Under the pieces are notes generated by a model, which did no database searches, was not told the origin of the DNA, and worked only from the letters and a program-made list of their open reading frames with translations. This document shows positions 1-64,000 of a stretch of DNA of 64,000 nucleotides, piece by piece. Both the position numbers and the translations under genes were made by a program. The DNA comes from Blasia pusilla (taxonomy: Eukaryota), in assembly GCA_050084515.1 (NCBI GenBank), contig CM114271.1, forward strand, positions 558,001 to 622,000, written 5' to 3'. The stretch's first letter is position 1. Each line of letters starts with the position of its first letter.

Positions 1-701
1 TGAGTGTCTTATCTTTTGTTTAGGAATGTATGGATGGTGACAACAATATATATTATGTAGCGATGTTCATACTCACATCATAACATATACCACATTTGAA
101 TCCTTTCATACTTGATTTTATTTAATATTGACCTTAGCTTAAGGGAAAATGGAAAAAAGATTTAAGTTATCTTTCAATTTCTTTTTGATGTTTTTTCACT
201 TTTTTTTGGGTAGTTCCCAATGTTTGGCATTTTTTATACAAATTAAGTGCTTGGATTTTTCCTTTTCTCCCTCCTATTTTATTATTTAACTTAAAATATA
301 CTCTCTCTTTTTAAATCCCATGTCTTCCTCCTATTCATTAAGATTTATCTTAAATTTTATTTTTAATATTTTTTTGAAAATCCCAAGTCTCCTTAATATT
401 CAAATTTTTTCTCATCTTCTAAAAAATTTGAGGAAATTTTTTTTTGAACTTTCAAGCGTGATTGGGAGGATAATTTAAACTTTATTTTGGAAGTAAAAAT
501 TTGGGTCAAAAGAATACATTTTCAAAATGATGAGAGGTAAGAAGGTTTTCTACTTTTAAATAAAGGGTTTTCAAATTAGATTTTCAATCGTCATAATTAT
601 TAAGTCAAAAATTATAGATATGATTATTTATATCAGATTATTGCATGTGAAACTCCTTCTTGGGACATGTTTCCAAGGGTTTCAAATTTGTTTCCCTAAC
701 T

Positions 702-760
702 TATTTAATACCTAACAAACAAAGAACTACATTTGTTCTTTGTTTGTTAGGTATTAAATA
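702..760. repeat. Perfect hairpin, 26-bp arms with 7-nt loop
   Basis: tatttaatacctaacaaacaaagaac-tacattt-gttctttgtttgttaggtattaaata. Confidence 0.9.
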
Positions 761-3166
761 TCCAACTAAAAAAGTTTCAAGTCAAAATTCAGGATGTTAG
801 AAACATATTTATGAAAGTCCTTATCCAACCGAGAAAGTTTCATGTGACACTTACATTGCCAAAAATATTTCATAAAAGTAGACAATGAAATGTTTCTCCC
901 ATTGTAAGAACTTCATTGGATACTTTGAACTTTTTCATTTCCATCCACTCAATTGTATGGGCTCCAAATTACTAGTGTTATTTACTGATTCGTCTGATTT
1001 TCTTTCGAAATAAGACAACACTAGTATAGAAACCATGCTATGCAAGAAGACAAATAATCAGGTTGCCATATAAATTTTAAACAAAATTTTTGTAGCTCAT
1101 GTTACTGAAATATTCTTTTCCCATTGGCATATACTATATTAGAAAATAAAAAATCACCATCCCCTAATGATATAGATGACGCTCCATGTTTTTTCTTTTT
1201 TAAATGGCCTTATTTACCAGGTTCTTTCCGTACATAGTAATACTCCTTCGAATGAGAATACAAATTTCTGAAACACATGCTACGGATACGGATCATGTAA
1301 TTCCATTTGTTTAGACAAAACGAGTACTAAACAATCACTTTCGTTTGTATTTATTAGAGTAATAAAATAAATAAAACACTCACAATTTAAAAAATATTAT
1401 AAAATTTTGTCTCGAACATACGTGGCATAAGACGTTCACCTCCACTAAGTTTACGCAATGCACGTGAGCAGTGAGTAGTCCATCACAGATTCTGGGCTGT
1501 ATCGGGGTGGGGATACACAAGCCTTGCGCGTAGGGGCGTGCCTAAACATCCGCCCTAGCTTCTCGCAGATTTCTAAGGGCAGTTGTCGATTCCAGGCGGG
1601 GGATGGTATCATGGTAATAGAGGGAATAGGAAGCCATAGTGGCGGGACTCTACCGGATCTGAAAGCCACGGAATACGAGCCGGAGCACAGAGAGGGAGCG
1701 GGCCACGGTCAGTGGAAACGAATCTGGTCGCACACAGGACGATCACGCGTGAGCCGCAGCATTCGGGTCGACGGTTGGCGATGGGAGGAACAAAAGGCCG
1801 ATGTATTCGTGTACGCAGATTTGGCTCGAAAATATGCCGCACATGAAGTGTTCTATGATTGGGGTAGACTAACCCGAACGCTCTAGTGGAAACGAATCCG
1901 GTGCAGGTTTGGAGGAACATGGTGGGCTCGAAAGTGGTCGGGTTCTACAGGGTGGAAAGTTTATCCGAGCGCGGTGTGGAGACGAATCGGGAGGAGGTTA
2001 GAGTCTCGCGAGGAACATGCTCGGCTCACACTGTCCAGCCGACTGTGTGATGGCAGATGTACTCATACCCGCGGAGCGTTGACGAGATAGTAGGGCCGCG
2101 CTGCAGTGGTACCTCTCAGTCGGTACATTCTACGTGTCGGGGCTGTGCAGCAACGGGTCACGGGGTTTAGACTAAGACGTGCCGAGGAACTAGCCTGACG
2201 AGTGGAAGATCTACCACGATTGTCATAAGGATCACGGTGATAAGCCATAGATTCGTTCTTTTACCTTCCCGACCGCAAAAGTGTGTTCACGGTCGTGGAA
2301 CCCTCAATCCACTCTCGTGCGGGTAGTGTGGCAGTTGCACTATCGTCGCTGCATTGTTTGGCAACAATGAATTGAGTCTGGGCACGGCACCAGCAGATCT
2401 AACAAAAGCCGCTCGTTCACCTCGAAACAACCCAAAAGGATAAGGGGACAATACCTGTCGAGTGTGCGCAGGTATGGGGTCTCTACAGTCAACTCCGGAG
2501 CAGAAAACGACGACGAATGACATGACCAGCAAGGTACGCTTCCCATGTACATAGACGGGAATTCACAATTGAAAACGGTTCATCCTAGTTTGAAATTGAA
2601 ACCTCTGTCCTGCATTTTGCAAATATGGGTGTCCGGACTCAGCAATTGAAAGCCCGAGGCTTCCGACATTAGGTCGAGGATACATCCTTTCATCGATTGC
2701 GTTTAGGGTTCAAAGTCCCCCCATTCAAGGGAGAGTCTGCACAGAAACGGGACGTGAGGCGTCCTCGAATTTTTCCGTACATTTGGGAAAATTGAGCTGC
2801 CACGCGGAGAATGCAATCCAATTCGCGAAAGATATGTGGTCTGAAGGAATCTTTTCATAAACCAAATTGATATGGGCCTAAGATCAAGTGGAGGGATATA
2901 ATAGCTAAGCCTCCACCGACGTCTCTATCTGGCAAATGCACGACAATCTACATACACATCACTGCCAACATTCAGCCGATTATCAAAATCCAATTGGAAC
3001 TACGGCCTCTTTTTAACTCCGGCAGACAGGTGTGCAGAACAAAGTACTGGGAACGCTAAGATCGAGTGTTGGAAGACCATCCATATGAAACAACACGCCC
3101 AAGTTGTACATAGCCTCAAAAGAAATTTAATCAAGCTGAGAATCCCTACTGAGGCACAGGGCCAAT

Positions 3167-3213
3167 AAGGAGTGCCATATCCTCGCTTTAAAGGAGTGCC
3201 ATATCCTCGCTTT
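3167..3213. repeat. 24-bp tandem duplication
   Basis: aaggagtgccatatcctcgcttt occurs twice head-to-tail. Confidence 0.9.
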
Positions 3214-4052
3214 GCGAAGTACAGGCAGAGCTCCCACAATAAAGTGCCCTCAGAACCAGTTCACACACTAGACTACGGGTCAAGAGTCCAGGGGTTAACA
3301 AGTCCCCTCACGCATATTATCTCATGCGCGTATGAAAGTTAAATCGTTCTTCAAATGCACTTTGCACAGCTTGACGAAGTGATTTCACGACAAGACCACT
3401 GTTTGGCAGGAAAATTGACAGTACTTTACGTATATCACCTTCTCCTTTAATCCCTGGTAGCTAGTGGCCAGATCCTGTGCGTAGAATGCAAATCCACTCA
3501 GTTGAATGCCCATGCAGGCAGAGTGACAAAAGCCCGTCATAGTTGGTCATGAGAGCTGCGAAACTGCACAGAATAGTAGCACGGAATGACTCAGCGTACA
3601 GATTCCCCCCTATTTTGAGCCTCGAAAATGACATGCAAGGCAAGAAAACGACAGAGAACCACACCAACGGAGGCAGATGCATCTTTAAGGACAGATTTCA
3701 GCCAAAACTACGGAACTTCTCAAAAAACTTAAGTGTGCATAGATGTGTGCACACGAGGAGTCTTACAGAGGAGTGGTAAGACAGAAGAGTATTGAGATTA
3801 CTAACAAAGATTACATACTCAGGGCCACTACTCCCACTGGACAGATCGGGTCAGTTGCCTACACTAAGCTACGAATGATAGTGGCCGTCACCCCTCTCCC
3901 CCTTCCAAAATAAATGAGAACTTCTGTAGAAAATGATGTACCCCACGGGCTGCCCGCGGCTGGCAGCCAAGAACAATGCGTGTCATTACAAGGGTACTCT
4001 TGCGAAGGGCAACCTGCCCCTAAAGCTACAAAATGACTGCAGCCCAACCCCA

Positions 4053-6604
4053 TTACGTACGGGCCCTTTTGTTGCTGCACGATGGACATTTGTAATGTTT
4101 AATATGCTCTGCTCTTGCCGGCGTAATCTTCACACATTTGCCGTGGAACCACTTCTCACAGCTATCACATCCTATCCAAAATTCGTCGGCTGTGTAGTTT
4201 CCTCCACAGCTTCCACAAAATGTATCCCCATGCTCTTCGTCATCCTCTTCCAAAGTCTCCTCTTCCTCTTTAGGAGGGGGTGGAAGAGGCTTTGAAGGCT
4301 TGGCCTGCACTGGAGCTTCTCGCTGCTGGGACAGACAACATACACGTGGTCAAGAAGAAGGGTAAGTATTTAGAGGTTTACCCATTCTTTCTGTGAAGAC
4401 CGGAATTCCGGTGTACAATAAATTTCTGGCAGTAGAATTGGAAAACCTTTGGAGGACCTGGGAAGAAGCACTTTCATACTGATGAATTATTGGAAACGAT
4501 GTAGTCCGCTGTACGAGGAATTGTGACAACGAAGTACAGCTGACAATCCACTCATTATGCACTTGAACAACTTAGATCCAACAGAGAAAAAATCGTTACA
4601 GTGACCAACCATAACAGACTATTACCACGACCAACAAACAGGCACCCGTGAGCAAACTCTTAAAGATTCTCAGAGGTAGAATTTGAGATCCGCAATTTCC
4701 CACATGACAGACGCATATTCGGGTAAACGATTTTCCAGCTCCAATTCACATTGCATCTGGAGTACGGGGAGCTCACCACTTTGGAGCCAGTGGACTTCGC
4801 CTTGTTACCACCTCCAGTGTTATTGACGCTCGTCTTCTCTTTCACTGGCTTCTTTCCAGTGACTACGTCAAATACTGTTGGCAGCTCATTGATCATATTA
4901 AAGAGTCGTTTCCTGAAAGGTCGATCGAATATGATTTCAGCATAAGTAAACTACGAAATACTTGGAGGACATGCAAACAACTCAATTTGACACTCCAAGG
5001 AAATTCCGATGCTATCAAAATCTACATGACCCAAATGAGTATTCTTCCGACCATAGAGGAGCCCAATCATTTACGAAAACGTGGAGGTCAGCCAGGTCAT
5101 GTTTCAACGGCAACGTCCAAAATGAGAAAAGTATCATCTCGGAGGATGAGACGCCGTAACTTCCTCTCCATCCAGGTTTATCTCGGAATCACGATGTGAA
5201 GGATACAAATGCGGATAGAACTTAAGACTGTGAGACTGTCAAAAAGCTGATCAAGGTGTATACTGACATTCCATGCGGCTTCAAGTACTTCGAAGAAGGA
5301 AACTGGATCTCACATCTGACTACTATACAAAAATGGCACTAGTTTGTCGGCGAGTAGAATGCGACCAGCCTCCCAAACTAGTCGGACGATTAAGCATCTA
5401 CATACCCGAAACAAGGACTAATCCATCTATAACTGCTCGGTTCAGTTCAGTTTGCGTTGCCTTCTCGATGGCAGTGACCAAATTTGGAAAGAGTGCCAGG
5501 ACCAAAGTTGGTCGCAGTGCACCCATGTATCCGCAAAAAGGGGGAAGGCGGACCTTCATTTGTGCAGGAGTTAACACAACAACATTTGGATTTAGGCTGT
5601 ACAAAAAGTTCCATTTCTGGTTCTCGGCGAGGTTAGCTAACGGCGTCGTATTCGCATAAAAGGAGCTCATCAAGGTTGTGCGCCAAGGCGTAGGCACGAG
5701 CCGATGCTGACCTTTCATTCTTATCAAGCCGGGCACCGTAAAAATAAGAGACGGCAAGAAGCCAAGCATCACTGTGGACGGCCACTAGTGATAGCCAATC
5801 CTTCCGCAACATGCCATCTCTCGCAAAGTTGATCCCAAGTGCGGGCTCTGGGAGCTCCGGAGGAACCTCTTCCGAGGGCAAGTTAACTTCCCAACCTTCA
5901 TCCGGAAAGCCGTAGAGACACAGATTCTCTTTCTCTGCACAAAGATGTCACATTATACGTCGGTCACGACCAAAGAAGATACCGTGGGAGCTAAGCAACA
6001 TTCTGGCAACGGAAGAGTCGCTCGAAAGGACTCCTCCCGGAAACCTAAACATGACAACACGAAGAAAATTTCCAACTACAAAAACTAGTGAAATCGGATG
6101 CCAACCTGGATCGCACTGGAGGAAGAATTCCTCCACATCTGCACAGAACCGAAGCCAAGGTAGATATCAGTTTCCAGCGAACAATTGTCGGACAGAGACC
6201 ACAACTGACAGCCTCACGGACGACTCCCACACTCAACGCCAGACCACCTCCAAGGCCTCGAGACAATCAGCCCGAGACCTTTAAATTCTCGCCGCAGTTG
6301 AAGTCGCCTCGACGGTTGGACGGCGCAGTGGTACATGAGAAACGAAGCCTTCATCAATTGGTAGGAACGCAGATCAGCGAAAAAGAGAGCGTCGAAGCGA
6401 CTAGTACTTAATGCCTAGGGGAGAACGATCAAGAATAACTCCTGGGAGAGAGTTGCAGGCACGAGGTAAGAAGCAAAACGAGGCGCCTCCGTTTCAACAC
6501 TTACCGGAAGTCAAGGCCTTGAGCATTCCTGCCCGCCGACCTTTGAAATCCTTGAAGACTTCTTCGACAGAACGAGGGTCAGTGGACATCGACCCTCCCT
6601 CCAT
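4053..6604 (-). CDS. AL: Alfin-like PHD-finger protein (~254 aa). Exons 6604-6505, 6138-6106, 5934-5712, 4912-4777, 4325-4053
   Basis: Spliced translation [55 protein letters not shown]...[18 protein letters not shown]...[15 protein letters not shown] (Alfin/PAL domain) and a C-terminal [50 protein letters not shown]. All introns are GT-AG and the phases are consistent. Confidence 0.95.
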
Positions 6605-9600
6605 TGCACCAAGAGCCTCTCAGACCACGCTTACAAAGAAAGTTAGCCCGGAAAACCCTCCGAACTCCTATCCACTAGAGAGCAACCTACACAGTCTTCA
6701 AGATAGGCGCCACAAACTCAGTCGAGAAAAAGTTGCAAGAGCAGGGGGAAGAGATATTGTTAACAAGACTCCATGTCACACTAGAGCTTCCCAGCGGGCG
6801 GCTACGCATCTTGGAAACTCTTCTGCTCTACCCCACCGTTGTCTGCTAATCTAATCCTCAGATCAGAGACCCAAGCGACAGTCACTCACCCTCGCCCCGT
6901 CTTTTAAAAGTCGACACGGCAAAAACTCCGCACAAGAAGAAAGTGGGCAAAACGCTCGAACCTACCAAAAACGAGGCTGCCTACTATCGATGTGTCCACT
7001 CTCCCTCACCCTCTCCCCCTCCCTCTCTCGCTCTCTCCGTTTACCACTCTCCCTCCGAAACCCCAAACCAAACACCGTAGGCAGCCGAGCAGTATAAGTC
7101 CGTCTGGAGAGGATAAAGAGCGCTGCAGATGCAGTCGCTCACGAACGCGGGAGAAAGCGGAACAAAGCCCAGCGACCTGGATGTGACGAGAAGCGTGCGA
7201 GGAAGCAGGCCGCAGAGGGAGGCAGAAACGCGCAAGGCAGCAAATCGACCTCTTGTTCGCCCTCTTCCTCTATTCGGGCTGGCTTCCTTCCTTCCTTCCT
7301 TCCTTGACTCTCTCTCTCCCTCTCTCTCTCAATGTCGCTGGCTGGCTGGTTGCGGCAACGAAACAAACGAGCACAAGGTTAGGCATGAGGCCAGCCCCGG
7401 GCTTGGCTTCGGTCTGGGCTTCTGCAGCACGCAAGCAGAGACGGAGGCAGAACAGGACGGAAACCCCCACAGCATTATGTATGTACATGTCATGTAGATC
7501 CATATTATGATGATCATGCATATCCATTGTGTAGTCGTATCGCGGGCAGGCATGGATGGAATCAGGGATTGAAGGAAGGAATTACCTCGCCCGCATGGAC
7601 TGTGGCTGCCTGCCCACCTTCCCGGTCATGGTAACTGGTGAAGCTCATTCCGCACCTGGCTGGCCTGACCTGGCTCGTCCGTGTCCAGGCAATTGCGGGT
7701 CGGCGGGCCTGAAGCCGGTGAACATCGCGGCTCCGCGCGACGCAAAGTGATGTAGTAGTGGAGTGTGCCGGCGGAGGATGTACGGACCGGGAAACAACGC
7801 CGGGAACTGCGGTTCGGAACTGTCCTCCGGGTTGACGATATATATGTGATTACAGCGACCTGCGGCATTGATTCGATTGCGCTTTTACCGTCCGCAAAGA
7901 CCGAGAACTCAGGATGCCGTCCAGTAATACCGAAGATTAACTAACACCGCTGGATCAGCATCGAGCGGCACAGGACGGATCCCGATCCAACCCGACCCGA
8001 CCCGTCCCGATCCGTAACACCCTCACCTGCGAAAACCCGATTCGCCCAACTCGGCCCTCCCGAACCCAGCGGCCCAACGCCGTTAGGTTACTTGGACGTA
8101 CTTCAACCATGGTAGTTTGTCCGTTTCTAGCCGTTCCGCCCGGAGCCACTTTCAGATCTTTCCTTTCACTTCGAGGACACCTCTCTCTCACTGCACAGTA
8201 CAAACAACCTATATAAGAAAAATAAAGAATTCGTGACGTGTAGCCGTCAGATCTTCATATCGACGTTGCGGACTCCCCTCCTGAGTTTTTCGAAAGTCTT
8301 AACTGCGTCGAGATGTGCCAGGCTTACATAAGCAATACGTTTCCTGCCCGCTACCATACAAAACAGAACGACGACAGAAACTCCAAAGGCCCACGACTTT
8401 TACGTAACTTGTTTTCGTTGCCGGTGAGGTTAATGTGTTTACTACGGTTACGGTACCATATACCCTTTCGGTTATGTGTTATCCCGTCGTGCTATCGTCC
8501 AAAACCCGGTGCCTCTCAGGACATTCCCCCAAGCGAGAACCTTTTTCCGATTTTTACCATTTTTGAATTGGAAGACCTTTTTCCAACACCTGACTACATT
8601 TAATGTCCACAATAAAATTATTTGTTTCTACGCCTACGGAAATTGCATGCGTTTGAATTTTCTGACACTGTGATTCATGACGAGTAATTTATTTTTCGCA
8701 AATAACGAAATCCATATTAAATTAGGAAATTCCTCTCCGAAATGCCTATTCCCGGCCATCGTCCCATACAAACAAACCATAGTCATCGCGAACTAGTTGC
8801 GATTATAGGATATTTATGCGCACTTTTTAACTGCTGCCCGACGCACTTCAGCCGGGAACCTGTGACACCGCAGCTGCGTATATGGGAAAGCGAATATGGG
8901 AAATTTGCCAGCGATATGGGACTAGTTGAGAGGGTAGAATAATGTGTATGGAGTGACCGTAAGGGCCACTCAAAGCTGCCCCTTGGCCAATTTTACGGCC
9001 CAAGGAGAAATTGCAATAATGGCATGGCCACGTATTGAGCTCAGATCTGCACTTTTTAAAACAATCTTTTCTGTAAAATCTATATGTTTAAGAATATATT
9101 CCTTTAGCCATTGGCTACGGTGAATCTAACCTTACGGGGTACCTCTCTAAGTACCCCTTTTAGATATACGATTGTTTTTTAACCTTCATTTAAAAGAACA
9201 TGGTTGGTTATCGTGATTATTTCTATGTCATTCTTCCAAAATATAGGAAAAATTACTACAAATTTTGATGTTTTCAAAAGAAAAACAAATATTTGGACAG
9301 CCTCAACATGTCTTCTTGGATATCATATGCAACACTATTGAATAATTTGGCACATACAAGACCCCACACTTGGAATTCCAACAACGTGGATAGCATATTG
9401 GTACACCAGTTAGGATCCATGAGGGGACCGTCACGGTCCACTCCATGGTCCCTAAAGCTCGTTAAATGAATGCCCCCCTCCCCCTAGCCCTCCATGTATC
9501 CCTTGCCACGACACGTGGTGAATTCTCCCGTGTCGCAATCAGAAAAACGCTCCTCTGTTAATAGTATAGATTATTAATCAATTGTGAGGTTGAAGGGAGA

Positions 9601-10140
9601 CATATTTTGAATGCAATAAATATGAGTACTTATCTAATGGAACCCGGTAAATTATGGGCATTGCTTCAATGGTAGGAAGACCAATTTCAAAGAGAACTTG
9701 CAATCCAACTTCATGAGGATGAATCTAGCAAGAGAGTGGATCGACCTATAGAGATCCCATCTACAATGACATACATAGATTGGTTGGTCTGAGAGGATTG
9801 TATGTGCAAGGGTGAGATACCTCGCACACATTTTGGGCTAAAGAAAGAGTTGCTCATCAACCAATTACCTTATAAAAGTATGAGTACATGCCATTACTTT
9901 GATATTGGAAATATGGAGGCATCCAATCAGTCTATGCATTTTTTTACAATTTGATGTTTCTTTTGATATGAGATTGTGGTTTGATTGAAAACTGTTTAGG
10001 GCATGTTGATCCAACACCTAGAGGATATGGTTACACAAAAACAAACAAGTCCATCCCTATGAAGGACATAGATGGACAAGTTTGGACATGCCCGCGGACA
10101 TGAATTGCAAGAGGATGGTGAGAACGTTGATGATGATGAC

Positions 10141-10478
10141 TGTAACCATCCTTTGTTAGTCATAGTTAAGTTAGAATCTATGACATGAAACGCATAAATG
10201 GGAAAGAATCAACCAAAAAGAGAAAAGACAAGATACATGAGATAAAGATGAGAGTGGGGCCATAGGTTGGTGAAAAGGGAGATAATGATGAGGTTGGGAC
10301 ATTAGACTCCAAAGGAGATTCTCTCATGCTATGAGAGTAGGACATGTGGCATAAGGATAGGTAGAGCTTATTTGTCTTCATTGTACCTATCTCTAAGTAT
10401 ATAAAGGAAGAGGAGAGGCCTTGAGGGCATTCTACCTTTGAGCAACTCTAGAGTGGTTCCGTGAGCAGGAGAGTTACA
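10141..10478 (+). repeat. 5' LTR (338 bp)
   Basis: tgtaaccatc...gagttaca; about 14 substitutions and 1 indel versus the 3' LTR by manual count. Confidence 0.95.
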
Positions 10479-10479
10479 A

Positions 10480-10491
10480 TGGTATTAGAGT
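10480..10491 (+). promoter_or_regulatory. Primer-binding site, tRNA-iMet type (degenerate)
   Basis: tggtattagagt directly after the 5' LTR, versus the consensus tggtatcagagc. Confidence 0.75.
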
Positions 10492-10638
10492 TAGGTTGTT
10501 CTTCCAACGAGAGTGGATTACCCCTCTTGGAAGGATGACTAAGTAATGATATATTTTTTAGTGTAGATAGGTTGTTAGAGGCTGGCAGTGGCTATAGAAC
10601 TGCAAGTAGAGTAAGGGAGAAGGGCTGTTTTGCAGGTA

Positions 10639-11073
10639 ATGGATGGAGGGGGAGCGAGAGTGGCTCCTAATTTCCCGTTTCTTAATCCGTTCACCATCAA
10701 ACTCTTATATGTAGATAGACACTGGTTCACGAGATACCTCGTATATCACTTTGGTGAAGTTTTCATGACGCAAGTGATGGAGTCTCGCTATCCGGTGATC
10801 CTCCCTATTGTTACATATGATCGTGTGTGGGATTTCACTATTTTATATATTTTTTTAGAGGAGATATGGGGAATAGATCTGAATAGGCCCCCACAAGTGT
10901 TTTTTAACACTCGATGTATAGTCCATGTGGTTTGTCAACCTAAGATAGCATATAGAGAGTTTATGGTGAGGAAGTTTGGCCAAGAGTATTATAATGAAGT
11001 CATTGCGTCAACACTGCCTTTTGTAGTCCCTATTGTGCGAAATTGGCAGGTGTATATCTTGATCTTATATTAG
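10639..11073 (+). CDS. Extra ORF of unknown function in the retrotransposon leader
   Basis: Uninterrupted ~144-codon ORF between PBS and gag; no motif recognised. Confidence 0.35.
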   Translation: MDGGGARVAPNFPFLNPFTIKLLYVDRHWFTRYLVYHFGEVFMTQVMESRYPVILPIVTYDRVWDFTILYIFLEEIWGIDLNRPPQVFFNTRCIVHVVCQPKIAYREFMVRKFGQEYYNEVIASTLPFVVPIVRNWQVYILILY

Positions 11074-11111
11074 AGTGATAGTAAAGGGTCAGGGGGAAAG
11101 TCGGAGCGATC

Positions 11112-12281
11112 ATGGAAGAAACTTTGAGGGATATGATTCGTGAATTGAGAGAGTTGAGAGTTGCATTTGATCAAAGTCAAAACCAAGTCCAAGAATTAGT
11201 GCAAGAAGTTACTTCGGTCAGAAATATGAGAGTAGAGAGAGAGAGAGAGAGAGTTCTTCCGATAGATGGGATGGAGAAGGAAACCACGAGTGTCGTGACT
11301 TCTGGGGAGAGTGACGAAACCTTAAGGGCATAAGCATTGGAGGCCCAAGCAGCACAAAGAGTGATGGAGATGAATGCTCAAGCCTCATTGATATTGAAAA
11401 TGACAAAGGCATGCAAGGTAGAACCGTACAAAGGAAGTCGAGCCATGGGGGTATTAGAGGGTTGGATCACTCGGATGGAAATCCATTTATCCCTTTTCAA
11501 CATTGATGATCATATTGCAGGGATGTTCGTAAGATCTTGGTTAATCGATCGAGCATTGACATGGTATCAAGGATGGGAGAGATCCTTGATTGAAACAACT
11601 CAACAAATTACATGGAGTGGAATGAAGCAAGGGCTACTGCAAAATTTCCAAGCTGTGGATCCAATCCTCAATGCTAGAATGAAATTATGGCGACTGGAGC
11701 AGAAAAGAACTGTGGAGGACTACATCGAAGAGTTTCGTGACTTGCAGATACAAATCCGCGACATGAGTGGGCCAGAAGCTCTCGATCTGTTTAAGAGAGG
11801 TTTGAAGAAGAAGGTGCGTCAAGAGGTGATTCGAGACAACCCAAAAGATATCAATGAAGCAATCGCATGTGCCCAACGTATGGCAAATGTGTACGAAGGA
11901 GGAGGAGAGGTGGTTGCTTCGATGAACAACCAATATGGACCCACACCCATGGAGTTGGGTAACCTTCGAGCACGAGATGGTTATGCGCCGCGAAGGTATA
12001 ATGGAAGGTTGCCAATGGAGAGAGATCGGAATCCCAACATAGAAGGGATTGCTCCTCAAACCGACAAGGTCGAGGTTCTTGGAGGAGGGAGAGAATTCGA
12101 AGTCCGAAGAGATACACACCAATATTTTGAGTGTGGTAGATATGGTCATATAGCCATGAATTGTCGTCTTCGTAGGCTCGGAAATAGGCCATATCGTCGT
12201 CCCCTTAATCATCTTGAAGGAGGGCATATGCAGGAAGATGACGAAGAAGGCGGACCTCAGGGAAACGCCAACCACCAGTAA
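11112..12281 (+). pseudogene. gag: gag with one in-frame stop
   Basis: Coiled-coil N-terminus, retrotransposon gag core (ARMKLWRLEQKRTVEDYIEEF), PTPMELG motif, degenerate zinc knuckle YFECGRYGHIAMNC; stop at 11331-11333. Confidence 0.85.
12260..12266 (+). promoter_or_regulatory. -1 ribosomal frameshift slippery site G GGA AAC
   Basis: X XXY YYZ heptamer in the gag frame just before the gag stop; the -1 frame is open from 12260 into the protease. Confidence 0.75.
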
Positions 12282-15134
12282 TCGCGCCTCGCGGATATAC
12301 TGGTTCTAACAAAAGGAGGAAATGCGAGGGTCGACACAAACATGTGGAGGTAAATGGTTTGAAGAGAGGAGAAACACGTCTCATTGTTATAGACGGGGAA
12401 GTAGATGGATCCCAAGTTAGAGTGTTGATTGATCCTGGGGCAACAGAAAACTTCCTTTCAAGAGCCATAGCTACGAAATTGGGCTTAGCTTTAGAGAGGG
12501 ATCAAAAAGAAGAGGTAGAATTACCAAACGGGCAAACAGAAAAGATTGAGAAGCTTCCTCGAAGGTTAGAGTTGAGGATAGGAAAGTATCTGGAAGAGTT
12601 GGAGATGAAGGTCATTAGGTTAGCACGTTATGATGTTATCTTGGGAATGCCTTGGATGGAACACTATAATCCAGAGGTAGATTTGAGAAAAAATATTGTG
12701 AAGACCCGAGAGTGGAAGCTTTACGGAGACAGAGTCAGATCACGTCCTAGAACCCTACCCCTATATGTAATAGGAAAAACCGCCATCAAACATCAAGATG
12801 TATGTTTCCTAGGTTTAATAAGAGATGTTTATAGTTTGAAAAAATATTCAGAGGTACCAGACGAGTTGAGAGAAGTATTGGAGGAATACAAAGATGTATT
12901 CCCAAATGATTTACCATCAGGGTTACCACCCAAACGGAGGGTAGACCACAAGATTGAGATCCTTCTAGGAAGCACACCACCATGTAAAGCTCTTTACCGC
13001 TTAGCTCCAAGAGAATTAGAAGAATGCAAAGCCCAAGTGGAGGAGATGTTGCAGAAAGGCTTCATCCAACCAAGCGTCTCGCCATATAGAGCCCCTGTCC
13101 TTTTTGTGAAAAAGAAGGATGGAAGCATGCGATTGTGTATCGACTATCGAGCACTGAATCAACAAACAGTCAAAAAAAAATATCCATTACCAAGAATGGA
13201 TGATTTGTTCGACCAACTACAAGGAGCAAAATACTTCACCAAACTTGACCTTCGTAGCGGCTACAACCAAATTCGAATTGCGGATGAAGATGTGCACAAG
13301 ACTGCTTTTTGTACTAGATGTTTCAGGTACTAGCATTGGAGGAGTACTACAACAAGAATGGGAGGATGGATGGCATCCTATTGCCTTCTTTTCTCGCAAG
13401 CTATTGCCAGCGGAGCAAAACTACTATACAACTGAGCGAGAAGAACTTGCTATTGTGTTGGCAACCAAGCATTGGAAACATTACTTGGGGAATAAGGAGT
13501 TTGTGGTGGAGACTGATCACAAGCCCTTGGTCTACTTAGAGTCCCAGGAAGAGCTCTCCAAACGTCAAATTCGATGGGCAGAATGGCGACAACAATTCAT
13601 GATGAAAATTATCTATGTGGAAGGAAAGAAGCAGTTGGAAAACGCCTTGACTCGCATACCACAGATGATTAACATATCTGAAGTGGAGATAGTTGGTGGA
13701 AAAAGTTATCCAAAGCCACAAAGGAGGATGAAGAAATTGTAGTGTCTATTCATGCCAACAGAGTATACAAGGCTCAAGGATTGGTTTTCCATAAAGGTAA
13801 AGTATGGATCCCACAAGATACACAATTACGTACTGAAGTATTGTCTGAAGCTCACGACACAGTCATTGCGGGTCATATGGGAGATGAAAAAACCTTAGAG
13901 GGAGTACAACGAGCGTACTATTGGCCCAAAATGAGAGAAGATGTTGACATATATGTAAGGAGTTGTAGGATTTGTCAACAAATCAAGGCTAGTTACACAA
14001 AACCAGCAGGATTATTGCAGCCGATCCCAATATCTAAAAAACGTTGGGAATAAGTCACTATGGATCTTGTTTGTGAGCTACCATGTACGATCACGGGATA
14101 TGACTCTATTGTGGTCTTTGTGGATAGACTAAGCAAGATGATAAACCTTCGTCCGACCAAGAAGACTGTGACTGCACCAGAGTTGGCTAGGATCACCATC
14201 CAGACAGTCTTTGTCCATCATGGTCTTCCTAAAGTGCGTATCACTGATAGGGAAACCCATTTCACGATTTTATTTTGGAAGGCTTTATTCCGATTACTCC
14301 AAACTAAAATAGCCATATGTACGGCTTATCACCCTCAAACTGATGGAAAAATTTGAAAGGGCCAACCGTACCATCGAGGATATGCTACGCGCCTTAACAT
14401 TGGAGGATCAACAAGGATGGGACTCATTGTTACCCTTAGTAGAGTTCTCATACAATAACTCCATGAACTCTTCCACTAAGGCCACACCGTTCTTTTTAAT
14501 GCATGGCGAGCATCCCTCAATTCCTTCTAGTCTCACTCGAATAGGGAAAAATCCGAGGGAATCTACAAAGGTAGCTGTAGTTAATGAGTTTGTGGACCAA
14601 ATTCAGAAAAGGGGTTCAACTTGCTAAGGAGAAGTTTGCTATTGCCCAAAATCGACAAAAAAACATGCAGATACTCATTGTCGATTTTTTTGAAGGGGAC
14701 AAGGTTTGGTTAGCAAAAAACAATTTATCATAAGTAGGAGTTCGTAAGCTTAATCCTCACTATATTGGGCCTTTCACTATCCTACAAAAGTGGGCGCTGT
14801 GGCGTATAACTTAGACCTACCAATGCATATAAAAATCCATTATGTATTTCATGTCTCTCTTCTTCGACCGTTTATTCCACACCCTAAGAGATTTAAGGAT
14901 AATATTGTCACTCCACCACTACCTCAAATAGTCGGAGATCATGAAGAATTTGAAGTGGAACGTATCTTGAAGAAACGCATTCGAGGAGCTCATCACCAAC
15001 GAGTTGAATATTTGGTCCAATGGAAAGGATATCCACTATTTGAGGCCACATGGGAACCCTCAGCCAACTTGGCGAACGCACCATTAATAGTGCAAGAGTT
15101 TGAAAGTTCTCAAAACGAGGACGTTGTGTCTTAA
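12260..15134 (+). pseudogene. pol: pol (protease, truncated RT, RNase H, integrase, chromodomain) with frameshifts and stops
   Basis: LIDPGAT protease; [10 protein letters not shown] and [23 protein letters not shown] RNase H; HHCC and YHPQTDG integrase; C-terminal chromodomain EFEVERIL...EYLVQWKGYPLFEATWEP. Confidence 0.9.
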
Positions 15135-15145
15135 ATGGGGGGAGG
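15133..15145 (+). promoter_or_regulatory. Polypurine tract
   Basis: aaatggggggagg immediately before the 3' LTR. Confidence 0.8.
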
Positions 15146-15147
15146 TT

Positions 15148-15486
15148 TGTAACCATCCTTTGTTAGTCATAGTTAAGTTAGAATCTATGACATGAAGCGC
15201 ATAAGTGGGAAATAATCAACCAAAAAGAGAAAAGACAAGATACATGAGATAAAGATGAGAATGGGGCCATAGGTTGGTGAAAAGGGAGATAAGGATGAGG
15301 TTGGGACATTAGATTCCAAAGGAGATTTTCTCATGCTATGAGAGTAGGACATGTGGCATAAGGATAGGTAGAGCTTATTTGTTTTCATTGTACCTATCTC
15401 TAAGTATATAAAGGAAGAGGAGAGGCTTCGAGGGGCATTCTATCTTTGAGCAACTCTACAGTGGTTCCGTGAGTTGGAGAGTTACA
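15148..15486 (+). repeat. 3' LTR (339 bp)
   Basis: Direct repeat of 10141-10478. Confidence 0.95.
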
Positions 15487-16679
15487 ATGGTGTGGTATTA
15501 TTTTTTGGTTTTTGCTATGCTTCTAACTTAATTTTTGAATGGTGTGAAAATTCCAAGGAGTGGGAAAGAAGTGAGTTGCAAGCTTTTGAATAGTTTGGAT
15601 TATTTTAATAAGAAATAAAATAAAAATGAGAGTCAAAATTCCAAGTTTAGTTTTTATGCAAAGAAATCTAATGGCACCAAAAATATTTAAGCATATTGTA
15701 ACGAACACTTGAAAGGCTATTACAAAGTCTTAAGGCTAGAATGTGCCTATTGGTTGTGTTTCAAATTGCAATTGACCTTTTGTTATACACATTTAACAAT
15801 GGTATTTCAAAAACTATAACTTTGCACCTTTGGATGTCCTTCAAATTTTCAAAGAAGAAGAAGAAGATTTTTCTAGTAAATGTGAATTCGTTATGATTAT
15901 TTGGACCATTCAATTGGAGTTGAGTGATTCAATCATAATTAATTAACTTAAATTATATTTTTTGTAATGATAACTCCACTTACTTACATGTTAAAAAACT
16001 AAATTCAAACTTGCATATTCATCACATGGCCATATATGCCATGGAAAATCTTCATTAATTTTAAATAATTTATGATACGATTATCTATAAAAACATTAGC
16101 TTCTTAATGACAAAAATATCCAATATATAATTATAGAATGTGACTTTATATTATTCATTTTCTATTAATAGAAGTAAATCCTAATCGTAAGATGGGCTAA
16201 AAATTTGGGATACGAGATAACAAAATTTCTTATGAATGTTTCAACCATTAGTCCAAATTAGGGAAGTGCTATTGTGTCAACCAAGCAAGTATTAAGTCAC
16301 CACTACTACATAACTAAGACATATTTGTTGCTATTTATGTCATGACTATATAACTTGAATAAGTTCCTCTAATCATAACAAAAATACGAAAACAATACAA
16401 TTATAATCTTGGTAAATTTTCCCTACCGTTATTCTAAAAAAACCCATGTTTTTTCTTCTAGTGATAGTCCCAACGTACGAGTATTAGAATTCATTATTTC
16501 AATTTATTTGTTGTCCATTTGTAAGTCAAAGTTGCAATCAACTTTGTGCGTATATTGTGACCTTACTATGAGTCGTTGTAGTTGTATATGGAAAATGGTT
16601 GTTTGGACTCATGAAACAACCTTCACTCGTAAAGTTGCGTTAAGCAACAATAGAGTTGCAAAATGAAGAAAGTTTGTAA

Positions 16680-16895
16680 ACAAGCATAAGTGATGGAATA
16701 CACCCCTCTCACTCACATACTACCATGGAGAACAAAATTTTGCGATCAGCGAATGAGTGGAGGTTCTTTCCCTTCTTAGTTATACAAGATATGTACAAGC
16801 AACCCTAACCTTAATCCTTACCATAGTCTCGAGTTATACAAAGTATGGTTAACTAATCCTATTTAAGATAATCATACTTAAATAACTAATCATAA
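16680..16895. repeat. Dispersed repeat fragment; inverted diverged copy at ~51165-51382
   Basis: Segments such as accatggagaac and gtacaagcaaccctaaccttaatcc are reverse complements of sequence near 51240-51340. Confidence 0.7.
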
Positions 16896-17842
16896 TCAAT
16901 ATTTCCTACTTCCGTATGAGTATCAAATATAACAATTTATATGTACTACGTGCTTCACTATAACTTAATCTTGAATACAAAGTAGTGGCTCTTGCCAAAA
17001 AATGGTTCATAATGCAAATGCGACGATGCCTCTATCCATATTAGTGACATTCACAAATATAAAAGGAAAATCGAGAATGAGGAATTTAAAAAAAAATTAT
17101 AACTCTTACCTACCCATGGACTGTATCTTAAAAAATTAAAACAATTTTCCGTACCACTAAACTTCTTAGCAATTAATCCAATTCCAATAAGGAAATAACT
17201 TAAAATTAAAGTAATAAGACGAGTCGTAGAAACTTGGGAGAAACAAAAATAAGGGGCCGTGATGGCTATAGGAGAATTTATAGCCAATTTTAAGTGTTTG
17301 CAAATGATCTTTCAATTGTGTTGTAAGTTCTTTAGAAAGTTATTTTTAGCCCAAAACCTCGCAATTATACTTGCAAAGCACTTGCAAACTTGATGGTTTG
17401 TTAGTACTTTGCAATTCCTACAAGTCATAAAAAATGATTTACAAAAATCACATATTGCCAAGGTTGCATGGGGATAAATTTAATGTCCATAACCATGTCC
17501 ATGTTTGTGGACTTACATTTGTCTTATGGAAGGACTTGCCCATGAAGGCCTCACGTTCCCCTTCTTTCTCATTCCGTCCGCTTACCTTCATGTTCCATAC
17601 TCTTTCTTCTTCCTTCCACCTCCACTCCTTCCCCCTTTATTGCCCCACTTGCCCTTGCCCTGCCTTCCATCATGAAATATAAGTGTGGGTCCTCTTGCAA
17701 TCCATGTCCGTGGACATGTTGGGACTTGTTCGTCCATGTCTGTTTTCCTACAACCATGCAAATTGCTAGTTAGATATGTAAATTATAATCTAAAGTCTTT
17801 GCGTATTATTTATATCTTGTAGGACTCATAACTGGATAAAAC

Positions 17843-17890
17843 TTGCAAATCCATTTATGAGTCCTACAAGACTCATAAATGGATTTGCAA
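17843..17890. repeat. Perfect hairpin, 21-bp arms
   Basis: ttgcaaatccatttatgagtc-ctacaa-gactcataaatggatttgcaa. Confidence 0.9.
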
Positions 17891-18328
17891 AGTTTTAATA
17901 AAAATGAACTCAAAGTTTAAAATTTTCCCGATTAAATCCTCTGGAGTCTCTTTCCTTTTTATTATCTTTTCTCATTTGAAAATTTAAATTTTAAATTGTA
18001 AGGTTCATGCCAAAAAAATCAAATTAAATTGTCTTTTTAGGGGAAATTAAATTTCCTTTTGGGAAAAAATTGAAATGATAATGGAAGATATATTATTTTT
18101 ATTTTATTTTTATTTTTCAAGTTAGATTAGGAGAAAAAATTGATTCCTCTTTTAGGAAAAAATACATCAAAATAAGTGATTTTCTTTTACTTATTAAAAT
18201 ATGGGAATTGAAAAATGATATATTATGTTTTATAAAATTAATCAAAGAGAATTAATGAAAATTTTTCTTGAACCAAATTAGATGGCATTCAAGACATCTA
18301 ATTTATCTTGATTTGGTTCAAGACAAAT

Positions 18329-19150
18329 TAGATGAATTAGTACAAGGAGCATTATTCAAAGAATCATTCAACATTCATTCTTTTAGTCATAATCGAATGT
18401 GAGAAATAACAATAATATAATTTTCATGATTGTAGTTGGTTAAAGATTATCCATCATACCTTTATTTCTTCAAATCAAGCTCCATGCATCAAAGTCTCAA
18501 CATTTTAGACATTAGTTCCAATGTCTTTTCTCTCCATTGGATTTTTTCTTAAGGATCTCCTTCAAAACTTGAATGAATGCATTGGTTGATTATGTAGAGT
18601 AGGCTCCTAAAAGAATTTGGAATGGCTTCCATGACAAGGACTCATAAATTTGAACTTGCAATATAGTCATAAAGTAGTAGATCATGAAAAAAACGGACTT
18701 GCAAAATAATTGTGATCCATCCCTCGTCCCTATTAATAAATGAGAACACCCCAAACAAATACATAAAAAAAGCTCATTCAAAGTTCCATCGATCAAAGAT
18801 GGTTCATGAATTAAATATTACTCTAAATCATATATTTTTATGTCAACCAAAAAAGAAAAGAAATCAAGAATTTTGATAGGACTACATAATCAACCAATGC
18901 ATTCATTCAAGTTTTGAAGGAGACCATTAAGAAAAAATCCAATGGAGAGAAAAGACATTGGAATCAATGTCTAAAATGTTGAGACTTTGATGCATGGAGC
19001 TTGATTTGAAGACATAAAGGTATGATGGATAATCTTTAACCAACTACAATCATGAAAATTATATTATTGTTATTTCTCACATTCGATTATGACTAAAAGA
19101 ATGAATATTGAATGATTCTTTAAATAATGCCCCTTGTACTAATTCACCTA
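18329..19150. repeat. Long inverted repeat: 269-bp arms (18329-18597 and 18882-19150), 284-bp spacer
   Basis: The arms are ungapped reverse complements with about 9 mismatches by manual count. Confidence 0.92.
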
Positions 19151-19789
19151 GTTTTTTTTCTCCTCCCACCTTGCATTTAAGAAAGTGATAGAATAAGTCT
19201 AGCATTCAACTTCGAGCCCATTATTTTTTTATCATCCGTTGAATTAGCATATGCAAGCGTTACTTTACTAACCACTTCTAGAGGCATTGAATAATTATAT
19301 GAGTACTTTTTCCACCTCTATTGTAAGTGGTGAAGAGTATTATAACTTTTGCGTTTGATGCATATTTTTTAAAGATTTTTTGCAACAATTTACCTTAATG
19401 CATGTGTGGTCGGTATTTTTGGATGTTGTCCAACTATTATAGTCATCTAGAATAAGAATCGTGGGAATTGCTCTTTTAGTTGCATTTGTGGGGCATATAT
19501 CCCTCCCCGCTTCATACCGATTTAACCACTCTATTATGCATAAAATATTCAAAAGAACAAATTTATATATGCCTAGGAGTGGCATGTCTCACTTAAATAA
19601 ACTCTTGCACATGCCTCATATGTTGTCTCTTTCTCATCATCATCATGATCCTTGTCGTCCATCAACTAAAGTATTTGTGGGATTGATGCAGTAATGTGGA
19701 GGTAACCCAACAACTCAGATGTATTGAACATGGCCTCATTTAATATGTAGCCCTTTGCATACTTCTCTCCACTCATGATTGGTTTATAA

Positions 19790-22090
19790 TCAAAACCCTT
19801 TAGTGTTCATATATAACACTCCATAAAACACATGCATCAACAATGCACTGGTGTAACTAGTCCAACCTCTTTGACCAAATGGATGAGCCAATAAATTTGA
19901 CTTATCATGAATGAAGGTGGAAAGACCCTCTCCAAGCGTGTCACAACGTACCATAAAAAACTCCACCGCCATATGAACACAATCCTCCAAACATCCATCT
20001 ACAATGCACTAGTTTGGCTATGGCAATCTCTTGGGCCAAATGGATGAGCTAATGATTGTGACTTATCATGAATGAAGGTGGAAAGATCCTTTTCAAGTGT
20101 GTCACAACCACCACTTCCATACAAACACAATACTTTGAATGTATTTCCTTGCTACACACCCATCTATAAAGGAATATTTGAACATAATTAGAATGAGAAA
20201 TCAATATCATAAAATTGCATGAAGATTACGGGTCCTTGTTTCCTTTTTCTTAAGAGTGCATCCACCATGCGGATTAACCTTTAGCTAAAAAAATCCAACA
20301 ATCCATATTTGGAAGCACGAAGCTCAACCTATGCTACGTTGGGTACAGACAGGGGTAGTAGGTCTTGAATTAGTTGATGGAATTCATGGGTCTCTAGACC
20401 CTTGCCCCAATTGTTTGCATCATTATCAAGAAAGGTCGATCGCAAATATGTATCATATCTTTTAGACATCTCACACAATCCCTTCGTATAAATTACATCA
20501 TTCCACCCTAGATCAAAGCCCATAGTGTAGGTGGTCAACCTACAATCTTCCTCCTCAACCAACTGCACCTCTAGATGCACATCCATTTCCTCACATATGA
20601 ATTTGTGAGAATATATGTCTTTCTAGCCAACAAATGGTCCATCAACACGTGCGTCACATTACCCTCAATGTGCATGGGATCCTCCAAGTATTAATTCAAA
20701 AGGCCATATATGGTAAATAAGAAATTCACAAGCTTATGTCATATGAACCTTGAACTAGTGATGATTCAACAATATGCCAAATATACACTAAGATTCCTTT
20801 ATATTATAGTAAGCGCATATACTCATACTCCGATAAGACAACCCATTTAGGGAGGATTCCCACTCGATTCCACAACTCATGCAAGTTATGCTACCCCTCT
20901 CCACATGGTCTTCATGCACCAACCAATCCACATACGTCATAATAGATGGGACTTAACATTTTTCCATCGACTCTAATGTTTGCTTCAGCCTTGGGAGATG
21001 CTTGCAAGGCAACAACTTGGCCACACTTGGATATATTGTGGTCTTAAGCTCTCTGCAATATACTATCTCCAACTAAGGTCTTCAAGTTGTATATGCCAAC
21101 TTATTGGTCTAAAACCTACAAACATGATAGTTATCCATAACTTTTACACTTGGAACTAAGTGTTAACGGACATGATCGAAAGTTCCACTTAATATACTTG
21201 CATGTTGGCTTAGTTGTATACAATGCATCATGATGATAAGGGAGGTTGGTTTTCATAACTAGATGCATCTTGCATTGTCGATAGTAGTATGGTCCAAATT
21301 CTAAAGCCCATGGTCTCTTTAGGGAAATCAATGCTCCTATCTACAACCTGAACTCCCTCCCATAGGGTGAATAATTCTTCAAAGCGCCGCTCAAGGCAAG
21401 TGTCTAGATGCCAAGGCATCTTACGGCCTAATACATAAGGATTCATGTGAAAGATCAATATGTACATGAAATGATCAATCCCATCTTTATATATAACCAT
21501 AAAAGGTGGAATTTTATAGTTCTACAGCATAACTACCCACATGGAATAAGATTGTTGTGTAATACCGTACAGGGACATCCCATATTTCACAAAGACCTAG
21601 TTGTACATTTCAAGGCTATGCTTTCCAATATTGGTATGTTTTCTCCATATATGAATGGGATGTAGATGTAGAGTCGACCACCAAACCCATCACACCATCG
21701 GTTGATCATTGGTGTGCATGCAACACCATCAACTCTGTCAATGACGGAACATTATACATGTGCAACAACCATGGAATGATAGGAAATCAACATAAAAACC
21801 TTTCGAGGCATATCTCCTCGAATGTCATCTTGGTATTATGTCACTAAAATATATGGGTAAAACTTCAAGGATAACCCTTGGATGCATTATAAAAATTAGT
21901 CGTAAGGGCATACATGGATGGTATCATAATCTAGTCCCTTATGTCTCAATAGTTGTTTTGCACCTGGTATGGAGTTAATGGAAGTGTTCCCCTTTGGTAG
22001 CAATCTATCATTTAAAGGTTTAAGATTGAATACAATAATACGTTTGATAACAAATATTGCTCCTATAAGCTTAGAGAGACCAAAATACAT
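19790..22090 (-). pseudogene. Decayed CACTA/En-Spm transposase (TnpD/Tnp2-like)
   Basis: Fragments LLPKGNT...AKQLLRHKGLDYDTIHVCPYD, LDTCLERRFEELFTLWEGVQVVD, GLETHEFHQLIQDLLP and LKRIFPPSFM...RWM resemble Transposase_21/DUF4218 motifs in the expected order. Confidence 0.75.
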
Positions 22091-22645
22091 GCGAAACGAG
22101 ATGTCCTAACATCGTGAGATAATGGGAGTGGTTCATCCTTGTCAAAATGGTCTCATGGTAAAATTTTCTCCATGCCATCATCGAGGAATTCATTGGGGAC
22201 CTGATGTGCATGCTCTCGATCATCTAGTTGGTCTTGATCTAATATTAAATTTAACATTATCATCTATGTATCCCCCTCCAGGTCCTCATGGCCGCCAATG
22301 TACTACTCCATGAAGAGTTTGGATGATCGTCAATCTATAAGTTGGTTGCTACTTTATCCGTTGAGCTGGAGGAATTGGCATCCTCCCCCATCAATAGACA
22401 CTCCAACTTGCAATGTCTTCCAAATAGTGGAATCCTCTATGCATAGCATCTATCCAAATTAGAATATATTCCCTAGTTAGCAAATAGATTACCCAATGAG
22501 GAAGTTTTAAAAAAGCACCCACAAAACAATATGAAGGAAAGAGTGTGTTTTGTTATACACTTATGTAAAATGGATATGTTGATATTTCATATTGGTCTTC
22601 ACCATTTGGAATTAACAAAAACTCCTCACCTATGTCTATGGAATT

Positions 22646-23210
22646 TTTCGTGCGCATACACATCGGTGGTTACATCTACACACCACACAACACTAATCTT
22701 CCCAACACACGGTTCGATCATCTAAAAAAAATACACTCACACATATATACTATGACCCCACAACATAAATTCAGAGTAAAACTAGCTCGTTCGGCCTAAA
22801 ACTTCACTCCTGAATCTACATCGATATATCAAACCACATCCACCCTCTACTATGAGGAAATCTAAATGCTAGTACCCTGGTTCCTACACACACAAGCAAG
22901 AGAGGCGCTCTTAAGGTTCAACATGACAAAGATGGCTTGAGAAAGTCATCTCTCCCTCTACCTCCACAAAAGAAGCCATCCCAATGGTAACTTGCATGCA
23001 CAGGTTAATAGATGACCATTGACTCGGTCAACAATTTATATGACTGACTAGGACCAAAATAGGGAAATTTCCATTAATAATGTTCCCAATGCAACAAAAA
23101 TTTTCCAACCTCATCCAACATCTCATGAAAAAGTTACACCTGAATAGCTTGTCGATCCACTATGACGTTGACGCGATAGAACTCTACCTACGTCTAACTA
23201 AAATGTGACA
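22646..23210 (-). mobile_element. Short LTR-like repeat, family B, with 4-bp TSD AATT
   Basis: Reverse complement starts tgtcacat and matches 32473-32950 and then 34150-34288; flanked by aatt on both sides. Confidence 0.7.
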
Positions 23211-23333
23211 AATTGCTTGTGATACTAGAAATGTAAAATCTTCATTCCATTGTAAACCAAATTTCTTGTGTCAACCCTATATCCACTCCCAAATGGCATT
23301 CCTCTCGCAGGTGTGACTAGAAAATTGAATGTA

Positions 23334-23620
23334 TCAAGTTATGTTACCGCAATATATGGGATCATTGTCAATATATTGTAGAAGGCGAGAGTTGCACACA
23401 ATTAAAGTGTGTGGGGACAAGAGATATTTAGACAAAGATGGAGTCCTTTTAACAAACTCCCTCCATGCAATATGAGAGTATATGGCACCAATGTATGAGA
23501 AACTAATAGGAAATTTAATCATGGCACATCCCTCAACAACCACTATCATGTCTAGCGCAAATACCCCGAGACCATTCCTAAGACTTATAGTAAGTCAGAT
23601 CTTCCACCATGTATCTGCAG
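23334..23620 (-). pseudogene. Possible gypsy RNase H remnant
   Basis: LSKYLLSPHTLIVCNSRLLQYIDNDPIYCGNI loosely resembles the C-terminal part of gypsy RNase H. Confidence 0.3.
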
Positions 23621-26600
23621 CCCCGTACCTTTGCATGCATACCAACACATATGGTAGATGGGCATCCTAATAGACTTGCATTGCATTCTAGGTAATATTC
23701 TACTGAATGACATATCAAATCAACACGACCATGTCTATTGAGCACCATTTGTACCATCTCTATGCATCTAGACTTGAGGTTGTATACCTTTACTATGAGA
23801 TATGGTAATTTTAGGGCTCACTTGAGATGCTCGAGTGCTCAACGTTGGCTGATTCACCTTAATCTCAAGGGATATTGTTCCGTTATAAGAAATGGATTTG
23901 AGAATTGAATTTAGGGTCTAGTGGATAAGCATTCAAATATGCGCCCATGTTGAGGTAAAAGGTTGCATCAAGGGGTATATTGGAAGATTTCATTTGATTA
24001 AAATCTCATATGAGAGTGCATGTGTTCCAAGTAGTGCACGTATACACCAAAAAGAAGCACAAAAACAAACTATAATAATAAAGCCAAATATGGGAACCAT
24101 TTATTAAGTGGGACGTAGACAATGAAGGTCACATCAACCATGTGTTGTGATGTGGTTATTAGCCTTTTGTATGTGCATCCACATCCGCATTTGACATAAG
24201 TTGCATAGGAATAAGACTAACCTTTGAGAGGAATTACCAATGGCATGCACCTCCGTGGACCTACAAGATTGGTGTGCTACTTGGGCTCAAGCCCACTCAT
24301 AGGAATCTTGTAATTTTATGGCTTTTCTCTCTTGCTCTTGTTCAAGGATTCTTTGAGACTCTAGGAAAAACACGAGAGGCCTCCACTTCGTATCGGGTTT
24401 CCTCTTTAGTCACAACATTGTATGTGATAATTATGAACATTCTATGAAGGAAAAATCAAGGGAAGAGGAGAAATGATAAAATTTGTGAATATAGGGGGTA
24501 GTTGAGACTTAAATATAGGCCCCTATGGTTGGGTTTTTTCCACTTGCAAATATACTATCCCACCCGAAAATTGCTTTTAATCTACACGATCTTTGATTAG
24601 TGAGTTCTTGCACCCATAAATTTGTGAGTTACTTGTAGCTCTAGGATACACCAAAATTCCATGTTGAGAGCTCAAAAAATTGCAACATATTTGCAATGGT
24701 GCAATTTTGTAGCCCCCAATTCTAGAAAACCTATGCAGCTTTTAAGAGTTACAATGTTACCATTTGTGATTGTCTTGCAACTCATAAAACTCACAACATG
24801 CTTGCGCAATCATTGCAAATGTCACTCGCACTATAATCACACTATAATTGCATGGGAACCACAACGTACTAAAAAATAAACTCAAAAACCTGAAACAATT
24901 CACTCGGCCTCCCCTCCCCCAACGGTGTTTGAAACGATGAGTTGGCGGAGTTCTTGAATAATGCAGCCATATCTCCATAGTGCATGAAGAACATAATCTA
25001 TAGACACACTTCATATGGTTTTCACCACGTGAAGACAATGGTTTTGGGGTCATTAGAGGAGCAATGAACGTGGGGGTTGGGGATACCAACACCCACCAAC
25101 TGTGACCAAGGTTCATGGTGGTGAATCTTCAAAGGGAGTTAGCACTAGCTGCAAACCCTTACGGCTAATGGGCCAACACTATTTGTTAGCTAGAGTTGTG
25201 GCACTTGCCTCATAAGTCGAAGGGAATACACTCCTTCGATAAGGGAGGAGAGAAGGCATTTTGATATGCCTTTGTGAGTATCTCTTACCTTATTGCATGG
25301 TTGCACGGAAATAGACTTGTATGTTTACTAAACGGACATGCCCAACACGTTTCCCACTCGAGTTTTTTTGGTATCCTAGTCGCCCATGCGGGCTCGAGAT
25401 GTAGGAACATGTGCGAGCTTAGATTAAAGAAGGCATGCACGGATCAAACTGTAAGCTATGAGCCCTTGCCTGACCCACATGTAGACACGCCCGCACAAGG
25501 TGTGTCTACATTACAGGCCACGAGAACTCACGACTGTGTGGACATGTCTATCTTAAGAATAGACATAAGTCCATCCACACATACTTTTTTTGTGTGCAAC
25601 CTTGCCTTCTAGCATTCTTAGAATGTATAGATAATCAGATCATATTATAGAAGGTTTAATTGGTTGTGAGGATGGTGAATGGAGTTTACAAACTATGGGA
25701 AGTACCTTACCCCCTTAGTCAAAGGGGCATATCCACTTGCAATGATGAGGGTAAGCCAAAGAAAGGTGTAAGATACTTGAGTTGATTTTCAAGTCAAAAG
25801 AAATTAGTGAAAAATAGGGGAGTAGTCAAGAGGGATGAGATGCCTTGATACTAACCAAAAGAACTAATGGCTCCAATACAACCATGAGATGCCAAATGAT
25901 GGGAGTGAAGACATGCATTGGCCACGAGACACACAAATGGGAAAATTAGGGTTCCCTTAGAGAAACCTACAAGTATATAGAGGGAGGGACCCTCTTTCTC
26001 CATACCCGCTCAAGTCTTGGAACAAGGGATAAACCATGTTTTGCATTTGCTCATGTTTCAAGTTTGAGATGAGGAACCGTTCAAGACACACCAAGACGAA
26101 TCAACAACGACGCTCTAATTTAGGTGAGTGGTTAGAGGAGATTGGCCAAGACTTGGGGAAGAGGGTTCATAGGGAGACACTATGCGCCTCAAGAGACTCA
26201 AAATTCTTCAATGCTTGGAAACTAATCAATTCAACTATGAAATCCACAACTAGTTGGGTCTTTAAGACTCCCAAGACTTATGATGCTCACAAAACTCGAG
26301 ATCACAATGTCTCTGTGGACTGGCAAGGAAGTGTATAGCTTGAAATCTATGAAGATAATGCCTGGTGTAGTATGTGTGCCTTGTAGTTTACATCATATAG
26401 GAACCTTGAAAGGATACTATAGGAGACCCGATGAGCACAAATAGTGTTACAGATATTGCATAATAACAACCAAACCCTATCTCATCTAGTCCCATTTTAT
26501 TCACGAATGAGACTTGGGAGTCAAATATTGGGTCTAATTAAGTTGAGCATAGAAGAGCGATGCTGTGTATATCAACTCTTTAGGAGATAAGGAAGTTTCT

Positions 26601-26779
26601 TTGGATTCAACATGCATGATTTGGGTTGGTTGATTGATCGAGAGATTAATATAATTTGGCTTGTGACACAAGTATTTTTCAAGGACCTTATAAGTAGATT
26701 GATATGGATAGGCCCTTTGATTTAGGATAGGAGTTAAGATTTGGCTTAGCCAAGACTAATGGGGGACATTGCATGGAAA

Positions 26780-26900
26780 ACATGCATCTATTAGAGTCAT
26801 GCTCGTCAAGAAGGATATATATGCAAATTGGATAGATGCGCGTGGACTATCAACCTAATAATCAACAAATAAAGGTCATCGGTATGCTATACCTACCCTA
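26780..26900 (+). pseudogene. Short fossil RT fragment related to the DNMT-bearing element
   Basis: gtcatgctcgtcaagaaggatatatatgcaaattgg...cggtatgctatacctacc aligns with 37800-37912. Confidence 0.65.
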
Positions 26901-27299
26901 GATATCGTGCATCCACTCCTTGGAACTCCGGTCTCGTGACTTGCGAAAGCTTGCATTGAGTAGGTTACACTATCACTACTAATCTACACCCAAATACGCT
27001 CACATTAGCCACAATTTGGATCAACCACACTTGCATCTCTTGAACATAGGTTGTGGATCATCCCTCAAGCTCAACAAATCTAGAGGGGATTAGATATCCA
27101 TCTAACCCCTCAATCCCCAACATAAGGAAATCATTCAAAACTTGGGACATGCTTCACTTGATAATCTAGGGACCTGAAATGATCATAGCATGCTTCACCA
27201 TCACAATTGCCCAATCGACCTCGAGAGAGTTACTGAACGAAACTCAATATCTAAACCCTACAGTCAAGGTCTTAGGTTAGCATCCAAAACTAGATTACA

Positions 27300-28130
27300 T
27301 GGACTTGACTTGGTGTAAGAACCCAAATGCCAACTTCTCATTTTATCCTATGCCCTAAGTTAATCCCTAAGGTTCCCAAGATGGGATCCAAGTTCCAAAC
27401 TCCCTTAGAGAACCCCCCCTCCCTCGACGCCTTTATATATAGTCTTAGAGAGCTTCATACCCTTACTTTATCCAAGGAATTCCTTTTGGGTCACTCTTTA
27501 TGTGTCACGATCCTCATAACCAAATATGTAGCGATGAGAAACATCAAGACTTGTAGTAGGCTCACACTAGGATGCATGTACGTTGGAGGAGTCTCTTGAA
27601 GGAGACATGAGACGTGAGACGCGAGTAAGGTTGAGCATTTCATGTGTTAATGGTCGCCACTCCGGGAAACCTTGACCAAATGCAGACCAAGACTTGAGAA
27701 GAGTCGAGTCTAGAAGAATGGGTTGCCAAAGAGGATGAGAATCAGAATTGGACCTTCATTGGCGTTTGATGTTTCATTTTGTTTTAGGTCATAACGACCA
27801 GACCCGAGTTGGTTTTGGGACAAATAAGGTAGCGTTGGAAAGCTTATGCGAAGCCAATTCCAATGCACTAAGATCTTGTTATATGTAGAAGAAAAAATGT
27901 CCCTAAAGATGTCGGATGGACAGTTGGGTTGAGGCCCAAAATAAATGGCATGAGAGTACTTTCCCAAAGGTAGGGGGAGGGTGGAGAACCCTAGAAGTAC
28001 ATATAAGGGGGAGGATCTCTAAGGGTGTTTGGGACCTGAACTCCACTTTGGGGAGCTACTGGGCGAACCAAGGGCACAAAATGGATCAAAAGGTTGACAT
28101 TGGGATGTGAGCATCAAGCCAAGTCCAAGA
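27300..28130. repeat. Two diverged LTR-like fragments in opposite orientation (~27300-27500 and ~27950-28130)
   Basis: Shared tctctaaggg(a/t)gtttgg...ccaagtc(a/c)a sequence and TATA-like motif on opposite strands. Confidence 0.5.
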
Positions 28131-29579
28131 GAGTGAATTTCGAAGGTAACCTTTGGATTCCAACGCATGACTCATTTCTTGGATCTCAGTTAGGGACTCA
28201 TGTGAGGTCTGTTGGAAAGTTGGGATCGCCAGGCATGCGAACATAGTTTTAGGTGCCTAGACTATCCATAAACGTGGCCTTAAGTCTAGGAAGACTTGCC
28301 CCTGTTGGGAAGTAAGGAGTTAGGACCTATTGATCTTGATGAATGGCCAAAGTTGAGAACTCAGGGACTTAGGAAGGTTGGTTAACTCAAACCAAGACTA
28401 ATGAGAATGTGTTTGGGTACATATCAGCAAAGTGAGCGTGACTTATTGAACATACACTTCCCCAACATCTGAGACTGACGTTGAGGAGATGATATTGTGA
28501 CCCTTGATCCAAACTATTATTTAAAATTTTTAGGACTCGTTACAAGACTTTAGATTATGCATTTTTTTGCATATTGGAATTGGCTTCTTAGAAGCTTTCC
28601 AACGATAACTTATTCATCCCAAGCACATTTTGGCTATAACATTCATTACCGAAAATGTGGAGAATCCCCAAACACTGAATCAACTTCCAAGCTAGGTTGC
28701 AATTTATTTATAGGCTAAACTCTTGTGGGACTTTAATTCTCTTAAGTTCCATCTAGTGTTCGATTGTGCTCTTCTAAGTCATTATTTGCTTCGTTGAAGA
28801 TATCCATCGAGGCTCGTATCTTACTTTTATAATTCATGCATCGTTCATGACATTCTAACGAGTTCTCATCCTAGTATGATCCCATTAGATTTATGATATT
28901 TAACATTGATGCATGTTTGGTTATGAGGGTTAGGACACCTAAGGAGATCCTTTCATATTTTTGGGCATTTCAAGATATCTATTTCAATGGATCTGGGAAT
29001 TGGATACTATAATCTACCTATTAGATTGGAGGACATCTAAAATATGATATTTTGGGGCTTTGATCTTCAATGGAAAGATAGTTTGTACAAGCATACCATT
29101 TGGGTTGAAGAATAACTAGAATAAAGTTTGAAGGATCATAAATAATATTTTAATAAGTTTGAATTTTGGTAAGCATGATATTGATGATATCATAAGCTTC
29201 AATGTCATGGTTTAGGAATATTAACATCTCATGTAAATGTTTTTACAAATGAAGTTACATCTCGATGGGCAAGTTTTTCTTGCCATTAAATTTAATATTT
29301 TTAATTTCCATACATCTCATGGTTAAAGAGATCAATGAATGAGACTAGTTTGTCTCATCCATGCCCTGACCATATGAGCCCAATCTAGTTTCTACTACAC
29401 ATTCAATATGAAACTCTTTCTTCTTACACTTATTTTTTAACATTTTCTTCTTGCCAAGTCTTGTAGAGTGCAATTTCTCTTAAAGACTTTCAATGCACAT
29501 TTCCATACAAAAAATAATTTCCTACATATACTTTGTGTTCATTGTAGTATGTAGTTTGCATTGTGTACAATGGAACATG

Positions 29580-30068
29580 TGTAACGTCTTTTAGGAAAGA
29601 TCGGTGAGATCTAGTAGAGCGCCTTTGCAAGTAGTGGAGGGCACGCTTACGAGGTCGAGGATGACATGTTGAGGCCCCAGGAAACTTGAGAGAGCAGGTT
29701 TCCCCTTCGTTTTGGCTCTTTTGGAGCCATATTGAGAAACTTACTATATGGTCAAAGTTGGCTATATGGTCAACTTTATATTTTAGGAAGTGTCTCTTGA
29801 CCTCCTGCATGAGGTCAAGAGTGAAGGAGGTCACTTGAGAGCACATGTTACCATGAAGAGAGCTTGGGAGAGGGGAGCGGTATACCTTAAGGAGAGAGAT
29901 GTTGAGTTCTCTCTTTGTTGAACCTCTTGACACGAGGTAGCCGAGCTATGGTCCCTTGTCTTGTGAGTGTCATCCAAGCCTCTCATTAAGAGATTTGGTT
30001 TGGTTTGACATTGAGAGAGACATGTGAGAGTGCACACATGTGAGAGTTATGGTGTTGCGAGAAATATT
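29580..30068 (+). repeat. LTR-like repeat family A, 5' segment
   Basis: Starts tgtaacg; similar to 40870-41220, 52438-52990 and (reverse) 53232-53720. Confidence 0.75.
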
Positions 30069-31671
30069 TCACCTTATTTAAAAAGAAGAGAATGAGAGGG
30101 TGAGAGAGCTTGATGGGGCAACTCGTTGGTTGCTCAATGTTTGATGCAGGTTGGGGACCGTGTTCCCCGCTTCATGGCTCATGGGAGTACTTACGGAAGC
30201 AAGAGCCATGCTATTTTGACGTTTGTGTGTCAATTTTTTGTGTGAGAGAATAGCGCACGCAAGCGCTGCCCAATTTTTGATAGGGATTGAATATGGGGGT
30301 GGCTTGCCCCATTCCGGTGCTCTCAAGAGCACCATGTTGCTTGCTGATTTTTATTTTCATAGGTTTTACTTTTTTGTTGGGAGAAATCAACACGGAAGCG
30401 TTGCCAAAATTTATGTAGGAGAAGAGACATTGGGATTTACAACAGTCCATGTCAATTTTTATTGGAAGTTTCGATTCAAAATATGTTTTGGTGTAATTGT
30501 AGATCTTGAAGTTGTGCATGCTGTGCAATAAACAATGCGCAATTTGGAAATACGAGCAGAAAGTTATGGCCAATTTTGCAAAATTGTCATTGTTAGGCGA
30601 TTTTTAGGGTAAAATTGTTCAAACCCTAAACCAGCCGGCGCGTCGGCGACGGCTGTCACCTTCAATGGTCCGCCATCAACAATCAACAGTCCGCCGTCGA
30701 TGGTCCATTGTTACCATCAACGTTCCATCATTTTCATCCGCCGTCGACCTTCGACCGCCGCTGCCGCCTACCGCCGCTCAAAGCCGCGTTCGGCCATTGT
30801 TCGCTGTTGGTTGCCATTGCCACCATTATGGAGTGGACAGTCTTCCACGACGACCGTTGATTCTTTGAATCGTGCCGCCACCATATACTTTGTTGTGCTC
30901 ACCACTGTCATCATAGTTTTGTCATCAATGAGTGATGGTAGGTGACATGGAGTTAAGGTGTTTGAGTTTTAAGGCTATGTTGTGATTGGTAGCCACTCAA
31001 CAACGATCGAGTACCATGCCGTGATGCCCGTTGCCGCAATGCATTTCTGATTTCCGCGCCATACCCCTCGTGGCTGCACCGTACCGTTTCGATCGCGGAT
31101 CCGCTCCTTCACTAAGGAGTAGAGCGTGTGTATTGCTGATTGAGGAGGGTATGCCGCGGAGTTCCGCATCCCATTATCAAGTGTCGTGCCATTCTTTAGG
31201 TGTTTCGTGCCACCAGTGCCACACCGTATTGCTGCATGCGCATCGCATATTGAGGAGGTTTGAGCAGCATCAGTAGGAGAGGAGTATCATTTGCTGATTG
31301 GACGAGTTATCTTCACGACCGAGTTGGATCCAAGATTTTCAGTTGCCGAGGAGCGATATCGACATTTGTTTAAGTTACCCATTCTGTTCCGTTTACCCTG
31401 CATGTGCGAGGGAATTCCGAGTGTTGGGCAATTATTTGGGGATATTGGGTTTCGTGCAGATGTTGAGAGTATCATTGATGTATGGGTTTAGGGGATATAG
31501 ACCTGTGTGGGATGTCCAGACTTGAGGGTATGCCCTCTCGATGAGATGATTGGATGGTATCCGATTCTCGCACCACGCTGCCGCACATCACATGTTTCAG
31601 TGAGAGAGTGTAGATTGAGTGCCGCATGGTAGATTGAGTGATTGATTGATTACGCGTGAGATTGAGAGTGA

Positions 31672-34600
31672 TTGTGTGAGAGGGGCACGAGGGTCTTCAC
31701 GGCGTTCTTTCGAGATTTTGAGAGACGAGGTAGTGGACCTGAGAGTAGGTCTGGATGGTTTACCCACAGTGGTGCGAGGTTTCGAGGGTCTCCACATGAG
31801 AGACCACCTCAATCTCCTTCTGTGTCATCTTCAGACAAGGGGAAGCCTCTAGAGGAGTATGTTAGTGATCCGCCCTACACATTGAGTGGTCCTACAGTTG
31901 GGCGTACGAGATGGACAACCGGGGTAGAGGACCGTGTAGGTTTTTGGGTGCTGTAAGCACTATAGAGCTACACGACTTCATTGCGTAATTTAGGAGTTGG
32001 TGTGACTCACAGCGGGCTAGGAAATCTAGAGAGTCAAACCCGTTTATAGCATGGAACAGTATGTTCGAGCATTTAGAGGGGGCGCCCATGGACGATAACC
32101 ATGAGTTCTCCCACAGATATGCCCACGAGTTTGAGGCACGGCAACTCTACTATGACCCACACTATGTGTCATGGACAGAGCCATTACCAGACGAGGAGGA
32201 GGAGTCAAGAGAGGCTACTTCCTCTTCCACTAGTGATGTTTTAGGAGGGGTCACTTGAACTCGAGAAGTTGCACCGTCCAGTCGGGTGCGTCCTCGGTTC
32301 AACCCCATGGTTGAGTTTTTTGTTGAGATGCGGGCGAGCTACCGGGGGGTATGCACGGAGAAGTTGCGGAGCATCCACGACTTCCAGAGGCGTCCGGGTG
32401 AGAGTTTGCGTGAGGCTTACACTCGCTTGCATCGGTTGATCAACGTCACTCAAGGGGTGATAGAGGCTCAAGTGTCACATCTTATTTCGACTTAGGTAGA
32501 GTTCTATCGCGTCGACGGCATAGAGAGTCAATGGGCTATTCGGGTGTAACTTCATCCTGGGATGTCGGATGAGGTTGGCAACATGTTTTTTTTGTCATGA
32601 ACATTGTTTATGGAATTTTCCCTATTTTGGTTTTTGTCCGTCAGATGATTTGTTGACCAAGTCAACGGTCATCCGATAACTTATGCACGGAGGTTATCGT
32701 TTGGAGGGCTATTTTTGGGGGAAGAGCCTTTTGGCTCTTTCCAAGGGTATAAGAGGAAGAGAGATGGCTTTCTCAAGCCATCTTTCTCATGTTGAGCCTT
32801 AGGAGTGCCTCTCTTGCATAGACGTGTGTGGGTGTGTAGGAAGTTAGGGTGCTAGCGTTCGGATTCCCTCATAGCAAAGGCTGGATGTGGTTTGATATGC
32901 CAATGTAGATTCATGAGTGGAGTTTTAGGCCGGGTAAGCCGTTTTTACTACTCTTGATTTTACATGAGAAAGATTGGAGCCTCTATGTAGTAGGAGAGAT
33001 TTTGCCACTTGGTGTTTTCGAGCGTGGAGGGGATTCACGACCGAAGTTGGTCGACTTGCTAGTACTTTGGCGATAGGGGCTGAGATGAGTGTTCCATGCA
33101 AAGAGGTTGCGGTGGACTGCGAGAGGTGGAGACACACATGCTAATGCCAATGGGTAGTTCGCATCTGTTGACGGGAGGATTGACTTGTTGTGCAAGGAGA
33201 TGGTGGTGTTGCTGAAGTTGCTTTACCACATGGAGGAGTGAGTGTTGATGGTACGGTTGGTTGGAGGGCGTGATCAGGTTACCCATTCGAGTCCCTTTTC
33301 CCGCACTTGTCTCGTGTTATTGAGGGAGCTGGGTATCGGCTAGTAATTGGTGCAAGGTGGGTGTAGCGATGGTGGTGAGTGTATCATGTTTGTGGATATA
33401 TGGCGGTTGCTGAATAGGGGTCGCGTGTATGACCCGAGAGTATGTTTATGACTTAGGTGAGTTAGTCGGGAGGCTCCTTGTGAGCCTAAGTGTTGAGTGT
33501 GCGTGAGGCCGGGATTTTTCATCACGGGATTACCATTAGCGTAGGTGTGTGGGAGACTCTTGGTGAGTCTGAGAGCTTGAGCGAGTGAGACAGGGTTATC
33601 ATCACGGTGTTCTTCCAGGGTTCGGAAGAACGGGGTAGTACGAGAAGTGGTAGTGGAGTGACACAAAGTGGTGTGAGGTATCAAGGGTTTTGTGCGAGGA
33701 ACCACCCCGACTTCCATCCATGGCTGGATCGTCATCACTAGACAACGGGTCTAGTGACAAGATCGCCGACGGGGACGGTTATACGTGGAGAGAGATGGAT
33801 GACATGGGCCACGGCGGCATGTGTCGTTTCTCCAGTGCAAAAAGCACCATAGATTTAGATGATTTCATCAAAGAGTTCGACATGTGGTGTGACTTCCAGG
33901 AGATACTGACCCTTACGTGGTTCAACCCTTTTATGGCATGGAAGGGGTTGTTCCAGCTCTTACACGGTTCGCCAATGGATGATTAGATGGAGTTCCAATC
34001 TCTATACTTTGTAGAGATCGATGCCTAGAGGGTGTATTGGGCTCCAGGGTATGTGTCCACTAGTGACAACGAGGCGTATGATGGTATAGTGAGGTGTGAC
34101 GTATATGTGTGCTATCTGGAGTTGGGGGGACCCAACTCTCAGCTAGGGGGGCGGTTTTGGGGTCCCTATGTATATGCGTGACTATGTATATGTGTGAATC
34201 TACCCGTATGTTGGGGAAGATTGGTGTTGTGTGGTGTGTATATGTGACCAACAATGTGGGTTGTGTAGGGATGTGTATCCGCATGACACAGACTATCCAC
34301 TCGTGGTATGCAATGCTAGATCAAACCCTGAGGACACGGGTGCGGGAGCGGATGCTTCTTATGAACACCTCCCCTACGTTGAGCGATGTTTTTAGGATCG
34401 CCGAGAACATTAAACGCAATATGGCAGATGAGAGCGTAGCCACCATGGGTTCTAGGCGAGAGCAATCATGATTGCCTGCACGACCATTGTAGTGATATGG
34501 ATTCTAAGATTGGTCTGTGGCACCACGAGCTCAGGGAGAATACCGGGAGGTCGTGCCATAGAGACATGTGCCTTCATATACGGCTCAGCAACAGCCGTAT

Positions 34601-34800
34601 ATGATTATTTTTTGGGCATATGGTGGAGCCCATCACTAGCGCAATTGCACTCGTCAAGGTCATGGATGCGCGCCTCAGCCTGTAGGAGGAGATGGTGCTG
34701 CACCAGGAGGTTATCAGCGTGACTTTTGTCAGAGGTACGGTCATACTTGTGCCAAGTCTTCCAGTTTACACCCTAGGTTACGTCCGGACCAAGGGCTAGA
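31672..34800 (+). pseudogene. gag: gag of the DNMT-bearing element, interrupted by a nested insertion (32473-34288)
   Basis: ...FQRRPGESLREAYTRLHRLINVTQGVIEAQ | QTIHSWYAMLDQTLR rejoins in frame once the insert is removed; degenerate zinc knuckle RDFCQRYGHTCAKSSSLHP at ~34718-34775. Confidence 0.7.
32473..34288 (+). mobile_element. Nested, internally deleted family-B retroelement with a gag fragment
   Basis: tgtca...tgaca termini; flanks caag/caga; gag-like 33590-34060 (IDLDDFIKEFDMWCD...NPFMAWKGLFQLLHGSPMDD) is paralogous to 31950-32100. Confidence 0.7.
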
Positions 34801-35681
34801 GAGGGCACCAGAGCGAGTTTCCGGTCCGTGTGGGCTTATAGGTCGGGCGGTGGTCTCGTTGGGGGATGAGGAGCTGGAGTTTCCTGAGGGGTTGATGGAG
34901 TTGCCCGTGGAGGAGGTAGAGTTCCACCAGCTAGACGCGTCAAGGGAGACGCAAGGTGTGAGGCTAGGGTGGCTGCTAAGAAACAACAGCTACAGTAGTA
35001 GATGCCATTATGACACTCACGTTACCCGATGCCGGATCGGTGGCATCGACGTCTTATGGAGCATCCAAAGACATGGAGGATCTTGGTTGGATGTTCGTTG
35101 CCCACATGGAGGCCGCCGTAGTTGTTACGCGTGGAGCAGCCGTAGAGTTGGATCCACAACGAGGGGCAACAAGGAAACACACTAGGCTTCCTGAGTCTTT
35201 AACGTTATCCAAGGCGATGAGGACACCATCGATGGATCGTAATCCGACTTTCCGAAGAGTTGGTGATGTTGTTGGTGTGCAGGCACGGAGGGCGATGGGA
35301 GAAGCGAGTGTGACAACTGCTAGTGCTCATGATCATGAGGAGCAAGTGTCGAGCATGTTGTTGGGGACGGCCACTATTGTGTACTGGGCTCCTTTATTTT
35401 CTCCTTCCGATGTTAAGACGTTGGGAGGTACACCAGTCGAGGTTTTCCGGCTCGCCGCTAGGCTATGTGAGCGTAAAGTTGTAGTTCTTGCATCACGTTC
35501 AGAGGTGATTGCATAGGAGGTAATGGACCTGCCCTTGGAGTAGATGCTTGGGCCGTCCACGTCAAATTCATGGCAGGCTACGGCTGCTAGGATGGCGGGG
35601 ATGCTTGCTAGACCCGCAATAGAGCGTGCCATGGCTTCTCCTAGTGTTGTGTTGCTGGATAACCAGGGAGAGGTCTTCTAG

Positions 35682-36040
35682 TTGGTGAGTCCAGGAGATA
35701 GAGCTTTTAGTCTGCAACGCATCTTGTTGGATTTAGGAGCACAACCCCTAATGTTGGGGAAAGCGACATTAAGAGATTTGGGCGTGACGAGGGCCGATGT
35801 GGAGCGTTGTCCATTCAGGATACATACATCCTTGGATGGAGCGAATACCACACAATATATCACCCGACAGAGGTTGTGGTGAGGTTTTGCCCGCAACATC
35901 CTACAAATGAGTCAGTGGTGCGAGCCAAGGCGATAGTGACCAATGTAGAGTCCTACGACGTCTTGGTTGGTGGAGAAGTGTTGTACCCGATGGGATTCTC
36001 CTTCGATTATGGGGAGGAGTCAGAATCCTACATACCAAGA
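35682..36040 (+). pseudogene. Retroviral-type aspartic protease domain
   Basis: RILLDLGAQPLMLG (degenerate D-[ST]-G-A) and downstream YDVLVGGEVL motif. Confidence 0.7.
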
Positions 36041-36278
36041 TGGTAGACCTTTCTGTGGAGAGGAGTATCATGGTAGCCGCATCATTCCGTGGAGGAAAGG
36101 TGTCGCTTTGGGGCTCGACTAAGGAGCTTCGACGCTTAGCCGCTGAGCATGTGCAGACCGCGTGGAGCAAGATGTTTGCGCTAGGGCATGATGTGTCAGA
36201 GGAACCCAAGGTAGCCAAGAGTGCTACTATGACCCCTTTGGACATCACCCGATTCTGTGGTGCATTCCAAAGGAGGGT

Positions 36279-37190
36279 ATGCGCGTGCTAAATTTATTTG
36301 GCGGGATTAACACTGGTTTAGATGCTGTTTTGCAGGCTAGAGGCAAAACAAAGATTGATGATGTTGTGAGGCGCGCTTCACTTCACCATGTGGCGCAATT
36401 ATGCCTCCGGTTTTCCGACTTGTTGTCTACGTCCGTTGTCCAGGGATACCAGAGTTCCCTACCGAGGGATATTTCATTGCTGAGGGCACAAGACTTGGAG
36501 CGGGTAGGGACCATAGACTTGGTCATTGCTCGTTGGCCGTGTTAGGGCCAATCAAGTGTTGGAGGAGATAGGGGTTAACAAACTCTCAGTCCATGTTTTT
36601 TTGGGAGATGATGCGGATCTTGCGACATTTACACGAGCATCAGTCTCGTTCTCCAACATACATTCTGGAGAATGTGCCATTTTTGGTGATTCGAGGTCCC
36701 GCGTGGTGACGAATGCACATAAGGTGCGTACATGGATCGGTCCGTCAGAGTTGTTGGATGCGGCGAGTGTAGGTTCACAAGCACATCGCCCGCGGCTTTG
36801 GTGGACCAACTTGGTGCCATATGAGGTTTTGCGGAGGGCGTATGTGAGAGTGGAGCGTCCCTCCCATTTGTTGGTGGATTCTATTCTGGATCCATGTCGT
36901 CAATCATAGGCAGTGACTGTGGTCAACAAGATTGACATGCCGCAAGCAGACTTTCCCACATTGGTGAGTTTTCTTGCTTCCTATGCATTCAAGGAGGCCG
37001 GACCAGGCTTGGTTTGGGATGACCAAGTATAGCGGTTGGTGGAGCCCAACGTCGATGAGCTAGAGCAAGCGATGGGATTCCCCAAAGGAGTGACGGTTGT
37101 ACCGTCACTATCAGAGGCATCACGACATCCTATCTTGGGTCAAGCGATGGACCTAAATTGCTTGAAATGGATTTTCAGCTTAGGAGAAGC
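36279..37190 (+). pseudogene. DNMT3-like C5 cytosine methyltransferase domain within pol
   Basis: Motif I VLNLFGGINTG; IV IDLVIARWPC*G; V FFWEMMRIL; VI YILENVP (36668-36676); VIII LDAASVGSQAHRPRLWWTNL; IX ELEQAMGFP; X RHPILGQAM. The motifs are in canonical order across frameshifts. Confidence 0.88.
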
Positions 37191-37689
37191 TAAGCAGCGT
37201 CGTTTGCGGATGCGACAGATCATTGTTGTTGCGTTGGTGAAACCCATGCCTGTCGAGACGATTGAGGTAGTGGCTGGGGGTGAGACCCGAGGAGATTGAC
37301 ATACAAAGGATGATCGGGAGAGACACCCTTGGATTTCTTGGGATGTTTTACAGGTACGCCATAAGATTGTAGCCACAACATTGAGCGTGGTGCCAAAAAC
37401 TGCACATGGAAATTCAATTTTGCAGTTGGCTGTAGGGGACCAGTCGAGTTATGTTGTCCGAGACAGGGTTGCACCATAGCAACCACCTACACTAGCGCCA
37501 AAGAGTCCTATCGTAGTCACGATGGAGACTTGGGAGGCACATATGGGCCCAAAGTTGACAGGAGGAGAGCGGCGCCGGATACATCAGTTCCCAAGGAGTT
37601 ATAGGAGCTATTTTGCATTTAGTATGCATGTTTTGAGTACATTGAAGGATCCAAGGATCCGCATGGAGTTGTCGAGTGACAGGCTGATC

Positions 37690-38940
37690 TTCCAATGACC
37701 CTAGAGTGATATGGAGAGGGCTCTGATTCAGAGTAGGAGCCAGGACTTGGTTGGAGCAGGACTATTGGAGATGTCGCATGGAGAGTATGTATCTGCCACT
37801 GTCATGCCCGCCAAGAAGGATGTGCATGGCAACTGGACGGACATGCGGATGTGTGGAGATTACCGACCTATCAATCGGCAGACAAAGTCCGATAGGTATG
37901 CCATGCCCACTCCTGGGGAGATCTTTGATACTATTGGGCATGCAAAGGTCTTCAGTTCTTTAGATCTTCAAGCCGGATACCATCAGTTGCATATCACATT
38001 GGAGTTTTGGGGCATCGATACTCACGGGAAGGATTGCTTGTACCAGTTGCGGTTCTTACCATTTGGGTTAAAGAACACTCCAATTGAGTTTCAGAGGGTC
38101 ATGGATAGGATCTTGGCAGGTCTGGATTTTGCTAGGTGTTATATTGATGACATCGTAGTCTTTAGCGCCAAGGTTTAGGAGCATGAGCGACATCTAGAGG
38201 AGGTGTTTCGACGATTGCAGTAACATTGGCTGAAGCTACATCCAAGCAAGTGCAAGTTCTTCTACGACCAGATTGAGTACTTAAGTCATACGATATACCC
38301 AGGGGGCCTTGGTGTGCAGCAGACAAAGATAGAGGCTATTTCAAGCATTCCACGCCCTACAGATGTGAGTTGAGTTCGTGTACTCATGGGATTGGCAAAC
38401 TTCTATCGACGGTACGTCAAAGGTTTCAGTTCGATTGAGAAGCCGCTAACCTTGCTGAGCAAGGTGGATCAGGAGTGGCACTGGGGGGATCAGGAGGAGA
38501 GAGCATTTTAGTTGCTCAAGGATAGATTGACGTCCGCGCCCATATTGAGGAGATCGATCAGGGGGCGTCTTTTCCAATTGCATACTGATTGGAGCATGTT
38601 GGGGCTTAGAGCCGTGCTCACCTAGCATGGCAATGATGGTAGAGAGTTTATGGTGGCTTACGCTAGTCGCTTAAACAACACTGCAGAGGCGAAGTATAGC
38701 TTGTGTGAGGGTGAATGCTTGGCTGCAGTGTGGGTTGTTGCACATTTCAGATGTTATCTATTCGGAAATCCCTTTACCATCATTATTGATCATCTGCCAC
38801 TTAAGTGGTTGATGAAGTCCGACAAGCTTACAGGGAAGCTTGCGAGGTGGGCTCTTATGTTGCACGAGTACGACTTCCAAGTGATACATAGACCTGGGAC
38901 GCGCAACTAAGATGCAGATGGTTTGAGTCGTAACCCATAC
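37690..38940 (+). pseudogene. pol: Reverse transcriptase and RNase H
   Basis: RMCGDYRPIN, LDLQAGYHQ, LPFGLKN, YIDD (38140-38151); HTDWS, EGECLAAVW, IIDH, LARWAL; many stops. Confidence 0.92.
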
Positions 38941-39299
38941 TCGAGTCAGCGAGATGCAATTGGAGCTCGATGGCATGGAGAGAGTGATGAGGAGTTGGTG
39001 CCAAGATGACACGCGTCAGCCTATTTGGGCTTCTTGGCTATGGAGAGCCAGATTGCTGGGACCTCGATGGCGAGGTTTGATGGAGAGTCCTTAGATCCAG
39101 AGGCCGGTGAGGGGGCAAAGATATTCACGGCGATGGAGTAGTCTTGGAGTACCTGCGTACTGGCAGCGTCGCGAGCAAAGTGGGTGCCAGAGACCGGGAT
39201 CAGATCCTACAGCGAGCTAGACGGTTCCCGAGGGAGGGGACACATGTGTTGCGAGTGTGGGAGGATGGCAGAGTGCATGCAGTGCCTCATCCTTCGTAG

Positions 39300-40380
39300 A
39301 GAGCACGTTTTTTGCGTCATGCCCACGAGGAGTTGTGTCATTTTGGAGTGAAGCAGACGTACAACTTGCTCAAGATTCAGTATTGATGGTGAGGTATGCA
39401 AACTGATGTTCAGTAGTTTGTTGCCAAGTGCATGGTGTGTGATCGAGTCCGGGCATGGTTCAATGCTCCGATTCCATAGTTGCATCCACTTCCAATCATG
39501 GGTTTAGGTTAAAGATGGAGTTTGGATTTTGCAGGACCTTTACCTTTGACGAAGCGCCATAGTCGTTATGTGTTGGTGATGCTTTAGCACTTCTCCAAGT
39601 GGATAGGGTTGGTTGCATTGTCTGACAAAACGAGTGAGGGAGTAGCGTATGCCTTCCTAGATCGGATGCTGAGTCATTACGGCGCACCCGGTGAGGTGTT
39701 GATAGACCAGGGTACAGAGTTCCGTGCGGAGTTTCAGGCCTTGTGTGATCAGGCACTGATAGACCACCGCACTACTTCGCGAGATCATCCTGAGGCGGAT
39801 GGACTAGCAAAGCAGGTTGTGCAAACGGTGAAGAGGATTACGCAAGTATGGCTTGTAGAGAGGTCACCTAGGAGATTGGGACCTTCAGTTGCCCTGATTG
39901 GCGATGAGATACAGATTCAGCATAAAGGTATCCTTAGCGTCTTACTCAATGTACTTGCTTTTGTATGGCCAAGAGCCAGATTTACCCGCGCCGATTCGTC
40001 GAGATGTTGGTGAGGTGTTGAACCTTGATGACCCTGATGTATGGAAACGAGCATGTTCTTATAGGGCTGAATTGTTTCGGAGAGTGATGCCCATGACGTT
40101 TGAGAACTTGGCGATTGCGTTGTATCGGGATACATTGAGGTAGCGACTATTCAGGGAAGTGGTTATCAACCTACTATCCGGAGGTTTCATCAGGGAAATT
40201 ATGTTTATTTGCAGCAGACAACACCCATGACGTTGGATGTGACTGCAGGGCGCACCATCTTGAGAGTGCGTGAGGTTTTGCCATTAGGTGTTCTCTTATT
40301 GGAGGGACGCGATGGTATGGTTTGGAAGGATCATGTGCGTAACTGTGCGCCGTGTCACCTTCCAAACATTGACGGTACAG
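39300..40380 (+). pseudogene. Integrase
   Basis: HHCC (HEELCH...CMVC), LDFAGP, DQGTEF, HPEADGLAKQ. Confidence 0.88.
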
Positions 40381-40418
40381 TTGATCCAAGCTTAGCAGTA
40401 GTTTATGTAAGCTTGCGA

Positions 40419-40559
40419 TGTATGTTGTGTGGTTCTGCCCGTGGTGCAACCACGATGCTAGTCTGTGATGGATGTTCGAGAGGATGACATATGGCATGTT
40501 TGACGCCATCTCTCACTAGGGTTCCTCAGTAATGATGGATGTGTCCGAGATGTACATAG
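40419..40559 (+). pseudogene. PHD finger at the integrase C-terminus
   Basis: CMLCGSARGATTMLVCDGCSRG*HMACLTPSLTRVPQ**WMCPRC, a complete C4HC3 pattern in one frame. Confidence 0.85.
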
Positions 40560-40869
40560 CGTAGGTAGTTATACTTTCCGACTTGTGTCTGTGGCATGGA
40601 TGACAAGAAGGCGACTAACGACGAGGCCGCATGAGCACCCGACCTTCTTGCTCTTAGCGTCCGGGAGATGTATGTCATGGTAGATAGGGATAGATGGTTA
40701 TCTGGAGTTAGAGGGACATAACCACCAACTAGAAGGGCAATTGGAGATATTTTGGTACTTCTTGTTTTGTTTCTTGGATGCCATGAATTAGCATGAGATT
40801 GTGCGTGTTTGTGTGTGTGTTCGATGACAACGATGCATGTTACATAGCGATATATATGCACACAATAAT

Positions 40870-41228
40870 TATCACATCTTTTAGAATAGATCATTGTGAT
40901 CTAGTAGAGTACAATCACGAGTAGTAGAGGACAGACTCAGGAAGTCGAAGATGATACGTTTCGGCACATTTGAATTCATATTGAAAAGCTTACTATTTTA
41001 GATAATTATCGTTTTGAGTATTTGGTATACTTTCTATTTTAGGAAGTGGCCCTTGACCCGGTGTAGGAGGTCAAGGAGTTGACTTGCAAACACATGTTAC
41101 CATGGAGAGAACTTGGACGAGGGGAAGGATATACTTCAATGAGAAAAAGTTGAGAACTCATGATCTCTTTGTTGAATCTTTTCACACGAGACGGCGGAAT
41201 TATGATCCCTTGTCTTATCAATATAACA
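40870..41228 (+). repeat. Diverged family-A 5'-segment copy
   Basis: tatcacatcttttag...gatctagtagag...cacatgttaccatg...tcccttgtctt matches 29580-29962 with many differences. Confidence 0.7.
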
Positions 41229-43422
41229 AAGTTTTCTATATCCACTTTATTATAAAATAAACCTCATAAGACGACAAAAAAATGTAATAACAACTCAAGA
41301 GAGTAAAAAAATGTATACAAGAATGCAAAAAGAAAATCAAACAAGCCAACGCAAACATCGGCTCAACGAACTACACGATTGATAGTCTGAAACAAATATG
41401 ACAAAAACACGACTGGTTGGTCAGACGTGAATGGACGACAAGGCGAGCCACCCCTCCTCGGTGCACACTCAAGTGCGTGCCGAGCCTTTAGGGTCGAAAC
41501 TTGTCCTTGTACAAGCAAATCTAAAACTCTTCAACCGGACAACATGTCCTCTGATTAATTTTATGGCAATCGCAAACAAAGCCCATTTACATAAGAGAAG
41601 CTCGATCTTTCATTTCTAATCCAGAGTTCCAATACATAACCCCAGGCCAAGAAATGGTGTATCAGCACTCGGGACTTTAACAAGCCCGTAATAGCTAAGC
41701 ATACCCCACATAAAGTACTATGCCGAGTTATTGCATCCATGCAGTCCACACAAATAATAGCCCGACACACATCACCCTTTAGAGGATAACCGAGATTCTA
41801 TGAATCACAACTTCCCTTTCGAGAAAATAACACTTCAAGCAGAATAGAGTATGCAATCAGTCTCATGAGTAGACTTTCAGATTTGAGGAAATACACTCAA
41901 TTTCTCATTCATGCAAAGAGTACATCTACCTTGTATCAAGAGTAAGCCCCACCAACACTCCCGAGTGACTCAAAAGCCAGAGGAGTGGCATACTCAAACA
42001 AGGGCCTCAAGACATGATATTAAGTAATGTCAAGATACCTACCATAACTCTTCAAACTACCTGTATCCCTTCACTATACCAGTCTTCAAAGTAAGCCTTC
42101 CCTGGTATTTTACACCCACAGCAAGAGATCAATTTCCCCAGGCCATCATCATAGTAATTACCACTGTGAGTTGATCAAGAGGCTTTGCCCGGAATTCCTA
42201 GAGGCAACCAGACACAAGTCCGCATAGGAAACAAGGAAATCAGAACATATGGCAGTAAATCCTGCATGCAGCCCGCAAGAAAAGCATGTCAAAATCACAA
42301 GCCATGGAACCATTCAATATAATCCAAATATCGGTGGACCCACTATACAATATTCAAAATGTCAACCTTGGGTGAGAGTTCTCACCTAAACTATTGGCTC
42401 GCCATATGATTGAAACCCGCTGTACTTCCAGTGGTGCTCTTGCGTGCAGCATTGTCTCTTACTAAAATGCTCACAGGGAAGTATCCCTGAAATGCAGTCA
42501 AACACCTCACTCCTCCATGAGTACAGGGATGGCCAGTGGCTGAAGCTCAGATGGCAAAACGGCTGACGCTCTGATTCTCAAATTGCTATAAGGCTCTAAC
42601 CAGCCCTGCAAAATAGCATGAGTGATGTGTCATTCAACTGGTTAAAAAACTAGCTGTCGACAAGCTAGGAATCTGTTGAACCAAGACATCACAAAATGCT
42701 GAAAGCAGTCCTGTCAACAGTAAATGACCACCATATCTACTTCCACCTCATCTGCTTACTGAGAGGTCCAAACCATAAGTCGTCACAGTAATCAAGTCAA
42801 TTCCTAACGGACATGTCAACGAGCACTGATATAACTGAGCCAAGATTCACTCACCCAACTCATTGGGAGCAGATGCAACTTGTGCCCATACTGGGCTTGC
42901 TTCGACTAATACCCTAGATCTTAACAGATCTTGGGTCATCTCATCCACTTAACCACCATGCACTCCCTGAACTTGCAGCCCTAACTGCTACTTTGCGATA
43001 GTGATCTGCATCTTCTCTATTTTAAAAAAAAACCTCACTGATCAGGCTGAGCGAACTCTTGTGCCACTTGAGGAAAAAACTTGACTGGGTTAAGAGCTCA
43101 CTTTCTGTTAGCAGGGGTCTGGGAGAAAAACCCTGTAAGAACCCCATGCCAGATAGAAAGAGTAGAGGCTACAGCGAAGTAACCTCTTTGCCAAATCTCT
43201 CATGAACCCCGAAGTGTTCCTCTTTAAGTGGGCCTACACACTGTAAATTCGATTCATGCTGCCTATGCCTCTCTCAGTATTTGCCTGCAAAACTCCCTGC
43301 CATCACAAAAATTTATAACTTCTGTATGCGCCAGTATGTGCACTGTCTTTGTCGTAAGATACCCTGATTCTCCAATTGACTTCATGCACATTGTGCTGGC
43401 AGGGGCAGGCCGGGCCGCGTCC

Positions 43423-46098
43423 TCAACGGCGCCGGGCATGGTTGAAACTTGTATCAGGCTGCTGTGGATGAGGCTGACCATCAATTCCACAAGTCAGTTT
43501 GGTCAGTCACTCATTGAAGTGCATTTTCAGGTCATCCAAATAGCTCCTAAAAGTCCACACAACAAATAATGAAATGGAAAGATTTAGCAAGTAGGATTCA
43601 CACCTGAGAAATAGACTGTTGGAAACGTTCGTGAGGGTGCATGTATGCCAAAGAGTGGCCAGGGTAAGCATATTGCGGACCATGCATATACATTGCCACT
43701 GCAGAATGAGGGCCAATTTGACCTTGAGTGAAGGGCCCCATCAAAGGATCTGGAGGCCTGAAACTCATATTCCCTGGGACAGGAGTGCCCCATGGAGGTC
43801 GCATACGCTGCTGAGGGATCGGGGGAGGTGGTGGTGGCTCCATGTGAATTTGGGGCCTCGGACCTGCTAACTGTGGGAATTCCGTGTTGTAATTTACCAC
43901 AGGGGTATATATTGCTTGCATACCAAACGGACCCAAGCTCATACCAAAACCTGGATCAAACCGCTGAGAGTACCTGCAACAAAGTTAGTGGCAAACATGT
44001 CAGCAACTAAGTAATAATAGCAGTAGAGTAGGAGCACTTCCAATCCCACAACCGAATGCAGGGCTGCAAGCGCAAGATTGGATCAGAGTTGATCAGCTCT
44101 GTACACACAAGGCCAATCACAACACCTACGAGGCTTCATCTGGTGAAAATGACCATATTGAATTAACTCTACACCATTATGAGACTGAATGTTGGCCAAT
44201 ATACTTCAGACTTGTACCTCCATCGATAAATGAGTCACTGGGACCCTGACACAAGGACTTTGCATCACGGATAGCTTACCTATCATAGCTCCGATCGTAG
44301 TCCGGATCTTTGCGATCCTTCTCACGGTCTCGGAAGATGGCGACCCGACTGTTATTGCCATTCAATAACTTGTTCCTACTAAAACTTTCCTTGTCGAAAT
44401 TGGCACTATTCCTCGCCTCACTCAGAGAGTAATCGCCCAGCACTCTAACAGGACTGTCTCTTCCCTGTGATCCCTCGGCCTTATACTTCTCATCAGGTTT
44501 AAGGACCTCCTCTACGGTGGAACAGTCTGTCAGTCTCAGATCATCCAGAGCCGCTGGTTCAATTTCACAACCCTTACTGGCTAGCTCATTGCTAAAAATT
44601 CTGGCCCTCGCCTTGTTGTATTCCTCCTTCCTTTCTTCCACACTCTTAGAAGGGTTGAGTCTGTTACCATAGCCAGAGCCACTTCCATCACCATTGGCTC
44701 GACCCCCTTTGGACGGTCTCTGCTTGATGGCGACTTTAGGCATTGAAACGAGGACTGGTTTCTCTTCCTCGGGGGCATCAACTGGAATGTCTGCTAAACG
44801 AATTGTGGGGTATCGACTCTCCGCATTCTTGCGGGCCACAATTCTACTTCCCTCTGTAGATCCGCTGTCGACCACCAGAGATTGCAGAAAATAATGCTGG
44901 GCGACCCGATGAGCCGCAAGCCTCAGGTATGAAGACGGCATAGGTTGAAATTCCAGTTGCTGTTGCTTTGAATTGCGCATGAACCTCTCAACCTCCTGCT
45001 CCAGACGTAAAACTGACAGAAGAACAAAATTTGATCGAAAATAAGTATGGGAACTTCACTCTTCCCGCTACAAACAAATCGAATAACTCCAACATACCAC
45101 ACGGCACCTTGCATGGGGTGCTCAGTCCTGACGAAACCAGGATCACCCCTACTCGGTAACATCACCGGCGTCACTGAAGCATGCACAGGGAAGTTCTACA
45201 ATAAAAGGTAACGAAAGGTGTACGCTACTCCAGCCTCTGAAATCCACACTGACCGCTAAAGAATTCGTGTCCTAGACACGGGAGGTACTCAGGAAACAGA
45301 AGGTGTAGGTTGACCGGAGCACACATCACGAAATCGTGGTCTAATCCCGACTCAAGCAGATGATGCCTTCAAAACTTCCGCAGATGCAAGAAAAGGAGTG
45401 ACCGATGAGACAAGTAAACGCAGACACTTCCACAAGACGAGTACGATAGCCCAAACCGACTTCATACTCTAAGACTCAGCAATTGGGCACCCTTTACTAA
45501 TCATGTACCAAGAGACACAAGGGCAAAACCAGTATTCCTGAGGAAACTGTTACCGAAGAAATACAATATCATCGACCAGAGTTCAGGGTACGTTACATTC
45601 TCTGTGGGTCAGGCACGATTTACTAAAAGACGGTCTGTCTAACCAGCAACGCGGGGCTCGGGAAATAGGAACAAAATATAGTCATAGACAAACTTTGGCC
45701 CTATCTCCAATCCCCAAAGACCTCTTTAAGAGTATACATAAAAGCAGCCGCAACAAGACGCAACCTTACGCAGAGATCGGGAACAGTCCCGCAAACTTAC
45801 TCGTGAGGCGGTCCCGCGGGTTCTGCAAAGCTTCTCGCAGGAAGCCATCGACCTGATCAACGGTTTTGGCAGCTCCAGAAGCGTTCTCGGAGGATACTCC
45901 CAACTCTCCCTCCAAGTTCTCGAGAGTGTCGCACCCATCAACGTTAGAATCAGCAGAAAATTTCGAAGAGGCCATCAAGGTCTTCATGCTTTCCTCCAAA
46001 TCAGCCATCTCCCACGACTCGGGGGGTCCCTCTTCCTCGACCCCACCATTCTTCGAGCCCCCCAAAGCCTCCATGCCTTCTGGAAGCCTCAAACCCAT
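43423..46098 (-). CDS. R3H/SUZ-domain single-stranded nucleic-acid-binding protein (~483 aa). Exons 46098-45801, 45012-44280, 43973-43604, 43473-43423
   Basis: PESWEMADL, VDGFLREALQNPRDRLTILRLE, SYLRLAAHRVAQHY (R3H), KSVEERKEEYNKARARIF (SUZ), RVAIFRDREKDRKDPDYDRSY; GT-AG introns in phase; the start codon could instead be the downstream ATG (MEALGG). Confidence 0.9.
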
Positions 46099-49000
46099 CA
46101 GACGACTTTCTATTCACCGCTTACTGCATGACCATCCAACGAAGTGGATGCGCACCAACACTTCATACATTGTGTTCAGCCCGCAACAAACCCTTGATGC
46201 GAGGAATGTCGGAAATCCAAGAGAGCCAACAGCCACCGAAACAACCTCAAGGTGACCTGCTCGTCAGTTGCAAGGGACTAGGCAGCACCTCGCTGACACC
46301 TCCAGGGCTGATTTCTCACGCCCGTTCCAGAGCAGCCCTAAATCTGACCGAACCAACTCCCCTACCGAGAAGCCACGGAATTCCGCGTCGCGTAGGGGCC
46401 AATTCGATCGAGATCAATCACCCGATACCCGTCCTCTCCCTGCCCCGACAATGAACGCCCCCCAAGCCTTCAGCCTCTCCTACCAGCAGCCAGAAATCTC
46501 CCACCCTCCAAGAACCACTAGGTTTCTTCGACAAATCCTGCCACCTTAACTCGTTCTCGGTCCTCACCCGCTATCTCGAATCCCCCAGAGCGCACAAATC
46601 GTGTTCTCTGAAACCGCCTGGCTACCCCGTCCTCCTCTCCCGCTCCTCCCCACGCTTCCTCCCACACCTAGGGTTTCAACTCCCTCACCACACTGCCACT
46701 CGCATTCCCTGACCCACGCCCCCCATCCGACATGCACCCTGCCAAGATATCCCACACCCCTCCCCGTCTCTCGCCCTCCACCGCAGCGACCACCATAGCC
46801 GCTCCACCATCACCGTCTTCCCCTCCTCTCCTCTCTCTCTCGTTCCCCCACACCGTCTCCCTCTCACAAAACACCACAGCACCTCTTCTGCCGCCCTCTT
46901 CCCGATCGCTACTTCTCCCAGTTCGTGTCGACCTCTCTCGCAGCCCCGCCAACACCACCACAGCGCGCGCCCGCCGTCAGGCTATGGTGGCAGTCCACTC
47001 CCTACTTGCTGAAGAGAAGACAATCGACTCGGCCTCCAGTCTTGTTGGCGCTCCGTCGCGTGCCCGCCTGCCCAACGATCCAGAAGGGAGGGGAGGGGAG
47101 GGGAGCCCTATGGAGAGGAGCCACACGGCGTTGCGATACTGCTCGCTGTCTGGGTCGTGGCAGGCGGAGCGAACCGGGGCGGGACAGGACGGGCGAGGCG
47201 CGGGGGAGCCCGGGTCAGGGCGAGGGAGCGGCGACTCGCCGATGGGGGAGCGGAGCTGCTGGTGGTGGTGGGGGGGGGCATGGTGGCGATGCGGCCCCGT
47301 GGAGTCGTCCGATCGGAGACGTGGAGACATCGCAACGGCTGTGAGTCCTTCGGACCTAACAGGCCCACCACTGTTTTAACCGGCGGCAGATTCATATTGT
47401 CGGCCAAAGAGAGCGGAGGCGATGGACCGCCTTTACACGTCACGATGGAGACTCCAGAGGCGATGCCATGGAATCTTCCCCGGGGAGAGCATATAGGTCG
47501 TGGTCTTGGTTTTTCTAACCTGGTTAAAAGGACAGCTACAAATGACCATGTCCGCGAAATGGCCGGAATTTATCTATATCCCATTAATTATAATAATATT
47601 TTAAAATCGCATAAACTAATCGGGGTATGGATTGGAAGTGAAAATAATTTAAATTATCTATGGTTACCCTAAAATGTGTGATCTAATAATTTAAGTGACG
47701 GGCCAAAACCGAATGACCTAAGTGGCAAGCTCGTGTTGGTCAAAATGGTCTCGGGTAAACATCTCAAGACAAGTGTCTACGAAAATAACATAAATTATTT
47801 ATTAATAGAAAATCAAGTATTCATTTATATTATCATGGGAGAGTGCTTTTTTGATTTGCAAATATCTCTATGTTTGATACTTGGCAACTAGACAGCAAGA
47901 AAATGTTTCTCATGGTAGGGACAGCAAACAAAAATTTGAATTTGTGTGCAACATCATTAATCTCTTCCCTTCACGGGTTATACACTAACAAAAGTTCTTC
48001 AAACATTTTTTTTTTTCTCGTGCATCGCACATACACCTTACTAATTTGTTTGAATTTTGAAGTCTCGCTAGGGATGATACTCTCATTTTGTTCCACTGCC
48101 TATTTCTATTTTTCTTCATTGAATAATTCTTTTGTTAGTTGCTCCCACGAATATTTTATTCTTGGGCAAGTAACATGTATAGCTTTTTTTACCGCGAATC
48201 ATAACTCCATTGTTTTGTAACAATATGAATTGTCAATGTCTATCTATATCTTTGTTTTTGGAGAGGAGGTGACTTGGCTTTTTCAAACATATCAACTCAT
48301 GAACTATGTCCTCTTGGATATGGATTTCATGTTTTCAAGGATCATCTCCGATAGAATTGAAAAATGAATGAAGTTGAGTCGAGTACTTTTCTAGTGAAAA
48401 GAAAACCCAAAGACATATAGGATCCCTATATATCTATATTATCATTAGAGACAAGCCTCTTAATAACAAACATCTCCCTATTCGACACATATCCTCTCGG
48501 ATGGCATCCTATTGTGACACTTGTCTCGTCTAATTAGTTAGTCATGTCTAACTAAGTTAGGGCACGAGAATGTACCAATGGTGCTCATCATTAGCCCATG
48601 CATAGTAGATGCATCCACTTGTGTCTACTTAACCCGTGAGCATAGTCAAGTCATAAACAAACGAAAGGCACATAATGTGTCCTTGAGTATTGGTGATCCA
48701 TGCCTAGGTAGGGAACAACATTGCCATTGGATTAAGACCGACCCTAATCGTCCACAGTGAGATTGGAGAGAGGGAGAGAGTGAGGGAGGGAGGAGGGAGT
48801 AAAGGGAACAAAAGAGGTCTAAATATTGCAAAATTGTTACTTTTCTCCTTCGTCGCGTCTCTTACTACTTTTTAAATATTTTAAAAATCTCAATATTTTC
48901 TTTGAAAATTCCCCTCATATTCCACCTTATTCGCCATCCACTCTATTTTCCCTATTCTCCCCTATATATATAGGTTTATTCGACTTTTCTCTCCAATTAT

Positions 49001-50109
49001 ATATTTTAAAGATTAAAATTCATAGTATTTAACCCAGTAAAAATTAATTTTTGAATAAAATTAAACCATCTCTATTCTAAAGATAGAATACATTTAATTT
49101 CTTAAAGCTTCAAACATCAAAATTTTGAGATGTGCTTTGTATATGTTGGTTCATCTTCCCTCTAAAGTACTATTGGAGAACATGCTTTGGTTCTATCAAG
49201 CACCCTACATAATAACACATGTCATTTCAGGTAGCCTTATGAGTAACGATTTCAAGCATATTTGAAAAATGAATTGTTTGCCATCACGAATGAAGCTTGC
49301 TCTTAAAGAAAGGGGAAGGAGTCATAAATGAGAATTCGTTATACTAGCAAGGTGGTTATATGATGTGGAGGTAATTATTTTTGTTTTCAATGGTTGACAT
49401 AGTGACAACACTGCTAGGGATTGAGGTGTTGACATGACTTCATTGTGAGTCCACTTTATGCAACTTCGATTTGCAAGTCTAGACAATTGTTTTTGCGTCG
49501 CAAATGTGTTAACTTAAACTGAACTTGCCATGGACCCATAAATATGATATTAATCATATTTTTTTAATATTTAATATTATTGATGAGTTTATATAAACAT
49601 TGAGCTCCGCTATCCTATTTTCGACTGTTGTTCTATCCAACTTTTCCCATGGCCTCTTCAAATTGCCTCGGCACACCCTCGAGACTGTGCACTCTCGGTC
49701 CGCACTTCCTTGGCCCCTGCTACGCACTCCCGTGTACTTGCATTTCACCCTCCTTGCGGCTCCTTCGATTGTGAGCGCCTCAACCTGGAAAGTATCCGTT
49801 TTCTTCCGAGCTATGCCTTCCGGCTCCCCACTTCCGGCTACCCTCCTGTTTTTCTTGATAGCCACCCTCAGGGCGGCTACAAAAACCTGAACTCGTTCTC
49901 GCCATGCATAAAACCGCTCGTGCCACACTCAAGCATTCTCTCCTATCAATAAGCACCAACAAACTCTTCAAAAAATGGACTGCGCTTTTGCGCACGGTCT
50001 TCCAAACTAAAACTAACACACAAAATCCCAACTACCATTTCCAGGAGCTCCCAACCGAGGCAACTCGCTTGCCTACCTACAAAAAACAAATTCCCCTTGC
50101 CCCCTCACA

Positions 50110-50562
50110 TCTTTCTCATGTAAAAATAAGAGAAAAAATGGCACACTCGGCCTAAAACTCCACTCTTGAATCTACATTGGCATATCGAGCCTGGTCCACC
50201 CTTTGCTGTGAGAGAATCCGAACACTAGCACCCTAGTTCCTAGCTCACACACGAGCAAGAGAGGTGCTCCAACGGCCCAACATGAGAAAGATGGCTTGGG
50301 AAAGCCATCTCTCTCCCTAAAAATAACAATCCTCCTGGTAACCTACGCGCACAGGTTACCAAGGGCGGGTGACCTGCTCAACAAGTCACCCGGCTATGAA
50401 AGACCCAAATACGAAAGTCATTGGAAACGACGTTCCTAACACAACGGACCTATCCTCAACCCCATCCAACATCTCATGATGAAGTTACACTCAAGACAGT
50501 TTGCTGGTTCTCTATATTGTAGCCACGAAACATCTCTACTTATCGGCTACTAAGATGTGACA
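50110..50562 (-). repeat. Family-B 5'-segment copy
   Basis: Reverse complement begins tgtcacatctta; shares agagatggctt...aagccatct and gttttaggccg with 32473-32970. Confidence 0.75.
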
Positions 50563-51619
50563 ACATGGGTATAGAGGACGGGGGGAAGGTTTTGGGGAAG
50601 ACCACTAGATGGGCTATCAATGACTCTCATCATGGATGTTTAGAATACATGTTAATATGACCCTATGTCACATAGGTCTCGTGCCACATCAGATGAAAGC
50701 GAGTTGGAGGAGAAGCGAAAAAGGGGTATACTTGTGTGTGGCGTTTGGCTCAAATCTATATATCCCCTCGGATCATATTGTTGGAGGAGACAACCACTTA
50801 GATAATGTTTCCTATTTCGAGGTTGGAGGAGAAAGAGCAAGAGAAGATCCGCCCTATATAGCATCTACCTACTCTAAGGTAGAGCAGGAGTCCTCATTGG
50901 ATAATACACCCTCAATATGCATAAAGTATATTTGTCGTAGGCGCCACCACACAAGATCGAGTAGTGGAAATCCTACCACGATGGCTATTAGCAAGGATAG
51001 GTGCGGGATACAATGGCATATTGTGGGACGTCTTTACGCATTGGACCTTCTACATGTTTAGTGTAGCCCCATATGCATGGCATTAATAGTGAAGACTGAG
51101 TTACAGTCAATTTCATCAGACACCCGAATTGCTACATTTGGTACTCACACGAAGTAAGGAAGCTTAATCTTGGTTAGTCAGTTAATTGCGATTATCTTAA
51201 ATAGGGTTAGTTAATCATAATTAGTCTAACTCAAGACTATGGTTAGGATTAAGGTTAGGATTGCTTGTACATACCCTATATAATTGAGAAGAGGACCAAA
51301 CTCCACTCACTCTCTCATTGCAAAAATTCGTTCTCCATGGTGGTGTGTGAGTGTGAGATTCGTTTCCCATAAGTTATGCTTCTTTAGCAGTTTTCTACAA
51401 TTATTAATTTAAGTGCAAACCAATGACGTTAGCAGGATTTGTGATATTAGAGTTCATGATATCGTATAATAGGTTTTGTACAAAATTTATCCATATCTAT
51501 CAATTTTTATTTTTATTTTTATCATTTGGCTGAAGTGAAGATTGGAATGTCAGACGTATTCAATGGAAATTTATTCATGAGCATGAAATTAAACCCTTTA
51601 AGAATAACATAAAATTGTG

Positions 51620-51926
51620 AGTAGTTTGCGGATCAGACCAGTAAATTGCGTAGCGGCTCAATTACAAGCTAGATTTGCAATTGGCTTGTAAGGTTGTCAT
51701 AATGTTGCAAAATTGTGTGAGTCTAAGGCGAGTTCTTTGCTAGCCAATTACCACCAAATCGGGAGTGTAATAAAATGGAACTTTCAAGTTGTGTGAAGTC
51801 ACAAACTACAAGTCGGATTCTCATTCTTGAGAGTGCACCACTCTCAAAGTTGCAACCTAACTATAGTTACTTTGCAACTAAGGTGCAACTCTTGGGAATT
51901 CCAAAGTTATTATGGATGCAGTAGTG
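51620..51926. mobile_element. Possible CACTA terminus with subterminal repeats
   Basis: Ends in gtagtg (reverse complement of CACTAC) after many ttgcaa/gcaact motifs; similar motif clusters at ~17300-17420 and ~24540-24830. Confidence 0.4.
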
Positions 51927-52437
51927 AATATTGCAATAGATATTTCCTATGCTAGAGGTTCAAACCACAGGGTATGGTCAAACTAGAAAATAATGAATAA
52001 ATCATAATGTGTGGCCGAGAGAGTTGGATATGTGAATCTTTACAGATTAGAAATCCAATCAAACATATGACCTAATATTCAGACTTAACAAATTGGCCAA
52101 TCATAGTATATTGAAGGTATGTCTCATTGGTCAATTTTTAAAAATATGCTATTCAAAGATTTATATTTCCTAAACGTAAAGATAGCTACAAATGGTAGCC
52201 TCCCAATATATATGACCATATGATCTCAATTGTTCGAGTAATTTGCTTGACTTGAAATAGGAAAATAAGGGCGATTTAAGAAATCTCGATCTTGATATAA
52301 AGAAATTAATCTCAACATTAATCTTATCCGAGCATTAAGAATAAAACTATAATTGAACAACTAAAGAATCCCCCACCTTGTTAAGACGGTTTAATGATAA
52401 GGGTTGACCATATATGATATATAACAAGATACGATAA

Positions 52438-52990
52438 TGTCATGACTTTTAGGATAGATCGACGAGATCTAGTAGAGAGCGTTAGCGGATAGTGGAGCAT
52501 TGGCGGATAGTAGAGGACAGCTTCAAGAGGCCAACGATGACCTGTTGAGGCCACGAGTAACTTGAGAGAACAAGTTTTCCCTTCATTTTGGCTCGTTTGG
52601 AGCGATATTGAGGAACTTACTATTTTGGGTAAGTTGTTGTTTTGATACACTTGAGTTTCCACTTTGGAAAGTGGCCCTTGACCTACTAAAATAGGTCAAG
52701 AGCCAAGGAGGTGACCTACGAGCATAGGTTACCATAGAGAGAGTTTGGGAGAGGGAATGGGGTATACCTCCAAGATAGAAAGCTTGAGAGCTCATTCTCT
52801 ATTTGTTGAACCTTTTAGCATGAAGAGGCGGAGCTATGCTCCTCCTTGTCTTGTGTATGTAATCCAAGCCTCTCATTAGGAGACTGGGTTTGGTTTGACA
52901 TGAGAGAGAGATGGAGTGTGCATCTTATGAGAGATTGTGTGAGATATATACTTGATTTATTGGAGATATTTTGGTACTTATTGTGTCTAT
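52438..52990 (+). repeat. Family-A LTR-like copy
   Basis: tgtcatgacttttagga...; matches 29580-30060 and then continues into ttggagatattttggtact (also at 40741). Confidence 0.75.
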
Positions 52991-53231
52991 GTTAGAACAA
53001 AAAATAGACGGAAATAAATAAGGTCAGTAAACCTTCAAGTAACCTCGATTGTATTACTCAATCGAATAGTTTTAGTAGCATATACCATTGATGTGTTTTC
53101 TATGCAATAGGCAAATTTTGTTGACTTAGAGCCGCTACGAAGAGTCGTATAATTTAAGGGGTAATTATAGAGTCTATATTGAAGATGTGGTAAAGTGTAA
53201 TTAGTATGGCCTAATTCATGCGCATACACAT

Positions 53232-53360
53232 TGTTACATAAAATATATCATTATCATCGTACACACACACATAAACATAAGACACCACACTCACTCATGT
53301 CATCTACACGTACAAGCGATCATGTACCAAAATATCTATAAAAAAAAGGATCAAAGATCA

Positions 53361-53398
<38 letters not shown>

Positions 53399-53720
53399 TC
53401 TCTCTAACACACTTTCCTAATGAGAGGTTTGGATTATTGACAAGGTTAAGAGGATTTTAGCTCGATCGCCTCATGGGAGGAGGCTCAAGAAAGTGAGAAT
53501 AATCTCCCAACGTCTCTCTCCTAGGATATACCCTTTCCCTCTCCCATAATCTCTCCAGATGACATATGCATGCAGATCACCTCCTCAACCTTAACTTACG
53601 AGTGTAGATCAAGGGGCACTTTCTCACAAGTGTAACCCAACTCTACTCAAAATAGGGAACTTACTTGAAATAACAAGTTCTTCAATGTAGCTCCAAATGA
53701 GCCGAAAAAGAGGATAACTT
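53232..53720 (-). repeat. Family-A LTR-like copy (reverse) with (CT)n tract at 53364-53404
   Basis: Reverse complement matches 52570-52980 and 40741-40849; ends ...gtaaca. Confidence 0.65.
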
Positions 53721-54336
53721 GCATACTTATATTACCCTATTCCTTAATTACCAAGTCATCCTTGACCAAATGGGACTGACATCCAACCTCACCAGATTGC
53801 ATAGATATTCGATATTCTACTATAAAATTTGTGACATTTACAAGAGTAGATTTCTATGTCATCTCCCATCTTCAAATGATCGTGTCTTTATTTTTTCAAG
53901 AAATATGCAAAACTAACTCAAAATAAGAGTTATGAAGCACAATGAAGTTAGGGCTTTTATGAAGAAGGGGAAGGATTAAATGATATGAAATTTTTGGAAT
54001 CTTTATTTCCATAAAGTGAGTTGTATGATCCAATGCTAGAACTCGTGCTTGGAATCTCGGAGAATCTCGTAACACGATCTTGATATGATTCCATTTCAAT
54101 TCATCCTCTCTAAACATTTAACATAACTCATGAACAAAATTCAAACATGTTGCTCTTCTATCTTATTAACCCATTATTTCGTCTTATTGTAATTGTAAGT
54201 TCACCCTTTATAATATAGATAGATTATCACTTCCTCTCTCCCAAGATTCAAACACACCTCTTTCCTTCTCCCAAATTTTACACTCCCATAAATGTCAAAC
54301 CTCAAAGGGCACTTGAAAGTCAAAATAACAAATGTG

Positions 54337-54826
54337 ATACTATTATATATATGTCTTATTATATTTGTCATGTTGAAAATAAGACTATAAATTAAAATAC
54401 TTATAACAAAACCCTTTTTAGTATATAAATTACTAGAGGGTAGTGCGTGCCATGCATGGGAGCGAAAGGACTCATCGTGTTGCACAATTTTTTTTTTCTT
54501 GTCCATAGTATGGAAAACATTTTGTTACTGCCCGTATAAGGAGAAACATTTTTTTCTTGTCCGATTATCACATGTCAAACATAGAAGTGTTTGCAAATCA
54601 AAAAGCACTCTCCTATAATAATATAGATGATCTTTTTAAATATAAATCCAAAATACTATTATATATACGTCTTATTATATTTGTCATGTTGAAAATAAGA
54701 CTATAAATTAGAATATTTATAACAAAACCTTTTTTATATATAAATTACTAGTGGATAGCCCACCAAGTGCATGGGAGTGAAAATAGGAATCGCGTTGCAC
54801 AATTCTTTCTTTTTTCCTTGTCCATA
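54337..54826. repeat. ~170-bp direct repeat (54337-54507 and 54653-54826)
   Basis: atactattatatata(t/c)gtcttattatatttgtcatgttgaaaataagactataaatta...ttgtccata occurs twice. Confidence 0.85.
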
Positions 54827-56948
54827 AAATGGAAAGTATTTTTTTATTGCCCCAATAAAATTTTTTATTCCAATTGTCAGCGTCATAAATATTAGCAAAT
54901 TAAGAAAACACTCGACCATGCTAATATAAATTATCCAAATGAATTTTCATTAGGAGACTTATTATAATTGCTTCTTTCTGTGTGTACCTAAATTTTGGAG
55001 GCTTATCTGCCAAACTAATTTTCTTTTTCTTTCCAAAATGGAACACTGCGTTTTTTGAAAATTGAAACACGACTCGGCATTTTCCACACTAATCCCATGT
55101 TTTCAATGCGTTGGAGAGAACAATTCACGTAACAACCGCAGTCAAGGAAGATGCGGCGCAGGGATCAGCGCCTTCGGTGACAGATAACACCGATTGAGTG
55201 AAAGGCTAGGAGAGAAACCCGCGTTTCGTGCGTGGTGCTTGTAGGTGATTTCGTTTGGTTTCGCGTCAGCCGATCCGCACTCGCATTCTGATTACTCGTC
55301 GCATCCAAACTGCTACAACCTCGGCTGCTGGATCGCCGCATAGCTCGACAACGAGAAGTAATTCAAGCGTCCTCGAGACTTCGGCTTTCCGCAGGCGGCA
55401 GGTCGTCCTCTTCACTCGAAAGTCGTGTAGGTTTAAACCGTCGGAGTCGTACGGTTGAATTTCGTCTCAACCTCGTTCGCCCTCAAATTCAAACGCGTGT
55501 TTATGGTAAGGACAGAAGCGGTGAAGGAGTACATTGGGGGGTCGGGAAGCGTCCGCACTACTTGCAACTTCCGGAATGTGTCCTACTTTGACCTTGCTGG
55601 ATGATTGTTAGACTCAGGACTGTTAGATATCTCTGCCGTCGGCAGAGTTTGACTAGCCGAAATCCGACGCGAGTAATCCGCGGCGTTTAGAGAGACCGCG
55701 ACCAACGCTTGAGACGACTCGACTGTTGTCATTCTTCATGCGGGGATGGATTTGTGGCGATTAGAAACAGTAGCGCGAGAGAGGACTCGACGGGCCTCAA
55801 TCCGAACGCAAGGAAGGTCCCGCGCTTGTGACTGCACTTGTTGTTACATCAATACTCCTCTGTGCAGATTTGTGGCGATTGTATAGGGAACACGAGCATC
55901 TCGAGATTTTAATGCTGATATTTTCCTACGTTTTTATGTAGGATCTTTCCGTGTGTATTAATGACGTGTCATCCGATTGCCACACTCACCGTCATGTAAT
56001 TAGATCAGATCGTATGCATTTCTGGCAATTAGAAGCACGAGTAAGCTGAGACTTTGGTTTCTTCTCATCCTTATGACATCCCGAGCCGACTGCAACGCTG
56101 CCCGTAATTCGCTTTGATTGGGGTTGCACTTGAAAGTGAATTGTTTTCTCAACGCAGGCTCGCATTTTTCTCAGAGTTGTTTTATTAACAATCATATTCA
56201 GATCACATATCCCAGTCGCATACATTTTCACTCCGGAAAACACGAGTCCCCCCGGCCTGAATAGACCTCACATCCGCCCCACTCTGTCACTCTGTTGAAT
56301 GTGGGTGTGGATTTATGGCCATCAGAGACCCCACCACTTCAGACGATTTGGCTCTTCACATTAGGAGAGGATTTCTGGCAATTAAAAACGCCAGAGCTAG
56401 AACTTGAAACGACTTGACTACCGCTGATCTACGATTATGGACAAGGGGCAATTACAAACCCCGGCGCTTGAGACGACCCGGCTCTATGGGAAAGGACCAA
56501 ATCGTGCCGACTCGTACCCTAGTGATTGGTCTGGATCTAATAACTGCTGTGGGACCACGCAACTGCTCGGGCATTCTTCAACGCGGACGCGTTTATAACA
56601 TCTGTCTGTACATGCGGCGAGGTAATTTGGAAACCAAGCAGTTAAATGTCAACATCCCGCCTGCATACATCAATCTTCGTCTTCAGATTCCTGGAGCAAT
56701 GTGCTGGACTTTCACGTCCAGCCCTCGGCAGACCGGACTCACCGGATGCATTAGGGAAAGACGTCAATCAAATGAAGTGAGAAACTCCCTTACGTAATGA
56801 CTTTCACGAACTAGCGCCAGAAAGTGGTCGCATCGGGCGCGTTAGGACGAATTCCCGAGATTATGAGCCGAAGAAGTCAAGTCGTCCTATCGGCGATATC
56901 ATTTCACACGGTTTGAAGGATTGTGGAGCCGCCGAAAGTCAACCTCCG

Positions 56949-57076
56949 ATTTCGAAAACTGCATTACCTACCTACGACTATTCTTCGCCGGCGCCTCTAG
57001 GAATCGGGTACATTTCGAAAATTGCATAGCCTACCTACGACTATTCTTCCGCCGGGGCCTCTAGGAATTGAGTACA
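56949..57076. repeat. ~63-bp tandem duplication
   Basis: tttcgaaaa.tgcat..cctacctacgactattcttc(c)gccgg.gcctctaggaat occurs twice. Confidence 0.85.
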
Positions 57077-57543
57077 GGCAGTCGTGTAAGGTAGATGAAG
57101 TTCAGGTGGAACTCGTGCATCAACGTTTCTTGAATTGACGATGTGACCTCCCGTTCAATGGAGGCATCCAAATCGTTCTCCAGCAAAGCCTACTCGTCCG
57201 GAAATGGGGCCACCGCCGTCAAACTGGAAAGTGAATGAGCTGAGCGAGGAGACCAGAGGTAACCTTAATTGAAGCACTTCCAATGATGGAGCAGATCTCC
57301 CTTTTTGTCTCAAATATGAGACCAGAAGGTCGCCACGTTAATCAAAAGGGAGAACAGCTTCCTAGATTAGAGATTCCACGAACTTTTGTGCGAGGTCTCG
57401 AAATTTGACGACATTCTGAATTGACAAACTGTGATTGAATGCTTTAGAGGAAGATATCTTCCGGACCAATATACTGTAGTTCCCTACACTGATTAAGGTC
57501 AGATCTGGAGCATGTAGCTTTCGCCCCGGGCTTCTTTTCTCCT

Positions 57544-60500
57544 TCAACTGACGACTACTTTTCGATGTATTGAGAGAGAGAGGTCTAGAAGTTGTTGCGC
57601 ATCTACTGCGGCAGGGGCGTTCGTGAGAGCACAATGGGCGGCGGTAGTCTTTGGAAAAGCTATGACATCCCTGATGGAAGTCTCACCTGCCAACAGCATC
57701 ACCAGACGATCCAACCCATACGCAATGCCTCCTGAAAACACAAGCAAACGTTTGTTGAGAGAAATGTTATCTGTATCAGGAACAAAAGACCTTACTCGTG
57801 AAGCAGCAAACGCGTGCTATGAAGCTCAGCTCGAAGTACGGTTATGGTGCAGAGTCCGTAGTCATGAAATAGAGCCCACCATAACCTCGCCACCATAGAA
57901 TCATCAACCTGTGTGGCACATACTGGTGCTGGTGAATGGGAACGCGTACACGGACGGAGGAAGAGGTGAACATTGATGAATATGACAGAAGTGACTCCGC
58001 CTGTTCTAAGACGCAATCGTGGGCTCAATTCTCTGACTCCAAGTTGAATTTGGCAAGATTCCGATGGGAGGAACGGGAAGCTTTTTGGGAGTTCGAATTC
58101 CGTTTCCGTTTTAAGAAATCTTTGACGGCAAAGACGGTGTTACTACGACGTTTCTGGATGTTAGTCCACTGGAGATTTTTCAACACAATCGCCCATCATG
58201 CCCGTGCTACAGAGCTGTTTTCCTTCATCAATCAAGACCTTCTGGCAGTGACTTGAAGAAGCCGTGACCAATTCGCGAACCTATCTCATTCTCTGAAGGA
58301 TAGGGCAAGGCATACCATGAGGAGGAGCACCAAAATCGAACGCCTCGAGCAGATATCCAAACTTTTCCTCCGCCTGTTGTGCATGCAGAGAGCCAGCAAA
58401 AAATCAGGTTCCACCACGCACCGGACGTTCAAACAACATGCTGATTTTCATCTCCGTAAGACTCGACTTGTTCCCACAAGCTGATATCCACCGCAAATCC
58501 AGGACCCCAAACTGCGCCTTCGCTTCGAACCCGCTCGAAATGCGACGCGGCAAAGTGCACCACATTTGAATGTCTGACCAAAGAGCTTACTCGAGACTTC
58601 GAGTAAGCTCTTTGGGTAAGCGCCAACGAACCTGGAGTAGAAAGGAGATTGACTGACTACGAGACTTCCACCCATTGTCTTCCATCCCAAACTGCGATTC
58701 CGTCTGGAGGATAAGATTACAAGACTCACACAAAGCGTCTAGAGGGGCTTTGCGTTCGTCTGTCGTAAACTGCCATTTACATCCCACGTATGAGTGGGAC
58801 AACCTCTCCCAATCCAAAACACGGAAGAGTGGGGGACAACCTATCCCATGCCATAGCCATCACGCAGATCCGGCTATTGATCAACGAGTCCATATGGAAC
58901 AGAATTCTTGACGCTCCATCGATCAACCACATCGTCAATTGTCTACCCTTACAAAACCTCATCAAGCAGAAGTGTTGACGACCGTACCTGCTGAGGAGTT
59001 AGACCGATGGCTTCCAACACCTTTTCTTGTATCTCTCGCCGGTATATCCTTAAACTTCCACCTCCGATCTGCAACACATGCATCAAATTCCATGGAGTTC
59101 ACGTATCGGCCAACCTCCGTTCTTGCCATCATACCCGGACGAGTTAAGCTTTGGCACAATTGCATTGTTACAGGGATGGAATTCAAAGGGTAGGGTATTC
59201 AAAGAGTCAACCTCGTTCAACTAAATGAAAAGGCATGCATGACAGAGGATGGGGGAAACCATCAAATAAAAAACCAGTGAGACTCAAACGAATCTTGAGA
59301 ACCCGTTAAAACAAGGATCCAACCTCTTTTATCCATGGGGGACTCAAACCACACCCTTTTGGTTTAGGGTCTCATTCCCTACACCAAAAGACCAATGTTT
59401 GGCGCTTTCCAGGTTTGTCGAAACCTGGTTGTATCTTAGAGTTCCAACATTTCATTGGTGCGTGGGGAACGTATCCTGATGAAGCTGATCTAGGTTTCAT
59501 CAGGTTCCGACTGTCTCAAGCGAATCGGACCAGTTTTGCAATGTGAAATAGCATCTAACCTGAGTTTTGACAAGACGATCAGACAGTCTGATAAACCTGC
59601 CATTTTCAGAATCTTACCTCGACTCCATTGTAGACCAAGTCATAAGCAAGAGCGCGTGCAGTTTTCAAGTCTTCCATATCATCAGGATGTGGTGAAGTGA
59701 ATGGGTGATGTAAAGCCTGTTTTGGAAATGCCAACCTTCCAAACATAAGTTTTTGTAATAGTATGTGACTGAACTGAAAAAAGTACGAGAAAAGCAAAGA
59801 AGGAATTTCTTCATCGTCTCTTTCGGGAACCGCTTGTTCTGAATTCGAGCTATCGATTCATAACTGCAACAGTGACAAATGTGGGGTAGTTCTTCATGGA
59901 GGGTTTCAGATCTTCAACGATGTTCACTTGCTTAAGGCAGTATCTGTGGGTGTTACACTGTAAGTATCCTCTACGACCAAACAACTCTGTTGTTTTGAGA
60001 GAGAGCTTTAGAAAATTTACCCACCTCTAGTCTGTCTTCAGATTCGTTCCACTCGAACATTGGGAAGTCTGTGATCCACAACATAGCATTTACAGACTGC
60101 AAAACAAGGAAAAGGAAATCGTATAAAGATGGTCAGAACCAGCCATTATGCTCCTCATTTCTGTTCCAAATATCAGATCAGTTCACTCAAGATGCACAAT
60201 ATCTTCATCTGATGTTTGCTAGTCAGCAAAATTGTGCTGTGACTTAAGAATACAGAAGGTGCTTGGTTATATTCTGGGGTCCAGTTCCTCCCATACTAGC
60301 ACAGAAATGAAAAGAAGAGCTGGAATAGAAGACGATGGGAGAATCCATCAGGATTACAAAAAAGCAGGACCCAAAGAGCCAATGTACTTCCAGGGCCACA
60401 AGCGAGGAGGGAACAGACAAGGGGAATCCCCAAAAACTTAACTTTACCAAGAGCAAAAACAATATCAACGACAATTAAAGAGACATGACTACCAACATGG

Positions 60501-63500
60501 ACTCAGAGATAAAACATCACTCCACCACAACAGCCACATGATCTAAACCCAGAGTTACCAGAACGGCCTGGCGGAGATTTCTACTCCACTCTGAATCCTT
60601 GTGATTTCTTTTGACATCAACATGGGAATGAGCAACCAGACCTTCTCGATTAAGTCCAAGTCTTCAGCAAGAAATGTCCGAAGGCGACCCAGGGCTCTGT
60701 TCACAACAGCAACAGAGTCAACTCCAAAGATAACCAGATCTCCTGCTTGTGCTCCTAGTCTCTCCACCAGTTCTACTCTCTGATGTGTGGTCAGGGTCTG
60801 CGTAATTGCTGAGCTTTCATCCATGAGCCCTGGTCCATAAAATTGACAGGGGTTAGAGGCATGAAAACTGGAAGTTATTAAGAATTTAATTTCATGACCC
60901 TGACAGTCCATCATGGGAACTCAACGCTACAGCTCCTACACACCTTGCAAAATTAAACCATGACATGGGGTTTATTAGCAAATATGCAGGTTTAAAAAAA
61001 TTACTGAGCACACTAGTGTACAAGGCGGTCACCTTGCTGATTGACCTTCACAAAAGGCAGGCTTTTCAACCCTGCCTTCCTTACTTCCTGGTAAACATCC
61101 CCTTTCTTCAACCTTGTTGCAGATATCTTAGCCACTCCTCCCGGCACTGAAACTGCTTTGACCACAGCACCCGACTTCAAGGGTTCCTTAAATGCAGGAT
61201 GATCTGATTGGCCTAGTATATCAGAGACCTGCTTGTCACATGACATGGAGATGATAATGGATGTGAGAGAAATCCCATAGTTTACCTAGACTCTCTTTCA
61301 AAGTTACACTGCAATACTGTCTCACTTTACCTCCACAAGTTCCATGCCAAATCGGATGTCTGGCTTATCAGATCCATAGCGAGCCATTGCCTCAGCATAA
61401 GAAAGCCTTGGAAATGGATTTGGAAGTTTGACGCCTTTTATCTCCTGAAACACCTGAGGAGCACAATTTGACAGGGTCAAGATGAATATGGTGCTCTTCT
61501 TTGCATTCTGGACTCTGGAAGGTCGTCAGAGGAATTTGCTGAAAGCAATCACAAGTATTCTCATCTTACATATAAACTGCAGTGACTAGGATTTCAAGGC
61601 ACATGTGAAGGAACGAAAGCTATCAATTGTCTTGAAGTGTCTGCTAGTGAAAGCATTTCAGCAACCACTGTTGCAATTAGAATCATGGCTCAACAAATGA
61701 ATCCTGTCTGTTCTCCACCAGTGCAAAGACCATATCCCAGGGAATGGATGAATTTTGGTCTGAGGTTCAACTTCACACATGATGAGTGCAGAGAGGTCTC
61801 ATACATGTCGCATTAAATTTTCGTTGAGCGTGAGCATGTCCTCCATGGGTGTAAATGCTAACTCCATATCAAGTTGAGTAAACTCGGGCTGCCTGTCAGC
61901 TCTCAAATCTTCATCTCGGAAACATCTGCAAAATACAATCAACTAATGTATTGTTAATATTGTGACTCACATAATCGAAAACTTAGCCAAACCTGATACA
62001 TAGAGCTGAAGATTTCTTATTAATCAAACCCTAGCACAGAAGGAATTTACCTTGCAACCTGATAATATCTGTCAAATCCTGAGACCATGAGCATTTGCTT
62101 GAAAAGCTGTGGACTTTGAGGAAGAGCATAAAAATGTCCTACCTGCACAGACAAGAGAAACCTTTAGAAGGGATTACTCTAAGCGGCAATCAAGTTGCAC
62201 ACACAATATATAGGGAAAATACGAGAAAATTCAGGTAAATAGCATGCCCACCTGACAAGTACTACTGGAAGAGGATAATTAGCTTAGTACTCAATATAGT
62301 TTGCCCAGGTCATCCAGGCCTACTTGAATATGTGGTAGAACCTTGCAGAGATTCTGAGAAGCTACTTGGGTCCTTTTGACTCATGGAGGTAGTTGGATTC
62401 ATCCATAACAGTGGGCTTGTTGGAGTTTCAATTTGGATCCTAGCATAGAAAGAAAAAGTTGACAGCAAACAAAGAGCTAAAAGCAAGCAATGTAGAAAAT
62501 GTTGAAATTTGTTAATATCTAGTTCAGTCATGCCCTAAAATTAGTTTGTCAAATACTAACTTAGTTGGATACTAATTTAGTTAGCTGGAGATAACTTAGT
62601 GTTCCTCTATCTTTTCAGGGTAACCTCGAATTAGGGCTATTCCTGAGTTAGCACTAGCCACCATCAGATATTTAGGGTATGGATCTGTTCAAGAAGATCT
62701 AAGGGCCAGAAATGCTCACTCTCATGTGTATATTGTCTCTGCTTAGAGTCAGAAGGTAATTCTACACTGTGCACAGCTTTTGGTGAAGACTCCTAGGCTC
62801 TTAGTGTGTCGTGCAGCACTGGCCTTGCTGCAGAGTGATTTGAATGAAGGAAGAGGAGATTGAGACTAAGTTCTGTGCTTGCTACAGCCTCACTGGAAGG
62901 CAGGTCGTTTTGTCTAGTAAGCTGATGGAGATTGTTTGTGCTCAGTGATGTGAGCCGAGTGTGATCTCTGAGCTGGTGACATGTGAGGATCTGTGTTGTG
63001 AGTGCAAGGTGTGACTATGCAGAATCCTTCTTAGTATCTGTTAGATAATAAGGAGAGTCACATCACTGGTAGGGCTCTGATTTGGCAATAGAGTTAGAAA
63101 CTGATTTGCTGATTGTGTACAAGCTGAAACCATGGATGGTTTAGCTGATGCTAGTTCTGACTTTGTACAAGGAGATACTTCTGCTGGTCAATCCTTTTCA
63201 CAGAAAATACCTGCACTCTAGATGGAACCAGGTAATCTCGAGCACCTTCAGGGGTTGATCTCGTTAAAATTGGAGTTTCAATCTGGAGTACATGCCATCA
63301 TACACTGTTAGAGTGGGTGTAATATGCCTTCAGCCACCGATCAGTGGAAAAATCTCAGGACAAAGAAGAGTGGCTTACAAAAAACAATGATACTGAAAGG
63401 AACCAAAAATTCCATGCATGGGTTAAAAGTAAGATTTAGTATTGGAAGTCAATCTCATGTAGGAGTTACCTCAACAAAATCAAGGGCATCTTCCAAATAT

Positions 63501-63969
63501 CTTCGAATAAGTTTTATGATATTATGGCGAAGCCTCAAGTTATGATTCATCTGTGGACGCCGCAGATCCAGATGTCGGTACCTACCAACACAATCATCTA
63601 CATATCCCCCTCATGCATCTTTCCACTTGCAAATCACCAAAAACATAATTGAAAAATAAGAGTTCAAGAAAGTCCCATTGAATGTCTAAGAAAGTGATAA
63701 TTGGTGGAATGGAAAAATATGAGGAAAAGTTTGAGATAATGTTAAGCACATTGAACCTCCCTGTACAAGCTAGTCACCTCAATATAGCTGTGTGATGCCA
63801 ACGGACAGTGCAAGACCAAGAGGCATATGGATGTTAAAGGTTGGAGTGGAGTATCTCACCTTAGGCGAACCTCTTCAGTTGTTGCAATTTTTGCATCATC
63901 AGCTGCAGTGATAGGAAATGGTAGAGCCACCCGAACAGGATTGAGCAACTTGATATTTTCAGCTAGTAC
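57544..63969 (-). CDS. aspS: Organellar (bacterial-type) aspartyl-tRNA synthetase, 5' end outside the window. Exons 63969-63860, 63581-63470, 63282-63211, 62142-62051, 61925-61805, 61453-61331, 61228-61033, 60829-60642, 60096-60025, 59716-59618, 59068-58988, 58373-58316, 57731-57544
   Basis: [123 protein letters not shown] introns. Confidence 0.96.
58578..58615. repeat. Perfect intronic hairpin, 17-bp arms
   Basis: ccaaagagcttactcga-gact-tcgagtaagctctttgg. Confidence 0.85.
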
Positions 63970-64000
63970 CTGCCAGAATGATCCCAGTGTGATAGTAGTG

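What the first reader, a model, noticed from the sequence alone, without database searches (positions are those of the whole stretch)
36279..37190. DNMT3-like cytosine methyltransferase embedded in a gypsy pol, between protease and RT
Seen: C5-MTase motifs I (MRVLNLFGGINTG), IV (IDLVIARWPC*G), V (FFWEMMRIL), VI (YILENVP), VIII (LDAASVGSQAHRPRLWWTNL), IX (ELEQAMGFP) and X (RHPILGQAM). They are in canonical order, intron-free, on the same strand as the flanking protease (~35720) and RT (~37700). Knowledge: these strings parallel animal DNMT3 (RVLSLFDGIATG, DLVIGGSPC, ENV, IDAKEVSAAHRARYFWGNL, EMERVFGFP). The order is not the permuted plant DRM arrangement. Retrotransposon-borne DNMTs have been reported in dinoflagellates and a charophyte alga but are not a standard domain of land-plant LTR elements. 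Inference: a retrotransposon lineage with its own de novo methyltransferase, possibly released by the protease to methylate its cDNA or insertion site. This copy is dead (stops, frameshifts).
Basis: partly seen in the sequence, partly recalled or inferred. Interest (0 to 1): 0.93.

Follow-up and report, generated by a model that had tools for sequence, protein, structure and literature searches.

The report
Gypsy retrotransposon carrying DNMT3-like methyltransferase
A decayed copy of a liverwort jumping gene whose family carries its own DNA cytosine methyltransferase, a kind known from an alga but, as far as I could find, not yet described in a land plant.

Summary
Window 36267-37380 (+) encodes a complete, non-permuted C5 cytosine methyltransferase domain. 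It is broken by two frameshifts, three in-frame TAG stops and a six-residue gap at motif II. A profile of 40 family relatives, built without the window, matches it in three colinear frame pieces (E 8e-27, 5e-9, 8e-70) and nowhere else in the window.

The domain sits in a continuous, decayed Ty3/gypsy pol: protease, DNMT, RT/RNase H, integrase, PHD finger, flanked by diverged LTR-like repeats. The host is a liverwort.

It is not a one-off capture. Intact open reading frames with protease plus DNMT exist in Calypogeia fissa. Full polyproteins with the same domain order exist in Closterium and in unnamed environmental contigs. DNMT and RT trees agree. About 1 in 100 whole-genome reads of the same species label lie on the element. 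Sense-strand RNA reads cover the DNMT.

By sequence profile and predicted fold the family is closest to DNMT3A/B/C. Catalytic Cys, Glu and Arg residues are kept in at least 141 of 142 relatives.

The kind is known: KnitGypsy-Dnmt3 of Klebsormidium (de Mendoza 2018). This is a new land-plant member. Its function is inferred, not shown.

The parts
29580..30010 (+). 5' LTR-like repeat (begins TGTAAC, ends TTTGACA)
   Evidence: Direct repeats with 40870-41276 at 72-74% identity in BLAST pieces. Ends were placed from a four-copy alignment. No target-site duplication was found, so pairing with the 3' copy is probable, not proven.
31941..32459 (+). gag-like segment (weak)
   Evidence: tblastn of P0362 residues 70-270 (E 8e-7) and of P0375 residues 2-109 (E 7e-7). 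No Pfam hit.
33882..34052 (+). second, partial gag-like segment; the gag region is about 2 kb longer than in relatives
   Evidence: tblastn of P0375 residues 1-56 (E 7e-8). Self-similarity of 32037-32096 with 33924-33983.
35349..36043 (+). aspartic protease region, decayed (D-L-G at 35730-35738 where P0374 has D-T-G); two frames, at least 3 stops
   Evidence: tblastn of P0374 residues 4-217 at 49-61% identity (E 1.7e-46); also P0372, P0376, P0013, P0286. Pfam gave no hit on the window piece. P0374 matches Asp_protease_2 at E 0.0012, below the cut-off.
36267..36581 (+). DNMT domain, first piece (frame 3): motif I LFGGINTG, six-residue gap at motif II, motif IV WPC followed by a TAG stop at 36543
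   Evidence: Family HMM positions 34-148, 82.8 bits, E 8e-27. Motif columns. The stop aligns with Gln in 6 of 6 relatives.
36566..36685 (+). DNMT domain, second piece (frame 2): FFWEMMRIL and motif VI ILENVP
   Evidence: Family HMM positions 144-184, 24.1 bits, E 5e-9. At 36571, 344 of 771 whole-genome reads carry a one-letter indel against this copy.
36682..37380 (+). DNMT domain, third piece (frame 1): motif VIII AHRPRLWWTNL, target-recognition region, motif IX ELEQAMGF, motif X LGQAMD, then a linker; TAG stops at 36907 and 37030
   Evidence: Family HMM positions 184-427, 224.7 bits, E 7.7e-70. phmmer of this piece found 605 representative proteins at E<=0.001. Stops.
37570..38937 (+). reverse transcriptase and RNase H, one frame, 8 in-frame stops
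   Evidence: Pfam RVT_1 E 5e-24, RT_RNaseH E 1.4e-29, RT_RNaseH_2 E 1.4e-25. P0294 aligns across 36649-38991 in one frame.
39111..40158 (+). integrase (H2C2 zinc finger, DDE core, C-terminal part), two frames, at least 9 stops
   Evidence: Pfam Integrase_H2C2 E 4e-14 and rve E 3e-12. tblastn.
40419..40553 (+). PHD finger at the C-terminal end of pol (3 stops)
   Evidence: Pfam PF00628, E 1.1e-10, 41.8 bits against a cut-off of 24. Colinear with the PHD region of P0035 and P0296.
40870..41276 (+). 3' LTR-like repeat (ends GACGACA)
   Evidence: Whole-genome read depth falls from hundreds to zero between 41138 and 41479.

Best explanation
Window 29580-41276 holds an old, dead copy of a Ty3/gypsy LTR retrotransposon in a liverwort genome. 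Its family carries a DNMT3-like C5 cytosine methyltransferase as an integral part of the Pol polyprotein, between protease and reverse transcriptase. It also carries a PHD finger after the integrase. The family belongs to a wide green-lineage group of gypsy elements with a DNMT, the kind first described as KnitGypsy-Dnmt3 in Klebsormidium.

Shown here:
- the domain order;
- the homology to DNMT3;
- conservation of the catalytic residues across the family;
- agreement of the DNMT and RT trees;
- high abundance and sense-strand transcription of the family in this species.

Inferred, at about 35% for the specific mechanism: in live copies the DNMT is translated with Gag-Pol and travels with RT and integrase. 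It then methylates the new cDNA or the fresh insertion de novo, most likely at CG. This would set the chromatin state of the new copy, either as self-restraint or as a disguise as gene-body-like methylation. The PHD finger would read a histone H3 tail to steer integration, as chromodomains do in chromoviruses. In this copy none of this can happen, because every pol domain is broken.
For: Identity of the domain:
- Family HMM against the six-frame window: three colinear hits, E 8e-27, 5e-9 and 7.7e-70, and no other hit.
- Family profile against the PDB: DNMT3A 2e-24, DNMT3C and 3B about 1e-22, NtDRM 6e-14, AtDRM2 5e-11, M.HhaI 2e-9, DNMT2 5e-5.
- AlphaFold model of relative P0373: pLDDT 84.6.
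- Foldseek: every listed row is DNMT3A, 3B or 3C; best E 5.7e-19, TM about 0.8 on the target.
- VIA-align: DNMT3B Z 27.7 and DNMT3A Z 26.3, against M.MpeI 24.4, M.HhaI 22.2, DNMT1 19.9, ZMET2 17.8.

Integral to the element:
- The window is colinear with P0374 and P0372 (protease plus DNMT in one open frame, 49-61% identity) and with P0044, P0294 and P0296 (DNMT-RT-RNase H-integrase).
- PF00145 lies inside gypsy polyproteins in 4 of 5 long hits and in 3 of 10 further hits.
- In a DNMT tree of 90 rows the window groups with Calypogeia and Marchantia (SH-aLRT 99), inside the clade of DNMT-before-RT proteins (SH-aLRT 100).
- An RT tree of 38 rows gives the same split (SH-aLRT 100).

Conservation in 142 relatives: catalytic Cys 141, motif VI Glu 142 and Asn 139, motif VIII Arg 142 and 141.

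Family in this species:
- 120,797 of 12,434,590 whole-genome records lie on the stretch.
- Depth is about 1750-1880 in the DNMT bins, 2500-3400 in the RT to integrase bins, and about 0.3 in the host flank.
- RNA reads are about 95% from the sense strand, with depth 36-58 over the DNMT in 3 of 3 RNA runs.

Host: the R3H gene at 44279-45055 (-) is 81% identical to Marchantia, 79% and 78% to Riccia, 75% to Calypogeia, and 54-56% to mosses and lycophytes.

From the literature: DNMT3-type domains of dinoflagellate DIRS elements methylate CG de novo in yeast (PMC5890265, passages read).
Against: - Pfam PF00145 does not hit the window's own frame pieces. Membership rests on the intermediate family profile.
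- No reference DNMT3, DRM, CMT or MET1 sequences could be drawn into a tree, so 'DNMT3-like' rests on score ranking and predicted fold.
- No Klebsormidium sequence was retrieved, so kinship with KnitGypsy-Dnmt3 itself is untested.
- The LTR pair is only about 72-74% identical and lacks a visible target-site duplication. Other fragments of the family lie nearby, so the outer limits of this copy are uncertain.
- Most whole-genome reads are under 90% alike to this copy (100,824 of 120,797), and 77,215 lie only partly on it. The copy number is therefore rough, and RT and integrase depth may include related families.
- Function: the KnitGypsy-Dnmt3 domain gave no methylation in yeast, a result the authors call inconclusive (PMC5890265). 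No activity, cleavage site or target is shown for any member of this lineage.
Confidence: 0.85

Rival explanations
1. One-off capture: this single gypsy copy picked up a processed host DNMT3 transcript or a gene fragment, and the family as such has no DNMT.
For: The domain is intron-free and is unusual for land-plant LTR elements. The linker bin before the DNMT (36023-36363) has lower read depth than its neighbours.
Against: - 605 representative proteins match the DNMT piece.
- Intact protease-DNMT and protease-DNMT-RT-RNase H-integrase open frames exist in other species, with the same order.
- The DNMT and RT trees agree.
- DNMT bins hold about 1750-1880x read depth against about 0.3x in the host flank.
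- The DNMT-RT junction is one continuous frame.
Confidence: 0.02
2. The family's DNMT-like domain is real and integral, but it is not a DNA de novo methyltransferase. It may methylate RNA, for example the element's own transcript, or act as a non-catalytic DNA- or chromatin-binding module.
For: KnitGypsy-Dnmt3 gave no DNA methylation in yeast, and RNA methylation was raised by the authors for the LINE-borne DNMT (PMC5890265, passages read). In 90 of 142 relatives, mostly those with the other domain order, the residue before the catalytic Cys is Glu instead of the usual Pro.
Against: The catalytic Cys, the motif VI Glu-Asn and the motif VIII arginines are kept in at least 139 of 142 relatives. 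This argues for catalysis. The nearest relatives by sequence and fold are DNA enzymes (DNMT3A/B), not DNMT2. The yeast test was inconclusive, because human DNMT3B also failed in it.
Confidence: 0.12
3. The segment is part of, or a relic of, a host gene that was domesticated from such an element. It would then not be transposon debris.
For: Calypogeia and Marchantia annotations list related sequences as ordinary proteins.
Against: Here the segment lies in a colinear pol with more than 30 stops and at least 7 frame changes, between LTR-like repeats. Reads show a very high-copy family.
Confidence: 0.01

Closest known systems
KnitGypsy-Dnmt3 of the charophyte Klebsormidium nitens (de Mendoza et al. 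2018, PMC5890265; called 'Gypsy-DNMT3 of streptophytes' in bioRxiv 10.64898/2026.05.21.726589)
   Same: An intron-less, non-permuted DNMT3-related domain inside the Pol open frame of an LTR gypsy element in a streptophyte, with the key catalytic residues conserved in the family.
   Different: - The host here is a land plant (a liverwort), not an alga.
- The family is very abundant here (about 1% of whole-genome reads), whereas the paper stresses that K. nitens has few copies.
- The paper describes DIRS-like split repeats. Here I see plain direct LTR-like repeats.
- A PHD finger follows the integrase. The word PHD does not occur in the paper's main text.
- The domain order of KnitGypsy-Dnmt3 is given only in a figure I could not see, and no K. 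nitens sequence was retrieved. Direct kinship is therefore untested.
Animal DNMT3A/3B/3C catalytic domains (solved structures such as 2qrv, 6u8p, 8tci)
   Same: Best sequence-profile and fold match, the same motif order I to X, and a short target-recognition region.
   Different: About 20-24% identity. No PWWP or ADD domains. The domain is embedded in a retrotransposon polyprotein.
Plant DRM methyltransferases (NtDRM 4onj, AtDRM2 7l4c)
   Same: Second-best class by profile score (E 6e-14 to 5e-11).
   Different: DRM is circularly permuted. The family profile's N-terminal half aligns to the C-terminal part of DRM chains, whereas the element's domain has the canonical order.
Chromoviruses (Ty3/gypsy elements with a chromodomain after the integrase)
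   Same: A gypsy pol with a small chromatin-reader domain at the integrase C-terminus.
   Different: Its binding target is unknown.
SymbioDIRS-Dnmt3 of dinoflagellates
   Same: A DNMT3-type domain inside a retrotransposon Pol. Two different positions of the domain occur within related elements.
   Different: Those are DIRS elements with a tyrosine recombinase, unrelated to gypsy. De novo CG methylation was shown there in yeast (PMC5890265).

Membership tests
C5 cytosine methyltransferase (Pfam PF00145) | Direct match of the window's translation to PF00145 above the gathering score | tested here: not met
   0 families for the three frame pieces and for the two read-through pieces. The pieces are short and broken. 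A joined read-through could not be handed to the Pfam tool.
C5 cytosine methyltransferase (Pfam PF00145) | Homology through relatives that do pass PF00145 | tested here: met
   The closest relatives P0372-P0376 all pass (5 of 5; 32-46 bits against a cut-off of 22). A profile that includes them hits the window at E 7.7e-70 and 8e-27.
C5 cytosine methyltransferase (Pfam PF00145) | Motifs I, IV (Cys), VI (Glu-Asn-Val), VIII (Arg-x-Arg), IX and X in canonical order | tested here: met
   The window reads LFGGINTG, WPC then a stop, ILENVP, AHRPRLWWTNL, ELEQAMGF, LGQAMD, in this order. Motif II is lost in a six-residue gap.
DNMT3 class | Closer to DNMT3 than to DRM, DNMT1/MET1, CMT, DNMT2, DNMT5 or bacterial enzymes by sequence | tested here: met
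   Profile against PDB: DNMT3A 89.6 bits, NtDRM 55, M.HhaI 40, DNMT2 25. No DNMT1, MET1 or CMT chain appears at E<=0.01. The same ranking holds for the single protein P0013.
DNMT3 class | Fold closest to the DNMT3 catalytic domain | tested here: met
   Tested on the model of relative P0373, not on the broken window copy. All listed Foldseek rows are DNMT3A, 3B or 3C. VIA-align Z 27.7 and 26.3 for DNMT3B and 3A, against 24.4 or less for other classes.
DNMT3 class | Placement inside the DNMT3 clade in a tree with reference families | not tested
   No reference DNMT3, DRM, CMT or MET1 sequences could be fetched with the searches left. The literature places the Klebsormidium elements in a divergent DNMT3-related clade (PMC5890265).
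DNMT3 class | De novo DNA methyltransferase activity | not testable with these tools
   This needs expression of a natural intact domain followed by methyl-sequencing.
Ty3/gypsy LTR retrotransposon | Pol order protease, RT, RNase H, integrase, with gypsy-type RT_RNaseH and Integrase_H2C2 domains | tested here: met
   RVT_1, RT_RNaseH, RT_RNaseH_2, Integrase_H2C2 and rve are present in this order. The protease is supported by homology to relatives.
Ty3/gypsy LTR retrotransposon | Flanking LTRs (TG..CA) with a target-site duplication | tested here: inconclusive
   Direct repeats 29580-30010 and 40870-41276 end in CA, and the 5' one begins with TG. They are only about 72-74% alike, and no duplication is visible.
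KnitGypsy-Dnmt3 lineage | DNMT3-like domain inside the gypsy Pol open frame in a streptophyte | tested here: met
   host identified.
KnitGypsy-Dnmt3 lineage | Sequence kinship with the Klebsormidium elements and the same domain position | not tested
   No K. nitens protein appeared among the named hits. The paper's figure and supplements were not visible.
KnitGypsy-Dnmt3 lineage | DIRS-like arrangement of repeats (A-coding-B-A-B) | tested here: inconclusive
   Only plain direct repeats were found. Decay and neighbouring fragments blur the picture.

The most novel reading that the evidence does not exclude
Liverworts, which are land plants, harbour a living, high-copy, transcribed lineage of gypsy elements that carry both a catalytically competent DNMT3-type methyltransferase and a PHD histone reader.

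This lineage would be one branch of an ancient green-lineage clade running from chlorophytes through Closterium to liverworts. Within that clade the DNMT changed its place in pol once, from protease-DNMT-RT to RT-RNase H-DNMT-integrase or the reverse.

In a genome where the family makes up about 1% of the DNA, transposon-encoded de novo methylation would add measurably to the host methylome.
Probability: 0.3. Interest if true: 0.8.

Novelty: new member of a known kind. Interest (0 to 1): 0.6.

Why it matters
Retrotransposons that carry their own cytosine methyltransferase turn the usual picture around, in which the host methylates the transposon. So far the gypsy case rests on one alga with few copies and an inconclusive activity test.

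This finding adds three things:
- A land plant in which the family is very abundant and transcribed. Close relatives such as Marchantia are genetically tractable, and another (Calypogeia) has annotated intact reading frames.
- A direct way to ask whether a transposon-borne DNMT3 methylates its own new copies or the host genome.
- A possible explanation for some 'extra DNMT3-like genes' in bryophyte annotations, which may be transposon pol fragments.

The PHD finger after the integrase suggests a second chromatin-reading module in the same element.

Tried and rejected
- Pfam on single frame pieces gave no hit. This reflects fragmentation and is not evidence of absence.
- No whole genome is held for the window, so the tBLASTn for intact copies in the host assembly could not be run. 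Reads were laid instead.
- The first repeat scan, with strict settings, found no LTRs. A looser scan did.
- The index of sequencing runs listed no RNA holder for this exact stretch.
- Klebsormidium sequences were not found among the named hits.
- I looked for a clean C-to-T signature in the stops. The three stops in the DNMT are TAG where relatives mostly have Gln. Across the whole pol, though, stops align with many different residues, so I make no claim about a deamination signature.
- Literature searches found no report of DNMT-bearing LTR elements in land plants or of a PHD finger on them. The library lacks most subscription journals, and supplements were closed.
- A rooted reading of which domain order is older rests on one long, partly deleted outgroup. 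I do not rely on it.
Full report
**What is in the sequence**

To score them against something other than my eye, I aligned 40 relatives found here (alignment A1; the window is not among them). I built an HMM from A1 and ran it over the six-frame translation of the whole 64-kb window, with stops read as X. It hit only three pieces, colinear in both the profile and the DNA:

| Frame | Window | Profile positions | Bits | E-value |
|---|---|---|---|---|
| 3 | 36267-36581 | 34-148 | 82.8 | 8e-27 |
| 2 | 36566-36685 | 144-184 | 24.1 | 5e-9 |
| 1 | 36682-37380 | 184-427 | 224.7 | 7.7e-70 |

The domain is therefore complete from motif I to motif X, but it is broken in several ways:
- two frameshifts;
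- TAG stops at 36543 (inside motif IV, right after Pro-Cys), 36907 and 37030;
- a six-residue gap where relatives have motif II.

Pfam's PF00145 did not hit any single piece. Here it only reflects short, broken pieces. The closest intact relatives all pass PF00145 (5 of 5), and the profile that contains them hits the window overwhelmingly.

**The surroundings**

Pfam finds the following on read-through translations:
- RVT_1, RT_RNaseH and RT_RNaseH_2 at 37570-38937;
- Integrase_H2C2 and rve at 39111-39836;
- a PHD finger at 40419-40553 (E 1.1e-10, 41.8 bits against a cut-off of 24).

The protease at 35349-36043 is recognised by homology to relatives (49-61% identity to P0374). It reads D-L-G where P0374 has D-T-G.

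One tblastn alignment of P0294 runs for 801 residues from 36649 to 38991 in a single frame. The DNMT and the RT were therefore one reading frame.

Across pol I count more than 30 in-frame stops and at least seven frame changes.

LTR-like direct repeats lie at 29580-30010 and 40870-41276. They run TG..CA on the 5' copy, are about 72-74% alike in BLAST pieces, and show no visible target-site duplication. Weak gag-like matches lie at 31941-32459 and 33882-34052. The gag region is about 2 kb longer than in relatives.

**The host**

An exon of an R3H/SUZ gene at 44279-45055 (-) is 81% identical to Marchantia polymorpha, 79% and 78% to two Riccia species, and 75% to Calypogeia fissa. It is 54-56% identical to mosses and lycophytes. 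The window is from a liverwort.

**Is the domain part of the element family?**

phmmer of the third piece (P0002) against 1.84 billion representative proteins gave 605 hits at E<=0.001 and 278 at E<=1e-10. The best are a Calypogeia fissa protein (57% identity) and a Marchantia polymorpha protein (54%).

Long hits are gypsy polyproteins with PF00145 inside. A word-indexed search with the DNMT part of P0044 found 81 polyproteins of 1203-3829 residues. These include proteins of Closterium strains and of the chlorophyte Monoraphidium neglectum. Most of the others come from unnamed environmental contigs.

A search with the window's own piece for longer proteins found five. Among them are P0372 (Calypogeia fissa, 714 aa, a cluster of 11 sequences) and P0374 (726 aa). 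These hold protease plus a complete DNMT in one open frame and are colinear with window 35349-37434.

Among the proteins held, 103 show both a DNMT and an RT. In 19 the DNMT comes before the RT, as in the window. In 84 it lies between RNase H and integrase (a few are near-identical cluster mates).

**Trees**

The DNMT tree has 90 rows:
- 12 of 12 non-redundant DNMT-before-RT rows;
- 30 of 77 RT-before-DNMT rows (28 drawn at random plus named ones);
- 45 rows without an RT;
- two partial liverwort rows;
- the window.

Five cluster duplicates were left out. The tree separates the two orders on one branch (SH-aLRT 100). It puts the window with Calypogeia and Marchantia (SH-aLRT 99), inside the DNMT-before-RT side, which also holds Closterium.

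An RT tree of 38 rows gives the same single split (SH-aLRT 100). It puts the window's RT with DNMT-before-RT proteins; the nearest is P0294 at 58% identity. The DNMT has therefore travelled with the RT for a long time.

PHD fingers occur in both groups.

**The family in this species**

Raw reads of runs with the same species label were laid on 35000-45200 at 80% likeness.

*Whole-genome run (about 1 in 100 of the run read):*
- 120,797 of 12,434,590 records lie on the stretch, almost all on the element.
- Summed depth is about 1750-1880 in the three DNMT bins, about 2100 in the protease bins, and 2500-3400 from RT to PHD.
- Depth is about 0.3 in the host flank at 41479-45200.
- The family therefore makes up roughly 1% of the reads, and its DNMT segment is nearly as abundant as its protease.
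- Most reads are under 90% alike (100,824 of 120,797), so this copy is an old, diverged member.
- At the first frameshift place, 344 of 771 reads carry a one-letter indel against this copy. At the second, 218 of 1933 do.

*Three stranded RNA runs:*
- The host gene on the - strand is read with the first mate on +.
- The element is read about 95% with the first mate on -. That is sense-strand RNA.
- Depth over the DNMT is 36-58, and 100-230 from RT to PHD.
- These transcripts come from other copies, because most of these reads are under 90% alike.

I did not build a consensus from these reads.

**What kind of methyltransferase**

- The window's two fragments hit only DNMT3A/B/C in the PDB, weakly (19 of 19 and 5 of 5 hits).
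- The intact relative P0013 hits 29 DNMT3 chains at E 5.5e-10 to 4e-8, then DRM at 2e-4.
- The A1 profile gives DNMT3A 2e-24, DNMT3C and 3B about 1e-22, NtDRM 6e-14, AtDRM2 5e-11, M.HhaI 2e-9 and DNMT2 5e-5. No DNMT1, MET1 or CMT chain appears at E<=0.01.
- The profile aligns with DNMT3A from motif I through motif X in order. Its first half aligns with the last part of the DRM chains. This shows that the element's domain is not permuted.
- An AlphaFold model of P0373 (398 aa, 54% identical to the window piece) has pLDDT 84.6, and above 90 over residues 1-320.
- Foldseek lists only DNMT3A/B/C (best E 5.7e-19).
- VIA-align against 48,161 representative chains ranks DNMT3B (Z 27.7, rmsd 2.6, 268 aligned) and DNMT3A (26.3) above M.MpeI (24.4), M.HhaI (22.2), DNMT2 (about 21), DNMT1 (19.9), DNMT5 (18.0) and ZMET2 (17.8).

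In 142 family domains the key residues are kept as follows:

| Residue | Kept in |
|---|---|
| catalytic Cys | 141 of 142 |
| motif VI Glu | 142 of 142 |
| motif VI Asn | 139 of 142 |
| motif VIII Arg (first) | 142 of 142 |
| motif VIII Arg (second) | 141 of 142 |

This is what selection for catalysis would leave.

**How it most likely works**

*Shown:* the anatomy, the homology, the conservation, the abundance and the transcription.

*Inferred:* in live copies the DNMT is made as part of Gag-Pol. It is either cut out by the protease or stays with the RT, and it is carried in the particle or pre-integration complex. The closest characterised analogues, the DNMT3 domains of dinoflagellate DIRS elements, methylate CG de novo in yeast. 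The Klebsormidium domain gave no signal in a test the authors call inconclusive (PMC5890265, passages read).

I therefore think the most likely role is de novo methylation of the new cDNA or insertion, probably at CG, which would set the chromatin state of the new copy. The PHD finger would tether the integrase to a histone mark. I put this specific mechanism at about 35%. An RNA-directed or non-catalytic role gets about 12%.

**Comparison and novelty**

The kind is known: KnitGypsy-Dnmt3 (PMC5890265). Later papers still cite only that case for streptophytes (PMC12344493 and bioRxiv 10.64898/2026.05.21.726589, passages read).

My searches found no report in a land plant and none of the PHD finger on such elements. 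The library is incomplete, and figures and supplements were not visible. As a result I cannot say whether KnitGypsy-Dnmt3 has the same domain order.

I file this as a new member of a known kind. The points of interest are:
- a land-plant host;
- very high copy number with transcription;
- a PHD finger;
- two domain orders across the green lineage.

This particular copy is dead.

Noticed in passing
window 11334-14550 (+): A second Ty3/gypsy element without any DNMT. It has long open gag and protease-RT frames, but most of the RT palm and thumb is missing: relatives' residues of about 1484-1668 have no counterpart.
   Followed up: partly
window 52438-52900 (+), about 53219-53767 (-), 22775-23210 (-), 50104-50562 (-): Further pieces of the same or a related family. 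Two more LTR-like copies lie in opposite orientation to each other. Two copies of a segment also occur that lies at 32473-32979 in the element (65-82% identity).
   Followed up: partly
window 26456-26896 and 28935-29260 (+): A degenerate RT fragment, 64-65% identical to 37469-38226 of the element, lies just upstream of the 5' LTR-like repeat. It is split by about 2 kb that is bounded by inverted repeats (27494-27546 with 28894-28946, and 27782-27864 with 28573-28655). This looks like a small terminal-inverted-repeat transposon inserted into an older copy.
   Followed up: no
window about 41900-45200 (-): The host R3H/SUZ gene is expressed and spliced in all three RNA runs. Five joints have CT..AC ends on the + strand, which is GT..AG on the - strand. 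The dead element ends about 600 bases from it.
   Followed up: partly
family alignment (proteins, not the window): In 90 of 142 family DNMT domains the residue before the catalytic Cys is Glu (W-E-C-Q) rather than the near-universal Pro. Pro-Cys occurs in 45, including the window's clade. The third residue of motif VI is Thr in 67, Val in 56 and Ala in 15.
   Followed up: partly
window 30000-40000 (+): The coding strand of the element is rich in G over C (skew +0.16 to +0.26) and in T over A. The other gypsy element is rich in G and in A. CpG observed/expected is 0.72 in the pol, against 0.46 in the host gene region.
   Followed up: no
window 41040-41096: Many DNA and RNA reads join opposite strands here, inside the 3' LTR-like repeat. 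This suggests a short palindrome or hairpin in the family's LTR.
   Followed up: no

What the first reader, a model, noticed from the sequence alone, without database searches (positions are those of the whole stretch)
40419..40559. PHD finger on the integrase tail of the same element: a reader-plus-writer retrotransposon
Seen: a full C4HC3 pattern (CMLC...LVCDGC...HMAC...WMCPRC) in frame after the integrase C-terminus, where chromoviruses carry a chromodomain. Knowledge: the L-x-C-D-x-C...H-x-x-C-L-x-P-x-L-x-x-V-P...W-x-C-P-x-C pattern resembles PHDs that bind unmethylated H3 tails (AIRE/BHC80/CHD4 type) more than aromatic-cage H3K4me3 readers such as the Alfin PHD in this window. Animal DNMT3 uses an H3K4me0-reading ADD domain. 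Inference: the element may steer integration to H3K4-unmethylated chromatin and methylate itself there, a self-contained epigenetic module.
Basis: partly seen in the sequence, partly recalled or inferred. Interest (0 to 1): 0.8.

Follow-up and report, generated by a model that had tools for sequence, protein, structure and literature searches.

The report
PHD finger on dead retrotransposon integrase
A long-dead jumping gene in this window ends its integrase with a genuine histone-reading PHD finger and also carries the remains of a DNA methyltransferase, a pairing that intact relatives across green algae and mosses keep, although what the finger binds has not been tested.

Summary
Window 40419-40553 (+) encodes a C4HC3 PHD finger (Pfam PF00628, 45.8 bits against a cut-off of 24) at the very end of a Ty3/gypsy pol.

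This copy is dead. Its LTRs are about 77% alike. The pol region has 21 stops and 3 frameshifts, and three of the stops lie inside the finger.

Intact relatives keep the finger as the last module of the integrase:
- 56 of 56 testable metagenome loci have it.
- 137 of the best 150 cluster representatives have it.
- dN/dS is 0.06 between two intact copies.

A DNMT3-like domain travels with it in 27 of 27 loci where both could be tested, and in 131 of 137 database proteins. A few relatives have the finger and no room for a DNMT.

The finger's nearest solved structures are readers of the unmodified H3 tail (CHD4, KDM5 PHD1, ATXR5, BHC80, BAZ2A/B, UHRF1, AIRE). The host's own Alfin-type PHD in this window matches H3K4me3 readers instead.

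So this is a decayed member of the published Gypsy-DNMT3 kind. I did not find the PHD, or its pairing with the DNMT, discussed in print. Steering of integration to H3K4-unmethylated chromatin is plausible by analogy with chromoviruses, but it is untested.

The parts
29584..29962 (+). 5' LTR (approximate ends)
   Evidence: Direct repeat with 40874-41216. 253 of 330 aligned bases are identical, with 44 transitions and 33 transversions.
31887..32516 (+). gag-like remnant
   Evidence: tblastn to the N-terminal part of ORF1 of intact relative L001 (23% over 242 aa, E 1.6e-7, 3 stops) and to P0052 and P0064.
35037..36043 (+). Aspartic protease remnant, in two frames
   Evidence: tblastn to the protease regions of P0064, P0057, P0052 and L001 ORF1. 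Pfam finds no family here at E<=0.01.
36087..37209 (+). DNMT3-like cytosine methyltransferase remnant, spread over three frames
   Evidence: tblastn to the PF00145-positive regions of P0064 (E 3e-50), L001 ORF1 (E 1.3e-62), P0011 and P0045. The pieces themselves give no Pfam hit at E<=0.01.
37498..39129 (+). Reverse transcriptase and RNase H (frame 1, 9 stops)
   Evidence: Pfam RVT_1 81.5 bits and RT_RNaseH 99.2 bits. 59% identical to P0002 over 533 aa.
39111..39836 (+). Integrase zinc domain and catalytic core (frame 3, 7 stops)
   Evidence: Pfam Integrase_H2C2 and rve. 63% identical to P0002.
39832..40140 (+). Integrase C-terminal domain, read in frame 1 (two frameshifts against its flanks, 2 stops)
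   Evidence: tblastn 62% over 103 aa to P0002 residues 787-889 in frame 1, while both flanks read in frame 3.
40134..40418 (+). Last part of the integrase tail, contiguous and in frame with the PHD
   Evidence: Part of the 141-aa match (63%) to P0002 residues 888-1028, frame 3.
40419..40559 (+). PHD finger (C4HC3; 3 internal stops), one more codon and a TAG
   Evidence: Pfam PF00628 45.8 bits. PDB matches to CHD4, DPF2/3, KMT2C/D, KDM5A/B PHD1, ATXR5, PHF21A, AIRE and others.
40874..41216 (+). 3' LTR (approximate ends)
   Evidence: Direct repeat with 29584-29962.

Best explanation
The stretch is the C-terminal PHD finger of the pol polyprotein of an old, inactivated Ty3/gypsy LTR retrotransposon of about 11.6 kb (about 29584-41216). 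Its domain order is gag, protease, DNMT3-like methyltransferase, RT, RNase H, integrase, PHD.

Shown:
- The finger is a conserved module, under purifying selection, that ends the integrase in a large clade of green-lineage gypsy elements.
- Most of these elements also encode a DNMT3-like domain.
- The finger belongs to the PHD class that lacks an aromatic cage. Its nearest solved members bind the unmodified H3 N-terminus.

Inferred:
- In live relatives the finger tethers the integrase-cDNA complex to nucleosomes whose H3 tails are not methylated at K4. This would bias insertion away from active promoters, as the chromodomain of chromoviruses biases insertion towards H3K9-methylated chromatin.
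- The element's DNMT acts separately, on the cDNA or the new copy.

In this window the copy does nothing: it is a relic.
For: Identity of the copy:
- Pfam finds RVT_1, RT_RNaseH, Integrase_H2C2, rve and PHD in the expected order.
- Domain-by-domain tblastn to intact relatives, including the DNMT region, agrees.
- The LTR pair is present.
- The nearest rows in the tree are P0002 and P0003, then L001, L007 and P0005 (local support 98), then P0012, which carries both DNMT and PHD (99) (FastTree).

Conservation of the finger:
- 45 of 54 long relatives of the integrase-PHD read-through carry PF00628.
- In the ORF2-type relatives the protein ends 2-14 residues after the last Cys.
- 56 of 56 testable loci among 80 metagenome loci have it.
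- 137 of the best 150 representatives have a full C4HC3. There are 381 clusters at E<=1e-30 among 1.84 billion proteins.
- All eight ligands are invariant in a 25-sequence alignment with 38-84% identity to its first row.
- dN/dS between L001 and L007 is 0.063 for the finger and 0.054 for RT through PHD.

Pairing with DNMT:
- 41 of 43 testable loci have the DNMT; 27 of 27 have both where both could be tested.
- 131 of 137 database proteins have both where both could be tested.
- DNMT motifs are conserved at >=80% in both domain orders.
- L001 ORF1 scores 51 bits for PF00145.

Class of the finger:
- The family profile hits KMT2C/D, CHD4, ATXR5, Lid, KDM5A/B PHD1, WSTF, KAT6A, DPF3, PHF21A, BAZ2A/B, UHRF1 and AIRE. 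No ING, BPTF, TAF3 or Alfin appears among the best 60 of 94 matches. The window's own stretch gives the same list.
- An AF2 model of the L001 finger (pLDDT 86.9) superposes on ATXR5-H3 (rmsd 0.8), BHC80 (1.0; 49% identity), and on BAZ2A and UHRF1 entries whose titles name the unmodified H3 tail.
- The residue two before the His ligand is Gly in 114 of 137 and Trp in 0 of 137. That a cage Trp sits there in H3K4me3 readers is recalled.
- Control: the host PHD at 4077-4217 (-) has Trp at that position and hits ALFIN-LIKE 1/3, BPTF, PHF2/8 and TAF3.

Position: the finger is at the extreme integrase C-terminus, where chromoviruses carry their targeting chromodomain (Gao et al. 2008, as cited in passages of PMC6673714).
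Against: - No binding, insertion-site or methylation data exist for this family.
- The nearest solved fingers do not all read H3K4me0. By recall, DPF and KAT6 fingers read H3 with K14 acylation, UHRF1 reads H3R2, and some KMT2C/D fingers bind H4.
- The loop between the second Cys and the hydrophobic core is acidic in some subfamilies. In the subfamily nearest the window it is Gly/Ala/Lys/Arg-rich. The contacts for unmethylated K4 are therefore not clearly conserved.
- The insertion lies between CpG-poor stretches (o/e 0.38 at 28-30 kb and 0.35 at 42-44 kb). That fits silent chromatin, but it is one old insertion and says little.
- The loci counted are not independent. Several are duplicates and most come from a few sources.
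- The protein sets were retrieved with integrase-PHD or DNMT queries, which biases the co-occurrence counts upward.
Confidence: 0.6

Rival explanations
1. The PHD serves the element's methyltransferase rather than the integrase. Like the ADD domain of animal DNMT3, it would read H3K4me0 and direct or license de novo methylation of the new copy.
For: DNMT and PHD travel together in 27 of 27 loci and 131 of 137 proteins where both could be tested. In the second domain order (RT, RNase H, DNMT, integrase, PHD) the DNMT, integrase and PHD are contiguous, and some ORFs start in the DNMT and run through the PHD (P0018, P0021, P0036).
Against: In the window's own domain order the DNMT lies upstream of RT. 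In the closest intact relative it is in ORF1, separated from ORF2 by an in-frame stop. The PHD persists in relatives with no room for a DNMT (P0225, P0210, L032). The DNMT persists without a PHD in P0068, P0075 and P0080.
Confidence: 0.15
2. The finger binds something other than the unmethylated H3K4 tail: another histone state (H3R2, H3K14 acyl, H4), a host chromatin protein, or nucleic acid. It would act as a general nucleosome tether or a stabilising zinc module.
For: The top solved matches include KMT2C/D, DPF2/3, KAT6A/B and UHRF1, whose ligands differ (recalled). The putative K4-contact loop varies among subfamilies.
Against: The fold and the core motif match H3-tail binders closely (rmsd 0.7-1.2 A over 45-48 residues). 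The Asp after the third Cys and the P-x-G-x-W loop are largely conserved. That these contact H3R2 and H3A1 in AIRE and BHC80 is recalled.
Confidence: 0.2
3. The motif is a chance pattern or a captured host exon peculiar to this copy.
For: None beyond the decayed state of the copy.
Against: Pfam E 6e-12. 63% identity over 141 aa to intact relatives. The same finger is at the same place in 56 of 56 testable loci.
Confidence: 0.01

Closest known systems
Gypsy-DNMT3 retrotransposons of streptophytes (KnitGypsy-Dnmt3 of Klebsormidium nitens; de Mendoza et al. 2018, PMC5890265: abstract, section 9 and passages read)
   Same: Both are LTR/gypsy pol with a DNMT3-like domain inside the polyprotein. A K. 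nitens protein (P0049) is a hit with protease, DNMT, RT, RNase H and integrase in the same order. The DNMT motifs are conserved.
   Different: 'PHD' occurs 0 times in the paper's main text. Both K. nitens records retrieved are partial and stop before the position of the finger. P0017, which is 79% identical to P0049, has the finger. The paper describes DIRS-like repeats; here there are plain, decayed direct LTRs. Fig. 4c and the supplements could not be seen and may show the domain.
Chromoviruses (Ty3/gypsy with a chromodomain at the integrase C-terminus; Gao et al. 2008, as cited in PMC6673714 and in preprint 10.1101/2021.11.30.470311, passages read)
   Same: A chromatin-reader domain is fused to the very end of the integrase.
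   Different: Pfam finds no Chromo domain. Targeting has been shown for chromodomains only.
PHD-bearing transposons of green algae: REM1 (Perez-Alegre 2005, not held, known only from citations) and Gypsy-7a_cRei (PMC9940879, passages read)
   Same: Gypsy elements of the green lineage with a PHD finger. Volvocine and Haematococcus proteins are among the relatives found here.
   Different: No DNMT is named in the passages of those descriptions that I read. Whether these elements belong to the clade found here was not tested.
PHD fingers that read the unmodified H3 tail: PHF21A/BHC80, AIRE, CHD4/5, KDM5A/B PHD1, ATXR5, BAZ2A/B, UHRF1
   Same: They are the best sequence and fold matches, and the family has no Trp two residues before the His ligand.
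   Different: Binding is untested. The acidic K4-contact positions are not clearly conserved in the window's subfamily.
EpiLTRs (preprint 10.64898/2026.05.21.726589, passages read)
   Same: LTR retrotransposons that combine DNA methyltransferase domains with a chromatin-targeting reader domain.
   Different: Those elements carry DAM plus a DNMT4-related domain plus a chromodomain, in Euglena and Cymbomonas. Here the parts are a DNMT3-like domain plus a PHD.

Membership tests
PHD finger (Pfam PF00628) | Eight zinc ligands in C4HC3 order with standard spacing | tested here: met
   All eight ligand codons are present at 40419-40553. The three stops lie at other positions.
PHD finger (Pfam PF00628) | Score above Pfam's gathering cut-off | tested here: met
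   45.8 bits alone and 38.6 bits in context, against a cut-off of 24.
PHD finger (Pfam PF00628) | PHD fold | tested here: met
   Tested on the intact relative L001, not on the window's broken copy. AF2 pLDDT 86.9. rmsd 0.7-1.2 A to solved PHD fingers.
Readers of the unmodified H3 tail among PHD fingers | No aromatic cage (no Trp two residues before the His ligand; position recalled) | tested here: met
   Gly in 114 of 137 and Trp in 0 of 137. Gly is invariant in alignment A2.
Readers of the unmodified H3 tail among PHD fingers | Closest solved relatives are of this class | tested here: met
   The control with the host Alfin-type PHD gives the other class.
Readers of the unmodified H3 tail among PHD fingers | Acidic residues that contact unmethylated K4 (positions recalled from AIRE and BHC80) | tested here: inconclusive
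   An Asp lies 3-5 residues before the first Cys in several subfamilies, but not in the window copy. The loop after the second Cys is acidic only in some subfamilies.
Readers of the unmodified H3 tail among PHD fingers | Binding to H3K4me0 that is lost on methylation | not testable with these tools
   Needs peptide binding assays.
Gypsy-DNMT3 retrotransposons | Ty3/gypsy order RT, RNase H, integrase between LTRs | tested here: met
Gypsy-DNMT3 retrotransposons | DNMT3-like C5 methyltransferase domain inside the polyprotein | tested here: met
   Met by homology only. 36087-37209 matches PF00145-positive regions of relatives (E 3e-50 to 1e-62). The window pieces themselves give no Pfam hit at E<=0.01. 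The DNMT3-like nature of the motifs is recalled.
Gypsy-DNMT3 retrotransposons | Common descent with the K. nitens elements | tested here: inconclusive
   P0049 is a hit at 36% identity. In the FastTree tree the K. nitens group lies in the same sampled clade, but the joining branches are weak (82-87).
Chromoviruses | Chromodomain at the integrase C-terminus | tested here: not met
   No Chromo family in Pfam scans of the tail. A PHD is there instead.

The most novel reading that the evidence does not exclude
A large clade of gypsy retrotransposons across green algae, charophytes and mosses carries its own epigenetic kit: a DNMT3-like writer and, on the integrase, a PHD reader of the H3K4-unmethylated tail. 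This is the same logic as the ADD-plus-methyltransferase of animal DNMT3, assembled independently by a parasite. The element would insert into K4-unmethylated chromatin and methylate itself there. The kit has been rearranged at least once: the DNMT lies before RT in one group and between RNase H and integrase in another.
Probability: 0.3. Interest if true: 0.7.

Novelty: new member of a known kind. Interest (0 to 1): 0.5.

Why it matters
Retrotransposons that encode chromatin readers or DNA methyltransferases show how parasites exploit host silencing marks rather than only suffering them. Gypsy-DNMT3 elements are in print for a charophyte, and PHD fingers are in print for Chlamydomonas transposons.

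- The two features sit together in most members of one widespread green-lineage clade.
- The finger is of the class whose solved relatives read the unmodified H3 tail.
- The family reaches a moss-like genome, as dead copies.

The copy in the window has no function.

Tried and rejected
- The window's own genome could not be searched for other copies: none is held.
- Pfam on whole-frame read-throughs and on the two best DNMT pieces of the window found no PF00145 at E<=0.01. The DNMT call rests on homology to PF00145-positive relatives.
- I first thought the family might be the 'Chlamyvir' clade. The papers describe Chlamyvir as chromodomain-bearing chromoviruses, so I dropped that idea.
- The REM1 paper is not held.
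- Whether KnitGypsy-Dnmt3 itself has the finger could not be settled. Both K. nitens records retrieved are partial and end before it.
- The ~320-430 residue tails after the PHD in the second domain order gave no Pfam family.
- LTR ends, target-site duplication, primer-binding site and polypurine tract could not be fixed in LTRs this diverged.
- Earlier notes of this scan held nothing on this genome or on look-alike sequence.
- CpG depletion inside the element is mild (o/e 0.70-0.90) and does not speak to self-methylation.
- Literature searches for the PHD-plus-DNMT pairing found no paper that describes it. Supplements and figures were not visible.

Full report
**The observation**

Window 40419-40553 on the + strand encodes a complete C4HC3 set of zinc ligands. 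One further codon and a TAG follow, ending at 40559. Pfam PF00628 scores 45.8 bits (E 6e-12) on this stretch alone. It scores 38.6 bits inside the 524-residue read-through P0001, which has X at 21 stops and also holds Integrase_H2C2 and rve. The curated cut-off is 24 bits.

A C4HC3 search of all six frames of the window finds this hit and one other, a host PHD at 4077-4217 (-). The finger is real.

Three in-frame stops lie inside it, at non-ligand positions. The finger is contiguous and in frame with the last ~95 residues of the integrase tail. Between the integrase core (39111-39836, frame 3) and that tail (from 40134, frame 3), the homologous reading runs in frame 1 (39832-40140). Two frameshifts therefore lie between core and finger.

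**The element**

Direct repeats at about 29584-29962 and 40874-41216 are the LTRs. Of 330 aligned bases, 253 are identical, with 44 transitions and 33 transversions.

Between the LTRs, Pfam and tblastn against intact relatives give this order:

| Part | Window coordinates |
|---|---|
| gag-like remnant | 31887-32516 |
| protease | 35037-36043 |
| DNMT3-like remnant, in three frames | 36087-37209 |
| RT and RNase H | 37498-39129 |
| integrase | 39111-40418 |
| PHD | 40419-40553 |

Against P0002 the pol region has 21 stops and 3 frameshifts.

The DNMT pieces match PF00145-positive regions of relatives at E 3e-50 to 1e-62. They give no Pfam hit of their own at E<=0.01. This is an old, dead copy. 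No whole genome is held for this window, so other copies in the same genome could not be counted.

**Relatives: the finger is a fixed part of the integrase**

- *Long relatives.* A search of 5.8 billion proteins with the integrase-PHD read-through, restricted to longer proteins, gave 54 hits. PF00628 is on record for 45 of them and PF00145 for 7. In the RT-RNase H-integrase-PHD proteins the ORF ends 2-14 residues after the last Cys.
- *Metagenome loci.* A scan of metagenome contigs with an alignment of 15 such proteins returned 80 loci. 577 of 600 matched stretches encoded relatives. Among the 80 loci, the finger was present in 56 of the 56 that extend far enough downstream.
- *Intact copies.* L001 is intact from protease to PHD. 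L007 and L032 are intact from RT to PHD.
- *Representative clusters.* A search of 1.84 billion representatives with the integrase C-terminal domain plus PHD of L001 gave 381 clusters at E<=1e-30 and 1276 at E<=1e-10. Of the best 150, 137 have a full C4HC3. Several of the other 13 are visibly cut within the finger or before it.
- *Constraint.* All eight ligands are invariant in a 25-sequence alignment whose rows are 38-84% identical to the first. Between the intact copies L001 and L007, dN/dS is 0.063 for the finger and 0.054 for RT through PHD. dS is high, so the ratios are rough.

**Relatives: the methyltransferase**

Of 43 loci with enough upstream sequence, 41 have the DNMT region. L002 and L070 do not. 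In all 27 loci where both features could be tested, both are present.

These loci are not independent. Several are duplicates, most are decayed, and most come from a few sources.

Across 236 database proteins from three searches, two domain orders appear:

| Group | Domain order | With PHD | Cut before the PHD position | Without PHD |
|---|---|---|---|---|
| First order (the window's) | protease, DNMT, RT, RNase H, integrase, PHD | 5 | 9 | 4 |
| ORF1-only proteins of the first order | gag, protease, DNMT | – | 17 | – |
| ORF2-type proteins, upstream unknown | RT, RNase H, integrase, PHD | 39 | 3 | 0 |
| Second order | RT, RNase H, DNMT, integrase, PHD, plus a further ~320-430 residues | 126 | 9 | 2 |

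The other 22 of the 236 proteins fell outside these four groups. Where both features could be tested, 131 of 137 proteins have both. The queries themselves bias this count upward.

Named sources of the second order are chlorophytes: Haematococcus, Tetrabaena, Pleodorina, Volvox, Monoraphidium and Chlamydomonas eustigma. Named sources of the first order or near it are Klebsormidium nitens, Closterium and Sphagnum fallax.

The DNMT motifs are conserved at >=80% in both orders, in 29 and 127 sequences respectively. That these motifs resemble DNMT3 is recalled.

In L001 the DNMT lies in ORF1 (1006-5085; PF00145, 51 bits) and the PHD in ORF2. The two ORFs are in the same frame, with one stop between them.

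The pairing is not obligatory:
- P0225, P0210 and L032 have the finger but no room for a DNMT.
- K. nitens P0159 has a protease-to-RT gap of only 232 residues.
- P0068, P0075 and P0080 have a DNMT and no PHD.

In a FastTree tree of RT, RNase H and integrase (75 rows), the window groups with P0002 and P0003. It then groups with L001, L007 and P0005 (support 98), and then with P0012, which has both DNMT and PHD (support 99). The second order forms one clade (support 99). Deeper branches are weak, and the tree was made by the quick method only.

**What kind of PHD**

- *Sequence.* The family profile against all PDB sequences gives 94 matches. The best 60 are KMT2C/D, CHD4/5, ATXR5, Lid, KDM5A/B/D PHD1, WSTF, KAT6A/B, DPF2/3, PHF21A (BHC80), BAZ2A/B, UHRF1/2, PHF12, ORC1b, AIRE and PHF10. 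No ING, BPTF, TAF3, PHF2/8 or Alfin is among them. The window's own broken stretch gives the same list.
- *Fold.* An AlphaFold2 model of the L001 finger (pLDDT 86.9) superposes on ATXR5 with H3 (rmsd 0.8 A), BHC80 (1.0 A; 49% identity), BAZ2A with the unmodified H3K4 peptide, UHRF1 with the unmodified H3 tail, DPF3, MOZ and CHD4/5.
- *Cage position.* Two residues before the His ligand the family has Gly in 114 of 137 and Trp in 0 of 137. One residue before it has Trp 75, Tyr 35 and Phe 11. By recall, H3K4me3 readers place a cage Trp at the first of these positions.
- *Control.* The host PHD at 4077-4217 (-) has Trp at that position. It matches ALFIN-LIKE 1 and 3 (E about 1e-25), BPTF, CFP1, PHF2, PHF8, DIDO, TAF3 and KDM5A/B.

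One weakness remains. The positions that contact unmethylated K4 in AIRE and BHC80 (recalled) are not clearly acidic in the subfamily nearest the window. Some of the nearest solved fingers also have other ligands (recalled).

**Mechanism**

Shown:
- the identity and decay of the copy;
- the conservation and position of the finger;
- its class by sequence and fold;
- its frequent pairing with a conserved DNMT3-like domain.

Inferred: in live relatives the finger tethers the integrase complex to H3 tails lacking K4 methylation and so biases insertion. This is by analogy with the chromodomain of chromoviruses (Gao et al. 2008, seen only as cited in passages of PMC6673714 and of 10.1101/2021.11.30.470311).

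The idea that the element methylates itself comes from de Mendoza et al. 2018. Their abstract states that retrotransposon DNMTs can methylate CG de novo.

The 'self-contained module' reading is weaker for the window's domain order, because writer and reader lie in different ORFs. It is more natural for the second order, where DNMT, integrase and PHD are contiguous.

The single insertion here lies between CpG-poor stretches (o/e 0.38 and 0.35). That fits silent chromatin but proves nothing.

**What is known**

- Gypsy-DNMT3 elements are published for K. nitens (PMC5890265: section 9 and passages read). 'PHD' does not occur in the main text. The figure and supplements could not be seen.
- The term 'Gypsy-DNMT3' occurs in only one other held paper, a 2026 preprint. 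It lists TE-borne DNMTs as known from Symbiodiniaceae and streptophytes, and it describes LTR elements with DAM, DNMT and a chromodomain.
- PHD fingers are described as common accessory domains of Chlamydomonas transposons, including the gypsy element Gypsy-7a_cRei. They are also described as frequent TE fusions across eukaryotes.
- My searches found no paper that describes the PHD together with the DNMT3 domain, the chlorophyte members, or the two domain orders.
That is the same position as in the second order here. I did not test it.

**Verdict**

The feature in the window is a dead member of a known kind of element. The family-level pairing of a DNMT3-like writer with a reader of the H3K4me0 type is a worthwhile lead that I did not find in print. 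It needs binding and insertion-site data.

Noticed in passing
window 4077-4217 (-): A host PHD finger of the Alfin type, with no stops and a Trp two residues before the His ligand. Its best PDB matches are ALFIN-LIKE 1 and 3 (E about 1e-25), then BPTF, PHF2/8 and TAF3. It served as a control for the class of the element's finger.
   Followed up: partly
window 12860-14347 (+): A second, more distant Ty3/gypsy remnant (RT, RNase H, integrase; 27-46% identical to the same relatives). The motif search found no PHD pattern behind it.
   Followed up: no
window 28951-29203 (+) and 26653-26897 (+): Short RT-like fragments just upstream of the 5' LTR. The region from about 18 to 30 kb is CpG-poor (o/e 0.35-0.48). 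The element therefore sits in repeat-rich, probably methylated DNA.
   Followed up: no
window 33873-34022 (+): A second short match to the same N-terminal (gag-like) part of P0052 that also matches 31908-32471. This may be an internal duplication or a nested fragment.
   Followed up: no
L001 1006-8229: An intact relative has gag-protease-DNMT (ORF1) and RT-RNase H-integrase-PHD (ORF2) in the same frame, separated by one stop codon. That suggests read-through expression, with the DNMT made at gag-like levels.
   Followed up: partly
database proteins such as P0033, P0124, P0135, P0152: In chlorophyte relatives the DNMT-like domain lies between RNase H and integrase, and a further ~320-430 residues with no Pfam family follow the PHD. 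Precomputed Pfam lists miss the DNMT in many of these proteins, although the motifs are conserved.
   Followed up: partly
P0136: A 1974-residue gypsy polyprotein with a PHD is labelled by its source as coming from a bacterial metagenome-assembled genome. It is probably eukaryotic contamination of that bin.
   Followed up: no
alignment A1, columns near P0002 residues 957-964: A nearly invariant short Cys/His-containing motif lies about 20 residues before the PHD in the integrase tail. It might extend the zinc-binding module.
   Followed up: no
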